Below, piece by piece: positions 1 to 44,489 of a stretch of 44,489 bases of DNA. This stretch comes from Candidatus Moraniibacteriota bacterium. GTDB lineage: Bacteria; Patescibacteriota; Minisyncoccia; Moranbacterales; UBA9337. Under the pieces are notes generated by a model. The model was not told the DNA's origin and ran no database searches. It was given only the letters and a program-made list of their open reading frames with translations. Position 1 is the stretch's first letter; every line of letters begins with the position of its first letter. The stretch is taken from contig JAVEXR010000001.1 of the NCBI GenBank assembly GCA_034003925.1, positions 14,966 through 59,454 on the forward strand, given 5' to 3'. The translations under genes were made by a program, and so were the position numbers.

Positions 1-33
1 TAATTCATAATACATAATTCACGATACCCTAAA

Positions 34-2553
34 CTAACGGCTGATTATTTTATTGTTTTTGATATCAAATTTAAGAGTATTGTTTTTTATTTTGTTGTGA
101 GCGATTTTATCAGCAATTTCATTTTCGATAAAGTCTCGAATGTTTTTCTTGATATAACGGGCGCCTTTTTCAGTAGAAAAACTCTTTTCAATCAAAAATT
201 TAATTAAATTTTTAGAATAAGTCAGTTTTATTTTTTTAGATGATAATCTTTGGGTTAATTTTTTTAACTCTAAATTTATTATTTTTTCAATGTCTTTTTC
301 ATTTAGAGCATTAAAGACTATGATTTCGTCCAGTCGATTTAATATTTCCGGTTTCATTTTTTCTTTTAGTTCAGATAAAACTTTCTGTTTGATATCTTCG
401 AACTTTTTGTCCAGATTATTTCTATTGTTAGATGAAAAGCCGATGGATGAAGCTTGAGTAAATTCTTTGGTACCGATATTGGAAGTGAGAATAACTATAG
501 TGTTTTTAAAATTAACTTTGCGACCCTCAGCGTCAGTTAAGACGCCTTCTTCGAGTAATTGAAGCAGGATATTAAATACATCCGGATGGGCTTTTTCTAT
601 CTCATCAAAAAGGATCAGACTATAGGGTTGACGTCGGACTTTTTCAGTCAATTTGCCTCCCTCTCCGTATCCGACATAGCCAGCTGGAGCGCCAATCAGC
701 CTGGAAACATTGTGTTTTTCGACAAACTCACTCATATCTATCTTGATCAAGGAGTGGACATCGCCAAAGAATTCTTGAGCCAGAGTCTTGGCACTAAGAG
801 TCTTACCGACTCCACTGGGCCCTAAAAAGAGAAATGAACCGATAGGTCTGTCGATGTCTCCGATGCCACTTTGTGCCCTTAGGATAGACCAGGATATTTT
901 CTTTAAAGCTTCTTCTTGTCCGACGATAGTGGCGTTTAATTTTTCAAATATATTTTTGGTTTTTTCGGATGATTGGGCTAGTATTTTTTGGACAGGAATA
1001 TTGGTAGAAATTGAAATGGTTTGAGCGATGTCAGCGCTAGTGATAAATAATTTATTTTCTTTGGCGTATTTTTTTTGCTCATTTTTGAATTGAGATACTT
1101 TGGCGATAAGCTCTTCTTCTTTTTTTCGTAGAAAAATAGCTTCATCATATTTTTCTTCGGCTACGAGAGTGTGCTTTTTATCAATCAGATCGGCTAATTT
1201 TTTTTCAGCTATTTTTAATTCTTTGGTAGCTGGGGATAAAGTAGCTTGGTTTTTTATTCGAGAGGCAGTTTCATCAATTAAATCAATGGATTTATCCGGC
1301 TGAAATCTATCTTGAGTGTAGCGAGAGCTGAGCTCTACTGCCGCGCTAATAGCTTCATCAGAGATGCTGACGCTATGAAATTTCTCATAATTTTTTTTGA
1401 TGCCTTTGAGTATTTTTAAAGTGTCTTCGGAGCTGGGTTCTTTTAGGATGATGGGTTGAAATCTTCTTTCTAGGGCAGAATCTTTTTCGATATATTTTTT
1501 ATATTCTTCCAGAGTGGTAGCTCCGATACAGCGAAGAGAGCCTTGAGTAAGTAAGGGTTTTAAAATATTAGCTGCGTCCAATCCGCCCGAAGCATTGCCA
1601 GCTCCGACGATGCTGTGAATCTCATCAATAAAAAGAATGACATCTTTATTAGCAGAAGCTTCTTGCAAAATATCCTTTAATCTTTGCTCAAATTCTCCTC
1701 TAAAATTAGTTCCAGCAACCACGAGAGCGATGTCTAAAGAGAGTATTTTTTTATTCATTAAGTTTTCTGGTACTTGCTCGGCGTTGATTCTTTTGGCTAA
1801 TCCTTCTACAATGGCAGTTTTTCCGATACCCGGGTCTCCGATTAGGAGAGGGTTATTTTTGCTTTTTCTCCCTAGCGAATTAAAAATTCTTTCCAATTCT
1901 TTTTCGCGACCAACTAGTATTGTGTCCTCATTTTTTACTTTTTTATTTAGATTGTTGCAAAAATAATCCAAATTAGGAGTGGTACTGGTCTTTTTTGAAC
2001 TACTGGAAAAAGCTGGGAAGTTGATATCTGGCAGATTGAGGGCTTTAAATATTCCTGATAAAAAACTTTTGTCTAACATATTTGAATTGGCGATCGGGGA
2101 GGATAAAACTTTTCCGGATATTTCTTTGGCTGTCCCATTTGGAAGGGGAGAATTTTTAGCGCTAATATCTATTATTTTTTTAACATTGTCATTGGGGTTT
2201 TCCATAATAGAAAAAACTAAATGCTCAGTGCCTATATAAGAATAACTAAATTTACTAGCTAAAAGATAGGCGCGAGTGATAATTTTTTTTAATTCCAAAG
2301 AAAGTTCTAGATTCTTTTTTATTTTTTTGGCGGAGTTTCCCTTTGCTTTAAAAATTTTATCAAAAGAATCTTTATCTATCGCTAGGTCGCGCAGAATGTT
2401 GCTTCCTAGGCTGCCTTTTTCCAAAAAAACAGCCAAGAGCAAATGCTCAGGATAAATGGCTTGTCCGCCATAGAAATTAGCAATATTGGAAGCCTCATGA
2501 AGGCTATTTTTTGCATGAATAGTCATTTTTTCAAAAATTTTGTTATCAATCAT
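34..2553 (-). CDS. clpC: ATP-dependent Clp/Hsp100 AAA+ unfoldase, ClpC type
   Basis: 839-aa ORF with Clp_N-type N-terminal repeats. NBD1 has Walker A GDPGIGKT and Walker B ILFIDEIH. The middle motif is short and UVR-like (EEKYDEAIFLRKKEEEL), not the long ClpB coiled coil. NBD2 has GPSGVGKT and LILFDEIEKAH. An IGF tripeptide (ASSIGFSS) is typical of ClpP-docking partners. Confidence 0.93.
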   Translation of the reverse strand: MIDNKIFEKMTIHAKNSLHEASNIANFYGGQAIYPEHLLLAVFLEKGSLGSNILRDLAIDKDSFDKIFKAKGNSAKKIKKNLELSLELKKIITRAYLLASKFSYSYIGTEHLVFSIMENPNDNVKKIIDISAKNSPLPNGTAKEISGKVLSSPIANSNMLDKSFLSGIFKALNLPDINFPAFSSSSKKTSTTPNLDYFCNNLNKKVKNEDTILVGREKELERIFNSLGRKSKNNPLLIGDPGIGKTAIVEGLAKRINAEQVPENLMNKKILSLDIALVVAGTNFRGEFEQRLKDILQEASANKDVILFIDEIHSIVGAGNASGGLDAANILKPLLTQGSLRCIGATTLEEYKKYIEKDSALERRFQPIILKEPSSEDTLKILKGIKKNYEKFHSVSISDEAISAAVELSSRYTQDRFQPDKSIDLIDETASRIKNQATLSPATKELKIAEKKLADLIDKKHTLVAEEKYDEAIFLRKKEEELIAKVSQFKNEQKKYAKENKLFITSADIAQTISISTNIPVQKILAQSSEKTKNIFEKLNATIVGQEEALKKISWSILRAQSGIGDIDRPIGSFLFLGPSGVGKTLSAKTLAQEFFGDVHSLIKIDMSEFVEKHNVSRLIGAPAGYVGYGEGGKLTEKVRRQPYSLILFDEIEKAHPDVFNILLQLLEEGVLTDAEGRKVNFKNTIVILTSNIGTKEFTQASSIGFSSNNRNNLDKKFEDIKQKVLSELKEKMKPEILNRLDEIIVFNALNEKDIEKIINLELKKLTQRLSSKKIKLTYSKNLIKFLIEKSFSTEKGARYIKKNIRDFIENEIADKIAHNKIKNNTLKFDIKNNKIISR

Positions 2554-2650
2554 ATTTTTATAATTTTAGCTTAAATATCATATTCTATTATGGCGGAAAG
2601 AGGGGGTTTTAGCAAGGGAGGAGAATGTTCTAAGTGTTGTAGATGTTCTA

Positions 2651-2666
2651 TCCGCCAGCTGGCGGA
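2651..2666. repeat. Perfect 16-bp palindrome TCCGCCAGCTGGCGGA
   Basis: Related copies are TCCGCCGGCTGGCGGA (9331-9346) and CCTCCAGTTGGCGGA (9173-9187). Confidence 0.85.
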
Positions 2667-2772
2667 GTTGGAAATGTTGGAGATAGGGGAGATGAGGAAA
2701 TGTAGATTAATTTTGAATTTCTAATTTTGAATTTTGAGTGAAATCTTAATTTCTTAATGACTCAAACATTCC

Positions 2773-2788
2773 GTCAGTCGCGACTGAC
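2773..2788. repeat. Perfect 16-bp palindrome GTCAGTCGCGACTGAC
   Basis: Read directly. It lies in the divergent spacer between clpC and the surface locus. Confidence 0.85.
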
Positions 2789-2907
2789 AGGTTGAAAATT
2801 TAAAGATAAACCCCCTCTCTAACTCTCCCCCTTGAGTACAAGAGGGAGAGGATTGACGCTTCCTCATTAGAAATTCGAAATTTAAAATCTACTGTTCTAT
2901 TGTTAAC

Positions 2908-2946
2908 ATGCTAACGTGCTGACATGCTAATATGTTCCATGCTCTA
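2908..2946. repeat. Phased octamer array (ATGYTAAN type)
   Basis: ATGCTAAC GTGCTGAC ATGCTAAT ATGTTCC ATGCTCTA. Confidence 0.8.
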
Positions 2947-3027
2947 TACTAAATGATTATAAAAAAGTAAATGCAATTATTAAATTTCCAATGGATTATT
3001 TTTTTCGTAAATCTTAAATCATACATC

Positions 3028-3056
3028 TTAAATCTTCTGAAATTGTGTGTTATAAT
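3028..3056 (+). promoter_or_regulatory. Extended -10 promoter candidate for the large surface-protein gene
   Basis: TGtTATAAT at 3048-3056. The 14-mer TGTTATAATTTAAA is repeated exactly at 6278-6291. The -35 (TTAAAT) is weak. Confidence 0.55.
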
Positions 3057-3118
3057 TTAAAGAGAAAAGATTCTTTTGAGCTATTTATCCCAATAGCCAT
3101 TTTAGTCTTAGATGAATT

Positions 3119-5314
3119 ATGAAAAACAAAAAAAGGAGGAGAATGATAGGGAAAATTTATTATTTACGAGCAATTTTAATTTGTTTTTTTTGCTCTTTTT
3201 TATTTTTAACCAGTGATGCCCAAGCAGAAACCCGAACCAAGACGGTGGAATATTTTTTGGGACAAAACCAAAATTCAGGGACAGGTTTGGCAGCTAATAC
3301 TTACTGGTCTCCGACAGCCGTGACGATTGATCTGCCAGATGCTATAACTTCAGCTAATGCTATCAAATCAGCTTGGATAGATTTTACTTTTCAAACTGCC
3401 ACTACAGGCGCTCCGGGAGTTGTAACAATCGGACTTACTCCTTCGGGCATGACGGAAAGTGTTTTTACCTCGGCTTCTTATTTGGCTTCTGGTGAAAACT
3501 ATGCCATAAGAGTCAAGCCTAATTTTACTTCAGCTGTAGCCTCTAGGTTTAATGCGGCTGGAGCTTATTCTTTTAGTTTTAGGGCTAAAGTAGGGAGAGT
3601 AGCTACTAAGATGGCTAGCGCTAAACTTTTTATAACTTACGATTATGATAGTCAAGCGGCTGTTCAGTTGAATACTGTAAAATATATGATCGGGCAAAAT
3701 AATGGAAACGTAGCAGTCGGTGCAACTGGAGTTACATTTACCTCTCCTAATCTATCAATTTCAGAGAGTGCTCCCACAGTCGTTTCAGCTTGGGCGGAAA
3801 TAAGGGGACAGATTCCCGCTACCGGAACAACTGACAATACATTTGCAATCAATTATGATTCGGATACTGTAAAGAATTATTATTTGGATAACGCGGGAGG
3901 CGCAGATACTCAGGCTATTTATATATTGCATTCCAAGAATACGATTACTCTCAATACGACGCACACGCTAAAAGTAGCTGCCACTACAGGTTACCAGATG
4001 AATCTTGTTTCAGCGGAACAAGTAATAACTTATAAATTTAATTATGCTAATTCTACAACACTGACTAAAACAAGGGATATATTATTGGGCTCTGACGGAT
4101 TTCAATCCTCATCGGTTTCTTTGGACATCGATGAGACGATAAATATTCCGGAAGATAATCATAGTTTTAAAAACATATTTTTGCGGGGAACAGCGCATAG
4201 CTCTACAGCGGGCAATCGTAATTTAGCGGCGCAGCTAGGGGGGACGACTCCGACTCCGACTTTAACGTTTGCCCAAACTGCTGCCACAGAAACGATGAAT
4301 AATTTTTGGATATTGTCAAATGATGTAAATAATTTATCAACCATGACTCAGGGAGACAATCAGATTGCCACTACTTTTACGGGGACGATGACTTCGCGAG
4401 CGTCTCAAGTAGTATTAACTTATTCTTATAATAAAAGCTCGAGTAGTGAATCAGGCAGCGCCCTTTTTTGGACAGAGCAACAGACGGCTTATGGAACCAC
4501 AGGGACACCCAGTGTGAATGTTTCGGTAGCCGGCACTACTCAGTCGGGTAGTTGGGATTCATATATTTGGGCTAATTCAGTAAACGGTAAGACAGCGGAT
4601 AAGGACGCATATATATCAACTCAACCAACAGTAACTACTGTGTATAATTGGAATTCAACTGGCGAATATCAATGGATTTTATTTTTTCATCGGAATATTT
4701 CTGGAGAGATTAAGGATAATGGAAACTATACAATAAATCTAAATTCAAAAGGAAGTAATGTCATGGCAGCGGTTATGGGAGTTTCCTATGAATATTACGC
4801 TCCAACTACAGGCTCTTTATTAGTGGATATCGTAGATTCAGGAGGTGCATCAATAGTTAGCCCTTCGGTTAGTTTTTCGAGTGCGAATTTTAATTGGGGC
4901 GCTCAGCAATCTACAGCTACTATGGGAATTCCAGTTCAAAAAATAAGAGTGACTAACACCACTACTACTCCTAGTTGGACGCTTTCAATCGCTGGGACAG
5001 TGAGCACTAATCTCTGGACTAGCGGAGGAAATACTTATAATTTTAATGGGGATGCAACTACCGGAAGATTAAATGTAAATGCTAGTGGCGCAACCGTAAC
5101 TCCGCAAGGCGGTTGCACTACAACGGGATTGACTAACGGATCATCAGCTTATTTTATCCAGAGCACTCAAGATTCAATCAATTTAATTACAGCCGGAGCT
5201 AGCGCTGGGACAAATTGCTATTGGGATATCACAGGCGTGAATATGACCCAAGATATACCGGCTGCACAATTAACTGGAAGTTATTCTTTGAATTTAATTC
5301 TGACAGTTATTTGA
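3119..5314 (+). CDS. Large secreted surface protein: signal peptide, four tandem ~115-135 aa modules, C-terminal WxL-like domain
   Basis: 731-aa ORF. N-terminal K/R-rich region, hydrophobic helix and AQA cleavage motif. Thr/Ser/Asn/Gly-rich beta-type composition. The last ~165 aa are paralogous to the next gene and include PSWTLSIAG and a terminal YSLNLILTVI. Confidence 0.85.
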   Translation: MKNKKRRRMIGKIYYLRAILICFFCSFLFLTSDAQAETRTKTVEYFLGQNQNSGTGLAANTYWSPTAVTIDLPDAITSANAIKSAWIDFTFQTATTGAPGVVTIGLTPSGMTESVFTSASYLASGENYAIRVKPNFTSAVASRFNAAGAYSFSFRAKVGRVATKMASAKLFITYDYDSQAAVQLNTVKYMIGQNNGNVAVGATGVTFTSPNLSISESAPTVVSAWAEIRGQIPATGTTDNTFAINYDSDTVKNYYLDNAGGADTQAIYILHSKNTITLNTTHTLKVAATTGYQMNLVSAEQVITYKFNYANSTTLTKTRDILLGSDGFQSSSVSLDIDETINIPEDNHSFKNIFLRGTAHSSTAGNRNLAAQLGGTTPTPTLTFAQTAATETMNNFWILSNDVNNLSTMTQGDNQIATTFTGTMTSRASQVVLTYSYNKSSSSESGSALFWTEQQTAYGTTGTPSVNVSVAGTTQSGSWDSYIWANSVNGKTADKDAYISTQPTVTTVYNWNSTGEYQWILFFHRNISGEIKDNGNYTINLNSKGSNVMAAVMGVSYEYYAPTTGSLLVDIVDSGGASIVSPSVSFSSANFNWGAQQSTATMGIPVQKIRVTNTTTTPSWTLSIAGTVSTNLWTSGGNTYNFNGDATTGRLNVNASGATVTPQGGCTTTGLTNGSSAYFIQSTQDSINLITAGASAGTNCYWDITGVNMTQDIPAAQLTGSYSLNLILTVI

Positions 5315-5339
5315 CTTTTTCTTTCAGATGGTGTATAAT
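5311..5339 (+). promoter_or_regulatory. Near-consensus sigma70-type promoter overlapping the stop codon of the large gene
   Basis: TTGACT (5311-5316), a 17-nt spacer, then TATAAT (5334-5339). Confidence 0.6.
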
Positions 5340-5369
5340 TAATCTGTAAAAGTAAAAAAGGCAGTAAAC

Positions 5370-5440
5370 GGGTGAAAATTCTTTTCCTCAAATCCTTAAA
5401 TAAATAGGGAATTGAAGAAATGAATGTTCACCCTTTTTTA
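5370..5440 (+). terminator. Long imperfect hairpin plus T-run between the large and small WxL-like genes
   Basis: GGGTGAA (5370-5376) pairs with TTCACCC (5427-5433). There is internal pairing, and TTTTTT follows. Confidence 0.6.
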
Positions 5441-5540
5441 ATTTAAAAAATAAGTAAATAAAAAAATAAAAAATTACTCTGTAGAAACATATATTATAAA
5501 ATAATAAATAAAAAATATGTTTTTCCAAGGGAATAAAAAT

Positions 5541-6206
5541 ATGAAAACAAAAGTAATCAACTTGGTAGCTAGAAGAATCGGAATTTTTTCCATGATTCTT
5601 TTGGGAATTGTAGCTATTAAGGCCTCTGCCAGCAATCAATCCCAGTTAAATCAGTCGATTAACGAGGGAGTAAAAGCAATCGATATCGTAGACGCAGGAG
5701 GAGCTACAGTAGCTAGTCCAGCAGTCTCTTTTGCTTCGACTACCTTCTCCTATGACACCCAAAATACTACTGGAACATTGGGATCTTCTGCACAAAGAAT
5801 TAGAGTTTTTAATCCTACTTCCACCTCTACTTGGACAGCTAGTATCGCGGGAAGTGCTACTGGTGCCACTTGGACAAATGGAACTGCCAATTACGATTTT
5901 AATGATGCCTCTGGATCTGGCTATACTGACGGAGCAGATACAGATAATTTAGGAGGACAGTTAGCAGTCAATCCAGCAGCAGGAACTTTGGCTGGCGTAT
6001 CAAGTTGTGCTACAACTAATGTTTCCTTGGGTTCAAATAGTGCTTTTGCTGAAGGTACAACAGATAGTATCACATTAGCTTCAGGAGCTTCAGGCGCAGC
6101 AACTTTCTGTCGATGGGATGTGACTAACATAGGTCTTACTCAAAAGTTACCAGCCGCTCAGGTAGCTGGAGCATATTCCTTGAACTTAGTCCTTTCCATA
6201 ATCTAA
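5541..6206 (+). CDS. Small secreted protein consisting of one WxL-like domain (paralog of the C-terminus of the 731-aa protein)
   Basis: The ORF track starts at 5517, but the ATG at 5541 gives a typical signal peptide (MKTKVINLV...AIKASA). The mature part aligns with aa 566-731 of the upstream protein: DIVDAGGATVASPAVSFAS, RIRVFN..STWTASIAG, FCRWDVTN..PAAQVAGAYSLNLVLSII. Confidence 0.85.
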   Translation: MKTKVINLVARRIGIFSMILLGIVAIKASASNQSQLNQSINEGVKAIDIVDAGGATVASPAVSFASTTFSYDTQNTTGTLGSSAQRIRVFNPTSTSTWTASIAGSATGATWTNGTANYDFNDASGSGYTDGADTDNLGGQLAVNPAAGTLAGVSSCATTNVSLGSNSAFAEGTTDSITLASGASGAATFCRWDVTNIGLTQKLPAAQVAGAYSLNLVLSII

Positions 6207-6234
6207 ACAAAAGAAAAATTTATACATATTAAAG

Positions 6235-6263
6235 AACATTCTCCTTTGTGAGGATGTTTTTTA
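6235..6263 (+). terminator. Rho-independent terminator after the small WxL-like gene
   Basis: AACATTCTC / GAGGATGTT stem with a 6-nt loop, then TTTTTTAATTT. Confidence 0.7.
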
Positions 6264-6277
6264 ATTTGCATAGTTTA

Positions 6278-6286
6278 TGTTATAAT
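6278..6286 (+). promoter_or_regulatory. Extended -10 promoter candidate for the DUF916-like gene
   Basis: TGtTATAAT about 50 nt upstream of ATG 6337 and just after the terminator at 6235-6263. Confidence 0.55.
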
Positions 6287-6336
6287 TTAAACAAATTTAA
6301 AATGACTTTTTTAAAATAAAATTATAAAAATAAATT

Positions 6337-8676
6337 ATGAAAACAAAAGTAGTATTGAGTATGTTTTTGTTTGCAGTAATATTTGCTCTAGCTCCAGGAC
6401 TCGTTACGGCTATCGAGTACGGACAAATGGGTGGCAGTCCGACTAACTTTGATCCTAACGTTCCTGATAGCAAATCCTGGTTTATTTATAAACTTGACCC
6501 CGGTACAACCAAAGAAGATTCTTTGACAGTGGTTAATCTTTTTGAAGACTCTTGGACAGCCATTATTTATGCAGCCGATAGTCTTAAAAGCTCTAGTGGG
6601 GGTTTTGCTCTTAGACAAATAACTGAACCCAAAGAAGCTGTAGGCTCTTGGGTAAAATTTTATCCCGAAGCTAAACCTGCTTTTGCCAATAAAGTCTTTG
6701 AAGATAAAAAAACCATTGACGAAGTGTGTAAAGTTTCTGGCGATGACCTAAAAAATAACTATGAGCTGAGTGAAGATAATATTTCTGAACTTAAGAAATG
6801 GTGTGAAGGAAAGGAATTGGTAGAAATGGATCTAAAATCCGGAGAGAAAAGGGAATTGCTTTTTGTGATCAGTATTCCCAAGGATGCCGATGTGGGAGAG
6901 CATACTGGAGGAATATTGATTCAAAAGAAAAGTAAGGACGAAGCTGCTCAGAGTGATGGCTCAAAAGTGATGCTGACTACTCGCGTAGGGGTGAGAATTT
7001 ATGAAACCGTGCCTGGAGACATAAATAAGACATTGGCTTTTTCTAATTTAAAAATAGCTAAAAATTTTGATGAATTTTATTTACCTTGGGATAAAGATAA
7101 AAAAGATAAGTTTAAAGAGTATTTAATCACTTCGGATATTAAAAATAATGGCAATATTAGCGTTGATTTTAGTGAAAAAATAACCATTGCCAATGCAATA
7201 ACTAGGAAAACAGAAAATATAGAAAATCGTAATTTTCAGGTTTTAAGAGGAGATAATTTTGTTTCAACTCTGTCTTGGAAAGGCCCGCGTTTTGGATTGT
7301 TGAGTTTTCAAAAAGAATATCGTTATGCAAATACTAACGGTGAAGAGCAAATAGTTCAATCTGAATTAATTAAGAAATGGTTTATTCCCTGGAGAGAGCT
7401 AGTAATAGTTACTTTTTTCGTTTTGATGGCGACGGGAGTCTATGTTTTTTGGAAAAGATATCAAAGAAAATATTATGGGGGAATCGGTTGGATAAATTAT
7501 CAGGTAGGAGAGGGGGAAACTGTGCAGAGTTTAATCAAGAAATTCTCAGTGGATTGGAATGTTTTTGTTAAGACTAATAAATTAAAGAAGCCTTATCTAT
7601 TAGAAGCTGGACAAATGATAAGGGTGCCTAAAAATAATTCTGGAGACTTGCCCGAAGAAGACTTTTTCTCAAAAGAAGAAACTAACCCAATTAAGAATTC
7701 ACCGGAGAAAATTATTTTAACTCCCAAATCTCTGACTGATGGAGTAGCTAATAAAGATGAATTATCTGACGAAGATATTTTGAACAGAAAAGATCTTTTT
7801 GACGGCTCACCGGAAAAAGAAAATATTAAAGATGATGTGGTTGAGATAGCAGACATTAAAAAAGATACTAAGGATACTCTGATGAAAAATGATATTGTCG
7901 ACAGTTCTTTATTTTTTGCTAGTGATGCTTCGAAAAAAGAAGAAAGTTTGGAGGTAATCAAGGAGGAAGAGGTATTGCCTGTGGCTAAAACTAAAAAAAC
8001 AATTGTAAATGCTCAGCCTCTTAGGAAAAATGCTGATATTCGAAAACCACAAGCAACTATTGTTGAAGATGTGGAGAGTGATTTTAAATCTATTAAAGAA
8101 AGTGTGCCTGAGAAAAATGATGATTTAATAATTGAAGATGGTGCGGCAACTGTTTTGGGCAATAAGGATGATAGTAAGAGTTATTTTAAATTAGTGATTA
8201 TAGCCTTAGCCTCGGTAATTATTATTTTATTGGGGACAGTTATTTATCTGCTTATGAATAACAAAGCAGCAGAAAAGACAGTGATTCAATCAGCACCAGC
8301 CAATAGTGAGAGCAATCAAGGGTCTGCTCCATCAGAAAATGTAGCGGTGGAAGAAAATAAAGAAGAGGCCACCGAAGAGGAACCGCTTGACCCGCTAAAA
8401 ATGACAATTGAGGTCTATAATGCGAGCGGAGTGGCTGGGGCAGCTGGTAAAGTAAAAGACTTTTTAGTGAGTAAAAAATATGAGAGCGTAGAAGCTAAAA
8501 ATTATCCTGGTGATGAGGTAGCTGGTTCAACTATCTATTATAAAGAGGAAAGAATGAAAGAAGAAGCTCAGTGGTTAGCTGATATGCTAAAGGATAGCGA
8601 TATTGATGCTCAGGTTAAATTAGCCACCACAGAAGAAGAAAAAAGTGCTGACGTGGTCATTATCTTAGGAAAATAA
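6337..8676 (+). CDS. Membrane protein: DUF916/DUF3324-like (WxL-interacting type) ectodomain, TM, LysM, acidic linker, TM, LytR_C domain
   Basis: 779 aa with a signal peptide. The N-terminal pattern SPTNFDP..SKSWFIYKLDPGTTKEDSLTVVNL...SSSGGFAL, GEKRELLFVISIPKDADVGEHTGGILIQ and VGVRIYE matches DUF916/DUF3324 cell-surface proteins as I recall them. TM1 is about aa 354-372. LysM is YQVGEGETVQSLIKKF..LLEAGQMIRVP. TM2 is about aa 617-640. The C-terminal LytR_C pattern is IEVYNASGVAGAAGKVKDFL...ADVVIILGK. Confidence 0.8.
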   Translation: MKTKVVLSMFLFAVIFALAPGLVTAIEYGQMGGSPTNFDPNVPDSKSWFIYKLDPGTTKEDSLTVVNLFEDSWTAIIYAADSLKSSSGGFALRQITEPKEAVGSWVKFYPEAKPAFANKVFEDKKTIDEVCKVSGDDLKNNYELSEDNISELKKWCEGKELVEMDLKSGEKRELLFVISIPKDADVGEHTGGILIQKKSKDEAAQSDGSKVMLTTRVGVRIYETVPGDINKTLAFSNLKIAKNFDEFYLPWDKDKKDKFKEYLITSDIKNNGNISVDFSEKITIANAITRKTENIENRNFQVLRGDNFVSTLSWKGPRFGLLSFQKEYRYANTNGEEQIVQSELIKKWFIPWRELVIVTFFVLMATGVYVFWKRYQRKYYGGIGWINYQVGEGETVQSLIKKFSVDWNVFVKTNKLKKPYLLEAGQMIRVPKNNSGDLPEEDFFSKEETNPIKNSPEKIILTPKSLTDGVANKDELSDEDILNRKDLFDGSPEKENIKDDVVEIADIKKDTKDTLMKNDIVDSSLFFASDASKKEESLEVIKEEEVLPVAKTKKTIVNAQPLRKNADIRKPQATIVEDVESDFKSIKESVPEKNDDLIIEDGAATVLGNKDDSKSYFKLVIIALASVIIILLGTVIYLLMNNKAAEKTVIQSAPANSESNQGSAPSENVAVEENKEEATEEEPLDPLKMTIEVYNASGVAGAAGKVKDFLVSKKYESVEAKNYPGDEVAGSTIYYKEERMKEEAQWLADMLKDSDIDAQVKLATTEEEKSADVVIILGK

Positions 8677-8722
8677 AGATTTGTATTTTTTATAAAAGTA
8701 AAATTATAAAGTAGTTAAAAAA

Positions 8723-9088
8723 ATGCGGGTGAACTTTTTTTTAAAGACAATTTGGATGATAGTTTTGATATGTAACTTTCAAATTGCTTCGGCTGATAGA
8801 GCTGTGGCGAGCAGTTTAAATGTGAATCAAAGCATCTTGCCGGTAAAATTCGTTTACTTAAGTGGTCATGGCTATATCAATGATATCTGGAGTAATGTAG
8901 GGGAACGGGATGATTTGTATGTAGTAAAATTCTTTAATGAGGACAAGGAAGAAGTGCCTCTGACAGAGGGATTGTTTTCGCAATATGCCGAGAAATCTCA
9001 AAAAGTGATAGTGCAGAGAGATATCACTCAAAGTAATCAATTCTTGAAAGGTGATAAATTGACTGAGGAAATATTAACTATCGTTTAG
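8723..9088 (+). CDS. Small secreted hypothetical protein, last gene of the surface-protein locus
   Basis: 121-aa ORF with a signal-like N-terminus (FLKTIWMIVLICNFQIASA). It starts 47 nt after the upstream stop with no intervening terminator, and a strong terminator follows it. No recognisable family. Confidence 0.6.
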   Translation: MRVNFFLKTIWMIVLICNFQIASADRAVASSLNVNQSILPVKFVYLSGHGYINDIWSNVGERDDLYVVKFFNEDKEEVPLTEGLFSQYAEKSQKVIVQRDITQSNQFLKGDKLTEEILTIV

Positions 9089-9106
9089 GCAAATCGAAAT
9101 TTAAAA

Positions 9107-9138
9107 AACCATCCCGATAGTGAGGATGGTTTTTTTTA
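9107..9138 (+). terminator. Rho-independent terminator ending the surface-protein locus
   Basis: AACCATCC / GGATGGTT stem with a 9-nt loop, followed by a T8 run. Confidence 0.85.
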
Positions 9139-9289
9139 TTGTCTAAGCCTCTTTATAATTTCTACTCGCTCACCTCCAGTTGGCGGATTGTCGAAGTGGT
9201 CGGGTAAATAAGAAAGGTTCATAAAGTTAATACGAGTATGTCATGCTGAACTCGATTCAGTATCTCAGGATTTATAAATGAGATCCCAC

Positions 9290-9311
9290 ACCTGCCTGCC
9301 GGCAGGCAGGT
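9290..9311. repeat. Perfect 22-bp palindrome ACCTGCCTGCCGGCAGGCAGGT
   Basis: Read directly. Degenerate copies are at 42112-42131 (CCTACCTACCGGCAGGCAGG) and 42030-42046. Confidence 0.9.
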
Positions 9312-9419
9312 AAATGAATTTCTAACGCTCTCCGCCGGCTGGCGGATCCCTAAGAAATTTTACTTTCTCCGCCTTGGCAAGCTAGAGCGAGACAGGTGGA
9401 TGACACCGCTGGGGTGTCA

Positions 9420-9610
9420 GTTTCTTAACGCTCCCTTCGACCTGCCCGCCATTGCCAAATCAAATGTCTTAAATAGTTTGTTTAATGTGCAGAATATATT
9501 GAGCTTGTGGATTATTAATAGATAAGGCTGTGGCAGGCGGGGTTGATTTATTTTATTTTATCTGCCCGCCTGCAATGCAAGCAAAGCTCTGCGGGCAGGT
9601 AAGGTGTGGA
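9420..9610. repeat. Noncoding backbone repeat, copy A, interrupted by GC-rich inserts
   Basis: GTTTCTTAACGCTCCCTTCGACCTG (9420-9444), GATTTATTTTATTTTATC (9545-9562) and GTAAGGTGTGGA (9599-9610) match 42217-42271. Two extra segments are absent there. Confidence 0.8.
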
Positions 9611-9649
9611 TGGGATACATAATATGTTTTAATCTTAAAGCTCACAAAG

Positions 9650-9690
9650 CGGGTAAAATTAAAACCGCTAATTAACGCTAGCGGTTTTAA
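9650..9690 (-). terminator. Hairpin terminator downstream of the RND operon
   Basis: Perfect 10-bp stem AAAACCGCTA (9661-9670) / TAGCGGTTTT (9679-9688). A short U-run follows on the minus strand. Confidence 0.55.
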
Positions 9691-9699
9691 TTGATGTTT

Positions 9700-12600
9700 T
9701 TATTTAGTTTTATCTTTGACGAAGGTCATAAATAGAACCGGCACTAAAAAGAGAGTTAGAAATGAGGATAGGATTAACCCAAATATTACCGCGCTTCCTA
9801 AGGCTCGCCATAGTTCATTGGAAAGAGTGATAGGGATAATACCGAAGATAGTACAGATAGAGGTAACAAAGATGGCTTCCAATCTTGATTTACCGGCATC
9901 AATAATGGAAACATCAAAGGGAATACCACTATTGATATTGAGATTTATCTTATCAATCAGAATGATAGCATTTTTAACTACTATCCCAAAAAGCGCCAAT
10001 ATTCCGATTAAGCCAGGAAAGCTTAGACTGATTCCAAAGATAGCCAGACCCAAAAATGTCCCAATGAGCGCCAATGGCAAAGTAACTAAAACAATGGCGG
10101 ATTGTTTAAAGGAATTAAATTGAATAATCATTGTAGAAAAAATGAGTATTCCGGCAATGATCATTGCTCTAAGAATTGAGGCGACCGATTCAGCGTTTTG
10201 TTCATTTTCTCCTCCATAGGTGATTTCGTATCCTTCTGGTAATTCGTATTGTTGGGATAATTTCTCTTGGAATTGAGCTAAGATTTGATTGGAGTTGGTC
10301 CTCTTATCGGCTCCTGCAGAAAGATAGACCGTTCTTTTTTGATCAATGCGGTTTATGGTTTCGATAGAGGGTTTTAATTCAATCTTGGCCACATCTTTGA
10401 GATAAACAGGTTCGCCCAATTTGTTGATAATTTGCAGGTTTTGAATAGCATCTAGAGAAGGAATTTTTTCTTCATTGAAACTGGCTACCACATCGATGTC
10501 TTTATTGTCTTTTATTACGGTAGAGATAGTAGTACCTGAGATAGCTGTGCGTAGAGTCATGCCTACCAAAGAAGCATTAAGGTTATAAAGCTCCATTTTG
10601 GCGGTATCTAGTTTAAATGTGTATTCAGCTGGGGATTCTTTAAAGGATATGTCAGTGTTAATGGTGCCTTCAATTGAATCTAAGATTTTTCTTAAGTCGT
10701 TGGCGATGCTGTCTAGTTCTTGCAGATCGTCGCCTATGATTTGAGCTTGGAAGGCGGAACCAGAAGGTGGTCCTCCAGAGGGACTGCTAATATTTATGGT
10801 AGCTTCTTGGATGTCTTTGACATCATTGCGTAAACTGTCGGAAATTTCATAAGATTTTCTTTCTCTTTCTTTGGTGGGAGAGAGCTTTATTGTGATAGAG
10901 GCTGTGTTGGAAGTGTCTTGAGCTATGCCGATATTTCCTCCTTGTCCAGGATTACCAACTAGAGTAGAAAAATTAATTATCTCTGGATATTGGTAGAGTT
11001 TTTCTTCTACCTTTTGGATAATTTTATCTGATTGCCCAAGGTTTAGCCCGACAGGAGCGCGCATACTGATATATATTTCTTCGCTATCTGAGGTGGGGAA
11101 AAATTCTGTCTTAACAATGCCCGAAATTGGGAGAGATACAGCGATAGTAAATAAAAGTACAATAGCGCCAATAAAGGTGAAGCGAGATTTCTTGGTGCAC
11201 AAAACTTTTTTGAGATATTTCTCATAAATTGGCAGAACTCTCTCAAAGTTAATAATTCCATGAATCAGTTTTTGAGAAAAAGTTCCAGCTTCTCGATTGC
11301 CCTGAGCATAAAGCTTGGCTTTGATAGCTTCATCATCGCGCCATTCTTTTTTAACCAAAACGGCGTTTTCAGCCAAAACGTTCTTTCCTCTTGTGAAATA
11401 CCAAGACAACATCCAGATAGCGATAGCTAAGAAAAAGATGCTAAAGATATAACCATACACATTGTGCAAAGTGATAATAAAAATTCCCAGAAAGATTAAG
11501 GAAAAAAGGATAACGGCAAAGAAATTTTTAGTCAGACGAATTCTCTCCAGTACAGCGGCCAATGGATGGTTTATCATCAGGGCGATAAGAAGTGATGAAA
11601 CTAAAGTTACTGAAACAGTAATAGGAATTGATTTGATATATTCTCCAATTATTCCTGAAGCCATTAGCAGGGGTAAAAATGCCCATACAGTAGCCAAGGT
11701 AGTGGTGGTAAGGACGATTTTAAAATCGCGAAGCACCAAAAGAACAGCCTCTTCGGGAGTAAATTTGCCACTTTTCATATATTGCTTGGTGGCGCTAACT
11801 ACCACGATGGCGTCATCTACCAGTAGTCCCAAAGCCAAAAGTAATGAAAAGATCGAAAGAAAATTCAAAGAAGTCCCGGTAGAAAGCATCACTCCGAAAG
11901 TGGCAAAAAACACCAATGGAATAGCTAATCCAGCTACGAAAGCTTCCTTAAGACCCACCACTAAAAACAAAATTCCTACCACTAAAACTAAAGTTATCAA
12001 AAAATCATGAGCCAGTTGCTCAAAATCTTGTCTGATTAAATCAGCCTGATTGATGGTGGTGGCATAATCCAAATCTTCTGGTAATTTTTTTAATTCATTA
12101 TCAATGGTTTCTTGCGCTTGAGCAACTGTGTCCAAAATTGAGCTGCCGGTTCTTTTGATAATCTGGATACTGATAGAATTTTGAGGAGAATTTCCGTTTT
12201 GAGAAAAACGGGACAAAATCTTTTTTTCAATAGATTGTTCTTTGACCTCGGCAATATCTCTTAAATAAACAATAGCTCCATTGCCAGTATGGGAAACAGG
12301 GATGTTAGCTAAAGCTTGCGCATCAAAAAAACGTGCGTCTGTTCTTACTGGATAATTATATTCTTCACCTTCGAAATTTCCAGCGGGAATAGCTCTATTG
12401 GTAGCGATAATAGCTTGATTAGCCTGGTCTATAGAGAGATTAAAAAAAGATAGTTTTTGAGGATCGTAAGCCACACTAAATTCACGTTCATCTCCTCCAG
12501 AAATTTTTATTTCTCGAATGCCGGAGATTTTTTCTAATTCATCTTGTATATTTTCAGCAAATTCTCGAAGAGTAAAACCATCAAAAGGTCCCGTTAACTC

Positions 12601-13128
12601 AAAGGTAACTACGGGCGTATCGTCAAAAGATATTTCCGTTACCTGAGGATCTTCGGCATCTTCGGGGATTTCATTTCTGATATCAGCTAATTTATCCCTT
12701 AATTTCCTGACAGAATTATCGATATCCTCATTGGCGTTAAACTCTACCGTTACTGAGGAAAAAGAATTAGTTGATTGAGAAGTGATTTTATCTATCCCTG
12801 AGATGCCAGAAATATGAGTTTCAATTTTTTTGGTAACCAGCTCTTCTACGTCAGTGGGTGAGGCGCCGGGATAAATATCTGTCACTACCGCAATCGGAAT
12901 TTTAACTTCTGGATTAGATTCTCGCGGTAATTTAATATAAGAATAAATTCCCCAACCAGAAAGAATAAGAATCATTAAAATGACAACTCTAAAGTTAACC
13001 ACAAAAAAATTCAACCAGCTTTTCTTAAGCTCTGGGTCAAATTCGAGTTTCTCTAAATAAACTAAATCACTGGATTTAATCTTATGAGATTTGGGAGAAG
13101 ATTTTTCTTCGGGTATGATATTTTTCAT
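9700..13128 (-). CDS. RND-family efflux transporter (AcrB/AcrD/AcrF type)
   Basis: 1142 aa with a 12-TM, two-large-loop architecture. Typical RND motifs are present (LALGLLVDDAIVVV, GILALFGIVVKNAIILID). Confidence 0.9.
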   Translation of the reverse strand: MKNIIPEEKSSPKSHKIKSSDLVYLEKLEFDPELKKSWLNFFVVNFRVVILMILILSGWGIYSYIKLPRESNPEVKIPIAVVTDIYPGASPTDVEELVTKKIETHISGISGIDKITSQSTNSFSSVTVEFNANEDIDNSVRKLRDKLADIRNEIPEDAEDPQVTEISFDDTPVVTFELTGPFDGFTLREFAENIQDELEKISGIREIKISGGDEREFSVAYDPQKLSFFNLSIDQANQAIIATNRAIPAGNFEGEEYNYPVRTDARFFDAQALANIPVSHTGNGAIVYLRDIAEVKEQSIEKKILSRFSQNGNSPQNSISIQIIKRTGSSILDTVAQAQETIDNELKKLPEDLDYATTINQADLIRQDFEQLAHDFLITLVLVVGILFLVVGLKEAFVAGLAIPLVFFATFGVMLSTGTSLNFLSIFSLLLALGLLVDDAIVVVSATKQYMKSGKFTPEEAVLLVLRDFKIVLTTTTLATVWAFLPLLMASGIIGEYIKSIPITVSVTLVSSLLIALMINHPLAAVLERIRLTKNFFAVILFSLIFLGIFIITLHNVYGYIFSIFFLAIAIWMLSWYFTRGKNVLAENAVLVKKEWRDDEAIKAKLYAQGNREAGTFSQKLIHGIINFERVLPIYEKYLKKVLCTKKSRFTFIGAIVLLFTIAVSLPISGIVKTEFFPTSDSEEIYISMRAPVGLNLGQSDKIIQKVEEKLYQYPEIINFSTLVGNPGQGGNIGIAQDTSNTASITIKLSPTKERERKSYEISDSLRNDVKDIQEATINISSPSGGPPSGSAFQAQIIGDDLQELDSIANDLRKILDSIEGTINTDISFKESPAEYTFKLDTAKMELYNLNASLVGMTLRTAISGTTISTVIKDNKDIDVVASFNEEKIPSLDAIQNLQIINKLGEPVYLKDVAKIELKPSIETINRIDQKRTVYLSAGADKRTNSNQILAQFQEKLSQQYELPEGYEITYGGENEQNAESVASILRAMIIAGILIFSTMIIQFNSFKQSAIVLVTLPLALIGTFLGLAIFGISLSFPGLIGILALFGIVVKNAIILIDKINLNINSGIPFDVSIIDAGKSRLEAIFVTSICTIFGIIPITLSNELWRALGSAVIFGLILSSFLTLFLVPVLFMTFVKDKTK

Positions 13129-13151
13129 TTTTGATAAGTTAAAGCAATAAG

Positions 13152-14225
13152 TTAATTGTTTTTCAATGTGAGTTCATCTCCTTCTTTTAGCAGCTTGCTA
13201 CCATCGATAATTATTTTATCTTCTGGATTAAGTTCTGCTTTTATTTCAGCCATTTCGCCAATAACTTTAATCAGTTCAATGTTTGTCTTTTGAGCTTTTT
13301 GCTGGTTAATTGTGAAAATATAGTTTTCATTTTGACTGATGGTTATAGCGGATAGGGGTAAAATTAAATTTTCCAAAGACTGTGGCAAGTAATTCATATT
13401 GAACTCTACACTCACGACTGAACCAATAGCAAGTGGTTGATTATCAATAGGCGTAGCCTCAACTAAGAATCTCTTAGTACTTTCGTCGGCCTGAGGGGAT
13501 ATTAGGCTTATTTTTGCGCTTATGGCATTATCATTTTCAAGAAGTTTTATTTCGTCGCCTAATTTGAAATATGATAATTCCTCTTTATTTACAAAAAATT
13601 GAACTTCTAATTTTCCCATTTTGGAAATAGTAGCAATGGGTTGTCCGGCATTGATAGAATCTCCGACAGAAACAAATTTTTGAGTGATTGTGCCAGAAAT
13701 AGGGGCGCTTACAAATTTACCATCCAAGGCGCCCTGTAGAGCTGCTTCGGCGCTTGCAAGTTGAGCTTCGGCAATTTCTTTGAGTCTTTTATTGGTATAA
13801 TTCTCATGTTTTTTGTAAACTTTTTTAGCTAGGCGATAATTTTGATCAGCCGACTCTACCGCTGATTCCAATCCCTTGATCTGACTATCTTTAAGTCCAT
13901 TTTCCCCAAAACTGGAAATTGTGCCAGCTAAATCAATGGTAGCTAGGCGTTGTCCTTGAGAGATGTTTTTGCCTAAATCAAAGTTTAATTGGGTAACTGT
14001 CCCGTTGCTGCTAGCGTTTAGGGTAATTTGTTGATTGCTGGCGATGATTGCGGGATAAATTGCAGTTTTCTTGAAACTGTGGCTATCTGAAACTGTTTGG
14101 GCTGATACCACAGTGGGTTTTTTAACGATAGTTTCTTCGGTGGCTGGTTTTTTTTGAGAAAATCTAAAAGCTAAAATAGCCAGAAGAGCTATGAGTATGA
14201 TTGAGATAAGTAGTTTTGGCTTCAT
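13152..14225 (-). CDS. Efflux adaptor, membrane-fusion protein (HlyD/RND MFP family)
   Basis: 357 aa with an N-terminal anchor, a coiled-coil hairpin (AQLASAEAALQGALDG) and lipoyl/beta-barrel motifs (APISGTITQKFVSVGDSINAGQPIATI). It lies directly upstream of the RND gene. Confidence 0.88.
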   Translation of the reverse strand: MKPKLLISIILIALLAILAFRFSQKKPATEETIVKKPTVVSAQTVSDSHSFKKTAIYPAIIASNQQITLNASSNGTVTQLNFDLGKNISQGQRLATIDLAGTISSFGENGLKDSQIKGLESAVESADQNYRLAKKVYKKHENYTNKRLKEIAEAQLASAEAALQGALDGKFVSAPISGTITQKFVSVGDSINAGQPIATISKMGKLEVQFFVNKEELSYFKLGDEIKLLENDNAISAKISLISPQADESTKRFLVEATPIDNQPLAIGSVVSVEFNMNYLPQSLENLILPLSAITISQNENYIFTINQQKAQKTNIELIKVIGEMAEIKAELNPEDKIIIDGSKLLKEGDELTLKNN

Positions 14226-14245
14226 AATGATTATTGATAATTGAA

Positions 14246-14713
14246 TTATTTCTTTCTATAAATATTTTTAAATTTAACTTCTTGCTCATCCAGAAAAGTC
14301 ATTAATTTTTTCATGAATTTGATATGGGTGATGATTTCTTTTTTGCTAAAAATCTTTTCGTTAGCTAGATGGAATTTTTCTATTTCTTTCATGGCTTTTT
14401 TTACTTGAGTTTTTCCTAAGTCAGTTATTTTAAGAATGGTTTCACGTTTATCCTTGCTAGAGATACTCTTGCTCCTAGTAATAAGCCCATTTTTTTCTAA
14501 AATATTAAGCCTTTGGGTGATATTGGACTTGCTTTTGCCAGTCAGTAAAATCAATTCTTTGGCAGTAGTTACTTTTTTGTTGTGTAAATAGCCCAAAATT
14601 CGCATGGATGACAAGGACAGTCCCATTGGATGAAAGATGTACTTGTTGGCCATAGATTCAATTTTTTCTCCAATAAAGATAAAATCTTCGGAGGGAATTT
14701 TAATACATTTCAT
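14246..14713 (-). CDS. MarR-family transcriptional regulator
   Basis: 155 aa. The winged-HTH pattern is LSLSSMRILGYLHNKKVTTAKELILLTGKSKSNITQRLNILEKNGLITRSKS..DKRE. It is the first gene of the MarR-MFP-RND operon. Confidence 0.88.
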   Translation of the reverse strand: MKCIKIPSEDFIFIGEKIESMANKYIFHPMGLSLSSMRILGYLHNKKVTTAKELILLTGKSKSNITQRLNILEKNGLITRSKSISSKDKRETILKITDLGKTQVKKAMKEIEKFHLANEKIFSKKEIITHIKFMKKLMTFLDEQEVKFKNIYRKK

Positions 14714-14751
14714 AATTTATTCTATTAAAGTTACTGGGTTATTAACTAGAT

Positions 14752-14769
14752 TAGTTTACTCGTAAACTA
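14752..14769. promoter_or_regulatory. Perfect inverted repeat, candidate MarR operator
   Basis: TAGTTTAC-TC-GTAAACTA lies 39 nt upstream of the marR-family start codon (14713, minus strand). Confidence 0.55.
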
Positions 14770-14885
14770 TTTTTTTGTCAAGAATGAAGTTATGTAAACA
14801 TATGAACATAGTAGCTCCGCTATCCGTCAATTGGTCGGAGGCGGATTAGAAGTCAAATATCTATGTTTATAAGAGACAAGGACAC

Positions 14886-15002
14886 AAGAAACAAGGATAC
14901 AAATAAGAAACAAATTAAAAATCACAAATAATACTAATTCTAAATTTGAAAATTGTATATTGAATATCGCTTGGAAATTGTTTCTTGTATTCTTGTTTCT
15001 TT
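14886..15002. repeat. Imperfect 27-31 bp inverted repeat separated by about 58 bp
   Basis: AAGAAACAAGGATACAAATAAGAAACAAATT (14886-14916) against AAATTGTTTCTTGTATTCTTGTTTCTT (14975-15001, through 15002 if the next T is counted). Confidence 0.7.
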
Positions 15003-15099
15003 TAAAAAATGTAGTAATTGAGCAATTTTAATTTTTTATTTACTTAAAACCTTTCCTATATTACAATTAGTAATAAACAAGAAAGTTTAAAAATCGTAT

Positions 15100-16299
15100 A
15101 TGTATTACCAAGATTCTAGAAAATTAAAGATTTTTTTGGAAATACTAGCTCTAGTGGTAGTACTTTTGGGTTTGACGATATTTTTGTGGCAAAGGAGTCC
15201 AGATAAAGGAATTGGAGATGAGTATATTACCTTTGAAAATAAAGGTGATGAATATTGGGATGATGATCTAAAGATGAGCACGTTGTTGCCGGTAGAAAAT
15301 GTCACGCCACCGCCACCCCCTCCACAAATGGAGAAGATGAAAAGTAATGGTTGTGTAGCTGATGGTCTTTTGAATGGTTATGTGGATGGCACAGGAGGCT
15401 CGATAGATATGATTAATCGCTCAAAATGTTATTATTTGCACCGCTCTATTGAAACTTGGTTAGAACCGCCGGATTTTCAGGAGATTAAGGAAAATATGCA
15501 AAAAATAGAGAAGAAAGAGGTGGTTTATGGAATGTTTATCGCCGAAGCAATCAGCACTAAGTCGGACTATTATTATGAAATAGGGGAGAGAGATTTTGAT
15601 TTTGATAAAATGTGTCGGTCGGGAAGCAAAAACTTTTGGGGTGAACATACTTGCAAGCCTTCTTTGGCTAAAAAGGAGTATCAACGCTACGTCTTGGATA
15701 TTACTAAAAAAGCTATGGACTTGGGCGTGCAAAGTTTTATGTTTGGACAGGTTTTTCACCAAGACTATATTTCAGATCCTTCTGTGGGCATTGTTTTGGA
15801 AAAAATGAGGAGATATGCTGATTTAAAAGGTATGAAAATTGTAATTGGGGCTCAAACTAATGATATTGAGGATGAGAGTTATCTGAGACAGTTTGATTTT
15901 ATCGAAGGTGGGGTAGGTCTAAACACGAATGGAATCATTGAAGGTGGTCCTTGCTATTCGCGTTGGTGGAAACAAGAAGGAGACTGGTGTTGGGCTCTCC
16001 TTTGGCATGACAAATTTAAAAGCAAGGCTAATAATGTCTTTACTCACTTGGATTGGAGTGGAAAAGTCGGAGATGATATGAGCACTTTTTCTTTGATGAC
16101 TAAAGAAGAGCGAGCCAATGCGCTTAAGCGCTTGGATAGTTATTTTGCTCAACGAGATGTGGGATTTTTGATGCCAATGGTGGCAGTTTTGCCTAAGGAA
16201 AACGGAGGCTGTCATGGCAAATCTAAGAAATTTTATTCAGCAGATAATAAATATTCATGTGATGATGAAGACGTGATAAATAGCTTATTGGGGAAATAA
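15100..16299 (+). CDS. Hypothetical N-terminally anchored extracytoplasmic protein, Cys/Trp-rich
   Basis: 399-aa ORF with one N-terminal TM (ILALVVVLLGLTIFLW) and a poly-Pro linker (PPPPPPQ). The body alternates beta/alpha-like segments and might be a TIM-barrel hydrolase, but I cannot assign a family. Confidence 0.6.
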   Translation: MYYQDSRKLKIFLEILALVVVLLGLTIFLWQRSPDKGIGDEYITFENKGDEYWDDDLKMSTLLPVENVTPPPPPPQMEKMKSNGCVADGLLNGYVDGTGGSIDMINRSKCYYLHRSIETWLEPPDFQEIKENMQKIEKKEVVYGMFIAEAISTKSDYYYEIGERDFDFDKMCRSGSKNFWGEHTCKPSLAKKEYQRYVLDITKKAMDLGVQSFMFGQVFHQDYISDPSVGIVLEKMRRYADLKGMKIVIGAQTNDIEDESYLRQFDFIEGGVGLNTNGIIEGGPCYSRWWKQEGDWCWALLWHDKFKSKANNVFTHLDWSGKVGDDMSTFSLMTKEERANALKRLDSYFAQRDVGFLMPMVAVLPKENGGCHGKSKKFYSADNKYSCDDEDVINSLLGK

Positions 16300-16302
16300 G
16301 AA

Positions 16303-16437
16303 TAGTTTGTAAGGTTCATAAAGTTTTTAAGGTTTGTAAAGTGGAGGAGTAATGGGAATTATTTATTATTTAGTTAATGAGTTAAGAGTGAGAGTGAATC
16401 AAGAATGAAACCTGAATGCAATTTAGAAAGTGCTAAT
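16303..16437. repeat. Dispersed intergenic repeat, copy 1 (about 135 bp)
   Basis: It shares these segments with 29027-29195, in the same order: the 9-mer array, TTATT(T)ATTATTTAGTTAATGA(G/A)TTAAG, and GAATGAAACCTG. Confidence 0.75.
16306..16341. repeat. 9-bp tandem array x4 (TTYNTAARG)
   Basis: TTTGTAAGG TTCATAAAG TTTTTAAGG TTTGTAAAG. Confidence 0.85.
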
Positions 16438-16472
16438 ATGTTAAAATGTTAACGTGCTAAAATGAATCTATG
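16430..16472. repeat. Phased octamer array running into the start codon
   Basis: GTGCTAAT ATGTTAAA ATGTTAAC GTGCTAAA ATGAATCT, with the ATG start as the sixth phased unit. Confidence 0.85.
16455..16463 (+). promoter_or_regulatory. Extended -10 (TGcTAAAAT) 6 nt upstream of the methyltransferase ATG
   Basis: The -10 ends at 16463 and the ATG is at 16470. No SD is present, which implies a leaderless transcript. Confidence 0.5.
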
Positions 16473-17273
16473 AATATCATTAAAATTGAAAGTAAGGATA
16501 ATAAAAAAATAAAAGAATTAAACAAGCTAAAGTTAAAGAAATACCGTGTCATTAGAGGCGAGTTTGTGGTAGAAAATTGGAAAATAATCCAAGATTCTTT
16601 TGCTGGTGGGATTTACTTTAAGGAACTTTTTCTGACTGAAAGTTTTTTGGATAAAAATAAAGATAAATTAGAGAGTATGCTTGGTGGCAATAATGTTTTT
16701 TTGATCAATGAAAGTATCGGGAAAAGCTTGTCTGCCCTAGAATCTCCCCAAGGAATTTTGGCGGTGTATGATAAGCTGGAAAAGACTCTTGATTTAGAGG
16801 AAAACGCTGTGTATTTAAATGGGATTAATGACCCTGGAAATATGGGCACTATTTTGAGGAGCGCCTTAGCTTTTGGTCTAAAAAATGTGATTTTGGATGA
16901 AAAATGCGTGGATCTCTACAACACCAAAACTATTCAAGCCGCCAAAGATGCTATTTTTAAATTAAACATAGTTTTCGATAAAGGCGGAGAAGTTTTCCAA
17001 AAAATAAAAGAAAATAACTTTGTTATTTTTGCTACCAATGTTAAAAAGGGAGAAAATCTCAGAGAGGCTTTTGGGAAAAAGGAGAAAAGTTGTATTATTT
17101 TGGGAAGTGAAAGCCAGGGAGTGGATGATTCTTTGGAGAGAGAAGCTACAAAACTTATCAATATAAAAACCACATCTAGTATTGAATCTCTAAATGTGGC
17201 TATTAGTGCGGGGATAATTTTTTACGAATTGTTCAGCAACTTAAAAGAGGATGGTGTAAATCATGATAAATAA
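16470..17273 (+). CDS. SpoU/TrmH-family RNA 2'-O-methyltransferase
   Basis: 267 aa with SPOUT motifs: LNGINDPGNMGTILRSALAFG, IILGSESQGV, ESLNVAISAGIIFYE. Confidence 0.9.
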   Translation: MNIIKIESKDNKKIKELNKLKLKKYRVIRGEFVVENWKIIQDSFAGGIYFKELFLTESFLDKNKDKLESMLGGNNVFLINESIGKSLSALESPQGILAVYDKLEKTLDLEENAVYLNGINDPGNMGTILRSALAFGLKNVILDEKCVDLYNTKTIQAAKDAIFKLNIVFDKGGEVFQKIKENNFVIFATNVKKGENLREAFGKKEKSCIILGSESQGVDDSLEREATKLINIKTTSSIESLNVAISAGIIFYELFSNLKEDGVNHDK

Positions 17274-18047
17274 GATCAGATTGACCATCGAATGTTTATG
17301 GTGAAAACTTTTAGTCTGAATAGTTTTTAGGACTATATCTCTGGAAACAATCAACATGGCAATTAAGGCAATGGTCCAAATTATATTATTGGATTGTTGT
17401 TTGGCGAAATCAAATATTTTCGTATTTAAGCTACCTATTGAGTAAGAGGGGGTAGTAACTATGGGTTTGGCATTGCTTTTACTTGTCTGAGCTCCCAATA
17501 TATAGCTATTTCTATTAGCTAAAGCGGGTGCATTGGCAGCGAAAATATTTTTTTGAGGTGTTCCAAAAACAGTGACTGTGATTTTGGATTTTTTACCGTC
17601 AATTATTCCTGTAGCAGTAGCAATGCCGATTTCACTAAAATTAGAGCTTAGGATGTTTTTTTTGTGCGTAGGGCTGTCCATCCAAGCCTCATGTTCTTCT
17701 CGAGCGTCATCGTAATTGATAGCTAGGTTTTCTCCGGCATACTTATAAGTGTAGTTATTGACTTCAAACCAATGCCAAGGAGTCACTCCTTCGGGTGAAG
17801 TATGGGCAAAGTATTGTTTTTTGGCCATATCAGCTGCCTTAGATTGGGCTACTTTGGAAAGAGTGGGGTTTAAATGTAGGGGGTTTAAATTTTCCTGAGT
17901 ACGACTGCTATTAATCAAAACAAAAACGTTTTGAGGATCAACCTCTTTGGCATAGGTAATTCCTGAAAAACAGAATAAAATCAAAAAATTAAGACTTAAA
18001 AAAAGGCTTATTTTACTGATATTTGTTTGTATTTGTGTTATTTTCAT
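17241..18047 (-). CDS. Secreted CAP/SCP (YkwD-like) domain protein with C-terminal TM
   Basis: 268 aa with a signal peptide. The CAP-domain pattern is LSKVAQSKAADMAKKQYFAHTSPEG..PWHW...AGENLA...AWMDSPTHKKNIL...IGIA. There is a C-terminal hydrophobic helix. The 3' end overlaps the convergent methyltransferase gene by 33 nt. Confidence 0.85.
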   Translation of the reverse strand: MKITQIQTNISKISLFLSLNFLILFCFSGITYAKEVDPQNVFVLINSSRTQENLNPLHLNPTLSKVAQSKAADMAKKQYFAHTSPEGVTPWHWFEVNNYTYKYAGENLAINYDDAREEHEAWMDSPTHKKNILSSNFSEIGIATATGIIDGKKSKITVTVFGTPQKNIFAANAPALANRNSYILGAQTSKSNAKPIVTTPSYSIGSLNTKIFDFAKQQSNNIIWTIALIAMLIVSRDIVLKTIQTKSFHHKHSMVNLILFIMIYTILF

Positions 18048-18158
18048 TAATTTTGAATAAAAAAAGCCGTTTCACCCATTGTTTTTAGCCCTTTTAGGGG
18101 TTAAAAGCTGCGAAACGACGCTATCTTTTAAACTTTTTCAACTTCTTACTACAACCTA

Positions 18159-18187
18159 ATTATAGCACGAAATAAAGTAAAAAGCAA
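18159..18187 (-). promoter_or_regulatory. Promoter candidate for the CAP-domain gene
   Basis: Minus strand reads TTGCTT, a 17-nt spacer (ending TGc), then TATAAT. Confidence 0.5.
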
Positions 18188-18255
18188 GACTAGATTACGT
18201 TAATATTTCAGTATGTCAACATTTAAACAAAAAACCAAATAAGTCGTTAAGCCAG

Positions 18256-18295
18256 ATGTTATTATGCTAAAATGCTAACAGGTTAAAATGTTTTG
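18256..18295. repeat. Phased octamer array upstream of gyrB
   Basis: ATGTTATT ATGCTAAA ATGCTAAC AGGTTAAA ATGTTTTG. Confidence 0.85.
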
Positions 18296-18444
18296 ACTCT
18301 TTTAAAATTAAAAAATGTATGCTAGAATGAATAAGTTAAGGAGGAGGGCTGATATTTGTCAGCCAGATAAAGGAACATAAAAATTACTAAAATAACAATA
18401 AATTTTCTAATAAGATTTGCGTATCTTTATTTTATGATGCGTAA

Positions 18445-20499
<2,055 letters not shown>

Positions 20500-20539
20500 G
20501 AGTATAGGATATATATCGTAGAGCATGAAATATGGAACA

Positions 20540-20567
20540 AAAACTCCCTATAAGTAGGGAGTTTTTT
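20540..20567 (+). terminator. Rho-independent terminator after gyrB
   Basis: AAAACTCCCT / AGGGAGTTTT stem with a 6-nt loop and a T-run. Confidence 0.85.
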
Positions 20568-20662
20568 GATGGATGTGATTTTATGGATAAATTGTGTTAA
20601 TATTGTTTTGTTATTTTTTTAAAAGTTCGGCTATAATAAAACAATTTTAAATTTAAAATTTT

Positions 20663-21799
20663 ATGAACAAAAAAGAATATTTAACCTCGCTTTCTTCACT
20701 GAGAGGTATTGCGGCTATATTGGTCATTCTCTTTCATGTAAATGTTATCATCTTTGCACTGGCTCTATGGGACAGTTATTTTTCTCATTTTATAAGAAAG
20801 GGCTATCTTTGGGTGGATTTCTTTTTTCTTCTTTCGGGCTTTATAATGATGCATGTCTATTCGGAATCATTTAAGTCCAATATTCGGGGAAATTTTCGCA
20901 AATTTATGCGATCCAGGTTTGCTCGCATTTATCCGCTTCATTTGTTTTCTTTTTTATGCATGGTAGCTTATTATTTTTGGTATCGTGCTAATTTTCCGAT
21001 GGGTCCTAATGATTATGCCTATACTTTTAATATGCAGGCTATTTGGAGCAATCTCTTTCTTATTCATTCTTTGGATATTCATAATTCTTTAACTTGGAAT
21101 AGTGCCTCGTGGTCAATCAGTACTGAATGGTGGATGTATGTTATTTTCCCTTTCCTGCTGATACCTTTTCGTAAAATTAGTGACTGGAAAAAAATATTAA
21201 TTTTGTTTTCTGTTATTGCCGGTTACTTATTTGTTATTTATTATCTCCACCCCATGTCAATGTCTCAATGGGGTTTAGTTGATCCGCAAACTAAAAATAG
21301 CTTGGATGTTACTTATGATTACGGATTTGTGCGTTGTTTTTTTGGCTTCCTTTTTGGAATGCTTCTTTATGAACTATATCGTATCGGTTGGGCGCGTCAC
21401 CATTTAAAAAAAGATATTGTGTGGATCCTTACTGTGGCAGCTGTAATTACAGCTTTATGTTTTCCTTTGTCAGATTTTATTCCGGTTATTCTTTTTGGAA
21501 GCATCATCCTGGTGAGTGTTTATTCTGAGGGGGTAGGCAAGAAGATTTTAAATTTAAAACCCTTAATTTATCTGGGGGATATCTCTTATTCACTCTATCT
21601 CATGCATTTGCCTATTATGTTTTTTCTTTTTAATTATTTTAAAAGATTTTCCTGGGTAAAATTTCAAAATCCGGATCAAAAAACAGCTTGGTTTTACACA
21701 TCAATTTTTCTAGTTGTAGTTATTATTGTTTCTTCTTTGACTTATAGGTTTGTCGAGATGCCCATGCGTCAAAAAATCAATCGAAATAAAAGAGGGTAG
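20663..21799 (+). CDS. Acyltransferase family 3 (OafA/YrhL-like) integral membrane O-acyltransferase
   Basis: 378 aa, about 10 TM. The AT3 N-terminal motif is LSSLRGIAAILVILFHV. The ISYSLYLMHLP motif is also present. Confidence 0.88.
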   Translation: MNKKEYLTSLSSLRGIAAILVILFHVNVIIFALALWDSYFSHFIRKGYLWVDFFFLLSGFIMMHVYSESFKSNIRGNFRKFMRSRFARIYPLHLFSFLCMVAYYFWYRANFPMGPNDYAYTFNMQAIWSNLFLIHSLDIHNSLTWNSASWSISTEWWMYVIFPFLLIPFRKISDWKKILILFSVIAGYLFVIYYLHPMSMSQWGLVDPQTKNSLDVTYDYGFVRCFFGFLFGMLLYELYRIGWARHHLKKDIVWILTVAAVITALCFPLSDFIPVILFGSIILVSVYSEGVGKKILNLKPLIYLGDISYSLYLMHLPIMFFLFNYFKRFSWVKFQNPDQKTAWFYTSIFLVVVIIVSSLTYRFVEMPMRQKINRNKRG

Positions 21800-21840
21800 T
21801 GTAAAAACAAATCAGGACAAAAGAAGCAAGTGTTTTTTGT

Positions 21841-22524
21841 TTAATTTTGGTTTAAATACGGCAGAAGTAAAGTTTTTAATAATGCATAACCATTGGCATT
21901 GGGGTGTACGCCATCACTAGCATATTTGGTATCCATTGCATTATCCTTGCTGACAAAATTTGGATAGAGATTGATAAAAGTTGCCCCAATTTCATCCGCT
22001 AAAGATTTTAGACTGGTATTTAGATCTATTATCTTTTGACTGTCTATCTTTCCAATGGGTGAAAGTTCGTTATCGATAGGCAGTACACTTTCGATAAATA
22101 GGATGGTATCAGGAGAAGTAGTCTTTATTCTATTGGTTATAATTTTATAATTATTAAGAACATAAGAAATATCTCTGCCTTTGGATAAATCGTTTATGCC
22201 TATCATTATAAATATTTTTTTTGGTTTTAAGTCAAGAAGTGGGTCAAGTCTTAATAAAATATCGTCTGTAGTATTTCCGGAAATTCCAGCGTTTAAAATG
22301 TTATCGGATTTGAATAATTTGTTCCAATCCTTTCGAGCGGTGATGCTGTCTCCTAAAAAAATGATTTCTGAAGATGGTTTTTCCTTGAATTTGCCAGTGA
22401 TTGATGTTAAATATTCAAAACCGGTTTGAGGATTATTTTTTCCGAAGTAAAGTGACCAGATGCTAAAAGTGTAAACCGATATTGATATTCCTAAAATAAT
22501 TGTTATTAATATTTTTATTTTCAT
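21841..22524 (-). CDS. SGNH/GDSL hydrolase (lipase/acylhydrolase family), N-terminally anchored
   Basis: 227 aa. Block I FLGDSIT, block II GISGNTT, block V DGVHPN. Confidence 0.88.
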   Translation of the reverse strand: MKIKILITIILGISISVYTFSIWSLYFGKNNPQTGFEYLTSITGKFKEKPSSEIIFLGDSITARKDWNKLFKSDNILNAGISGNTTDDILLRLDPLLDLKPKKIFIMIGINDLSKGRDISYVLNNYKIITNRIKTTSPDTILFIESVLPIDNELSPIGKIDSQKIIDLNTSLKSLADEIGATFINLYPNFVSKDNAMDTKYASDGVHPNANGYALLKTLLLPYLNQN

Positions 22525-22768
22525 AATCTTATCTTAGCATAGTTTTTTTTCTGTACAAATGCAAAAAACTGATAGGAAAAATAATTTAGTCATATTTGTT
22601 TAAAGGAGGAAATATACCTACTCGTTTTCTACTCACACGCCTTTTGATTCCCCTCACTTAAAATAAAATAAAACTACACAAAAAGTGCAGTTTTATTATT
22701 TGAGCGGACTGATATATTTAACTAGAATTCAGTTGATGATAATATTTAGATAAATATGCGCCTATGAG

Positions 22769-23311
22769 TTATTTTACTATCGTATAACTGGATGCTTGTA
22801 TTTTTTTACCAGAAGTGGGTACGACCGCGTACCATTTATATTTTCCAGCTGGTTTATTGGCTAAATATTTTACACTAAACTTTCCTTTGCTGTCGGTTTT
22901 TACAATCACTGGAGGATAAAAAGTTCCGTCAGGCTTAGAAAAATAAAGTCTCAGTTTGGAATTTTTCTTAAATCCCTTTCCTGATTGAACCAAGATTTCT
23001 CCTTTCTTCACAGAATTTTGTGAATTTTTTAAGCGTTTTTTTTCTTTCTTTTTATCTTTTTTCTTATGAGAGTTTACGGTATTGGTACTAACAGTTGTTT
23101 CTTTGTCTTCGCTATCCTTAATAATATCATTGGCTGTGTCGTTATTATTGACGATATCATCGGTTTTGTTATTTCCATAACCATAACCATATCCATAGCC
23201 AAAAGTTGTTTTGATTAATCCTTCGCCCATGGAAGTTGAAATTATGGTTAGACATAACGTGGTGGCTACGAAATAAACTCTTAGTCGTTGGGAAATTGAT
23301 GTTTTTTTCAT
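22769..23311 (-). CDS. Secreted hypothetical protein with a (GY)n tract, Lys-rich linker and C-terminal beta-sandwich-like domain
   Basis: 180 aa with a signal peptide. It contains GYGYGYGYG, KKKDKKKEKKR, and then a pattern typical of Ig-like/carboxypeptidase-regulatory folds (TDSKGKFSVKY..AGKYKWYAV). Confidence 0.6.
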   Translation of the reverse strand: MKKTSISQRLRVYFVATTLCLTIISTSMGEGLIKTTFGYGYGYGYGNNKTDDIVNNNDTANDIIKDSEDKETTVSTNTVNSHKKKDKKKEKKRLKNSQNSVKKGEILVQSGKGFKKNSKLRLYFSKPDGTFYPPVIVKTDSKGKFSVKYLANKPAGKYKWYAVVPTSGKKIQASSYTIVK

Positions 23312-23432
23312 GCATTTGTGGCCAGTAAAAGCCCTTTAACTCATTATTGATTAACTGCTGAACATAACAAAAAAAGATGCTTTTGTCAAGCACCTTCTAT
23401 ATCTAGGATAATTGTAAGTCAAACCAATTTGG

Positions 23433-24923
23433 CTATTCTTCTAAGTTAGGAAGATGGTAAATAGTAATTATATCTCCAGAAAGAGCGCTAAAAGACACAG
23501 ACTGAGAAGAAAAATATGTCCTAGCATATTCGACTATTTTCTGATTAGCTCGTGACTGAGCCATTGTATCAAGAAGTATGTAAACATCTCCATTTTCTCT
23601 AAGTGAATCAATGCGGCCGATAGAAGAAATTTCCGGCGCGCCAGAATAATATTCTCGTTTGTTTTCTGTTATAGATCCGTCATTCTCTTTGCCTGTATAA
23701 GAAATAGCTAGAGCATAAGATGACTGACCTAGATAAATCTTATCCATATAGGGATAAGGCGAGATTAGGAAGTCTCCTGGTTTGAGTGATTTTTGTAAAA
23801 ATTGATAGGCCGACTGAAAATCTGGCTGAGGGGTGTAATCTTCTAGGATAAATTGTTTTTGTGGGATTGTTAGCAAAGACTTAACTGAAAAAACATCGAC
23901 AAGCGCAAGAAGTGAAAGAGAAAAAATAACCGTAAGTATCTGTTTTTTTCTTTCTCCTGCTAAATGATACAGGAGGTTTGCGGCATAAAGAAAAATGATT
24001 GGAAGGAGAATAAATAGATATCTTTTTTGATTAACATAATAAAAAAATAAAAAGAAGGAAACGTTGAGAAAGAAAAAACTTAGGATAAAAAGATGTAAGC
24101 TCCTCCAGTATTTATTTTGGTAAATCGCCCAATAAGCTCCTATTATGGCTAACGGAAAAAATAATCCCAAGCTAAGCCAAAAATATCCAATCAAATAGTA
24201 GGTGATATAATTGCTTGGTAATAAAGAAAAACTATGTTGAAAATAAAAATAACCTAAAAAGCCTAAAATAATGAAAACAAAAGCAAAAACAGCGGAAGCT
24301 TTGTAATTTTTTTGAGCCAAAAAATAAACAAGAAGAGAGGGCAAGAGGAAAACTGCAGAAATTTTTGTAGCTATTGCCAAGCCAATAGAGAGAAGAAGAA
24401 AGAATAAGAATTTCCTCTTTTTAGTTTTATGATATTGCATAAGGAAATATAGTGTAAGCAAAACTAGAAATTCAAGCAGTGCATAGGCCCTTATTTGGCG
24501 ACTCCAAGCTATTTGCCAATAAGAAAAAGAAATAAAAAAAGCAAAAATTAATCCGACATTTTTTTGAAAAATTTCTTTTCCGATTTTGTAGGCTAACGGA
24601 ATGCATAATATTCCAAATATCACAGAAACTAGGCGATAAGTTTCGATGGATGCGCCCCCTGCATATTTTATAATTGCCAATAAATATGGAAAGAGTAAAT
24701 CTCTGTTTGCGTATTGTCCAGAATCAAGAAGGGGGAGAAAATTTTTATAAATAGCATCCACTTGAGTAATAGTGAATCCTTCGTCTATCCATAAGCTGTC
24801 TGCACCCAGATAGTACAATCTTAAAAAAGCCCCCCAAGTGATAATGAGAGATAATAATAACATTTCCTTATTTAATATTTTTTTTATTTTATTAGGTAGA
24901 ATCATATGTGAATAGTTTAACAT
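23433..24923 (-). CDS. GT-C fold glycosyltransferase (ArnT / PMT_2-like, GT39/GT83 type)
   Basis: 496 aa, about 11 TM. The first-loop acidic motif is LWIDEGFT. A C-terminal soluble domain is present. Confidence 0.8.
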   Translation of the reverse strand: MLNYSHMILPNKIKKILNKEMLLLSLIITWGAFLRLYYLGADSLWIDEGFTITQVDAIYKNFLPLLDSGQYANRDLLFPYLLAIIKYAGGASIETYRLVSVIFGILCIPLAYKIGKEIFQKNVGLIFAFFISFSYWQIAWSRQIRAYALLEFLVLLTLYFLMQYHKTKKRKFLFFLLLSIGLAIATKISAVFLLPSLLVYFLAQKNYKASAVFAFVFIILGFLGYFYFQHSFSLLPSNYITYYLIGYFWLSLGLFFPLAIIGAYWAIYQNKYWRSLHLFILSFFFLNVSFFLFFYYVNQKRYLFILLPIIFLYAANLLYHLAGERKKQILTVIFSLSLLALVDVFSVKSLLTIPQKQFILEDYTPQPDFQSAYQFLQKSLKPGDFLISPYPYMDKIYLGQSSYALAISYTGKENDGSITENKREYYSGAPEISSIGRIDSLRENGDVYILLDTMAQSRANQKIVEYARTYFSSQSVSFSALSGDIITIYHLPNLEE

Positions 24924-25049
24924 ATCAGAGACTCTTCTTAAAGAAAAATAAATAAATTTGAATTTAGTTTTATTTTATATTTAAATGGTCTAGTTAAGAC
25001 GGACATAGTTAAGCTTATAAAAAATTATTTGTTTTGGGATAATGTTTTT

Positions 25050-25100
25050 TAAAAAATAAAACCCGCCAAAACAGAATTAATCTTCTGTTGGCGGGTTTTT
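25050..25100 (-). terminator. Strong hairpin terminator downstream of the G+C-rich orphan gene
   Basis: AAACCCGCCAAAACAGAA / TTCTGTTGGCGGGTTT stem. It is T-rich on both sides, so it may act bidirectionally. Confidence 0.85.
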
Positions 25101-25129
25101 GCTAATTAAAGCAAAGAAATTGCTATATT

Positions 25130-25714
25130 TTACAAACGAGCCAAAGCCTCCCTTATTCTTACTGCTCCATTCGAGGCAGCGCCAGCGCCAGGGTACCAAT
25201 CTTTGAATCGTTCAAGCAGCTGATCTTCTTCTGTGGTTCTCCCATCTTTCTTGCCTCCGAGTTTCGGATTTAATAATGGGAGCTTCCATCTTTGTGTAAT
25301 TCTTGCCAGGAAATCATCTTCCATGACGAAATAGTTGCATCCGTCATGAGTGCAATACATTTGAAATTGCTCAGGGTGGGCGGCCTCTTTAACAGTCAAC
25401 ACCTTGCTATAAACAAGGGCTTTTGCAATACTGAATTTCCCGCCATTGTGGCTGACCCACTGGAAATATCCACTCAGGCCATTTACTAATAGTTCAAAAG
25501 CCAAGCACTGCATCATGCCCCTGGTTTCTGATTCAGGCATAAAAGCTGCGATGGCAAATCCGGTATTAGAATAAGATGGATGTGGTCGAGATTGCAGATC
25601 TGTAAAAAGAGCTTTTGCGGCGATTATGGCAAGATGATTTTTTTCACTAATTGGCCCTTTCTTGAGTGCTTCAGAAATAATTTGTTCCGCATTTTTTTGC
25701 CAAGATGTATTCAT
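25130..25714 (-). CDS. Orphan protein of unknown function, G+C-richer than its neighbours
   Basis: The ORF track extends to 25753, but the ATG at 25714 (MNTSWQKN...) is preceded by GGAGG (25720-25724) at a 5-nt spacing. G+C is visibly higher than in flanking genes. A strong terminator lies downstream. No confident family assignment. Confidence 0.7.
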   Translation of the reverse strand: MNTSWQKNAEQIISEALKKGPISEKNHLAIIAAKALFTDLQSRPHPSYSNTGFAIAAFMPESETRGMMQCLAFELLVNGLSGYFQWVSHNGGKFSIAKALVYSKVLTVKEAAHPEQFQMYCTHDGCNYFVMEDDFLARITQRWKLPLLNPKLGGKKDGRTTEEDQLLERFKDWYPGAGAASNGAVRIREALARL

Positions 25715-25840
25715 GGTTGCCTCCGCTGTTTGGTTAACGAAATGAACTGTCACCTAAATTATTTTAGGATTTCATAGAATAACAATAAAACTTTCTTTTG
25801 TCCAGAATTTGTATAATTAAGAGTGATGGTGCTTAATGAC

Positions 25841-25868
25841 TGGACAAATTTTTATTTTTGTCTATAAT
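25841..25868 (+). promoter_or_regulatory. Promoter candidate for the tRNA-Gly / tRNA-Ala unit
   Basis: TGGACA (25841-25846), a 16-nt spacer, then TATAAT (25863-25868). It lies about 115 nt upstream of tRNA-Gly. Confidence 0.55.
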
Positions 25869-25913
25869 GGTAAGGTGAGTTTGAAAATTAAATAGTCTAT
25901 GTAATTTCACCAT

Positions 25914-25975
25914 AAGCGGGCCTGCCTCGCCGAAGTGAAATAGTAGTGAAAGCGGGCCTGCCTCGCCGTAGCGAA
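25914..25975 (+). repeat. Direct repeat (2 x 26 nt, 36-nt period) in the tRNA-Gly leader
   Basis: AAGCGGGCCTGCCTCGCCG is exact at 25914-25932 and 25950-25968. Confidence 0.85.
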
Positions 25976-25981
25976 GCGTAG

Positions 25982-26054
25982 GCGGGTGTCGTATAGTGGC
26001 TTATTATATCAGCCTTCCAAGCTGAGGACGAGGGTTCGATTCCCTTCACCCGCT
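25982..26054 (+). tRNA. tRNA-Gly (anticodon UCC)
   Basis: Manual cloverleaf. Acceptor GCGGGTG/CACCCGC. Anticodon arm TCAGC-CTTCCAA-GCTGA. T-arm GAGGG-TTCGATT-CCCTT. Discriminator U. No encoded CCA. Confidence 0.9.
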
Positions 26055-26111
26055 CATAAAAATGAACCCTGAATATAAATTTCAGGTTTTATTTTTTTAA
26101 ATTTAAATCAA

Positions 26112-26184
26112 GGGCCATTAGCTCATCTGGTAGAGTGCTCCCATGGCATGGGAGAGGTGGCCGGTTCGAGTCCGGCATGGTCCA
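26112..26184 (+). tRNA. tRNA-Ala (anticodon GGC)
   Basis: Manual cloverleaf. Acceptor GGGCCAT/ATGGTCC with the G3:U70 alanine identity pair. Anticodon arm CTCCC-ATGGCAT-GGGAG. T-arm GCCGG-TTCGAGT-CCGGC. Discriminator A. No encoded CCA. Confidence 0.9.
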
Positions 26185-26306
26185 CAAAAAATGTTCAAAA
26201 TGTCGTATCTGTTGTAGATGTTGAAAATGTAAAAGATTTTAAAATTTGTAGTAGTTGTTAAAATGTCATAATGTGTATATCATTAAATAAATAAAATAGT
26301 AATCAT

Positions 26307-26849
26307 ATGATAAAAGATAAATTAAAAGACATGAAAACAAATATATTAATAGCAATTTTGTTATTAGTGGGAGGGGTTTTTGTTTATAAATATGTAGATG
26401 AATTTAGTTTTGGCACAGGAGAAGAAAAATTATTATCCGGAACCAATCAGTCAACAACAGGAAAAATAAAGGAAACTTTAAATGGTAAGGAGCGAGTAAA
26501 TAATAATAGTAATAAAAAAAATATGGATCTAAAAATCGAAACAACCCAAGAAGGAACAGGTGATGCAAAAACTAAGGTAGGTGATACAATTTCAGTTCAC
26601 TATATAGGCAAATTAACGGATGGGACAAAGTTTGATTCTAGTGTAGATAGAAATAAGCCTTTTGAATTTACTCTTGGGCAAGGAAAAGTGATTGCCGGTT
26701 GGGATGAAGGATTATTAGATATGAAAGTAGGAGAGAAAAGAATTCTAACTATTCCAGCTGATATGGCTTATGGTTCTCAGGGTGCCGGTGATGTGATTCC
26801 GCCTAATGCCACTTTGATTTTTAATGTAGAGTTGTTGGAGATTAAATAG
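26307..26849 (+). CDS. FKBP-type peptidyl-prolyl cis-trans isomerase, membrane-anchored
   Basis: 180 aa with an N-terminal TM. The FKBP domain is [21 protein letters not shown]...[29 protein letters not shown]...YG......[16 protein letters not shown]. Confidence 0.93.
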
Positions 26850-26877
26850 GTAATAGTTTATAAGGTTGTAAAGTTTA

Positions 26878-26920
26878 CCCCATTAAATCCACTAAAGCGG
26901 TGCGGAGCAATTTAACGGGG
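26878..26920 (+). repeat. Conserved hairpin motif, copy 1
   Basis: CCCCATTAAAT-(loop with GTGCGGA)-ATTTAACGGGG. Confidence 0.65.
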
Positions 26921-26954
26921 TGAATAATGTTTCTAAAGTGTTAAAAGTCATTTT

Positions 26955-26983
26955 TTGACTAAGGTCAAAAAATATGCTATACT
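26955..26983 (+). promoter_or_regulatory. Near-consensus promoter upstream of gldA
   Basis: TTGACT (26955-26960), a 17-nt spacer ending TGc, then TATACT (26978-26983). Confidence 0.6.
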
Positions 26984-26994
26984 AAATGAGTTGT

Positions 26995-27037
26995 AAAAAA
27001 CGGGTGCGCTATTTTTTAGCCCCGTTTTTTATTTTTT
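26995..27037 (+). terminator. Terminator-like hairpin and T-run located inside the predicted gldA leader
   Basis: AAAAACGGG(T)GC ... GCCCCGTTTTT followed by TTTTATTTTTT. It ends 22 nt before the gldA ATG. Confidence 0.55.
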
Positions 27038-27058
27038 AATAATTAAAACAAAAAGAAA

Positions 27059-28171
27059 ATGATACAAACAAGTATTTTTCCTGGACGATATGTTCAGGGA
27101 GCAGGGGCTCTTTCCAACCTGCCAAAAGAAGTGGAAAAATTTGGAAAAACAGCTTTTGCTGTTTGTGATGAGTTTGCTCTAGGAGCAATTATTCCTAAAT
27201 ATCAAGAGGGGATTGAAAAAGAAATTGAAATTAAATTTGAAAAATTTAATGGAGAATGTTGCGATAAGGAAATCCAAAGAAACATTGCCTTAATTAAGGA
27301 AAACAATAGTGCAGTAGTTGTGGCTATCGGAGGAGGAAAAGCTATCGATACTGCCAAAGCTGCCGCCCATGAGCTAAAATTACCAGTAATTATCGTGCCA
27401 ACTATTGCCTCAACGGACGCTCCTTGTAGCGCACTTTCAGTAATTTACACAGACGAAGGGGTAGTGGATAGATATTTATTTTTGCCTACTAATCCAAATG
27501 TAGTTTTGGTTGATACTGATATCATTGCCAATGCACCGGTAAGATTTTTAGTTTCTGGAATGGGGGATGCTCTAGCTACTTGGCTAGAAGCGAGATCATG
27601 TCAGATAAAATATGCTGATAATTTTGCTGCTGGCAAAGGAACGATGACAGCTTATGCTCTAGCAAAATTATGTTTCGATACTTTGTTTGAGTATGGAGTG
27701 ATTGCCAAAGTTTCCAATGAAAACAAAATAGTTACTCCGGCTTTGGAGAAAGTTATTGAAGCCAACACGCTTTTGAGTGGTCTTGGATTTGAGAGTGGAG
27801 GAATTGCTTCTTGTCACGCTATTCACAATGGTTTGACTATGCTGGAGCCTACTCATGCTTATTTTCATGGGGAAAAAGTTTCTATTGGTGTAGTGGCTTC
27901 ATTGTTCCTAACAGATAAAGATACTGATTTCATTGATGATATTTATGATTTTTGTGAATCTGTGGGTCTTCCTACAACTTTGGAACAAGTAGGACTAAAT
28001 AATCCAAGTGATGAAGATATTATGAAAGTTGCTCAACGAGCTTGCGCTGAAGGTGAAACTATCTACAATGAGCTAGTGCCAATTACGCCAGAAGCAGTTT
28101 TTTCTGCGATTAAAGCAGCTGATGCTTATGGCAGAGATAGAAAAAATAATCATTGCCAATGTGATTGTTGA
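27059..28171 (+). CDS. gldA: Glycerol dehydrogenase (iron-containing alcohol dehydrogenase family)
   Basis: 370 aa, collinear with E. coli GldA as I recall it: GGGKAIDTAKAAAH, PTIASTDAPCSALSVIYTDEG, GMGDALATWLEARSC, VTPALEKVIEANTLLSGLGFESGG, HAIHNG, YFHGEKV, ACAEGETI. Confidence 0.93.
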   Translation: MIQTSIFPGRYVQGAGALSNLPKEVEKFGKTAFAVCDEFALGAIIPKYQEGIEKEIEIKFEKFNGECCDKEIQRNIALIKENNSAVVVAIGGGKAIDTAKAAAHELKLPVIIVPTIASTDAPCSALSVIYTDEGVVDRYLFLPTNPNVVLVDTDIIANAPVRFLVSGMGDALATWLEARSCQIKYADNFAAGKGTMTAYALAKLCFDTLFEYGVIAKVSNENKIVTPALEKVIEANTLLSGLGFESGGIASCHAIHNGLTMLEPTHAYFHGEKVSIGVVASLFLTDKDTDFIDDIYDFCESVGLPTTLEQVGLNNPSDEDIMKVAQRACAEGETIYNELVPITPEAVFSAIKAADAYGRDRKNNHCQCDC

Positions 28172-28267
28172 AGATAAGATATATAAATGTTATAATATAG
28201 TAAAATAAATTGTAACTTAACCTCGATTGAATAATACGACGTATCGTAATTTAATGGGGCAATAAAA

Positions 28268-28573
28268 ATGAAAACAAAGAAAGAATCGAAAAAAGAAGAA
28301 CCCAATAGTGCCTGGAAAGAAATGACTCAAACATTTGTGGCCAATATTTTGACCAAAGTGGGGGATAATATTTCTACCAAAGTTCAAACTTGGTTTAATG
28401 ATATTAAACGCAGAACTTTAGGGGCTATTCTTTCATTGATTGGATTAATTTTTGTTTTAGTTTGCCTTTCTCTTTACATCAATACTTTTGTTAGCGAGGA
28501 AGCGAGTTGGATAGGCTACGGCGCAGTGGGAATGTTAATATTAAGTGTAGGTTATTTTCTTAGCAAAAAGTAA
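28268..28573 (+). CDS. Small two-TM membrane protein (YqjE / holin-X-like topology)
   Basis: 101 aa. A charged N-terminal helix is followed by a TM hairpin (LGAILSLIGLIFVLVCLSLYI / WIGYGAVGMLILSVGYFL). The family call is tentative. Confidence 0.55.
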   Translation: MKTKKESKKEEPNSAWKEMTQTFVANILTKVGDNISTKVQTWFNDIKRRTLGAILSLIGLIFVLVCLSLYINTFVSEEASWIGYGAVGMLILSVGYFLSKK

Positions 28574-28637
28574 TTAATTATTAATTAATTCAAGAAAACA
28601 ATAAAACAAATTTTTGTTCTAGTGTTTGATTGATTAA

Positions 28638-28676
28638 TCCCAGTTAAATAGTGCGGATTACTGCAATTTAACGGGA
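28638..28676 (+). repeat. Conserved hairpin motif, copy 2
   Basis: TCCCAGTTAAAT-(loop with GTGCGGA)-ATTTAACGGGA. It ends 10 nt before ATG 28687. Confidence 0.65.
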
Positions 28677-28686
28677 CAAGAAAAAT

Positions 28687-28971
28687 ATGGATACACAAGA
28701 AGTAAAAAAAGAAGTAAAAAAGGAAGTGAAAAAAGTAAAGAAAGTAGTAAGTGCCAACATCGCCAAAGCTAAAGAAAAGGGAGCTGAGTTGGAGGGAATG
28801 GCCATGAAAGAAATGAAAAAGATTGAAAAAGAGTTGGAATCAACTTCCAAAAAAGTAGGCGCTTTCATCAAGAAGAATCCAGAAAAAGCAGCTGCTATTG
28901 CCGCTGGAATCGGTGTGGCATTAGGAACAGTGGCTGGATTATTTATGGGAGGAGGAAAGAAAAAGAAATAG
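28687..28971 (+). CDS. Small C-tail-anchored Lys/Glu-rich protein (ElaB/YqjD DUF883-like or YtxH-like)
   Basis: 94 aa. It starts with a KKEV tandem, continues as an amphipathic helix, and ends in a Gly/Ala-zipper TM (AAAIAAGIGVALGTVAGLFMGGGKKKK). A terminator follows. Confidence 0.6.
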   Translation: MDTQEVKKEVKKEVKKVKKVVSANIAKAKEKGAELEGMAMKEMKKIEKELESTSKKVGAFIKKNPEKAAAIAAGIGVALGTVAGLFMGGGKKKK

Positions 28972-28986
28972 TATTGTTTAAATAGA

Positions 28987-29017
28987 AAAACCTCGCCTCG
29001 GGCGGGGTTTTTTGTTT
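28987..29017 (+). terminator. Rho-independent terminator after the tail-anchored small protein gene
   Basis: AAAACCTCGCC-TCG-GGCGGGGTTTT followed by a T-run. Confidence 0.85.
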
Positions 29018-29026
29018 GAACAATAA

Positions 29027-29062
29027 ATTATAAAGTTTTTAAAGTTCTTAAGGTTTATAAAG
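29027..29062. repeat. 9-bp tandem array x4 (TTYNTAARG)
   Basis: ATTATAAAG TTTTTAAAG TTCTTAAGG TTTATAAAG. Confidence 0.85.
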
Positions 29063-29195
29063 TGAAGAAAATAAATGAAAAATTTATTATTATTTAGTTA
29101 ATGAATTAAGGCATTAACGAGTTGGAGGCACGGGCCTCAGAAAATGAAACCTGCCACTCGCAACTGGCGGGTTGAAATTTTAGAAAAAATGTGGT
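29027..29195. repeat. Dispersed intergenic repeat, copy 2 (about 170 bp, with extra GC-rich hairpins)
   Basis: Collinear with 16303-16437. It carries additional hairpins GAGGC-ACGG-GCCTC (about 29125-29138) and AACCTGCC...GGCGGGTT (29148-29173). Confidence 0.75.
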
Positions 29196-29216
29196 ATTAT
29201 TTTTTGAAGCTTAGTC

Positions 29217-29222
29217 TAATAT
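29217..29222 (+). promoter_or_regulatory. -10 element (TAATAT) 6 nt upstream of the uvrB ATG
   Basis: The spacing implies transcription starting at or next to the ATG at 29229. No SD is present. Confidence 0.4.
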
Positions 29223-29228
29223 TTTTTT

Positions 29229-31187
29229 ATGAAATTTAAAATAAATTCAAAATTTAAACCGGCCGGTGATCAACCCCAAGCAATCCAAGAGTTGACTAAA
29301 GGCATCAAAGAAGGGAAGAGATTTCAAACACTTTTGGGTGTGACGGGAAGTGGTAAAACTTTTACTGTCGCTAATCTGATTGAAAAAACTCAAAAACCAA
29401 CTTTAGTGATTGCACCCAATAAAACTTTGGCTGCTCAGCTAACTCAAGAATTTCGAGCTTTTTTTCCTAATAACGCGGTGGAATATTTCGTCAGTTATTA
29501 TGATTATTATCAGCCTGAAGCTTATATTAGTTCGACAGATACTTATATTGAAAAAGAAACTCAAATCAATGATGAAATTGATAAATTGAGGCACAGTGCG
29601 ACTGCTTCGGTGTTATCACGCCGAGATGTGATTGTGGTAGCGAGTGTATCTTGTATTTATGGTTTGGGCTCTCCGGCACGTTATGAAGAAATAACTTTGA
29701 CTTTGAAGCAGGGAGATAAGATTACGCGAGAAGAAATTATAAAAGATTTAATCGGGATGTATTATATGCGTAGTGATATTCTCGAACGGGGAAAGTTTCG
29801 CGCCATCGGAGAGACAATTGAAATTGTTTCTCCCGGACGAGAAATAATAACACGTATTGAATTAGTTGATGACAAGGTTAAATCAATTACTGAGAGGGAT
29901 ATGCTCACTCACGATGAGTTGAGCAGTTTGGAAAAGGTGATGATTTTCCCAGCCAAGCATTTTGTGATGCCTGAAGAAATAATGGAAGATATCTTAAGGG
30001 ATATTGAAAGCGAGATGAAAAAAAGAGTGGCTTATTTTCAGAAAAAAGGAAAATTATTAGAAGCTGAGAGAATTCAAAAAAGAACCAAATATGATATTGA
30101 GATGATGCGAGAAGTGGGGTATTGCAGTGGAATTGAAAATTATTCGCGCTATTTGAGTGAGCGAAAGGCTGGTGAATCACCCTATACTTTAATAGATTAT
30201 TTTGATAAAGATTTTCTTTTGGTGATTGATGAATCTCATGTGACTATCCCGCAAATTGGAGGGATGTATTTCGGAGACAGATCCAGAAAAGCTAATTTGG
30301 TAGAAAATGGTTTTCGTTTACCTAGCGCCATGGATAATCGACCTTTGAAGTTTGATGAATTTGAAGACCGCATTAATCAAGCTATTTTGGTGAGCGCCAC
30401 GCCTTCTAAATATGAAAAGGCTAATTCACCGACAATTGTAGAGCAGATTATTCGCCCGACAGGGCTAATTGATCCTGAATTGATAGTGCGAAGCGCTAAG
30501 ACTCAAGTTAGGGATGTATTGGAAGAAATTAAAGCTGTTTCGGCTCGCGGAGAAAGAATTTTGATTACTACTTTGACCAAAAAACAATCTGAGAATCTGG
30601 CGGAGTTTCTGAAAGAAAATCAAATTAAATCCCAGTATCTCCATTCGGACGTAGATACCTTAGACAGAATTAAAACTTTGGAAGATTTGCGTAAAGGAAA
30701 ATTTGATGTGCTGGTGGGAGTTAATCTTTTGCGTGAAGGACTTGATTTGCCAGAAGTTTCTCTGGTAGCGATTTTTGATGCAGACAAGGAAGGCTTTTTA
30801 AGGAGTGAAACTTCCCTTATCCAAACTATCGGTCGAGCAGCTAGAAATGTAAACGGGCGAGTTATTCTTTATGCGGATAACATTACCGGTTCATTGGAAA
30901 GAGCTATCCGAGAAACCGAAAGAAGACGCACTATTCAAGCAGCTTATAATAAAAAGCATCATATTACGCCTAAAACTATCAAGAAAAAGATTGAGTCTAT
31001 CGTAGATCATGAAATTAATCCAGTTTTATCTAGTGAATTTGTAAAATTGGAAACTTTGGAAGACATCAATGGCTACATCAAGCAAAAAGAAAAAGAAATG
31101 AAAGAAGCAGCTAAGAATTTGGAATTCGAGCGAGCGTCAGTTATCAGAGATGAAGTTTACGAATTAAGAAAGTTGCGAGCTAAATAA
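29229..31187 (+). CDS. uvrB: Excinuclease ABC subunit B
   Basis: 652 aa. It has GDQPQAI, Walker A GVTGSGKT, the beta-hairpin YYDYYQPEAY, DESH, helicase motifs and a C-terminal UVR domain (FERASVIRDEVYELR). Confidence 0.97.
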   Translation: MKFKINSKFKPAGDQPQAIQELTKGIKEGKRFQTLLGVTGSGKTFTVANLIEKTQKPTLVIAPNKTLAAQLTQEFRAFFPNNAVEYFVSYYDYYQPEAYISSTDTYIEKETQINDEIDKLRHSATASVLSRRDVIVVASVSCIYGLGSPARYEEITLTLKQGDKITREEIIKDLIGMYYMRSDILERGKFRAIGETIEIVSPGREIITRIELVDDKVKSITERDMLTHDELSSLEKVMIFPAKHFVMPEEIMEDILRDIESEMKKRVAYFQKKGKLLEAERIQKRTKYDIEMMREVGYCSGIENYSRYLSERKAGESPYTLIDYFDKDFLLVIDESHVTIPQIGGMYFGDRSRKANLVENGFRLPSAMDNRPLKFDEFEDRINQAILVSATPSKYEKANSPTIVEQIIRPTGLIDPELIVRSAKTQVRDVLEEIKAVSARGERILITTLTKKQSENLAEFLKENQIKSQYLHSDVDTLDRIKTLEDLRKGKFDVLVGVNLLREGLDLPEVSLVAIFDADKEGFLRSETSLIQTIGRAARNVNGRVILYADNITGSLERAIRETERRRTIQAAYNKKHHITPKTIKKKIESIVDHEINPVLSSEFVKLETLEDINGYIKQKEKEMKEAAKNLEFERASVIRDEVYELRKLRAK

Positions 31188-31442
31188 ACCAATATTATAT
31201 TTGTATGAACGTGGTACGCCACGTTCTTGCTGCCATAGGGTTTTTCATTTATCAAATTTTTCAATGAAGAATTAATCCTCTCCGCAGTCTTTTCTTAAAA
31301 AGGGAAAAGATAATGCTAAATTATATAGTAGTTGTCATTTTTCTGCACGTGCGTTTATTTGGACACTAGTTTTTTCTCATTTATAAGATGAATCATTTTT
31401 GTTTGCTGCTTTGCTAAGAAGCTACAAACTACAACCTAGTCT

Positions 31443-31451
31443 TGTTATAAT
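31443..31451 (+). promoter_or_regulatory. Extended -10 (TGtTATAAT) 6 nt upstream of the GH1 ATG
   Basis: The -10 ends at 31451 and the ATG is at 31458. No SD is present. Confidence 0.55.
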
Positions 31452-31457
31452 GTATAT

Positions 31458-32666
31458 ATGAAAAAATTAGATTCAAAAAAATTTATCTGGGGCGTCAATA
31501 ATATCGGTTACCAAATCGAAGGAAATAACTATACTAGCAATTGGCACAGGTGGGAGAGGCGTGCCTTGGTGCCGGAAAGTGGGCGAGCCAATAATTATTG
31601 GAATGAATTTAAAAATGACAATATATTGGCCCAAGAACTGGGCGTAGGGGCGATGCGAATTTCTTTGGAATGGTCCAGGATTGAGCCACGAGAAGGGGAA
31701 TTTGATGTGAAAGTCATCAATCATTATCGGAAGATACTGAGAGATCTAAAAGAAAGAAAGATTAAAACCGTAGTGGGATTGTGGCATTGGAGTGTGCCAG
31801 CGTGGTTTGAAGAAAGATATGGACTTCATCATCGAGATACATCTGAAATATTTATAAGATATACGCGCTACGTGTTAGATAATTTGGGAGATTTAATTGA
31901 TATTCTTATTGTTCTTAATGAGCCGATGGTTTTAATCGGGATGGGTTACATTAGAGGAGAACATCCGCCTTTTAATAAGAGCTTATGGCGCGCTCTGAGA
32001 GTGGCTAAAAATTTCGCCTTAATCCATAAAAAAGTTTATCGTTTAACCCACAAGTATTTGAAAAATATTTTAGTGGGCAGTGCGCATTTAGCAAATGATT
32101 ATTATCCTGCTTCATCTAAAAAAAGTTTTAATTATTTTTTAGAAAAATTAGCTATTAAATTATCGGAATATTTTCGTTTTGGATATTTGCTAAAGAGAAT
32201 CGAACCCTGTCAAGATTTTATTGGAATTAATTATTATCGCAGAAGTGGTTTAAAATTCAATGGACTTACGGGTGGACTGGCTGGCTTTGAGCAGATGGAT
32301 AACCCTCATGATCCCAATGGTTGGAAAGAGTTTCCAGAGGGAATTTATGAGAGTAGTAAAAAAATTTATCAAGATTATAAAAAACCTATTATAATTTTAG
32401 AAAACGGTAAACCGACTGATTGTATCTTGGATGATTATGGCAGGGTGGAATTTATCCAAAAAACAGTTGACCAATTAGAAAAAATAAAAAAAGATAAGAT
32501 TGATCTGCGAGGATATTTTCATTATTCATTGACGGACGCTTATGAATGGACCGGGGGCTATAACTATTTTTTTGGTTTAGTGCAAATAGATAGGCAGAGT
32601 TTAGTCAGACAGAAAAGACAGAGTTTTTATGCTTACCAAGAAATTATAAAAGAAGATAGACTGTAG
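31458..32666 (+). CDS. Glycoside hydrolase family 1 (beta-glucosidase-like), short form
   Basis: 402 aa. It has FIWGVNNIGYQIEG, the acid/base motif LNEP and the nucleophile motif ILENG. Confidence 0.85.
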   Translation: MKKLDSKKFIWGVNNIGYQIEGNNYTSNWHRWERRALVPESGRANNYWNEFKNDNILAQELGVGAMRISLEWSRIEPREGEFDVKVINHYRKILRDLKERKIKTVVGLWHWSVPAWFEERYGLHHRDTSEIFIRYTRYVLDNLGDLIDILIVLNEPMVLIGMGYIRGEHPPFNKSLWRALRVAKNFALIHKKVYRLTHKYLKNILVGSAHLANDYYPASSKKSFNYFLEKLAIKLSEYFRFGYLLKRIEPCQDFIGINYYRRSGLKFNGLTGGLAGFEQMDNPHDPNGWKEFPEGIYESSKKIYQDYKKPIIILENGKPTDCILDDYGRVEFIQKTVDQLEKIKKDKIDLRGYFHYSLTDAYEWTGGYNYFFGLVQIDRQSLVRQKRQSFYAYQEIIKEDRL

Positions 32667-32745
32667 TCTTATTAATGTTGCGGTTTGTTTTAATGAAAGA
32701 ATCCTTTCACTCACCAACAGGGCTTTTTTTATTTAAAATTAAAAG

Positions 32746-32790
32746 TTGGTCACTCAGACGCACGTGCGTCTAGATGACCAATAATTTTTT
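32746..32790 (+). terminator. Long hairpin plus T-run downstream of the GH1 gene
   Basis: TTGGTCACTCAGACGCAC / GTGCGTCTAGATGACCAA, an 18-nt pair of arms with 2-3 mismatches centred on CACGTG, then TAATTTTTT. Confidence 0.65.
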
Positions 32791-32907
32791 GTAATTATGA
32801 TTCATAAACCGTAAATCTTAAATCATGCGTATTTTTCATCAAGCAATGAGATTGCCACGCAATTTTTGAGTACAAAAAATACTCGCAATGACGAGGCGGA
32901 AAAGGGG

Positions 32908-32934
32908 GTGACATTTATCTAAAAATGGTATAAT
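32908..32934 (+). promoter_or_regulatory. Promoter candidate for uvrA
   Basis: GTGACA, then a 15-nt spacer that ends in TGg, then TATAAT (32929-32934). Confidence 0.5.
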
Positions 32935-32980
32935 ATAGATAGACGATTAAATTTGAATTGAGATCCCCGCATGCGCGAGG

Positions 32981-35821
32981 ATGACAAGAAATATGAAAGA
33001 CAGAATTTTTGTAAAGGGAGCCAGAGAACATAATCTCAAAAATGTGGATCTGGAAATTCCTCGAAATAAATTAACCGTATTTACAGGACTTTCGGGCTCA
33101 GGCAAGAGTACCTTGGCTTTTGATACTATTTTTGCCGAGGGTCAGAGAAGGTATCTGGAGAGCTTATCTAGCTATGCCCGGCAGTTTTTGGGACAAATGG
33201 ATAAGCCGGATGTAGATTATATCGAGGGCTTGAGTCCGGCGATATCAATTGATCAAAAATCAGTTTCCAGAAATCCGCGTTCAACTGTGGGAACTATTAC
33301 TGAGATCCATGATTATTTGCGCTTGCTTTATGCTAAGATTGGTATTCCGCATTGTCCTGAGTGCGGGCGAGAAATTAGCAAGATGTCAATTGACGAGATT
33401 GTTGACCGTGCGCTTGAATTTGGAGCTAATAAAGAAATTGAAATCATCGCTCCGATAGTAAGAAAAAGAAAAGGAGAATATAGCACGCTTTTAGAAAATA
33501 TGTTTAAAAGCGGTTATTCCACCGCTAGAGTAAATGGAGAGGAGATTAAATTAACTGATTGGAAAGAAGTAAAGCTAGCCAGATATAAAAAACATAACAT
33601 TGATATAATCGTTGATAAGCTCAAAGTAAATGATGAAAATCTTAGTCGGATATTTGAAGGTATCGAGCGGGCTTTAAAGATTGCCTCTGGGATTGTGACT
33701 ATCAAAAACGGTAAAAAGGAGAGTTCTTTTAATCAAAATTTAGCTTGTCCAATTCACGAAATAGAGTTTCCTGAACTAGAACCTCGTTTGTTTTCTTTTA
33801 ACTCTCCCTTTGGCGCTTGTGAAGCTTGTGAGGGTCTAGGAACTAAGAAAGAATTGGACGAAAAACTAATCATACCGGACAAAAATAAAACCATCGGCGA
33901 AGGGGCGATTTTGCCTTGGAGTTATAAGTCCAATAATTATCTGGGGACTATTATGCGTTCTGTGACTAATTATTATCACATTGCCGAAAACAAAAGACTT
34001 AAGGATTTAAGTAAAAAAGATTTAGACATTTTGCTTTATGGCACAGAAGACAAAGATGTAATCAGTGTAAAATATCATTTTCGTACTGGAGTGCGGGAAT
34101 ATTTTATGACCTGGAAAGGCATTATTGGCTGGATGGATGACCGTTATCATAAAACCACCTCTGAAGCGGTGAGAAATGACATTGAAAAATATATGAGTCA
34201 AAATCCATGTTCGACTTGCAAAGGTAGTCGGTACAAGAAAGAAGTTTTATTGGTCAAAGTGGGTAAGAAAAATATCGACGAAGTTTCTCGGGAAAATATT
34301 GCTGATGCTTTAGAATTTTTTAAAAATTTAAAATTAACTTCGACAGAAAAATTGATTGGTAGTCGAATAGTGCAGGAAATTATCAATCGGTTGACTTTTT
34401 TAAATGACGTTGGTCTAAATTATATCACTCTGTCGCGAGGAGCTAAGACGCTTAGTGGGGGAGAGTCACAGAGAATAAGACTGGCTTCGCAAATCGGATC
34501 TCAATTGGTAGGAGTACTGTATATCCTAGATGAGCCCTCTATCGGTCTGCATGCTCGTGACAATGCCAAACTTCTGGAAACTTTAAAAAATTTAAAAAAA
34601 CTAGGCAATACTGTGATTGCTATCGAACATGATGAAGAAACGATGCGAGGAGCGGATTATCTTGTAGATATCGGTCCGGGTGCTGGCAAGCACGGAGGGG
34701 AAATTGTGGCAGCTGGTACTCCGGAAGAAGTGATGAAAAACAAAAGATCTGTCACTGCCCAGTATCTAAACGGTACTATGAAAATTGAAATTCCTCACTT
34801 GAGACGAAAGGCTTTTAACAAAAAAGTTATCACCTTAAAAGGAGCTAGGGAAAACAATTTAAAAAATCTAAATGTAGATTTCCCACTTAATACTTTCACT
34901 TGTGTGACCGGGGTTTCTGGCAGCGGTAAATCTACCCTAGTTAAGGATACGTTTTATAAAGCTCTATCTAATAAATTGCATAAAACTCTCGAAATCCCAG
35001 GGGCTCATCAAGAACTAGTCGGAGTGCATAATATTGATAAGATTATTATGGTTGACCAGGCGCCTATCGGACGCACTCCGCGCTCTAATCCAGCTACTTA
35101 CACGGGACTTTTTACTTTTATCCGGGATTTGTTCGCTACCACCAAGGATGCTAAAGCTCGGGGCTATAATCCAGGAAGGTTCTCCTTTAATGTTAATGGA
35201 GGGCGCTGTGACAACTGCAAGGGAGAAGGCTATTTAAAAATTGAAATGCAGTTTATGCCAGACGTTTATCTGCCTTGCGATGTGTGCAAAGGGAAGAGAT
35301 ATAATCGAGAAACTCTAGAGGTGAAATATAAAGGGAAAAATATTTCTGAAGTTTTGGCGATGACAGTGAGTGAAGCTTTGGAATTTTTTAAAAATTTTAC
35401 AATTATCTCAGATAAACTTCGAGTGCTTGAAGAGGTAGGATTGGGTTATATCGAATTGGGGCAAAGTGCTACGACTCTAAGTGGGGGAGAGGCTCAGCGA
35501 GTAAAACTAGCGACTGAACTTTCGCGCCGATCATTTGGACACAATATTTACATCTTGGATGAACCCACTACCGGACTGCACTTTGAAGATATTAAAAAAC
35601 TATTAGATATTCTTAATCGTCTAGTGGATGCTGGTAATACTGTGATTGTGATTGAACACAATATGGATATGATTAAGTCAGCTGATTGGATTATCGATCT
35701 TGGTCCTGAGGGTGGTGAAGGTGGAGGGAAAGTTATAGTCACCGGTACTCCCGAAGAGGTAGCCAAATGGCACAAAGAGAGTTATACTGGTAAGTATCTA
35801 AGAGAGGTTCTAAAAAAATAA
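32981..35821 (+). CDS. uvrA: Excinuclease ABC subunit A
   Basis: 946 aa with two ABC modules ([34 protein letters not shown]) and zinc modules ([25 protein letters not shown]). An alternative start is ATG 32993 ([17 protein letters not shown]). Confidence 0.97.
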
Positions 35822-35876
35822 AAAAATCTCTCTATCTATTGTATAAAATTGCTTTTTGGGGTTATTATTGTATCAA

Positions 35877-37325
35877 ATGAAAAAGTCTTATAGTTATTTA
35901 GTAATAGGAATAATTATAGGGGGAGTTTTATTATCTCCCGTTTTTGTTTTGGCAGGCGGAGTTTGTTATGTAGATAAAGATGTTGATGAAAGTGGGGACG
36001 GAAGTAACGATAAACCTTATAAAAAAATAGCTAAAGCAGTTGAGGAAGATTGCGGGGAAATAAATGTGGCTAAAGGAAAATACGAAGAGAATGTATCTCT
36101 AAAAAAAGGCGTTAAGTTGAAGGGAAATAGCAAGGACGGTACTATTATCGAAGGAAAAATTTCAATGAGTGACGGGGCTGAAATTAGCAAGCTGAGCGTG
36201 ATATCCGGAGGCGTAGATGTGGCGAGTGGGGCAGATGCGGATATTGAAAATGTAAGAGTAAAAGGGGCTAATATTGGGATAGTGACAGTGGGTGGAGGCA
36301 AGCTGACAGTTGATGGGGTTGTGATTTCAGAAAATAGAAAGGGTATGTATATTCAGTATGGCAAAAATGTAAAAATAACTAACTGTAAAGTTTACGATAA
36401 TAAAGAAGAAGGTTTAGATATTCGAGCAAATGTGGGGGGGTCAATTAATAGCAATGAGATTTATAGTAATGGGGAAAGTGGAATCGAGGTTATTTTAGGA
36501 AAATCAGAATTAAGCATTGTCAATAATTCAATTAAAAAAAATGGAGCTAGCGGTATTGCGGCTCAATTTTATAGTGATACGGATGACAAGGGTGATGTGA
36601 ATATCAAAAACAATCTGATTTCTGGCAATAAAAATTATGGATTAGATTGTAAAGCTCCCAGTGGAGGAGATGGCAAACCCAAAGGTTATTGGGCGGATTC
36701 AATGGATCTGACTTCTAATAAAGTATTTGATAATAAAAAGAATGATTTTTCTTCGTCTTGTAAATTTGATGAAGATAAAATATTGGATGCTACTAAAACT
36801 AAAGAAGAAAGAGAGGCGGAAAGATTGGCACTAGAAGAAAAAGAGAAAAAACAGATTATCTCAGTAGAGGAAAAGGATGAATTGGAAGAAATCAAAGTTC
36901 AACAAGAAGAGGAAAATAGAATAGCTCAAAAAGATAGGGAAGAAAAGGCTAATTTGGATACTATCTTTAAAGAGGCTGAAAAATTATTCACAGAGGATGA
37001 AATAACTGAAAATGAAATAAAAAATCGAAATAACTTTTTAAAATTTTTGATAGGTGAAGATTATAAGAAGATAAAAGGCCTAGAAGCTAGGATGCCAGTT
37101 TATGATGAAAAAATAGAAGCTATGGAGGAAAAAAAGGAAGTTATTGTGGATGAAAATATTTTAAAAGAAGTAAGTAACGATATTTCTACTTTGCAAGAGA
37201 AGAGAGAAGATTTAGCAGATTTTATTCAAAATAGAAATAAAGATTTCAGTGTATGGGGATGGCTATTTGAAAAAATTTATCTTTCTAATGATAAAACTAT
37301 CTTTCGATTCTTTGCGTTTAGTTAG
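35877..37325 (+). CDS. Secreted right-handed parallel beta-helix (PbH1/NosD-like) protein with a C-terminal acidic coiled coil
   Basis: The track ORF begins at TTG 35856, but the ATG at 35877 gives a signal/anchor (MKKSYSYLVIGIIIGGVLLSPVFVLAGG). PbH1-like turns repeat (N..I..N...GI). An E/K-rich coiled-coil tail follows. Confidence 0.75.
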   Translation: MKKSYSYLVIGIIIGGVLLSPVFVLAGGVCYVDKDVDESGDGSNDKPYKKIAKAVEEDCGEINVAKGKYEENVSLKKGVKLKGNSKDGTIIEGKISMSDGAEISKLSVISGGVDVASGADADIENVRVKGANIGIVTVGGGKLTVDGVVISENRKGMYIQYGKNVKITNCKVYDNKEEGLDIRANVGGSINSNEIYSNGESGIEVILGKSELSIVNNSIKKNGASGIAAQFYSDTDDKGDVNIKNNLISGNKNYGLDCKAPSGGDGKPKGYWADSMDLTSNKVFDNKKNDFSSSCKFDEDKILDATKTKEEREAERLALEEKEKKQIISVEEKDELEEIKVQQEEENRIAQKDREEKANLDTIFKEAEKLFTEDEITENEIKNRNNFLKFLIGEDYKKIKGLEARMPVYDEKIEAMEEKKEVIVDENILKEVSNDISTLQEKREDLADFIQNRNKDFSVWGWLFEKIYLSNDKTIFRFFAFS

Positions 37326-38280
37326 TAATTTCTTCCATCTTTATATTAGCCACACCCTGACCCAATGAGGCAATTTGCTCAAAGGCCACTTTATCTAAGT
37401 CAATAATACGATTAGGGCCGAAAGGTCCGCGATCATTGATTTTTACGATGACTGATTTGCCGTTGTCTTTGTTGGTAACCTTGACATAGCTACCCATGGG
37501 AAGCCAAGGATTAGCGGCCGCCATGGTTCCAGTATGAGCGTACCAACTTGCTAAGCCAGTGTGTGATTTGCCTAGCTTCACGTAGGTGCCTTGGGTCACT
37601 ACTTTGTCTACTGGCTCTTTGGTAATGACAGTTTCTTTGACTTTGCGACTAACTTCTTTGCCATCGTGATAAGCCACCTCGTAGCGAATTTCTTTAATTC
37701 CCGTTTCTCCGGTCACTTCCACTTTTTTAGTGCGCCAGCTGAGTTTGTCATCTTCTTTTTCGATAGTTTTAAAATCAATATCCTTCTTTATAATTTCTTC
37801 TTTTATTTCTACGCGGGTAATTTTTACTTCTTCGTTATTATAAGCCAATGTTTTTCTTTCAGGTTTGACGAGATCTTCTTCACGGATGTTTAAATCGTTT
37901 TCAATAATTATTTCACCCACAGTTTTTCTGAAGCCAAAAATTTCTTTTTGTTCCTTATCTACGGAGATAATTAATTTTTTGGCTCTTTGAATTTTTATGA
38001 TATTGCCCGGAAAAAGAGGGGTTGTTTTATCTGGAAAAACCAAATCTTTTTCATTTAAAGTTATTTTTTCGGTATTTAAAAACTCTTCCACTGTAAGCGC
38101 GGTAGTTAAAAAATTCTTTTTTAAACCAGTGTCATCTAAAGTAATATTTTTTTCGCCGCTAGCAATGCCCAAAACCCGCTTCTCTTTAAAGAATAAAAAT
38201 TTACCAGTATAAAAACCACCCAAGATTATCAGTAGAAAAAAAAGATATTTAAGTTTTGATTTTTTGTTATTGCGTTTCAT
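37318..38280 (-). CDS. YabE/RpfB-like wall protein: DUF348 repeats, G5 domain, RlpA-like DPBB domain
   Basis: 320 aa with an N-terminal anchor. The G5 pattern is VEVTGETGIKEIRYEV..DGKEVSRK. The C-terminal DPBB is GLASWYAH.GTMAAANPWLPMGSYVKVTN..NGKSVIVKINDRGPFGPNRIIDLD. It has an 8-nt convergent overlap with the previous gene. Confidence 0.85.
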   Translation of the reverse strand: MKRNNKKSKLKYLFFLLIILGGFYTGKFLFFKEKRVLGIASGEKNITLDDTGLKKNFLTTALTVEEFLNTEKITLNEKDLVFPDKTTPLFPGNIIKIQRAKKLIISVDKEQKEIFGFRKTVGEIIIENDLNIREEDLVKPERKTLAYNNEEVKITRVEIKEEIIKKDIDFKTIEKEDDKLSWRTKKVEVTGETGIKEIRYEVAYHDGKEVSRKVKETVITKEPVDKVVTQGTYVKLGKSHTGLASWYAHTGTMAAANPWLPMGSYVKVTNKDNGKSVIVKINDRGPFGPNRIIDLDKVAFEQIASLGQGVANIKMEEITN

Positions 38281-38497
38281 TATCCAAGATTTTTTTATGG
38301 GTCAAATCTCTCCCGTGAGAAATTGAATTTTTGTAGAGTGCGTAACTATTAAATTATATCAGATTAATCTCTATTTTAGCATGGATCAGTATTTTTTTGT
38401 AGACATAGTAAAGATTGCATTTTTAGGCTTATTTGCTAATCTAAGAATACTGTAATAACGAGGTTGTCTAATTTTGGAAAACATCAAGGGGGGGGAG

Positions 38498-38788
38498 ATG
38501 GAAAAGTCTACAGGATTTTACGTATGTGAAATTTGTGGAATCAGTATTCCCAATGATTTAATGGGGTGTCCTATATGTAATCCTTTTAAGGATTTATTTC
38601 CAACCGACAATCATGACAAATCACTTTTTCCTAAACTGGAAAATGTGGATTGGGAAGAGGTTAGTAAGAGAAACAGAGATTTTTTTAGGAGTTTTGAACA
38701 AGAGATTAACTCTCGACATATCAATGCTGACAAAGCACCTGCTGAATTTCCAGTTGAAAAACTCAAAAGATTCCTTGGAGAAATTTGA
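38498..38788 (+). CDS. Small zinc-ribbon protein (CxxC...CxxC), unknown function
   Basis: The track starts at TTG 38474. The ATG at 38498 follows a G-rich SD-like run (AAGGGGGGGGAG). The motif is YVCEICG...GCPICN. A terminator follows at 38806-38840. Confidence 0.55.
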   Translation: MEKSTGFYVCEICGISIPNDLMGCPICNPFKDLFPTDNHDKSLFPKLENVDWEEVSKRNRDFFRSFEQEINSRHINADKAPAEFPVEKLKRFLGEI

Positions 38789-38805
38789 ATGCGAGCTGCA
38801 TCAAT

Positions 38806-38840
38806 GGGGTAGCCAATAAATTTGGCTATCCCGTTTTTTC
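38806..38840 (+). terminator. Rho-independent terminator after the zinc-ribbon gene
   Basis: GGGGTAGCCAA / TTGGCTATCCC stem followed by GTTTTTT. Confidence 0.75.
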
Positions 38841-38924
38841 ATAAATTCAAACGGTTGTTTTTGGTGAACATTTAAGGTAGAATATGTTCATAGGAGTAAC
38901 TTTTTAATTTTTTAAAACAAAAGT

Positions 38925-40766
38925 ATGTTGGGATTTATCGCAATCGTTTTGGTGGTGATTTTTTATGCTTCCATTTCGTCCAGAGTAAAGAAATTGGAGG
39001 AGAAAGTTTTAAGTGGAGCGGTTATAAGTAGTACTTCCCCCGTAGTAAATCCAGTTTCACAAAGTGCGTCAACTGATGTGCCAAAAGCTGCAGTGCAGGA
39101 TGAAATTTTATCTGGAACCCAACCCGTAGCTCCGCTCAGAAGCGAAACTGTTGATTATAAAATGCCGCTAGAAAAAAGTTCTTTAGAAAAATTTGGGGCG
39201 TGGTTAGCTGATGAATGGCCGCTAAAAGTAGGGATATTTTTATTAATTTTGGCAGTGGGTTGGTTTGTGACGTATGCTTTTATTAATGACTGGATTGGTG
39301 AGGTGGGACGGATTAGCTTAGGTGTTTTGTTTGGAATTGTGCTTTTATCAGCAGGTTATCATCGTGCTTCCATCCATCAAATACAAGGTAATGCTCTCTT
39401 GGTTTTGGGATCCACTTCTGTTTTGATTTCAATTATCTCTGGAATTGGCTTATATGATTTATTTCCAGCTTCAGTAGCTCTAGTTGTCGCTTTTATGCTG
39501 GCATCTTTTATGGCCTTAGCTGCTTGGCAACAAAAAAATGTGTCTTTGGGAGTGGTGACTTTTTTGATGGGCAGTATCGTGCCGATGTTTGTCTTTAGCG
39601 CAGTAGATATTTCAGTGATATTTCTTTATTTATTTGTGTTGACTGCCGGAACATTATGGATAACTAGCAAAACCGGCTGGAACTCTTTGAATATACTTTC
39701 TCTAGCGGTAGTGTTCTTTTATTCAGTGGCTTATGACAGTTTTGAAGGCTTTAGTGATGATTTTATGAATCTAGTATTCGCTTTTGTCTTTATATTGTTG
39801 TTTTATTTCTCTAATATTTTTACGATTTTATATAAGCGCTCAGCTAATGCCTATGATTTGGTGGTTGCTGGCGGAACCGGACTTTTATTTTTAGTATGGA
39901 TGCTGATGATTGCTCCCAAGGATTTACTTGTGTACCTAGTTGTTTTTGGAGCATTCCTTTTTGCTGTCGCCGCTTACATAATCTTTATTTTAACTAAGTC
40001 CAAAAATCCAGTCATCCTCTACGCAGCTGTGGCCCTGACTCTCTTGGTGAGCGCTACCGCTATCGAATTTAAGGGCTGGGAATTGACGGTAGCTTATGCG
40101 GTAGAATTTAGTTTGTTTATAATGATAAGTATGTATCTAAAGAGTCGAGGAGAAATAGCTAGCAGAGCTATTGAAACTTTTGGAATAATTCTCTATGTAT
40201 TTTTAATGTTGTTGAGTTTCAGTAATATTGAAAAAGTATTTAGTTATTTGAATTATCACAATTATGATCTAAATAGTTATCAAAGTAATTATTATGGAGC
40301 ACAAGTTACAAATATAAACAGTGATTTATTGGTGCTTTTCTTGTTGTGCATCATGTCTTTTATAATTGCCATTTTTGCTATGCAGGTTTTTCAGAAAAAT
40401 GAAGATAAACAGCTAAACCTAGTCCGTTTTTATGGGTTATTTGGTGGGTTTTATGCCGTAATGCTAACTTGGATAATGACACATCTGATATTTACAGATC
40501 AAACATTCGCTACGATAGCCTCATTGATAGTTTATACTATTGTGGGCGTAATTTTTTATGTAGTGGGCAAAAAGAATGATTATGGTTTCTATAAATCGGT
40601 TGGAGGAGTTTTATTTGGCATAGTTTTGGTTAGATTATTCTTTGTAGAGTTTGCGGGTATGGATATTGTGGGCAAGATAGTTACTTTCTTTGTGGTAGGT
40701 ATTTTACTTGTAAGTACTACATTTATAGGAGGAAAAAACAAAAGTGAAATCATTGATATTAATTAA
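38925..40766 (+). CDS. Polytopic membrane protein, DUF2339-like architecture
   Basis: 613 aa. A short N-terminal TM is followed by a helix (VKKLEEKV), a Pro/Ser/Ala linker and about 16 closely packed TM helices. This layout is typical of DUF2339 proteins as I recall them. Confidence 0.7.
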   Translation: MLGFIAIVLVVIFYASISSRVKKLEEKVLSGAVISSTSPVVNPVSQSASTDVPKAAVQDEILSGTQPVAPLRSETVDYKMPLEKSSLEKFGAWLADEWPLKVGIFLLILAVGWFVTYAFINDWIGEVGRISLGVLFGIVLLSAGYHRASIHQIQGNALLVLGSTSVLISIISGIGLYDLFPASVALVVAFMLASFMALAAWQQKNVSLGVVTFLMGSIVPMFVFSAVDISVIFLYLFVLTAGTLWITSKTGWNSLNILSLAVVFFYSVAYDSFEGFSDDFMNLVFAFVFILLFYFSNIFTILYKRSANAYDLVVAGGTGLLFLVWMLMIAPKDLLVYLVVFGAFLFAVAAYIIFILTKSKNPVILYAAVALTLLVSATAIEFKGWELTVAYAVEFSLFIMISMYLKSRGEIASRAIETFGIILYVFLMLLSFSNIEKVFSYLNYHNYDLNSYQSNYYGAQVTNINSDLLVLFLLCIMSFIIAIFAMQVFQKNEDKQLNLVRFYGLFGGFYAVMLTWIMTHLIFTDQTFATIASLIVYTIVGVIFYVVGKKNDYGFYKSVGGVLFGIVLVRLFFVEFAGMDIVGKIVTFFVVGILLVSTTFIGGKNKSEIIDIN

Positions 40767-40781
40767 TTTATCTTTGTAAAT

Positions 40782-41915
40782 ATGAAAATATTTTTTTTAA
40801 GTCTGGGGTTATTTTTAGCAGGGACAGTTTGGGCGAGTGATGACTTGAATATTGGAGAGTTAAAGAGCGCCTTCCGTTCTCGAGCTGAGATTGAAATTCC
40901 TCAAATTGTAGTGCCTACAGTGGTTGAAGCTGCTTTGGAATTTGAAAATAGGATAATGAATAATGTAATGGTCGTAGAAAAAGATTCTCAAAAACTCCAA
41001 CCGGTATTGGTTTTAAATAAAAATGTGATAGCAAAAAATAGTTTAAGCGCTAGTGATTCAATTGAGTCTAAAAATGCCAGTGTGTTAACTAACGATAATT
41101 TGGATGATTTCTTAGAATACCCAGCCTCCAATAATGGCAATGAACAAAAGGTTGTAATTAATATTAGCGCCACCGAAGATATAACTACCTCCGCTTTGAC
41201 TTTTTATTTAGATGAGTTTGTTTCCTTGCCAAGAAGTATCGAAATTATAGCAGTTATAGGTGGGGAAGAAAAAATTGTTTTAGGGAAAAGCAAAATGAAT
41301 AGCCGAACAATCAATTTTCCCAAGACAACTGCGCAAGAATTTAAATTGAGCTTGAATTATATTCAGCCCTTAAGGATTAGGGAACTTTCTTTTAATCAAG
41401 AAAACTTAAATATTTCTCAATTGAGCAGTTTCCGATTTTTAGCTCAGCCCAATAAAAAATATGAAGTATATTTTAATGCGGATAGATATGTGAGGGCTTA
41501 TCAAGGAGAAATGCCCAATTTGAGTGACAGTCGAGATGTGCTATCGATTAAAAAAACAGTAGCACTAAGTAACGATGTTTATGAAAAATCTGATGCTGAT
41601 AAAGATGGTGTAGCTGATGAAGTAGATAATTGTGTCAGAGTAGAAAACTCCGATCAAGAAGATTTAAACAATAACGGGCAAGGTGATGCTTGTGATGATT
41701 TTGACAGAGATGGTGTCATTAACCAAAATGATAATTGTCGAGATTTGATTAATCGAGATCAAAAAGATACTGACTTAGATGGTGTGGGGGATGTTTGCGA
41801 CGAAAAAGAAAATCGAATTTTACAAAATCAAAAATGGTTGCCGTTAGCACTTATTCTATTTGTAGCTGCAGTAGTAGGAATGTTTTTCTTTAAAACAATC
41901 AAAGCCAAAGAATAG
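40782..41915 (+). CDS. Secreted, C-terminally anchored protein with a discoidin-like region and thrombospondin type-3 Ca-binding repeats
   Basis: 377 aa with a signal peptide. It has four DxDxDGxxDxxDNC-type repeats (DADKDGVADEVDNC, NNNGQGDACDD, DRDGVINQNDNC, DTDLDGVGDVCDE) and a terminal TM. It starts 15 nt after the DUF2339-like gene. Confidence 0.75.
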   Translation: MKIFFLSLGLFLAGTVWASDDLNIGELKSAFRSRAEIEIPQIVVPTVVEAALEFENRIMNNVMVVEKDSQKLQPVLVLNKNVIAKNSLSASDSIESKNASVLTNDNLDDFLEYPASNNGNEQKVVINISATEDITTSALTFYLDEFVSLPRSIEIIAVIGGEEKIVLGKSKMNSRTINFPKTTAQEFKLSLNYIQPLRIRELSFNQENLNISQLSSFRFLAQPNKKYEVYFNADRYVRAYQGEMPNLSDSRDVLSIKKTVALSNDVYEKSDADKDGVADEVDNCVRVENSDQEDLNNNGQGDACDDFDRDGVINQNDNCRDLINRDQKDTDLDGVGDVCDEKENRILQNQKWLPLALILFVAAVVGMFFFKTIKAKE

Positions 41916-41952
41916 CTTGGTTTAACTAAAGAAAACGGGTTATATTTTAAAG

Positions 41953-41990
41953 CCTCAAGAGTTCTGTATGAATCTTGGGGTTTTATTATT
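41953..41990 (+). terminator. Rho-independent terminator after the TSP3-repeat gene
   Basis: CCTCAAGA / TCTTGGGG stem followed by TTTTATTATT. Confidence 0.7.
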
Positions 41991-42216
41991 GGTTAGAAAA
42001 AACACCGACCAAGATTGGTGTGACTGTCTCCTGTCCGGTAGGCAGGTTTATAAAATAATATTTTATCGCCAATAATTTTCTCACTAACTTTTTTGACAGC
42101 AAAAGAAGTTACCTACCTACCGGCAGGCAGGCAAAAAACTGCCACACGTACTACTAAAATAAATAAAGCTAACTCTCATCACTAAAACTTTGGGTTCCGC
42201 TTCGCTCCATGACAAA

Positions 42217-42271
42217 GTTTCTTAACGTTCCTTTCGAGCTGATTTATTTTATTTTATCCGTAAAGTGTGGA
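42217..42271. repeat. Noncoding backbone repeat, copy B, uninterrupted
   Basis: GTTTCTTAACGTTCCTTTCGAGCTG-ATTTATTTTATTTTATC-CGTAAAGTGTGGA is contiguous here. Confidence 0.8.
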
Positions 42272-42358
42272 CCTTGAATTCAGAGTATATTCAAGCTTAA
42301 AACCTGTAAAGCGAGTAAAATGAAAACCATTAGCATTGATTGCAGTTTCTATTTTAGT

Positions 42359-42387
42359 TTGACATTCGTTGATAAATATGGTATACT
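42359..42387 (+). promoter_or_regulatory. Consensus sigma70-type promoter of the orphan lipoprotein cassette
   Basis: TTGACA (42359-42364), exactly 17 nt, then TATACT (42382-42387). Confidence 0.65.
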
Positions 42388-42486
42388 TATATGTTGTAGT
42401 TAATTTGACAAATATAATTTTATAAATCCATCGGAAATGAGATTGTCAACGTTTTTAAGGTTTTTGGGCTCAAGGAGGGCCTCAAT

Positions 42487-43038
42487 ATGAGAAAAAACAT
42501 TATTTGGCTGGTCATTAGTGGTTTACTTCTGGCATTATTGAATGGTTGTGCCGGAGCGATGCCGGCAGTCCCTTATGACGAGTACCTCAAGACTCACCCC
42601 AAGGAAGTGAAACAAGCGCCTGCTCGTAGCCAGATTACCCACCTTCCCGGGGGAGGTGTCAGATATAACTCTTCCAATGGAGTGGGAATAGAGATGGAGA
42701 GCTATGAGGATGAATATGGGGAAGTGGATGTTGTCACTCCATTTTTTGGTGATAAGTCGCCCTCCTATAATCAGGGTCGTCGGGATGCTGAGATCGAAAT
42801 CCGATGGCAAATGGAGAACTCTGCTATAGATTTTGCCATCGCCAAGGGCGAAGCCGATGGTCGGCGAGGAGTTTATTCTCCTGGGGGAATTAACTTCAAA
42901 TTCCTTCGGGAATATCAAGAGGCGTTTGATAGCGCCAAAACCCAAGAGTCTCTGCAAGAGAACGAGCAGAGAAAAGATATGGAATACCAGCAGGGTTGGG
43001 ATGATGCTTTCGAGAAAGCGGGTGTCCCAAGCTACTAG
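42487..43038 (+). CDS. Orphan lipoprotein, G+C-richer than its neighbours
   Basis: 183 aa with a signal peptide and lipobox-like LLNGC. A strong SD, AGGAGG (42473-42478), lies 8 nt before the ATG. A consensus sigma70-type promoter lies upstream and a strong terminator downstream. No recognisable family. Confidence 0.8.
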   Translation: MRKNIIWLVISGLLLALLNGCAGAMPAVPYDEYLKTHPKEVKQAPARSQITHLPGGGVRYNSSNGVGIEMESYEDEYGEVDVVTPFFGDKSPSYNQGRRDAEIEIRWQMENSAIDFAIAKGEADGRRGVYSPGGINFKFLREYQEAFDSAKTQESLQENEQRKDMEYQQGWDDAFEKAGVPSY

Positions 43039-43045
43039 TTGTAAT

Positions 43046-43090
43046 AAGGCGGGCTTCGACAGTTGTCGAAGACCCGCCTTTTCTTTTTCC
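43046..43090 (+). terminator. Strong rho-independent terminator after the orphan lipoprotein gene
   Basis: AAGGCGGGCTTCGACA / TGTCGAAGACCCGCCTT stem followed by TTTTCTTTTT. Confidence 0.9.
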
Positions 43091-43129
43091 TTGGAAATAT
43101 GTTTAAAGTGGGATAGAATAAAGTGGAAG

Positions 43130-43165
43130 TTTATAAAGTTTTTAAGGTTTATAAAGTTTGTAAAG
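43130..43165. repeat. 9-bp tandem array x4 (TTYNTAARG)
   Basis: TTTATAAAG TTTTTAAGG TTTATAAAG TTTGTAAAG. Confidence 0.85.
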
Positions 43166-43280
43166 TTGAAGCGAATATGTGAATTTAGGATTTTAGGAAT
43201 GTGTGAATTTAAGAGTGATAAACAGTAATCTCTAGTTGTTGAGATTTGTATATTTGTACTAGATTCGTAGACTTGTGGTG

Positions 43281-43320
43281 AAGTTAAAATGTTAATATGC
43301 TAACATGCTAAAATGATTGT
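43281..43320. repeat. Phased octamer array upstream of murE
   Basis: AAGTTAAA ATGTTAAT ATGCTAAC ATGCTAAA ATGATTGT. Confidence 0.85.
43306..43314 (+). promoter_or_regulatory. Extended -10 (TGcTAAAAT) 9 nt upstream of the murE ATG
   Basis: The -10 ends at 43314 and the ATG is at 43324. No SD is present. Confidence 0.5.
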
Positions 43321-43323
43321 GTT

Positions 43324-44489
43324 ATGAAAAAACTAATTCCCCAAAGTTTAAAAAATATTTATCATTTATTCCAAGCCGTTTTGGCGAATGTTTGGTTTGG
43401 TTTTCCGAGCAAGAAAATAAAGGTTATCGGTGTAACAGGAACTGACGGAAAAACTACTACCACCCAAATAATAACTAAAATATTAGAGGAAGCGGGAAAA
43501 AAAGTGGCCCTAGCTTCTACTATTAATTTTAAAATTGATCAAAAAGAATGGACCAATCTTTCTCATTTTACTACGCTATCATCTTTTGCGGTGCAAAAAT
43601 TTATTAAACGGGCAGTAGAAAATGGTTGTGAATATTTAGTATTGGAGACATCCTCTCATTCACTGGATCAGCGCCGCGTGTGGGGGATAGATTATAAAAC
43701 AGCTGTGATTACTAATGTAACGCGCGAGCATCTGGATTACCACAAGACTATGGAGAATTATCGTCAAGCCAAAAGAAAACTTTTTGATAAAGTTGAAGTG
43801 GCGATTGTTAATTTGGATATGGAAAAGCCAGAGGAATATTTAGACGCTAAATCTCCAATTAAGATAGGATATTCAGCTAAATTTCCAATTTCCAATGATC
43901 AAATAAAAAAAATCATTGCTGAAAACGTAGAGTTAGGAATTGATGGTTCTACATTTACAGTGGAGGGTAAAAAATTTACTTTAAATTTGGTGGGTGATTT
44001 TAATATTGAAAATGCTTTGGCTGCAATTAGTGTAGGAGTCTCTGAAAACATTGATTTGGAAACTTGCGCTCGGGCTATCTCAAAAATTAAGAGTGTGCCG
44101 GGTAGAATGGAATATGTATCCAACGAGAAAGGATTAAATATCTTGGTTGATTTTGCGTTGACTCCTGATGCTCTAAAAAAACTATATTCATTATTGGTGA
44201 AAATTAAAAAACCGGAATCTAAGATTATTGCAGTTTTTGGAGCTTGTGGGGAGCGCGATAGGGGCAAGCGACCGATTATAGGAGAGATTGTATCTGCCTA
44301 TGCTGATTTTGTTATTGTGACGAATGATGAGCCATATCACGAGGATCCGCTGCAAATTATAGGGGAAATTGTAAATGGAATAAAAAACAAGCAAGAAGGA
44401 GTAGATTTTTGGGTAATTGCTGATCGCAGAGAAGCTATCCAAAAAGCATTACAATTAGCAACATCTGGTGATGTTATCGCTGTGACAGG
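43324..44489 (+). CDS. murE: UDP-N-acetylmuramoyl-tripeptide synthetase (MurE-type Mur ligase), 3'-truncated by the window end
   Basis: Not in the ORF track because no stop is reached. My own translation from ATG 43324 gives MKKLIPQSLKN...IKVIGVTGTDGKTTTTQII (Mur P-loop), LETSSH, VITNVTREHLDYH, PGRMEY, VDFALTPDAL, GACGERDRGKRP, DEPYHEDP. Confidence 0.9.
   Translation, partial: MKKLIPQSLKNIYHLFQAVLANVWFGFPSKKIKVIGVTGTDGKTTTTQIITKILEEAGKKVALASTINFKIDQKEWTNLSHFTTLSSFAVQKFIKRAVENGCEYLVLETSSHSLDQRRVWGIDYKTAVITNVTREHLDYHKTMENYRQAKRKLFDKVEVAIVNLDMEKPEEYLDAKSPIKIGYSAKFPISNDQIKKIIAENVELGIDGSTFTVEGKKFTLNLVGDFNIENALAAISVGVSENIDLETCARAISKIKSVPGRMEYVSNEKGLNILVDFALTPDALKKLYSLLVKIKKPESKIIAVFGACGERDRGKRPIIGEIVSAYADFVIVTNDEPYHEDPLQIIGEIVNGIKNKQEGVDFWVIADRREAIQKALQLATSGDVIAVT

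Follow-up and report, generated by a model that had tools for sequence, protein, structure and literature searches.

A far-diverged cluster of four genes in a Moraniibacteriota-like CPR bacterium, related to the WxL/WxLIP cell-surface systems of lactobacilli and enterococci

WxL-type cell-surface clusters (WxL/Csc) are encountered in Lactobacillales, with Enterococcus faecium loci A-C, the elr locus of E. faecalis, and the csc clusters of L. plantarum as references (PMC1534035, PMC9772566, PMC10599100), next to the structures PDB 9i25 and 9i1y. The literature places such clusters nearly exclusively in Lactobacillales and Bacillales and connects them with gut colonisation and virulence. By definition, a WxL cluster has one or more WxLIP and two or more WxL-domain proteins that lie no further than four genes apart (Hassan 2023, PMC10599100), and a hairpin of the WxLIP is predicted to complete the WxL sandwich (Hassan & Williamson 2023, PMC10599100). 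Small WxL proteins have their first motif at about residue 110 and the second about 106 residues later (Hassan & Williamson 2022, PMC9772566). For the csc clusters of L. plantarum, a role in the capture or degradation of polysaccharides has been proposed (Siezen et al. 2006, PMC1534035). Moreover, the Pam pilus of the CPR bacterium Ca. Mycosynbacter amalyticus has been solved (Troman et al. 2026, bioRxiv 10.64898/2026.03.03.709456), with structures PDB 25PZ/25QA and sequences such as WP_260763287.1. By abundance, Pam pilins rank 2nd and 9th among the proteins of M. amalyticus. That preprint is silent on WxL and DUF916, and no paper was found in which WxL is connected with Patescibacteria or with a donor-strand mechanism.

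The present study describes four consecutive genes, p1 to p4, in a window of 44,489 nucleotides (the whole stretch of DNA analysed) from an ultra-small, Moraniibacteriota-like CPR bacterium. The locus is related, at a large evolutionary distance, to the WxL/WxLIP clusters of lactobacilli and enterococci, and what it displays on the cell surface is probably a variable adhesin. The WxL/Csc-like character proposed in an earlier note on this DNA is supported by DUF916, WxL profile, and synteny tests, with the qualifications given below.

Gene organisation and transcription units

All four open reading frames lie on the plus strand at the positions given earlier. The large module protein p1 (731 aa; 3119..5314), characterised by open reading frame, paralogy, and a match to the HMM of the module family (A1), consists of a signal peptide (aa 1-36), a variable passenger (aa 37-565; 3227-4813), and a C-terminal WxL-like module (aa 566-731; 4814-5311). 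The small, module-only protein p2 (221 aa; 5541..6206) combines a signal peptide and an N-terminal extension, NQSxLxQxIxxG, with a WxL-like beta-sandwich; its open reading frame starts at 5517, the ATG at 5541 is the likely start codon, and homologs measure 219-222 aa. The WxLIP-like membrane protein p3 (779 aa; 6337..8676), assigned on PF06030 matches of its family, AF2 model, and Foldseek, comprises a signal peptide, an ectodomain (6412-7386), a first transmembrane segment (TM1; 7393-7455), a LysM domain (7498-7629), a low-complexity linker, a second transmembrane segment (TM2; 8191-8256), and a LytR_C domain (8401-8673). Finally, the open reading frame of p4 (8723..9088) encodes a small secreted protein (121 aa), the N-terminal strand of which, sQSILPVRFVY, is conserved. 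The signal peptides that had been assigned to all four proteins are also predicted here, as charged N-terminal residues, a hydrophobic segment, and a site of the AxA type could be read from each sequence, with predicted signal-peptidase sites AQA|E (p1), ASA|S (p2), VTA|I (p3), and ASA|D (p4). The cluster is flanked by ClpB and an RND efflux operon, both in the window and in locus L001; in neither set of flanks does a glycoside hydrolase, sugar transporter, or regulator gene adjoin it, and no usher-like gene was found in the locus or its flanks. Two tRNAs were the sole matches of an Rfam search.

An extended -10 and a terminator had previously been ascribed to each of the genes, which proved correct in part. 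Exact extended -10 sites on the plus strand precede p1 (TGTTATAAT at 3048..3056, 63 nt upstream) and p3 (TGTTATAAT at 6278..6286, 51 nt upstream), and over the window the TGNTATAAT motif occurs more often than expected (13 times versus 3.2 +/- 1.6). The putative promoter of p2 is instead a near-consensus sigma-70-like site (TTGACT-17-TATAAT, 11/12; 5311..5339, plus strand), which overlaps the p1 stop codon and sits upstream of the hairpin at 5370-5439, and no convincing promoter was found upstream of p4. Terminators could be assigned on the plus strand after p1, as a long terminator-like hairpin followed by U6 (5370..5439; -28.4 kcal/mol, z -4.64, equalled by 0/200 shuffles), after p2, as a hairpin with U-run (6234..6262; -17 kcal/mol, z -6.19), and after p4, as a hairpin with U8 (approximately 9103..9137, from the fold of 9085-9200), but folding revealed none at the p3/p4 boundary (z -0.5). 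On basis of this layout, with no convincing promoter and no terminator between p3 and p4, the transcription units are probably p1, p2, and p3-p4, the last two genes being co-transcribed. A standard promoter/terminator scan of the sequence displayed no enrichment and missed the extended -10 sites and two of the terminators; folding and a search for the pattern brought these to light.

The membrane protein p3 and the module shared by p1 and p2

The membrane protein p3 is a homolog of WxLIP (DUF916). Its mature ectodomain scores 25.1 bits on PF06030 (DUF916), which is below the cutoff of 27.3 and is lowered by an insert of approximately 50 aa, and PF06030 is matched by 55 of the 56 p3-family members (best E 7e-15). 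The AF2 model (pLDDT 92) contains two beta-sandwiches and a TM helix; the DUF916/PGBD-like sandwich carries the insert, which is helical and includes a Cys pair, and the second sandwich is formed by mature residues 209-325. Foldseek comparison of this model with the PDB, as had been recommended, returned the solved E. faecium WxLIP structures as best matches, i.e., 9i25_C (E 8.6e-13; 'WxLIP bound to long WxL') and 9i1y (E 3e-12), which span both sandwiches, since the alignments cover 324-335 columns. Of the DUF916/DUF3324 pattern that the earlier note had recognised in the ectodomain, the DUF916 part is thus borne out, whereas DUF3324 (PF11797) gave no sequence match in p3 and is not one of the 25 families most often matched by its homologs, and the second sandwich is apparent in the model only. 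The transmembrane segment expected behind the ectodomain was located at aa 353-373 (TM1), directly past the two ectodomains. Beyond TM1, p3 contains elements that had escaped attention before, including LysM (aa 388-431), the second TM segment (aa 619-640), and LytR_C (aa 689-779). Situated between both TM segments, the LysM domain has a predicted cytoplasmic position, which weakens a simple wall-binding account. A PDB sequence search with the p3 family (A3) retrieved LysM and LytR_C chains only.

The sole low-pLDDT loop of the ectodomain model, aa 198-215 (6928..6981, plus strand), is a candidate for a strand donated to the module, judged from the model. It is flanked by the two most conserved motifs of the p3 family, GEHTGGIxIQ and RVGVRIYETVPG, and it matches the hairpin predicted by Hassan & Williamson (2023). 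Moreover, NFDPNVPDSKSWFIYKL of p3 stands where WxLIP has NQIDKxxxYFDLK, with a pattern that is similar, not identical, and in which W, F, and Y are conserved in the family.

The mature part of p2 is paralogous to the C-terminus of p1 (p1 aa 569-731 versus p2 aa 55-229; 42% identity, E 2e-42), as had been observed before, and the A1 HMM matches p1 aa 564-732 at E 5e-63. The W-x-L/A strand and the replacement of the second WxL by YSLNL, both described earlier, were recovered as well, the former as WTLSIAG at p1 residue 620 and WTASIAG at p2 residue 98, and the latter nine residues before the C-terminus of both proteins. The first-motif W is nearly invariant in the module family, and in alignments it falls on the W that is invariant in families A2 and A4; the Y of YSLNL is invariant across the module family, in which the second WxL tryptophan is absent. 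This tryptophan is also missing from the CPR WxL family A2 (consensus SYTATVTETV), although that family matches Pfam. In p2, the second motif follows 114 residues after the W at residue 98, and the protein is acidic (mature pI 4.05); the spacing of 102 residues in the p1 module is of the small type, not about 68. At 50% identity, the module family falls into at least 752 clusters, and in all 150 representatives listed the module is C-terminal, within carrier proteins of 160-2069 aa.

The Pfam model PF13731 (WxL) is matched by 0 of the 56 module-family members, even at E <= 10, and p1, p2, and p4 had no match in Pfam or NCBIfam. Profile-profile alignment by hhalign, in contrast, related A1 to A2, 22 of whose 28 members match PF13731 (96.6%, E 5e-10, 166 columns; score 73 versus a maximum of 23 in 30 shuffles), and to L055, which scores 25.0 bits on Pfam WxL, a value equal to the cutoff (98.2%, 187 columns). 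A bridge family aligned with A1 (99.5%) and with non-CPR WxL (97.5%), as did A2 with non-CPR WxL (99.2%), and shuffle and reversal controls of the module-WxL profile comparisons were clean. Direct alignment of A1 with non-CPR WxL alone was not significant (10.8%, 27 columns), nor was that with the single WxL-like neighbours L004 and L007, and the homology of A1 and WxL is therefore transitive and carried by intermediates, among which the sequences of L030, L038, and L055 join the module family and Pfam-recognisable WxL. By profile comparison, the module is a member of the WxL superfamily that is linked through CPR intermediates. The AF2 model of p2 is a beta-sandwich (pLDDT 90.3) for which Foldseek found nothing in the PDB at E <= 1e-3 (best E 7.6e-3), and a solved WxL chain was absent from the best 50 matches, though 9i25 should contain one. 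PDB sequence searches with A1, A2, A4, L067, and the p1 passenger yielded no WxL, Pam, or other informative match.

The genes p1, p2, and p3 are consecutive and conform to the WxL clusters defined by Hassan (2023), and the module-only p2 and the large p1 with its C-terminal module represent the small and large proteins of such clusters. Of 69 DUF916 loci from various CPR lineages, 56 have one or more module genes next to them, 40 have two or more, and 28 have a small together with a large one. The expected synteny was thus found in the form of a recurring triad of small protein, WxLIP, and large protein. The fourth gene, p4, is conserved but lineage-specific, with p4 homologs directly downstream of a p3 homolog in 13 distinct loci. 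It is not a small anchored protein of the Csc type (CscD), contains no LPXTG motif or C-terminal TM segment, and belongs to a different conserved family. The p1 passenger of 530 aa varies between lineages and was found solely in L012 and L013. Its description as four tandem repeats was dropped, as BLAST self-comparison gave no support.

Proposed assembly and alternative readings

The reading that we favour, and consider moderately probable, is that of a diverged WxL-type cluster in which p3 would tether p1 and p2 by strand insertion and p1 would present its passenger; the homology and gene association were observed, and insertion, tethering, and adhesion are proposed by analogy. As a WxLIP homolog, p3 would be anchored in the membrane of the cell itself, and p1 and p2 would be exported by Sec, both ending in a beta-sandwich module of the WxL superfamily. 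The normally disordered p3 hairpin (aa 198-215) may then turn into a beta-strand and close a gap in the module, as in the Enterococcus WxLIP-WxL pair, which would stabilise p1 and p2 and hold both at the surface. The passenger of p1 could thus be offered for attachment to host cells or substrates, with p2 as a putative module-only partner and p4 as a presumed lineage-specific accessory protein.

The resemblance to WxL and DUF916 could in principle be an artefact of composition or chance among four unrelated secreted proteins, because the richness of the modules in T, S, G, N, and A (52-60%) can inflate profile scores, and Pfam WxL is silent on the module. Against this stand the clean controls, the structural match of p3 to a solved WxLIP, the adjacency that is kept in most loci across lineages, and intermediates that match both the HMMs and Pfam WxL, and with the controls and the synteny, this explanation is in effect refuted. 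It is very improbable that the locus encodes a Csc-type complex that captures or degrades polysaccharides from plants or other sources: such a function would agree with the homology of the cluster to csc/WxL clusters and with the glycan- or envelope-associated nature of LysM and LytR_C, but the genes adjoining the cluster are of other kinds, and the p1 passenger is without CAZyme or CBM match.

A short fibre built by donor-strand exchange, as in the Pam pilus of CPR or in a chaperone-usher system that has no usher, is an unlikely alternative. Tentatively, p3 might serve as a membrane-anchored PapD-like chaperone/anchor, with p2 polymerising via its N-terminal extension into the next module; p1, which is without this extension, could conceivably form the tip adhesin, and p4 might possibly act as an adaptor or terminator donating its N-terminal strand. 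In agreement with such roles, chaperone-usher chaperones, i.e., CfaA (1e-8), CsuC, FimC, and EcpB (E 1e-8 to 1e-6), and RbmA come second to WxLIP among the Foldseek matches of the p3 model, and one p3-family member matches PapD_N. The best matches of the p2 model (CfaB, Csu, FimA, and the cannulae CanA; probabilities up to 0.99) are all donor-strand-complemented subunits, yet all are below significance (E >= 7.6e-3). The N-terminal segment of p2 is nearly invariant (Q39, I41, G44) and nonetheless modelled as a lower-confidence coil, module matches to large proteins mostly begin past it, and the N-terminal strand of p4 can be aligned to it at 58%, but over 16 columns only. For CPR Pam pilins, a truncated Ig-like C-terminal domain has been reported and PapD-like chaperones anchored by a C-terminal TM helix have been proposed on the basis of predicted structures (Troman et al. 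2026). However, Pam is reported chiefly in Saccharimonadia and Microgenomatia, PamA and PamB have two domains where p2 has one, and the ATP synthase neighbourhood of Pam (F1 alpha/beta motifs) adjoins the cluster in 1 of 69 loci (L019) and is absent from the window. It is equally doubtful that the WxL/WxLIP clusters of Firmicutes, Actinobacteria, and CPR constitute, together with Pam pili, one ancient usher-less donor-strand superfamily with membrane-anchored chaperones, of which this locus builds a short fibre; if so, WxL 'cell-wall-binding' domains would be pilin-like domains.

The order of the p3 fold matches, with WxLIP ahead of chaperone-usher chaperones, and the Pam parallel point to strand complementation as a possible mode of action of WxL systems. 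If true, the "peptidoglycan-binding domain" view would have to be revised, and Gram-positive surface complexes would be linked with pilus biogenesis. The data reveal that the WxL domain has a large sister family without annotation; this family is coupled to WxLIP-like proteins in many CPR lineages, and sequence intermediates lead from it to canonical WxL. Moreover, the locus provides a testable candidate attachment apparatus for ultra-small, probably episymbiotic bacteria.

Comparison with described pilus and WxL systems

The chaperone-usher pili of Gram-negative bacteria (Fim, Pap, CFA/I, Csu) resemble the locus in the fold that p3 shares with their chaperones, in the weak likeness of p2 to pilins, and in the principle of an incomplete sandwich that is completed by a donated strand. 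Unlike these pili, the locus has neither usher nor outer membrane, its 'chaperone' is membrane-anchored, and no sequence homology between the two was detected, and the resemblance is an analogy or a very remote relationship, not membership. The likeness to Pam, as that system is described in the preprint, includes a CPR host, Sec-exported subunits, and a beta-sandwich or truncated Ig-like C-terminal domain that is completed by a foreign strand. Pam also has two-domain PapD-like proteins anchored by a C-terminal TM helix, with which p3 corresponds at the fold level only, as well as a single-domain subunit (PamT), an RbmA-like anchor, no usher, and paired cysteines. Pam differs in that the two domains of PamA and PamB are joined by a linker donor strand, and in the pam operon of about 7 components, with its ATP synthase / CorB / MFS neighbourhood.

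Pfam-recognisable WxL and DUF916 clusters occur in other CPR lineages and in Actinobacteria, for example in Levybacteria (L004/L046) and Cryobacterium (L071-L077), respectively, and NCBI names include 'WxL domain-containing protein [Ca. Levyibacteriota]' and 'DUF916 domain-containing protein [Patescibacteria]'. The locus shares the triad architecture with these clusters, as well as the hhalign relatedness of 96.6-99.5%, and some of them encode a DUF916+LytR_C fusion, which in L004 measures 530 aa. In contrast to family A1 of the window, the WxL proteins of these clusters reach or approach the PF13731 threshold; an insertion of approximately 90 aa in small proteins is a feature of A2 and not of the window family, and the L004 cluster has an adjoining sortase, which the window locus does not have.

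Compared with the WxL/Csc systems of Lactobacillales, the locus resides in a CPR bacterium rather than a gut Firmicute, its module is not seen by PF13731, the second WxL tryptophan is replaced by YSLNL, and the p1 module has the small-type spacing. Unlike canonical WxLIP, p3 has no sequence-detectable DUF3324, contains the helical insert with its Cys pair, and continues behind TM1 with LysM, linker, TM2, and LytR_C as additional parts. The locus contains neither an LPXTG/CscD protein nor a sortase, and p4 takes the place of CscD. The shared features are a small module-only protein next to a large protein with the same C-terminal module behind a variable passenger, a membrane protein with the two-sandwich DUF916/WxLIP fold, and signal peptides throughout. 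Moreover, p2 resembles the small WxL proteins of Lactobacillales in the position of its first motif, in motif spacing, and in its acidity.

Gene content and the C-terminal module

The earlier note interpreted four consecutive genes at 3119-9088 as a diverged WxL/Csc surface cluster, and this interpretation is supported by the present analysis. All four ORFs were recovered on the plus strand where they had been placed: p1 (3119-5314, 731 aa), p2, p3 (6337-8676, 779 aa) and p4 (8723-9088, 121 aa). The p2 ORF opens at 5517, and its second ATG at 5541 yields the 221 aa proposed before, in agreement with homolog lengths of 219-222 aa. The proposed signal peptides are predicted in p1-p4; in each, a charged start leads into a hydrophobic stretch with an AxA-type site. 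Moreover, the paralogy of mature p2 with the C-terminal end of p1 is evident (p1 aa 569-731 versus p2 aa 55-229, 42% identity, E 2e-42), and the motifs read from the sequence were found: WTLSIAG (p1 residue 620), WTASIAG (p2 residue 98) and, nine residues before either C-terminus, YSLNL.

The C-terminal module common to p1 and p2 is, as judged by profile comparison, a diverged WxL domain, the homology being transitive through CPR intermediates. None of 56 members of the module family was matched by the Pfam WxL model, and an exhaustive profile search returned 752 representatives at E ≤ 1e-3 (461 at E ≤ 1e-30), in proteins of 160-2069 aa; the module formed the extreme C-terminus in all 150 representatives listed. 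Genes near p3 homologs in a Levybacteria locus (L004) and an actinobacterial one (L007) exceeded the Pfam WxL threshold, and 22 of the 28 members of the Levybacteria-type family (A2) matched PF13731 (best E 6e-12). Alignment of the window's module family (A1) with A2 using hhalign covered 166 columns at 96.6% probability (E 5e-10), beginning with the N-terminal QxIxxG strand, passing through the conserved W and ending with the Y strand at the C-terminus, with a score of 73 versus a maximum of 23 in 30 column shuffles and approximately 20 with reversed profiles. Besides, 13 CPR intermediates matched both HMMs as well as Pfam WxL (19-25 bits), and a bridge family aligned with A1, A2 and non-CPR WxL at 99.5%, 99.0% and 97.5% probability, respectively. 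A2 aligned with non-CPR WxL at 99.2%, and A1 with a protein of locus L055 that reaches the Pfam cutoff at 98.2% (187 columns); since direct comparison of A1 with non-CPR WxL reached only 10.8%, the relationship is a transitive one. The W of p2 at residue 98 and the 114 residues on to its second motif fit the small WxL proteins, for which approximately 110 and 106 have been described (Hassan 2022, PMC9772566); mature p2 has a pI of 4.05.

In three other loci, WxL-like ORFs begin in frame with a MerR-type HTH (Pfam 24-28 bits; L030:5604-6437, L032:4163-5023, L036:1691-2542). These could represent a regulator fused to WxL, or could result artefactually from stop-to-stop ORF reading.

The membrane protein p3

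p3 is a homolog of the WxL-interacting proteins (WxLIP). Full-length p3 matched LytR_C (E 4e-13) and LysM (E 1e-5) and stayed below threshold for WxLIP_PGBD/DUF916 (20.6 bits), while its mature ectodomain alone scored 25.1 bits against PF06030 (cutoff 27.3), which is ascribed to a helical insert of approximately 50 aa in the first β-sandwich; 55 of 56 p3-family members matched this model (best E 7e-15). Of the DUF916/DUF3324 pattern claimed earlier, DUF916 is thus upheld, and DUF3324 was not found by sequence. The AlphaFold2 model built from the family alignment (pLDDT 92) consists of two β-sandwiches, the insert and a TM helix, and its top PDB match was 9i25_C, "WxLIP from locus A bound to long WxL" of E. 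faecium (E 8.6e-13, TM 0.66 by target). The solved E. faecium structure 9i1y was also among the best matches, followed by the chaperone-usher chaperones CfaA (E 1e-8), CsuC, FimC and EcpB, and by RbmA.

Within p3 aa 353-640 (7393-8256), the LysM (aa 388-431) lies between TM1, which is followed by KRYQRKYY, and TM2, and is therefore predicted to be cytoplasmic, an odd location for a peptidoglycan-binding domain. The SP-DUF916-Ig-TM-LysM order is kept in 37 of 56 family members, many of which terminate directly after LysM.

Conservation and transcription of the cluster

A genome scan for the p3 family yielded 69 loci from Moraniibacteriota, Paceibacterota, Kerfeld-, Komeili- and Dojkabacteria, Microgenomates/Levybacteria, Peregrini- and Peribacteria, and Saccharimonadales, and, beyond CPR, from Actinobacteria and one Clostridia MAG. 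The anticipated synteny was apparent: at least one module gene was located within 5 kb of the DUF916 gene on the same strand in 56 of the 69 loci, at least two in 40, and a small plus a large one in 28, with 29 loci having the A1 type only and 25 the A2 type only. The triad of small protein, WxLIP and large protein is constant, and gene order is variable. In 13 distinct fetched loci, a homolog of p4 immediately follows that of p3; these homologs have no LPXTG motif, so p4 is not CscD-like, and the parallel with the small anchored Csc protein was not sustained. A sortase gene (L004:14782-15312) adjoins the Levybacteria cluster, recalling the LPXTG component of Firmicute clusters, and the window locus has none.

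The nearest loci derive from Candidatus Moraniibacteriota and Parcubacteria MAGs (68-70% identity, p3 ectodomain), and the source of the window is a CPR genome. ClpB and RND-pump flanks are common to the window and loci L001/L011. Genes for a 1142-aa RND efflux pump, a 357-aa membrane-fusion protein and a MarR-type regulator occupy the minus strand at 9700-14713, convergent to the cluster. This arrangement is kept in L001, where the large protein of the cluster has 1457 aa and is accompanied by two small paralogs; flanks are thus syntenic while cluster content varies. The passenger, p1 aa 37-565 ahead of the module, recurs among the 69 loci only in L012 and L013. The L013 ortholog (5651-7930) is 70% identical to p1 (3119-5314) over its full length, with only 50% for the p3 ectodomain there; an exchange of passengers or unequal constraint may account for this.

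An own extended -10 and terminator had been proposed for every gene, which holds in part. TGNTATAAT is over-represented in the window (13 sites versus 3.2 ± 1.6 expected; 13 reached in 0 of 100 shuffles), and exact copies of TGTTATAAT are located 63 nt upstream of p1 and 51 nt upstream of p3, whereas p2 was assigned the near-consensus TTGACT-17-TATAAT (5311-5339). Strong hairpins with U-runs are present 3' of p1 (z -4.6), p2 (z -6.2) and p4, and folding detected none in the 46-nt p3-p4 spacer (z -0.5), so the transcription units are likely p1, p2 and p3-p4. The TTGACT-17-TATAAT element stands 5' of a strong hairpin and U6 (5370-5439), approximately 200 nt ahead of the p2 start, and may either be fortuitous, overlapping with the terminator of p1, or belong to a p2 leader/attenuator. 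Long non-coding stretches with GC-rich inverted repeats border the locus (2554-3118 and 9089-9700); one of the repeats, ACCTGCCTGCC/GGCAGGCAGGT at 9290-9311, is a perfect palindrome (fold z -3.4), and neither stretch matched an Rfam family.

Assembly and relation to known systems

For the Enterococcus pair, a WxLIP hairpin has been predicted to complete the WxL β-sandwich (Hassan 2023, PMC10599100). This prediction and the solved WxLIP-WxL complex 9i25, taken with the only low-confidence loop of the p3 model (aa 198-215), on either side of which the two most conserved motifs of the family are found, lead us to infer that p3 would tether and stabilise p1 and p2 through strand complementation, and that p1 would display a variable adhesive passenger. 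A plausible alternative is that the locus builds a fibre like the Pam pilus of CPR, to which it is likened by described architecture: Pam pilins, which end in a truncated Ig-like domain, polymerise by donor-strand exchange, and structure predictions led to the proposal of PapD-like chaperones that are anchored in the membrane and have a TM helix at the C-terminus (bioRxiv 10.64898/2026.03.03.709456). The p2 model (pLDDT 90.3) had no significant PDB match, but its weak top matches were all donor-strand-complemented fibre subunits. Moreover, the p2 N-terminal extension is nearly invariant, yet modelled as lower-confidence coil, and aligns weakly with the conserved N-terminal strand of p4 (58% over 16 columns). 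The F1 ATP synthase neighbourhood reported for pam operons (bioRxiv 10.64898/2026.03.03.709456), however, is confined to a single fetched locus (L019:715-5186), in which the genes for alpha and beta immediately precede the cluster.

Returning to the WxL reading, the literature (including Hassan 2022, PMC9772566) places WxL almost wholly in Lactobacillales and Bacillales, and our literature search found no paper tying WxL either to Patescibacteria or to a donor-strand mechanism; the Pam preprint (bioRxiv 10.64898/2026.03.03.709456) never mentions WxL or DUF916. Some CPR proteins are already named WxL or DUF916 in NCBI annotation, and this kind of system is therefore already known. New are the module family that escapes Pfam, its breadth over CPR lineages, a WxLIP extended by LysM-TM-LytR_C, and p4 as a partner. 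Finally, conserved cysteine pairs occur in the module (4814-5311 and 5541-6206), where one invariant Cys is joined by that of FCRWD, and in the helical insert of p3 (6650-6760), as CxV...WCxG; both are likely disulfides, and Pam pilins likewise have paired cysteines.

What the first reader, a model, noticed from the sequence alone, without database searches (positions are those of the whole stretch)
7396..8676. Unusual domain fusion and a topological paradox: LysM sits between two TM helices
After the DUF916/DUF3324-like ectodomain the protein crosses the membrane at about aa 354-372, followed by KRYQRKYY (positive-inside). It then carries a clear LysM motif (nt about 7489-7629) and a ~190-aa acidic low-complexity linker. 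A second TM follows (nt about 8185-8256), then a LytR_C domain (nt about 8398-8673). With a cleaved signal peptide, the peptidoglycan-binding LysM would be cytoplasmic and LytR_C extracellular. Three explanations are possible. TM1 may not be a true membrane span. LysM may have a non-canonical intracellular role. Or two genes (a DUF916-TM gene and a LysM-TM-LytR_C gene) may have been fused, biologically or by an assembly or frameshift artefact. I am not aware of the DUF916 + LysM + LytR_C combination in described WxL loci.
Basis: partly seen in the sequence, partly recalled or inferred. Interest (0 to 1): 0.65.

Follow-up and report, generated by a model that had tools for sequence, protein, structure and literature searches.

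The report
Surface-anchor protein with an inward-facing LysM
This is a real gene, conserved across many ultra-small (CPR/Patescibacteria) bacteria, for a cell-surface anchor protein whose normally wall-binding LysM domain is predicted to sit inside the cell; that is unusual and untested, but it is a variation on known protein families.

Summary
ORF 6337-8676 (779 aa) encodes a signal peptide, a two-domain WxLIP-like ectodomain, TM1 (aa 354-372), a basic stretch, LysM (388-431), a 185-aa acidic disordered linker, TM2 (619-642) and LytR_C (689-779).

It is not an assembly or frameshift artefact. About 70 collinear full-length relatives exist in independent assemblies, one of them 96% identical, and the TM1-LysM junction aligns without gaps.

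The family spans many CPR phyla and is modular. Forms seen are ecto-TM, ecto-TM-LysM, ecto-TM-LysM-TM, ecto-TM-LysM-TM-LytR_C and ecto-TM-loop-TM-LytR_C. LysM never lies on the ectodomain side of TM1.

Four things place LysM and the linker in the cytoplasm and LytR_C outside:
- flank charges at TM1 (K+R 4.8 after, 2.0 before, over 98 sequences);
- polybasic tails at the same position in LysM-less paralogues;
- signal-peptide-less stand-alone linker-TM-LytR_C relatives;
- a conserved AxA cleavage site and a cysteine pair in the ectodomain.

The "paradox" is therefore most likely a true intracellular LysM, for which SpoVID and Kbp are precedents. The LysM-bearing tail is fused to a Cei/VirR-like LytR_C module. 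Its ligand is unknown; I guess a lipid-linked GlcNAc precursor. The neighbouring "WxL" genes are WxL-like only in gene organisation. I rate this a new variant of a known kind, of moderate interest.

The parts
6337..8676 (+). Whole gene, 779 aa: signal peptide, WxLIP-like ectodomain, TM1, LysM, acidic linker, TM2, LytR_C.
   Evidence: ORF. Domains. 97 homologues, including one 96%-identical 779-aa protein from another assembly.
6337..6411 (+). Signal peptide, aa 1-25, with a predicted signal peptidase I site VTA|IEYG.
   Evidence: Hydrophobic segment aa 5-23. A25 is invariant and the consensus A-x-A-IEYG is conserved in 77 sequences.
6412..7386 (+). Ectodomain, aa 26-350: two Ig-like beta-sandwiches (WxLIP PGBD- and HBD-like). 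It carries a helical insert, aa 115-156, with conserved Cys131 and Cys156.
   Evidence: AF2 pLDDT above 90. Top PDB fold matches are WxLIP 9i25_C and 9i1y. Pfam WxLIP_PGBD hits 66 of 77 relatives. The two cysteines are at least 90% conserved.
7396..7452 (+). TM1, aa 354-372. It is preceded by the conserved juxtamembrane motif W-x-I-P-W-R-E.
   Evidence: AF2 helix spans aa 352-380. Its position equals that of the C-terminal anchor helix of canonical WxLIP (PMC10599100).
7453..7497 (+). Basic juxtamembrane segment KRYQRKYYGGIGWIN. The family motif is [KR]xxxKKKYGGxGW.
   Evidence: Mean K+R is 4.8 (D+E 1.0) in the 15 residues after TM1, against 2.0 (1.8) before it, over 98 sequences.
7498..7629 (+). 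LysM domain, aa 388-431 by Pfam and 385-431 in the AF2 model, with a beta-alpha-alpha-beta fold. Predicted cytoplasmic.
   Evidence: Pfam E 1.1e-5, above the gathering score. pLDDT above 90. The family profile matches solved LysM domains of Ecp6, YaaH, P60 and SafA. The spacing to TM1 is gap-free in 77 sequences.
7630..8184 (+). Acidic disordered linker, aa 432-616. It contains two conserved short motifs, ELSDEDILN (aa 475-483) and VDSSLFF (aa 521-527).
   Evidence: pLDDT below 50. Composition. The motifs are shared with close orthologues and with stand-alone LytR_C proteins P0220, P0222 and P0225.
8191..8262 (+). TM2, aa 619-642.
   Evidence: AF2 helix spans aa 613-642. It is the most hydrophobic segment of the protein.
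8401..8673 (+). LytR_C domain, aa 689-779. Predicted extracytoplasmic.
   Evidence: Pfam E 4e-13. pLDDT above 90. The family profile matches PDB 2m5y, deposited as 'putative tuberculin related peptide'; that this entry is Rv0431/VirR is my recollection. The TM2-LytR_C part weakly resembles NCBIfam Cei.
3119..5314 (+). Large secreted protein (731 aa). Its C-terminal ~170 aa is the same domain as the small protein next to it, so it is the analogue of a 'large WxL' protein.
   Evidence: 42% identity between the C-terminus of the 731-aa protein and the 229-aa protein. Synteny is conserved in most related loci. No Pfam hit.
5517..6206 (+). Small secreted protein (229 aa): a signal peptide plus one ~180-aa beta-sandwich domain, the analogue of a 'small WxL' protein.
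   Evidence: At least 1187 related clusters, none carrying a Pfam domain among those listed. AF2 pLDDT 88.6. No significant PDB fold match. No WxL Pfam hit in 46 members.
8723..9088 (+). Small downstream protein (121 aa) with an N-terminal hydrophobic segment, conserved in the locus.
   Evidence: ORF. 45% identity over 62 aa to the C-terminus of the gene directly downstream in the Dojkabacteria locus L001.

Best explanation
The gene encodes a genuine, conserved CPR/Patescibacteria membrane protein that crosses the membrane twice.

Predicted topology (inferred):
- After signal-peptide cleavage, the WxLIP-like two-domain ectodomain is outside. By homology with Firmicutes WxLIP, it would hold the secreted small and large proteins encoded just upstream at the cell surface.
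- TM1 is the ordinary WxLIP anchor helix.
- The basic stretch, the LysM domain and the acidic linker are in the cytoplasm.
- TM2 returns the chain to the outside, where a Cei/VirR-like LytR_C domain contacts the wall or the wall-assembly (LCP-type) machinery.

The protein is a natural fusion. The cytoplasmic LysM tail of an ecto-TM-LysM protein is joined to the cytoplasmic N-terminal region of a linker-TM-LytR_C protein. The two halves are therefore topologically compatible.

What is shown: the domain content, its conservation, the modularity, and the absence of any artefact.

Most likely function (inferred, about 0.35): the LysM sits about 12 residues from the inner leaflet at a fixed, gap-free distance. 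There it would dock onto a GlcNAc-bearing lipid-linked precursor (lipid II or an undecaprenyl-PP-linked glycopolymer). This would tie the surface complex to sites of wall synthesis, as the LysM of SpoVID binds lipid II in the Bacillus mother cell. A cytoplasmic protein partner is the alternative.
For: Not an artefact:
- 97 homologues, about 70 with the full architecture. One is 96% identical at 779 aa in another assembly, and several cover 100% of the query.
- The alignment across TM1, the basic stretch and LysM has no gaps.

Ectodomain outside:
- Conserved A-x-A|IEYG cleavage site and a conserved Cys131/Cys156 pair.
- Best fold matches are the solved E. faecium WxLIP structures.
- Pfam WxLIP_PGBD hits 66 of 77 relatives, reaching 56-59 bits in some CPR relatives.

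TM1 is an anchor with its C-terminal side inside:
- Same position as the canonical WxLIP anchor helix.
- Mean K+R 4.8 / D+E 1.0 after TM1, against 2.0 / 1.8 before it, over 98 sequences.
- LysM-less paralogues carry polybasic tails (for example KKRKQKKLLRQKQKIERKK) at the same position.

Loop inside:
- K+R 4.4 before TM2 against 3.0 after it, over 76 sequences.
- Relatives P0220, P0222 and P0225 have no signal peptide. They start with the same acidic linker motifs (ELSDEDILN, VDSSLFF), followed by TM and LytR_C. P0220 has a stop codon 8 codons upstream of its Met.

LytR_C outside:
- Ecto-TM-short loop-TM-LytR_C forms without LysM occur in contigs labelled Saccharibacteria and Levybacteria. This hairpin puts both end domains on the same side.

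LysM is always on the side of TM1 away from the ectodomain:
- 94 of 97 by automatic scoring. The other three are cases where TM1 fell below the detection threshold.
- 21 proteins from the first search and further genome loci end with LysM as the whole 62-63-residue tail.

LysM is canonical:
- Above the Pfam gathering score.
- Beta-alpha-alpha-beta fold at pLDDT above 90.
- The family profile hits glycan-binding LysMs in the PDB.
- The consensus keeps G-D/E-T, the conserved Asn and G-Q-x-I-x-V-P.

Precedents:
- SpoVID LysM binds lipid II in the mother-cell cytosol (bioRxiv 10.64898/2026.07.09.737436, citing Delerue 2022).
- E. coli Kbp is a cytoplasmic BON-LysM protein (PMC6331434).
- The LytR_C-only proteins VirR and Cei act at nascent wall and bind LCP proteins through LytR_C (PMC11832169).
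Against: - No dedicated topology predictor (DeepTMHMM, TOPCONS) and no experiment was available. The topology rests on hydropathy, charge bias and comparative architecture.
- TM1 is only moderately hydrophobic. A plain, unweighted sum of the Hessa biological scale (values recalled from memory) gives +1.2 kcal/mol for this protein's best 19-residue window, and a family mean of about 0 with sd 2.3. TM2 gives about -3.8.
- The charge bias at TM2 is weak.
- LysM normally recognises GlcNAc-X-GlcNAc (PMC4083421). A single lipid II head group does not offer that, so the proposed ligand is speculative.
- The stand-alone linker-TM-LytR_C genes sit at the same syntenic site and could be deletion remnants rather than independent genes. 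Against that, they keep intact ORFs at only 38-43% identity.
Confidence: 0.6

Rival explanations
1. TM1 does not stop translocation because it is re-entrant, marginal or interfacial. LysM and the linker are then exported with the ectodomain and bind peptidoglycan in the usual way. TM2 is the real anchor and LytR_C is cytoplasmic.
For: LysM is classically extracytoplasmic (PMC4083421). TM1 is much less hydrophobic than TM2 on a simple biological-scale sum. NCBIfam gives weak alignments of aa 361-451 to signal-anchor-plus-LysM proteins such as ActS and NlpD.
Against: - The 21 or more short forms (ecto-TM1-LysM, then stop) would have no anchor at all, although TM1 is homologous to the canonical WxLIP anchor.
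- There is a strong, conserved basic cluster directly after TM1.
- LysM-less paralogues have polybasic tails at that position.
- LytR_C would end up inside, contrary to its place in LCP, Cei and VirR proteins and to the ecto-TM-loop-TM-LytR_C forms.
- The linker motifs occur at the N-terminus of signal-peptide-less proteins.
Confidence: 0.1
2. The cytoplasmic LysM is a protein-protein interaction module or a membrane-proximal scaffold, not a glycan binder. It would recruit or respond to a cytoplasmic partner, and the conserved linker motifs would be further docking sites.
For: The topology evidence is the same as for the best explanation. The LysM of Kbp pairs with a BON domain in the cytoplasm. 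SpoVID LysM also interacts with SpoIVA, and SafA is a coat-assembly LysM protein. The linker carries conserved short motifs, ELSDEDILN and VDSSLFF. The family has its own invariant residues (W385, W407) that I do not recall from the generic LysM consensus.
Against: The canonical glycan-binding signature (G-D/E-T, Asn, GQxIxVP) is retained across phyla. No candidate cytoplasmic partner gene is conserved in the locus; every conserved neighbour has an N-terminal hydrophobic segment and so appears secreted.
Confidence: 0.25
3. The ORF is a chimera created by an assembly error or an unnoticed frameshift that joins a DUF916-TM gene to a LysM-TM-LytR_C gene.
For: Only the unusual architecture itself. 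Shorter alleles do exist at the same syntenic site in relatives.
Against: About 70 collinear full-length proteins come from ENA, JGI, NCBI and Logan assemblies. One is 96% identical at 779 aa, and several at 50-65% identity cover 100% of the query. 59 loci from species-representative genomes carry relatives. There is no gap at the junction. No stand-alone gene starting at LysM was found: the candidates P0230-P0232 and P0334 begin inside TM1, so I read them as truncated genes.
Confidence: 0.01

Closest known systems
WxLIP (DUF916/DUF3324, CscA) proteins of Firmicutes WxL or Csc clusters (Hassan et al. 2023, PMC10599100; PDB 9i25, 9i1y)
   Same: Signal peptide, two perpendicular Ig-like domains, then a membrane anchor helix at about residue 350. 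Encoded next to one small secreted single-domain protein and one large protein that carries the same domain at its C-terminus. Best structural match, and Pfam PGBD hits across the family.
   Different: Canonical WxLIP ends at the anchor helix (337-365 aa). This protein continues for 407 residues: LysM, linker, TM2, LytR_C. It gives no Pfam WxLIP_HBD hit. It has a helical insert with a Cys pair. The partner proteins have no detectable WxL domain. The lineage is CPR, not Bacilli.
LytR_C-only membrane proteins Cei (Rv2700) and VirR (Rv0431) of Mycobacterium (PMC11832169)
   Same: One TM helix followed by a spacer and a C-terminal LytR_C domain, with no catalytic LCP domain. Weak NCBIfam Cei hit to aa 623-724. 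The family profile hits PDB 2m5y, which I recall to be Rv0431/VirR. Stand-alone CPR versions exist (P0220, P0222, P0225).
   Different: Here the module is fused behind a WxLIP-like protein and a LysM domain. The cytoplasmic part is a long acidic region with conserved motifs. No functional data exist for CPR.
Intracellular LysM proteins: B. subtilis SpoVID and SafA (mother-cell cytosol) and E. coli Kbp/YgaU
   Same: A canonical LysM fold working on the cytoplasmic side of a membrane. SpoVID LysM binds lipid II anchored in the adjacent membrane. Kbp is cytoplasmic.
   Different: Those are soluble or peripheral proteins. Here LysM is covalently tethered about 12 residues from a TM helix, and in the long forms it is held between two TM helices. 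Neither ligand nor location has been tested.
Chaperone-usher systems (PapD/FimC/CsuC-type chaperones with pilin subunits)
   Same: After WxLIP, the ectodomain's next-best fold matches are two-domain pilus chaperones such as CfaA, FimC and CsuC. The small partner protein's weak best matches are Csu and Fim pilins.
   Different: The pilin matches are not significant (E at least 0.01). No usher is present. The resemblance is structural only.

Membership tests
WxLIP (WxL-interacting protein; PF06030 + PF11797) | N-terminal signal peptide | tested here: met
   Hydrophobic aa 5-23 and a conserved AxA|IEYG site.
WxLIP (WxL-interacting protein; PF06030 + PF11797) | PGBD (DUF916) domain | tested here: inconclusive
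   This protein scores 20.6 bits, below the gathering score of 27.3. However, 66 of 77 relatives hit at E <= 0.01, best 7.4e-15; some CPR relatives reach 56-59 bits; and the top fold match is WxLIP 9i25_C.
WxLIP (WxL-interacting protein; PF06030 + PF11797) | HBD (DUF3324) domain directly after PGBD | tested here: inconclusive
   No PF11797 hit in any of 77 members. The AF2 model does have a second Ig-like domain, and the Foldseek alignment to WxLIP runs over about 330 columns, with TM 0.66 on the target.
WxLIP (WxL-interacting protein; PF06030 + PF11797) | A single C-terminal transmembrane helix that ends the protein (337-365 aa in total) | tested here: not met
   The helix is present at aa 354-372, but 407 more residues follow it.
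WxLIP (WxL-interacting protein; PF06030 + PF11797) | Clustered with at least two WxL-domain proteins, one small and one large | tested here: inconclusive
   The layout is met: 229-aa and 731-aa proteins share a C-terminal domain and are syntenic in most loci. The domain itself gives no PF13731 hit in the window proteins or in 46 family members.
WxL domain (PF13731), for the neighbouring genes | Sequence or structural match to the WxL domain with its two W-x-L motifs | tested here: not met
   No Pfam hit. A PDB profile search found nothing relevant. The fold search did not return the WxL chain of 9i25 in its top 50 and gave nothing at E <= 0.001. Two W-x-[LVA] motifs (TWT[VLA], RWD[LV]) are visible in the consensus, which is suggestive only.
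LysM (PF01476) | Profile match above the gathering score and a beta-alpha-alpha-beta fold | tested here: met
   25.7 bits against a gathering score of 20.9. 75 of 77 relatives hit. AF2 gives E385-389, H396-403, H407-413 and E427-431 at pLDDT above 90. The family profile hits PDB LysM domains.
LysM (PF01476) | Binding of GlcNAc-containing glycans (peptidoglycan or chitin) | not testable with these tools
   Only motif retention can be shown. A binding assay is needed.
LytR_C (PF13399), Cei/VirR-like LytR_C-only proteins | LytR_C domain after a TM helix, with no LCP catalytic domain | tested here: met
   LytR_C scores 50.5 bits against a gathering score of 22.2. No LCP-family Pfam domain was reported at E <= 1. 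TM2 lies at aa 619-642. There is a weak Cei hit.
LCP (LytR-CpsA-Psr) glycopolymer transferases | Catalytic LCP domain | tested here: not met
   No LCP-family domain among the Pfam hits at E <= 1.

The most novel reading that the evidence does not exclude
The membrane-tethered cytoplasmic LysM is a sensor or docking module for lipid-linked wall precursors at the inner leaflet. Together with the external LytR_C domain it would form a trans-membrane 'staple'. [quoted passage not shown] That would be a widespread, previously unrecognised inside-out coupling device in Patescibacteria.
Probability: 0.25. Interest if true: 0.7.

Novelty: new variant of a known kind. Interest (0 to 1): 0.5.

Why it matters
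- WxL-type surface clusters are described almost only in Bacilli; over 91% of WxL sequences are in Firmicutes (PMC9772566). This locus shows a WxLIP homologue with a matching three-gene layout spread across many CPR phyla. The partner family has at least 1187 clusters and no annotation.
- CPR bacteria live attached to other cells, and their surface and adhesion proteins are poorly known. A conserved, abundant surface module is therefore a useful handle.
- The predicted cytoplasmic LysM adds a clear, phylogenetically broad case to the few known intracellular LysM domains, and it gives a simple testable hypothesis about ligand and topology.
- It is also a caution for annotation. 'LysM peptidoglycan-binding' and 'LytR transcriptional attenuator' names say little about what this protein does.

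Tried and rejected
- Assembly or frameshift artefact: rejected.
- Split-gene test: the Dojkabacteria short-form locus L001 has no TM-LytR_C gene downstream. The next gene is a homologue of the 121-aa protein. The short form is therefore not a split long form.
- Search for stand-alone LysM-TM-LytR_C proteins. The candidates either begin inside TM1, which I read as truncated genes (P0230-P0232, P0334), or are ectodomain-deleted alleles that keep the signal peptide and TM1 (P0218, P0221, P0227). None starts at LysM.
- WxL identity of the neighbours: Pfam on the window proteins and on 46 family members, a PDB profile search, an AF2 model with a PDB fold search and a profile search of the large database gave no link to WxL. 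The last search listed only unannotated CPR proteins among its best 120.
- Literature: no paper in the library combines WxL or DUF916 with CPR, Patescibacteria or Saccharibacteria. The Saccharibacteria Tn-seq paper mentions none of LysM, WxL or LytR.
- A simple Hessa-scale sum for TM1 was inconclusive, near 0 kcal/mol.
- The promoter and terminator scan gave nothing above chance, apart from one good -35/-10 match upstream of the small-protein gene.
Full report
**What is in the sequence**

Window 6337..8676 (+) is one uninterrupted ORF of 779 aa. Pfam results:
- LytR_C at aa 689-779 (E 4e-13) and LysM at aa 388-431 (E 1.1e-5), both above their gathering scores.
- WxLIP_PGBD (DUF916) at aa 42-196, sub-threshold at 20.6 bits against 27.3.
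- No WxLIP_HBD (DUF3324) hit.

Hydropathy gives three hydrophobic segments: aa 5-23, 354-372 and 619-637/642. TM1 is followed by KRYQRKYY.

**Structure**

I built an AlphaFold2 model on a 77-sequence family alignment; mean pLDDT is 77.7. It shows:
- two beta-sandwich domains at aa 30-350, with a helical insert at 115-156 (pLDDT mostly above 90);
- one continuous helix at 352-380;
- a beta-alpha-alpha-beta LysM at 385-431;
- disorder at 442-613;
- a helix at 613-642, then disorder at 646-677;
- a compact alpha/beta LytR_C at 689-779.

In a Foldseek search of the PDB, the best three matches are the recently solved E. faecium WxLIP structures: 9i25_C (bound to a long WxL protein) and 9i1y. The best gives E 7.6e-13 and TM 0.66 on the target over about 330 columns. 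Two-domain pilus chaperones follow. Scanning all 77 aligned relatives, 66 hit WxLIP_PGBD (best 7.4e-15), 75 hit LysM and 56 hit LytR_C. More distant CPR relatives reach 56-59 bits on WxLIP_PGBD. The first ~375 residues are therefore a WxLIP homologue. Canonical WxLIP is signal peptide, PGBD, HBD and a terminal TM helix, 337-365 aa in all (PMC10599100). TM1 lies exactly where that terminal anchor lies.

**Not an artefact**

The large-database search returned 97 homologues. They include a 96%-identical 779-aa protein from another assembly, and proteins at 50-65% identity that cover 100% of the query. With local profiles, 70 of 98 family sequences have the complete order ecto-TM-LysM-TM-LytR_C. 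The alignment through W-x-I-P-W-R-E, TM1, [KR]xxxKKKYGGxGW and LysM has no gap in 77 sequences. A scan of species-representative genomes found 59 loci. Most are titled as CPR lineages: Parcubacteria, Moranbacteria, Kerfeldbacteria, Komeilibacteria, Dojkabacteria, Peribacteria/Peregrinibacteria, Microgenomates, Levybacteria, Saccharibacteria and Paceibacterota.

**The family is modular**

Re-annotating those loci gave five forms:
- (a) ecto-TM, the canonical form, often with a polybasic tail;
- (b) ecto-TM-LysM, where LysM is the entire 62-63-residue tail;
- (c) ecto-TM-LysM-TM plus a C-terminal region that gives no LytR_C hit;
- (d) the full form, as in the window;
- (e) ecto-TM-short loop-TM-LytR_C, with no LysM, in contigs labelled Saccharibacteria and Levybacteria.

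LysM never occurs on the ectodomain side of TM1. Automatic scoring gives 94 of 97, and the three exceptions are cases where TM1 fell below the detection threshold. In the Dojkabacteria short-form locus the downstream gene is a homologue of the window's 121-aa gene, not a TM-LytR_C gene. Short forms are therefore not split long forms.

**Topology**

Outside, for the ectodomain:
- an invariant Ala25 in a conserved A-x-A|IEYG site;
- two cysteines (131 and 156) that are at least 90% conserved;
- homology to an extracellular protein.

Inside, for the residues after TM1:
- Over 98 sequences, the 15 residues after TM1 hold on average 4.8 K+R and 1.0 D+E. The 15 before it hold 2.0 and 1.8.
- LysM-less paralogues carry runs such as KKRKQKKLLRQKQKIERKK at this position.

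Inside, for the linker:
- The 15 residues before TM2 hold 4.4 K+R against 3.0 after it, over 76 sequences. This bias is weak.
- An exhaustive search with aa 373-779 found proteins of 233-304 aa (P0220, P0222, P0225 and others). These have no signal peptide. They start with the same linker motifs (ELSDEDILN, VDSSLFF) and continue into TM and LytR_C.
- P0220 has a stop codon eight codons upstream of its Met.
- A long, highly acidic N-terminal region without a signal peptide is expected to stay in the cytoplasm. This last step is my inference from general membrane-protein biology.

Outside, for LytR_C: form (e) is a simple hairpin that puts the ectodomain and LytR_C on the same side. This agrees with what is reported for LCP, Cei and VirR proteins (PMC11832169).

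Caveats:
- No dedicated topology predictor was available.
- A plain sum of the Hessa scale, recalled from memory, puts TM1 near 0 kcal/mol and TM2 near -3.8. TM1 is therefore a moderate span, not a strong one.

**How the fusion arose**

Two relatives share the window's flanks (ClpB on one side, AcrB/HlyD on the other) at 74-76% nucleotide identity. They carry reduced alleles at this site:
- L064 has only signal peptide, about 30 aa, TM1, LysM, linker, TM2 and LytR_C. The ectodomain and both upstream genes are gone.
- L062 has only linker, TM2 and LytR_C.

Taken with form (b), this shows that ecto-TM-LysM and linker-TM-LytR_C are separable modules. The window's gene joins them tail (inside) to head (inside), which is topologically coherent. 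The only real oddity, LysM behind the anchor helix, is already present in the short forms.

**What the LysM might do**

The domain keeps the usual LysM signature: Y-x-V-x-x-G-D/E-T, a conserved Asn, and G-Q-x-I-x-V-P. Its family profile matches glycan-binding LysMs of known structure: Ecp6, YaaH, P60, LytE and SafA. It is on average basic, at +3.3 net charge. It sits at a fixed distance of about 12 residues from TM1.

Known intracellular LysMs are SpoVID, whose LysM binds lipid II on the mother-cell face of the forespore membrane, and the cytoplasmic K+-binding protein Kbp.

My preferred mechanism, at about 0.35, is docking to a GlcNAc-bearing lipid-linked precursor at the inner leaflet. The external LytR_C would contact the wall or LCP-type enzymes, so the surface complex would be tied to sites of wall growth. 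Against this, LysM normally needs GlcNAc-X-GlcNAc (PMC4083421). A protein-partner role, at about 0.25, is the main alternative. None of this is shown.

**The neighbours**

The 229-aa protein (5517-6206) is a signal peptide plus one ~180-aa beta-sandwich (AF2 pLDDT 88.6). The 731-aa protein (3119-5314) ends in the same domain, at 42% identity. Both are syntenic with the anchor gene in most loci. This is the small-WxL / large-WxL / WxLIP layout (PMC9772566, PMC10599100).

The domain itself, however, gives no link to WxL:
- no WxL Pfam hit in the window proteins or in 46 relatives;
- no relevant PDB sequence hit;
- no significant fold match; the best are Csu and Fim pilins at E about 0.01-0.1, and the WxL chain of 9i25 is not in the top 50.

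I therefore call the locus WxL-cluster-like, not a WxL locus. The small-protein family is large, with at least 1187 clusters, and unannotated.

**Comparison and verdict**

The protein works like a WxLIP anchor extended by a Cei/VirR-like LytR_C module, with a SpoVID/Kbp-like intracellular LysM between them. It fails one defining feature of WxLIP, because the protein does not end at the anchor helix. It also lacks the LCP catalytic domain. I file it as a new variant of known kinds.

I found no paper that links WxL or DUF916 with CPR. Databases carry these proteins only under automatic names.

Interest is moderate. This is a broad, conserved and easily testable case of an inward-facing LysM in poorly understood organisms, but it is built from familiar parts and its function is unproven.

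Noticed in passing
L062:4001-4915 and L064:4001-5455 (syntenic with window 2554-9699): Relatives with the same ClpB and AcrB flanks (74-76% nt identity) carry reduced alleles. One keeps only signal peptide, ~30 aa, TM1, LysM, linker, TM2 and LytR_C. The other keeps only linker, TM2 and LytR_C. Both upstream surface-protein genes are absent. The exposed parts of the locus therefore look dispensable or variable, while the LytR_C end is retained.
   Followed up: partly
window 7759-7785 (ELSDEDILN, aa 475-483) and 7897-7917 (VDSSLFF, aa 521-527): Two short conserved motifs lie inside the otherwise disordered acidic linker. They are shared with close orthologues and with stand-alone LytR_C proteins. 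Saccharibacteria- and Levybacteria-type relatives have a similar VD..F.AHH motif just before TM2. These may be cytoplasmic docking peptides.
   Followed up: partly
window 5517-6206 and 4800-5314: The small secreted protein, and the C-terminal domain of the 731-aa protein, belong to a very large unannotated CPR family (at least 1187 clusters). The family has invariant W119, W200 and C164 and an Asp-rich loop YDFNDxSGYTDGADTD that looks like a calcium-binding site. Its weak best fold matches are chaperone-usher pilins.
   Followed up: partly
window 5311-5339: A near-consensus promoter-like site (TTGACT, 17 nt, TATAAT; 11 of 12 matches) lies about 180 nt upstream of the small-protein gene. This suggests the small subunit is transcribed separately, perhaps at a higher level. 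The total count of promoter-like sites in the region is not above chance.
   Followed up: no
window 8723-9088: A 121-aa protein with an N-terminal hydrophobic segment sits immediately downstream. It is 45% identical over 62 aa to the C-terminus of the gene in the same position in a Dojkabacteria locus, so it is a fourth conserved member of the cluster. It has no Pfam hit and its function is unknown.
   Followed up: partly
window 6679-6804 (aa 115-156): The first Ig-like domain carries a helical insert with a conserved cysteine pair (C131, C156). The insert is present only in the closer subfamily: more distant relatives lack the corresponding profile positions 88-140.
   Followed up: partly
L026, L028, L016, L018, L024, L027, L010, L058: Some CPR loci carry two to four anchor-gene paralogues close together or in tandem (Peribacteria, Kerfeldbacteria). 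One protein has two tandem LysM domains in the loop between the TM helices (L010, P0057). One has two LytR_C domains (L058).
   Followed up: no
L018, L023, L043, L050, L041, L042, L053, L061: Several genome bins titled Gammaproteobacteria, Pseudomonadales, Bdellovibrionales, Pirellulales, Clostridia or Acidimicrobiaceae carry family relatives. For most of them I suspect mis-binning or mislabelling, since their neighbours and architectures are CPR-like. The Clostridia and Acidimicrobiaceae loci are distant matches and could be genuine relatives from those lineages.
   Followed up: no
window 9700-14713 (- strand): An AcrB-type RND transporter (1142 aa), a HlyD-family adaptor and a MarR-type regulator form an apparent operon next to the locus. 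An RND/adaptor pair is worth noting in a lineage usually thought to have a single membrane.
   Followed up: no
window 37318-38280 (-) and 40782-41915 (+): Other envelope-related genes lie in the window: a DUF348-G5-DPBB (RpfB/YabE-like) wall-associated protein and a protein with a thrombospondin type 3 repeat. The first fits with the organism having peptidoglycan.
   Followed up: no

What the first reader, a model, noticed from the sequence alone, without database searches (positions are those of the whole stretch)
9139..9699. GC-rich noncoding patchwork homologous to a second spacer, with apparent hairpin insertions into a shared backbone
The 560-bp spacer between two convergent operons has no credible ORF but is visibly G+C-richer than coding DNA. 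It shares an ordered backbone with 42100-42271. First comes the palindrome CCTGCCTGCCGGCAGGCAGG (9291-9310), which matches the degenerate CCTACCTACCGGCAGGCAGG at 42112-42131. About 110-130 nt later comes GTTTCTTAACG(C/T)TCC(C/T)TTCGA(C/G)CTG. Then come GATTTATTTTATTTTATC and GTAA(G/A)GTGTGGA. In copy B these blocks are contiguous (42217-42271). In copy A they are split by a ~100-bp segment (9445-9544) bounded by CCCGCC...GGCAGGCGGGG. They are split again by a 36-bp hairpin (9563-9598) whose 8-bp arms are CTGCCCGC (9562-9569) / GCGGGCAG (9591-9598). That is the signature expected if small GC-rich palindromic units (REP/MITE-like, motif CCTGCC[CT]GCC) insert into an older repeat. Alternatively the backbone could be an ncRNA gene family with variable stems.
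Basis: seen in the sequence. Interest (0 to 1): 0.62.

Follow-up and report, generated by a model that had tools for sequence, protein, structure and literature searches.

The report
Nested hairpin repeats in a spacer
The gene-free gap is a pile-up of selfish non-coding repeats in an ultra-small (CPR) bacterium: a lineage-specific dispersed repeat has been invaded by small GC-rich hairpins, and one of them, an exact 20-base palindrome, also turns up as a clean insertion in Flavobacterium and in many uncultured phages.

Summary
With the two extra segments cut out, copy A (9406-9670) aligns to copy B (42074-42335) as one 114-nt match (78%, E 1e-20). A model built only from other genomes finds both copies.

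The backbone is a roughly 200-260-nt non-coding repeat of a narrow Moraniibacteriota clade. In metagenome contigs its depth is 5-280 times that of its flanks. It is absent from the same spacer in relatives with 84-87% AcrB identity, where the spacer is only 60-70 nt.

The GC-rich pieces are true insertions with exact boundaries and no target duplication:
- I2: 9441-9541 (101 nt), itself carrying a nested 73-nt piece.
- I3: 9563-9598 (36 nt).
- P1: the 20-nt palindrome, at 9291-9310 and 42112-42131.

Other copies and strains show the empty sites.

P1 is unexpectedly not lineage-specific. It occurs at 57 sites in IMG/VR contigs with GC from 0.33 to 0.70, while an arm-swapped control gave 0. One site lies in a phage tRNA-Met gene whose close relative lacks exactly those 20 bases. 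P1 also occurs in cultured Flavobacterium album.

No transposase, RNA family or conserved ORF was found. The insertion mechanism is unknown.

The parts
9102..9136 (+). Hairpin plus T-run terminator of the upstream plus-strand operon (T1). It marks the left edge of the patchwork.
   Evidence: Sequence. The inverted repeat 9098-9140 appears.
9240..9405 (.). Left module. It is a copy of a second hairpin-type repeat (GTCAT..ATCTC ... GAGAT..GATGACA). In L003 and L022 the 3' arm is about 45 nt. Here it is swollen to about 125 nt by P1 and other GC-rich hairpins, for example TCCGCCGGCTGGCGGA at 9331-9346.
   Evidence: Alignment of copies. Sequences.
9291..9310 (.). P1: a perfect 20-nt palindrome, CCTGCCTGCCGGCAGGCAGG. 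It behaves as a discrete insertion unit.
   Evidence: The same word is a precise 20-nt insertion elsewhere.
9401..9419 (.). Hairpin TGACACC-GCTG-GGTGTCA. It is built on the TGACA that copy B has unpaired. L003 has TGACAT..ATGTCA at the same place.
9419..9440 (.). Backbone block AGTTTCTTAACGCTCCCTTCGA.
9441..9541 (.). I2: a 101-nt insertion, CCTGCCCGCC...GGCAGGCGGG. It has P1-like arms with foreign DNA in the centre. The inner part 9458-9530 is a further nested piece.
   Evidence: Empty site 'ttcgagttgattt' in L025 and L001. An X4 contig joins 9440 to 9542, and another joins 9457 to 9531. An X5 copy has a 29-nt hairpin, CCCGCC..GGCGGG, at the same site.
9542..9562 (.). Backbone block GTTGATTTATTTTATTTTATC.
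9563..9598 (.). I3: a 36-nt hairpin insertion with arms CTGCCCGC / GCGGGCAG.
   Evidence: Empty site 'ttatccgtaaag' in copy B, L001, L005 and L025. The same insert sits at the same site in L022 (98.5% identity over 67 nt).
9599..9670 (.). Backbone block GTAAGGTGTGGA plus the right-hand tail.
   Evidence: 73% identity over 70 nt to 42260-42328. nhmmer hit.
9657..9692 (.). Two-way terminator hairpin (T2) just after the AcrB stop codon at 9700-9702.
42030..42046 (.). Degenerate P1-like palindrome CCTGTCCGGTAGGCAGG, lying left of copy B.
42074..42335 (.). Copy B of the backbone repeat. The high-copy core is 42074-42277 and the tail runs to about 42335.
   Evidence: The depth jump in Logan contigs falls exactly at 42074 and 42277. 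nhmmer E 8e-56.
42112..42131 (.). P1 variant CCTACCTACCGGCAGGCAGG, inserted between 'gaagtta' and 'caaaaaac'.
   Evidence: It shows as a 20-nt gap against L025. L001 has the empty site. L005 has it filled at the same base.

Best explanation
The spacer is a nested pile-up of non-coding, probably selfish, repeats. It is not a gene.

Layer 1 is a roughly 200-260-nt dispersed intergenic repeat, the 'backbone'. It runs from TTCTTACTAACTTTTTTGRCAGC to GTAAAGTGTGGA plus a tail. It is confined to a narrow clade of Moraniibacteriota and is present in many copies. One copy landed between the terminators of two convergent operons (copy A). Another landed between a terminator and the next promoter (copy B).

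Layer 2 is a family of short GC-rich hairpin units with arms CCTGCC(C/T)GCC / GGC(A/G)GGCAGG. These were copied into the repeats at exact positions, with no target duplication and no loss of flanking bases. The units are P1 (arms only, 20 nt), I3 (arms plus a 20-nt loop) and I2 (arms plus a centre).

Layer 3 is a 73-nt AT-rich piece sitting inside the centre of I2.

Shown here: the boundaries, the empty and filled sites, presence/absence among strains that differ by less than 1% in the neighbouring gene, the high copy number, and the presence of P1 as an exact 20-nt insertion in unrelated hosts.

Inferred: the hairpins are moved by machinery acting in trans on folded single-stranded DNA. That could be an HUH/Y1-type enzyme of the kind proposed for REP elements, or a copy-and-repair process that uses an existing copy as template. 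Recombination or gene conversion among backbone copies then shuffles the variants.

Any effect on the flanking operons, such as extra termination or RNA stabilisation, would be secondary.
For: Orthologous spacer
- It is 611 nt in the window and in L024 (AcrB DNA 99.1% identical). It is only 70 nt in L026 (AcrB protein 87% identical) and 60 nt in L027-29 (84%), where it holds a single two-way terminator.

Empty and filled sites
- I2: 'ttcga|101 nt|gttgattt' against 'ttcgagttgattt' in L025 and L001.
- I3: 'ttatc|36 nt|gtaagg' against 'ttatccgtaaag' in copy B, L001 and L005, and 'ttattcgtaaag' in L025. The site is filled in L022.
- P1: 'gaagtta|20 nt|caaaaaac' in copy B, against 'gaagttacaaaaaac' in L001 and L025.
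- Sources.
- Logan contigs independently show joints 9440->9542 and 9457->9531, and a different 29-nt CCCGCC..GGCGGG hairpin at the I2 site of another copy.

Copy number
- Summed contig depth over 42074-42277 is 209-1387 against about 43 in the flanks in run X1. It is 430-794 against about 15 in X2, and 733-12322 against 24-43 in X3. The edges are sharp and many different flanks are seen.
- L001 holds two copies plus a fragment within 1.2 kb.

Non-coding and weakly structured
- Stop codons occur in all six frames of the backbone, and the short ORFs are not conserved.
- There is no Rfam match.
- Copy B of the backbone (still carrying its P1) folds at z -1.15 and -1.48 on the two strands.

P1 as a discrete unit elsewhere
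- It has 57 sites in 48 IMG/VR loci. An arm-swapped control palindrome gave 0.
- Phage tRNA-Met: L064 carries P1, and L082/L084 lack exactly those 20 nt.
- In L027, P1 sits in the leader of the CAP-domain gene. The window, L024 and L030-32 lack it there.
- Flavobacterium album holds one repeat family both with and without P1.
Against: - No mobilising enzyme was found. There is no transposase or HUH domain among the window's ORFs or in the P1-richest viral contig. No gene is shared by P1 loci apart from phage structural genes.
- The whole genome could not be searched. Copy number therefore rests on metagenome contig depth, which also sums other organisms.
- L025 has a different left-hand neighbour gene. 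Its insert-free copy may be a recombinant of two backbone copies, or an assembly join, rather than the ancestral state of copy A.
- I3 with its flanks is 98.5% identical between two different loci. That fits gene conversion or copying of an already-invaded master at least as well as a second independent insertion.
- No movement has been observed directly.
Confidence: 0.72

Rival explanations
1. The backbone is a family of small non-coding RNA genes. The GC-rich pieces are tolerated or selected expansions of variable stems.
For: - A 55-nt core is 88-100% conserved between copies from different genomes.
- Several internal inverted repeats exist: AACTTTTTTG/CAAAAGAAGTT, AAACTTTG/CAAAGTTT and CCACAC/GTGTGG.
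- RNAalifold on four insert-free copies scores z about -4 against column shuffles.
- Each copy lies between a terminator and the next unit.
- An earlier scan note (e1-821453) read a related cassette as an sRNA gene.
Against: - There is no Rfam match.
- The single-sequence fold is not better than shuffles (z -1.15 and -1.48).
- The alifold signal is equal on both strands (-3.9 and -4.1), which is what DNA inverted repeats give.
- No promoter is conserved on either strand.
- The left half is swapped for unrelated modules in A, L003 and L022.
- The element is high-copy and breaks assemblies.
- It is absent from the same spacer in relatives with 84-87% AcrB identity.
- The inserted hairpins are shared with unrelated sequences and with other phyla.
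Confidence: 0.1
2. Nothing transposes. The palindromes arise in place by template switching or slippage during replication, and then spread among backbone copies by gene conversion.
For: - The hairpin at 9401-9419 is built by adding an inverted copy next to a pre-existing TGACA. L003 has a differently spelled equivalent.
- I3 with its flanks is nearly identical at two loci.
- P1's arms are a short tandem repeat, (CCTG)2.5, followed by its complement.
- About 10 of 55 viral P1 sites lie in heptamer arrays.
Against: - The same exact 20-mer occurs in unrelated flanks, in hosts with GC from 0.33 to 0.70, at about 40 times the background of GC-hairpins with comparable arms. An arm-swapped palindrome of the same composition has 0 sites.
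- The GC-rich content of I2 and I3 cannot be derived from the AT-rich flanks.
- The tRNA-Met pair differs by exactly the 20 nt.
Confidence: 0.1
3. The hairpins are host-serving cis elements, such as extra terminators or insulators between convergent operons, RNA-stabilising stem-loops, or protein-binding sites. On this reading their spread reflects selection rather than selfish copying.
For: - Copy A lies between convergent operons, the classic position of E. coli REP/BIME elements (my own knowledge).
- P1, the I2 arms and I3 carry no differences between the window and L024, while the rest of the spacer differs by 3.3%.
Against: - The hairpins have no U-run. T1 and T2 already terminate both operons.
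- Close relatives manage with a 60-70-nt spacer.
- Zero differences in about 90 nt is only weakly below expectation (about 3-4 expected).
- P1 also sits inside tRNA genes and inside other repeats, where a terminator would be harmful or pointless.
Confidence: 0.08

Closest known systems
REP / BIME elements of enterobacteria, and REPIN-RAYT systems (Bertels & Rainey 2011, PMC3116915)
   Same: They are short GC-rich palindromic units in intergenic DNA, often between convergent genes. They combine with other motifs into mosaics, have no target duplication, are present in many copies, and are themselves targets for further insertions.
   Different: - P1 has no GTAG-type head.
- No RAYT was found, though it was not testable genome-wide.
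- P1 is a perfect 20-nt palindrome with no loop.
- REP sequences are species-specific, whereas P1 is letter-identical in CPR bacteria, Flavobacterium and phages of high-GC hosts.
Small dispersed repeats (SDR) of Nostoc and other cyanobacteria. Source: Elhai et al. 2008, Genome Res 18:1484, listed as reference 43 of PMC3116915. The paper was not held, so its content is from my own knowledge.
   Same: SDRs are very small (21-27 nt) hairpin-forming units. They are inserted precisely without target duplication, into heptamer repeat arrays, into other repeats and into a structured RNA. P1 shows all of these behaviours.
   Different: The sequence and hosts differ. SDR families are described within cyanobacteria. 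P1 crosses phyla and occurs in phage genomes. I could not check whether any SDR resembles P1.
GC clusters of yeast and other fungal mitochondrial genomes (Wu & Hao 2015, PMC4478555)
   Same: They are GC-rich palindromic units scattered in an AT-rich, compact genome. Presence and absence turn over quickly between strains. Clusters merge and nest to form new ones. They are exchanged between species.
   Different: They occur in organelles, not bacteria, and their sequences are unrelated. A putative target-site duplication has been reported for GC clusters (PMC4478555, introduction). None is seen here.
MITEs and mosaic intergenic repeats (ERIC, BOX, Correia/NEMIS)
   Same: The backbone is a 200-260-nt, high-copy, non-coding, modular intergenic repeat limited to one lineage. 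I2 has imperfect terminal inverted repeats.
   Different: There is no target-site duplication. The backbone has no terminal inverted repeats. No parent insertion sequence is known.

Membership tests
REP/REPIN (RAYT-mobilised) | Short imperfect palindrome, extragenic, in many copies per genome | tested here: inconclusive
   The units are palindromic and extragenic here. Only 5 units lie in this 44-kb window and about 8 in 179 kb of related loci. A genome-wide count was not possible.
REP/REPIN (RAYT-mobilised) | Conserved 5' GTAG-type head next to the stem | tested here: not met
   Canonical P1, I2 and I3 begin with CCTGCC. GTAG appears only inside the arm of the C-to-T variant (GGTAGG).
REP/REPIN (RAYT-mobilised) | A RAYT (Y1/HUH, PF01797) gene in the same genome, often flanked by the repeats | not testable with these tools
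There is none among the window's ORFs or in the genes called on the fetched relatives' contigs.
MITE | Terminal inverted repeats | tested here: met
   Met for the hairpin units (CCTGCCCGCC / GGCAGGCGGG and so on). Not met for the backbone, whose two ends are unrelated.
MITE | Target-site duplication of fixed length | tested here: not met
   Empty and filled pairs differ by exactly the unit: the tRNA-Met pair, copy B against L025, and I2. Flank repeats at viral sites range from 0 to 14 nt and track the periodic flanks.
Very small dispersed repeats (SDR-type) | Unit under 30 nt, hairpin-forming, precise insertion without duplication, found nested in tandem heptamer arrays and in other repeats | tested here: met
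   The unit is 20 nt. Precise insertions are shown. About 10 of 55 sites lie in heptamer arrays whose phase is restored when P1 is removed. P1 is nested in the backbone and in the Flavobacterium repeat.
Very small dispersed repeats (SDR-type) | Sequence relationship to one of the published SDR families | not tested
   The paper was not held. No open paper contains the P1 word.
Structured ncRNA family | Fold more stable than chance, on one strand, supported by compensatory changes | tested here: not met
   Single-sequence z scores are -1.15 and -1.48. The alifold z is about equal on both strands. There are too few diverged copies for a covariation test.
Structured ncRNA family | Match to a curated RNA family, or evidence of a transcript | tested here: not met
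   There is no Rfam hit at gathering score or at E below 0.1. No RNA run holds the stretch, so transcription itself remains untested.

The most novel reading that the evidence does not exclude
P1 (CCTGCCTGCCGGCAGGCAGG) is a cross-phylum mobile 'nano-element'. On this reading a 20-base perfect palindrome is copied, letter for letter and without target duplication, into genomes as different as CPR bacteria (36% GC), Flavobacterium, and phages with up to 70% GC. The sites include tRNA genes and the centres of other repeats. That would imply a widespread, still unidentified machinery, possibly phage-borne, that recognises or templates a bare hairpin. The Moraniibacteriota patchwork would then be one visible deposit of that process.
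Probability: 0.35. Interest if true: 0.8.

Novelty: new variant of a known kind. Interest (0 to 1): 0.6.

Why it matters
- CPR bacteria have tiny genomes, which I understand to be seen as streamlined (my own knowledge). Yet here a spacer has grown from about 60 nt to about 610 nt through three nested layers of repeats. Strains differing by less than 1% in the neighbouring gene differ in which layers are present.
- The repeats break short-read assemblies at exactly these points. They sit at one apparent rearrangement junction (L025). They therefore affect how complete and how correct metagenome-assembled CPR genomes are.
- The 20-nt palindrome is the more general point. If one bare hairpin can spread across phyla and into tRNA genes, it is among the smallest mobile DNAs known to me.
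- P1 occurs in a cultured Flavobacterium, so the mechanism can be studied at the bench.

Tried and rejected
There is therefore no genome-wide copy count and no RAYT search.
- Small-peptide idea (MTKFLNVPFELIYFILSVKCGP and relatives): rejected. The ATG belongs to a hairpin arm. L001 and L005 lack it, L001 is frameshifted, and all six frames carry stops.
- Rfam at gathering and at permissive thresholds: only chance-level hits.
- RNA-seq runs: none hold either copy.
- Backbone in viral contigs, GenBank phages and plasmids: nothing.
- The genome contigs and metagenome-contig scans each returned only 2 true copies, plus chance hits inside GC-rich coding DNA.
- P1 target preference: there is no conserved flanking word (my reading of the flanks listed) and no enrichment in predicted hairpin loops (16 of 55 sites against 150 of 550 controls, p 0.75).
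- Gene linked to P1: clustering ORFs around the 48 viral loci gave only portal and capsid families of one phage subgroup. The P1-richest contig shows only a terminase.
- P1 in cultured collections: a few near-matches inside GC-rich plasmid genes, none in E. coli, none exact in GenBank phages.
- Arms with a loop (CCTGCCTGCC N1-31 GGCAGGCAGG, and the C-variant arms): heterogeneous generic GC-hairpins. They serve only as background.
- Literature: no open paper contains the P1 word, and none treats hairpin repeats in Moranbacteria.
Full report
**Setting**

The window comes from a Candidate Phyla Radiation bacterium of the Moraniibacteriota (Moranbacteria). The nearest homologues of its AcrB-type pump and the contigs that carry the same repeat are labelled that way, and earlier notes on this genome agree.

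Copy A fills the gap between a 121-aa gene that ends at 9088 on the plus strand and an AcrB-family gene at 9700-13128 on the minus strand. That gene is the last of a MarR-HlyD-AcrB operon. Copy B lies between a gene ending at 41915 and a consensus promoter at 42359-42387.

Every statement about other copies therefore rests on public contigs and on Logan contigs of public sequencing runs.

**The observation**

The spacer has only a 41-aa ORF. It is GC-richer than its surroundings, at 0.45-0.485 against 0.357 for the window.

- blastn gives three collinear matches between A and B. When 9440-9542 and 9563-9598 are cut out, they merge into one 114-nt match at 78% identity with E 1.2e-20.
- A profile built only from copies in two other genomes (L001, L005) finds copy B at E 8e-56. 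It finds copy A in two pieces, 9406-9444 and 9541-9670.

Three corrections are needed.
1. The homology continues rightwards to about 9670 and 42335.
2. The segment boundaries are 9441-9541 (101 nt) and 9563-9598.
3. The two copies of the 20-nt palindrome are not homologous positions. The DNA between the palindrome and the first shared block does not align, and the left half of copy A belongs to a different module.

**The backbone**

Pattern scans found true copies in two other Moraniibacteriota genomes (L001, L003) and on two metagenome contigs (L005, L022). All other hits were chance matches in GC-richer coding DNA.

Alignment shows a B-type unit in B, L001, L005 and L025. It runs from TTCTTACTAACTTTTTTGRCAGC, through AGTTTCTTAACGYTCCYTTCGA, GYTGATTTATTTTATTTTATCC and GTAAAGTGTGGA, to a tail ending near AAAGCGGGTAAAAT. 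In A, L003 and L022 the left half is replaced or preceded by a second hairpin-type repeat (GTCAT..ATCTC / GAGAT..GATGACA).

Evidence on its nature:
- Copies lie in unrelated places. These include downstream of AcrB, upstream of the same operon's MarR gene in L022 (where this window has other sequence at 14714-15100), and on both sides of a small gene in L001.
- Logan contigs of four metagenomes fragment exactly here. Summed depth jumps at 42074 and drops after 42277, from about 43 to 209-1387 in run X1, from about 15 to 430-794 in X2, and from 24-43 to 733-12322 in X3. Many different flanks are seen. Parts of copy A behave the same way. Depth sums all organisms in a sample, so I read this only as 'many copies', very roughly 10-30 per genome equivalent.
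- About 90 kb from relatives with AcrB 82-87% identical contains no copy.
- There is no match in GenBank phages or plasmids.
- Stop codons lie in all six frames, and there is no Rfam match.
- Copy B, which still carries its P1, folds no better than shuffles (z -1.15 and -1.48).
- A consensus fold of four insert-free copies is better than column shuffles, but equally so on both strands (z -3.9 and -4.1). That is what DNA inverted repeats give.

**The spacer in relatives**

AcrB homologues led to the orthologous contigs.

- L024 has AcrB DNA 99.1% identical, with 2.2% divergence at third codon positions. It has the same 611-nt spacer with 3.3% differences. None of those differences fall in P1, in the I2 arms or in I3.
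- L026 (AcrB protein 87% identical) and L027-29 (84%) have only 70 and 60 nt between the same two genes, holding one two-way terminator. The whole patchwork is therefore an addition in this lineage.
- L025 has AcrB DNA 99.3% identical to the window. It carries the right-hand tail of copy A joined to an uninterrupted B-type backbone without I2 or I3, and its next gene is different. This is either a rearrangement between two backbone copies or an assembly join at the repeat. Either way it supplies the insert-free state.

**The GC-rich pieces are precise insertions**

- I2: copy A reads 'ttcga|CCTGCCCGCC...GGCAGGCGGG|gttgattt', while L025 and L001 read 'ttcgagttgattt'. An X4 contig joins 9440 directly to 9542. 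Another skips 9458-9530, which shows the AT-rich centre is a further nested piece. A copy in X5 carries a different 29-nt CCCGCC..GGCGGG hairpin at the same site.
- I3: copy A reads 'ttatc|TGCCCGCC..GCGGGCAG|gtaagg', against 'ttatccgtaaag' in copy B, L001 and L005 and 'ttattcgtaaag' in L025. L022 has I3 at the same site, 98.5% identical over 67 nt, but has no I2. The two events are therefore separable.
- P1: copy B and L005 have it between 'gaagtta' and 'caaaaaac'. L001 and L025 have 'gaagttacaaaaaac', and blastn reports a single 20-nt gap.
- Conversely, relative L027 has P1 in the leader of its CAP-domain gene, where this window, L024 and L030-32 do not.

None of these events shows a target duplication.

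All the units share arms of the form CCTGCC(C/T)GCC / GGC(A/G)GGCAGG. P1 is the two arms abutted, I3 has a 20-nt loop, and I2 has a centre that has itself been invaded. The window holds five units, all in these two spacers.

**P1 outside this lineage**

A scan of IMG/VR viral contigs for CCTRCCTRCCGGYAGGYAGG returned 48 loci with 57 sites, and 42 of those carry the exact word. The contigs have GC from 0.33 to 0.70, and some hold 3-7 copies.

Controls:
- The arm-swapped palindrome of identical composition returned none.
- P1's arms separated by any loop of 1-31 nt returned 20 loci in total.
- The C-variant arms returned 43 loci with loops of 2-30 nt, and none with the arms abutted.
- The exact P1 therefore stands about 40-fold above a background of generic GC hairpins.

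Insertion evidence elsewhere:
- One site is in a phage tRNA-Met gene. L064 reads ...CCACGAGG|P1|TCGCCGGTTCGAATCC. L082 and L084 carry the same tRNA and the same downstream gene and read ...CCACGAGGTCGCCGGTTCGAATCC. ARAGORN still calls the 92-nt version a tRNA-Met.
- About 10 of 55 non-redundant sites lie inside heptamer arrays whose phase is restored when P1 is removed.
- Two loci belong to cultured Flavobacterium album, through a 100% protein match. There P1 sits inside some members of a 'CTCCCCTCTCC..GGAGAGGGG CTGGGGGTGAGG' repeat and not others. A related Flavobacterium has more than ten copies of that repeat and no P1.

P1 is absent from 5,426 E. coli genomes and is essentially absent from GenBank phages and PLSDB plasmids. 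No open paper contains the word.

**Mechanism**

I found no flanking target word in the flanks listed. There is no preference for predicted hairpin loops, and no gene shared by P1 loci other than phage structural genes. The window has no transposase domain.

Precise insertion without duplication, hairpin ends and nesting in other hairpin repeats fit single-strand, hairpin-guided transposition in trans. That is the model for IS200/IS605 elements and the one proposed for REP elements with RAYT enzymes (my own knowledge; PMC3116915). The same features fit the unexplained very small repeats of cyanobacteria (Elhai et al. 2008, my own knowledge) equally well.

Template switching clearly contributes to some hairpins. 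The one at 9401-9419 is built on a pre-existing TGACA. Template switching cannot, however, explain one exact 20-mer in unrelated contexts.

I therefore commit to 'nested, trans-mobilised hairpin repeats inside a dispersed selfish repeat'. The enzyme remains unknown.

**Comparison and verdict**

The nearest known things are:
- REP/BIME mosaics;
- the small dispersed repeats (SDR) of cyanobacteria;
- mitochondrial GC clusters (PMC4478555);
- for the backbone, ERIC/BOX-type mosaic repeats.

MITE membership fails on target duplication. REP membership fails on the GTAG head and is untested for the RAYT gene.

The patchwork itself is a new variant of a known kind. Earlier scan notes on other Moranbacteria genomes describe similar repeat families. 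I treat those notes as leads only.

The part a specialist would not expect is the cross-phylum, letter-exact 20-nt palindrome with clean empty and filled sites, including one in a tRNA gene.

Noticed in passing
window 18059-18168 (minus strand); L027 1-300: A conserved leader lies upstream of the CAP-domain (PF00188) gene. It has the promoter TGCTATAAT, then a long hairpin CCGTTTCRC...GTGAAACGG followed by a U-run. An inner hairpin changes on both sides between relatives (cccct/aggg, gcccc/gggc, tgcc/ggca). This looks like an attenuator or an undescribed cis-regulatory RNA. In L027 it carries a P1 insertion.
   Followed up: partly
window 2811-2851: A GC-rich hairpin, CCCCCTCTC..CTCTCCCCC TTGAGTACAA GAGGGAGAGG, is absent from the orthologous spacer of L024. 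It resembles the repeat that hosts P1 in Flavobacterium album. It may be a second hairpin family shared across phyla.
   Followed up: partly
window 2751-3046 and 16290-16468: These two spacers are replaced wholesale between the window and L024, although flanking genes are 97-99% identical. Both carry phased 8-nt ATGYTAAN arrays or TAAAGTT-type arrays. These array spacers turn over very fast.
   Followed up: partly
L025 6090-6971: A strain with 99.3% identical AcrB DNA has a different gene next to AcrB. It ends ...IIRYIQEMRKQAGYEVDNRI..., which I guess is an aminoacyl-tRNA synthetase-like C-terminus (untested). A hybrid backbone copy sits at the junction. This is either repeat-mediated rearrangement or an assembly join at the repeat.
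   Followed up: partly
window 41986-42349: An X3 contig (depth about 20, against 24-43 for the flanks) joins 41985 to 42350. It skips the whole copy-B block, with 4 nt of microhomology at the joint. So the block is an insertion/deletion difference between strains; the letters between the two sides were not reported.
   Followed up: no
L064 2239-2330; L082, L084: A phage tRNA-Met gene carries P1 as a 20-nt extra arm in the variable loop. Relatives have the ordinary 72-nt gene. L075 has P1 in the D-loop of a truncated tRNA-like stretch.
   Followed up: yes
L094 632-673, L101 2003-2044, L090 4637-4686: These P1 copies have another palindrome inserted exactly at their centre (for example GGCAAGGCAGGCCTGCCTTGCC). 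This is the same nesting pattern as I2 in the window.
   Followed up: no
L001 4950-6149: Two backbone copies and a fragment flank a small gene (about 119 aa, 5702-5344 on the minus strand). The motif GTAAAGTGTGG recurs three times to the right of one copy.
   Followed up: no
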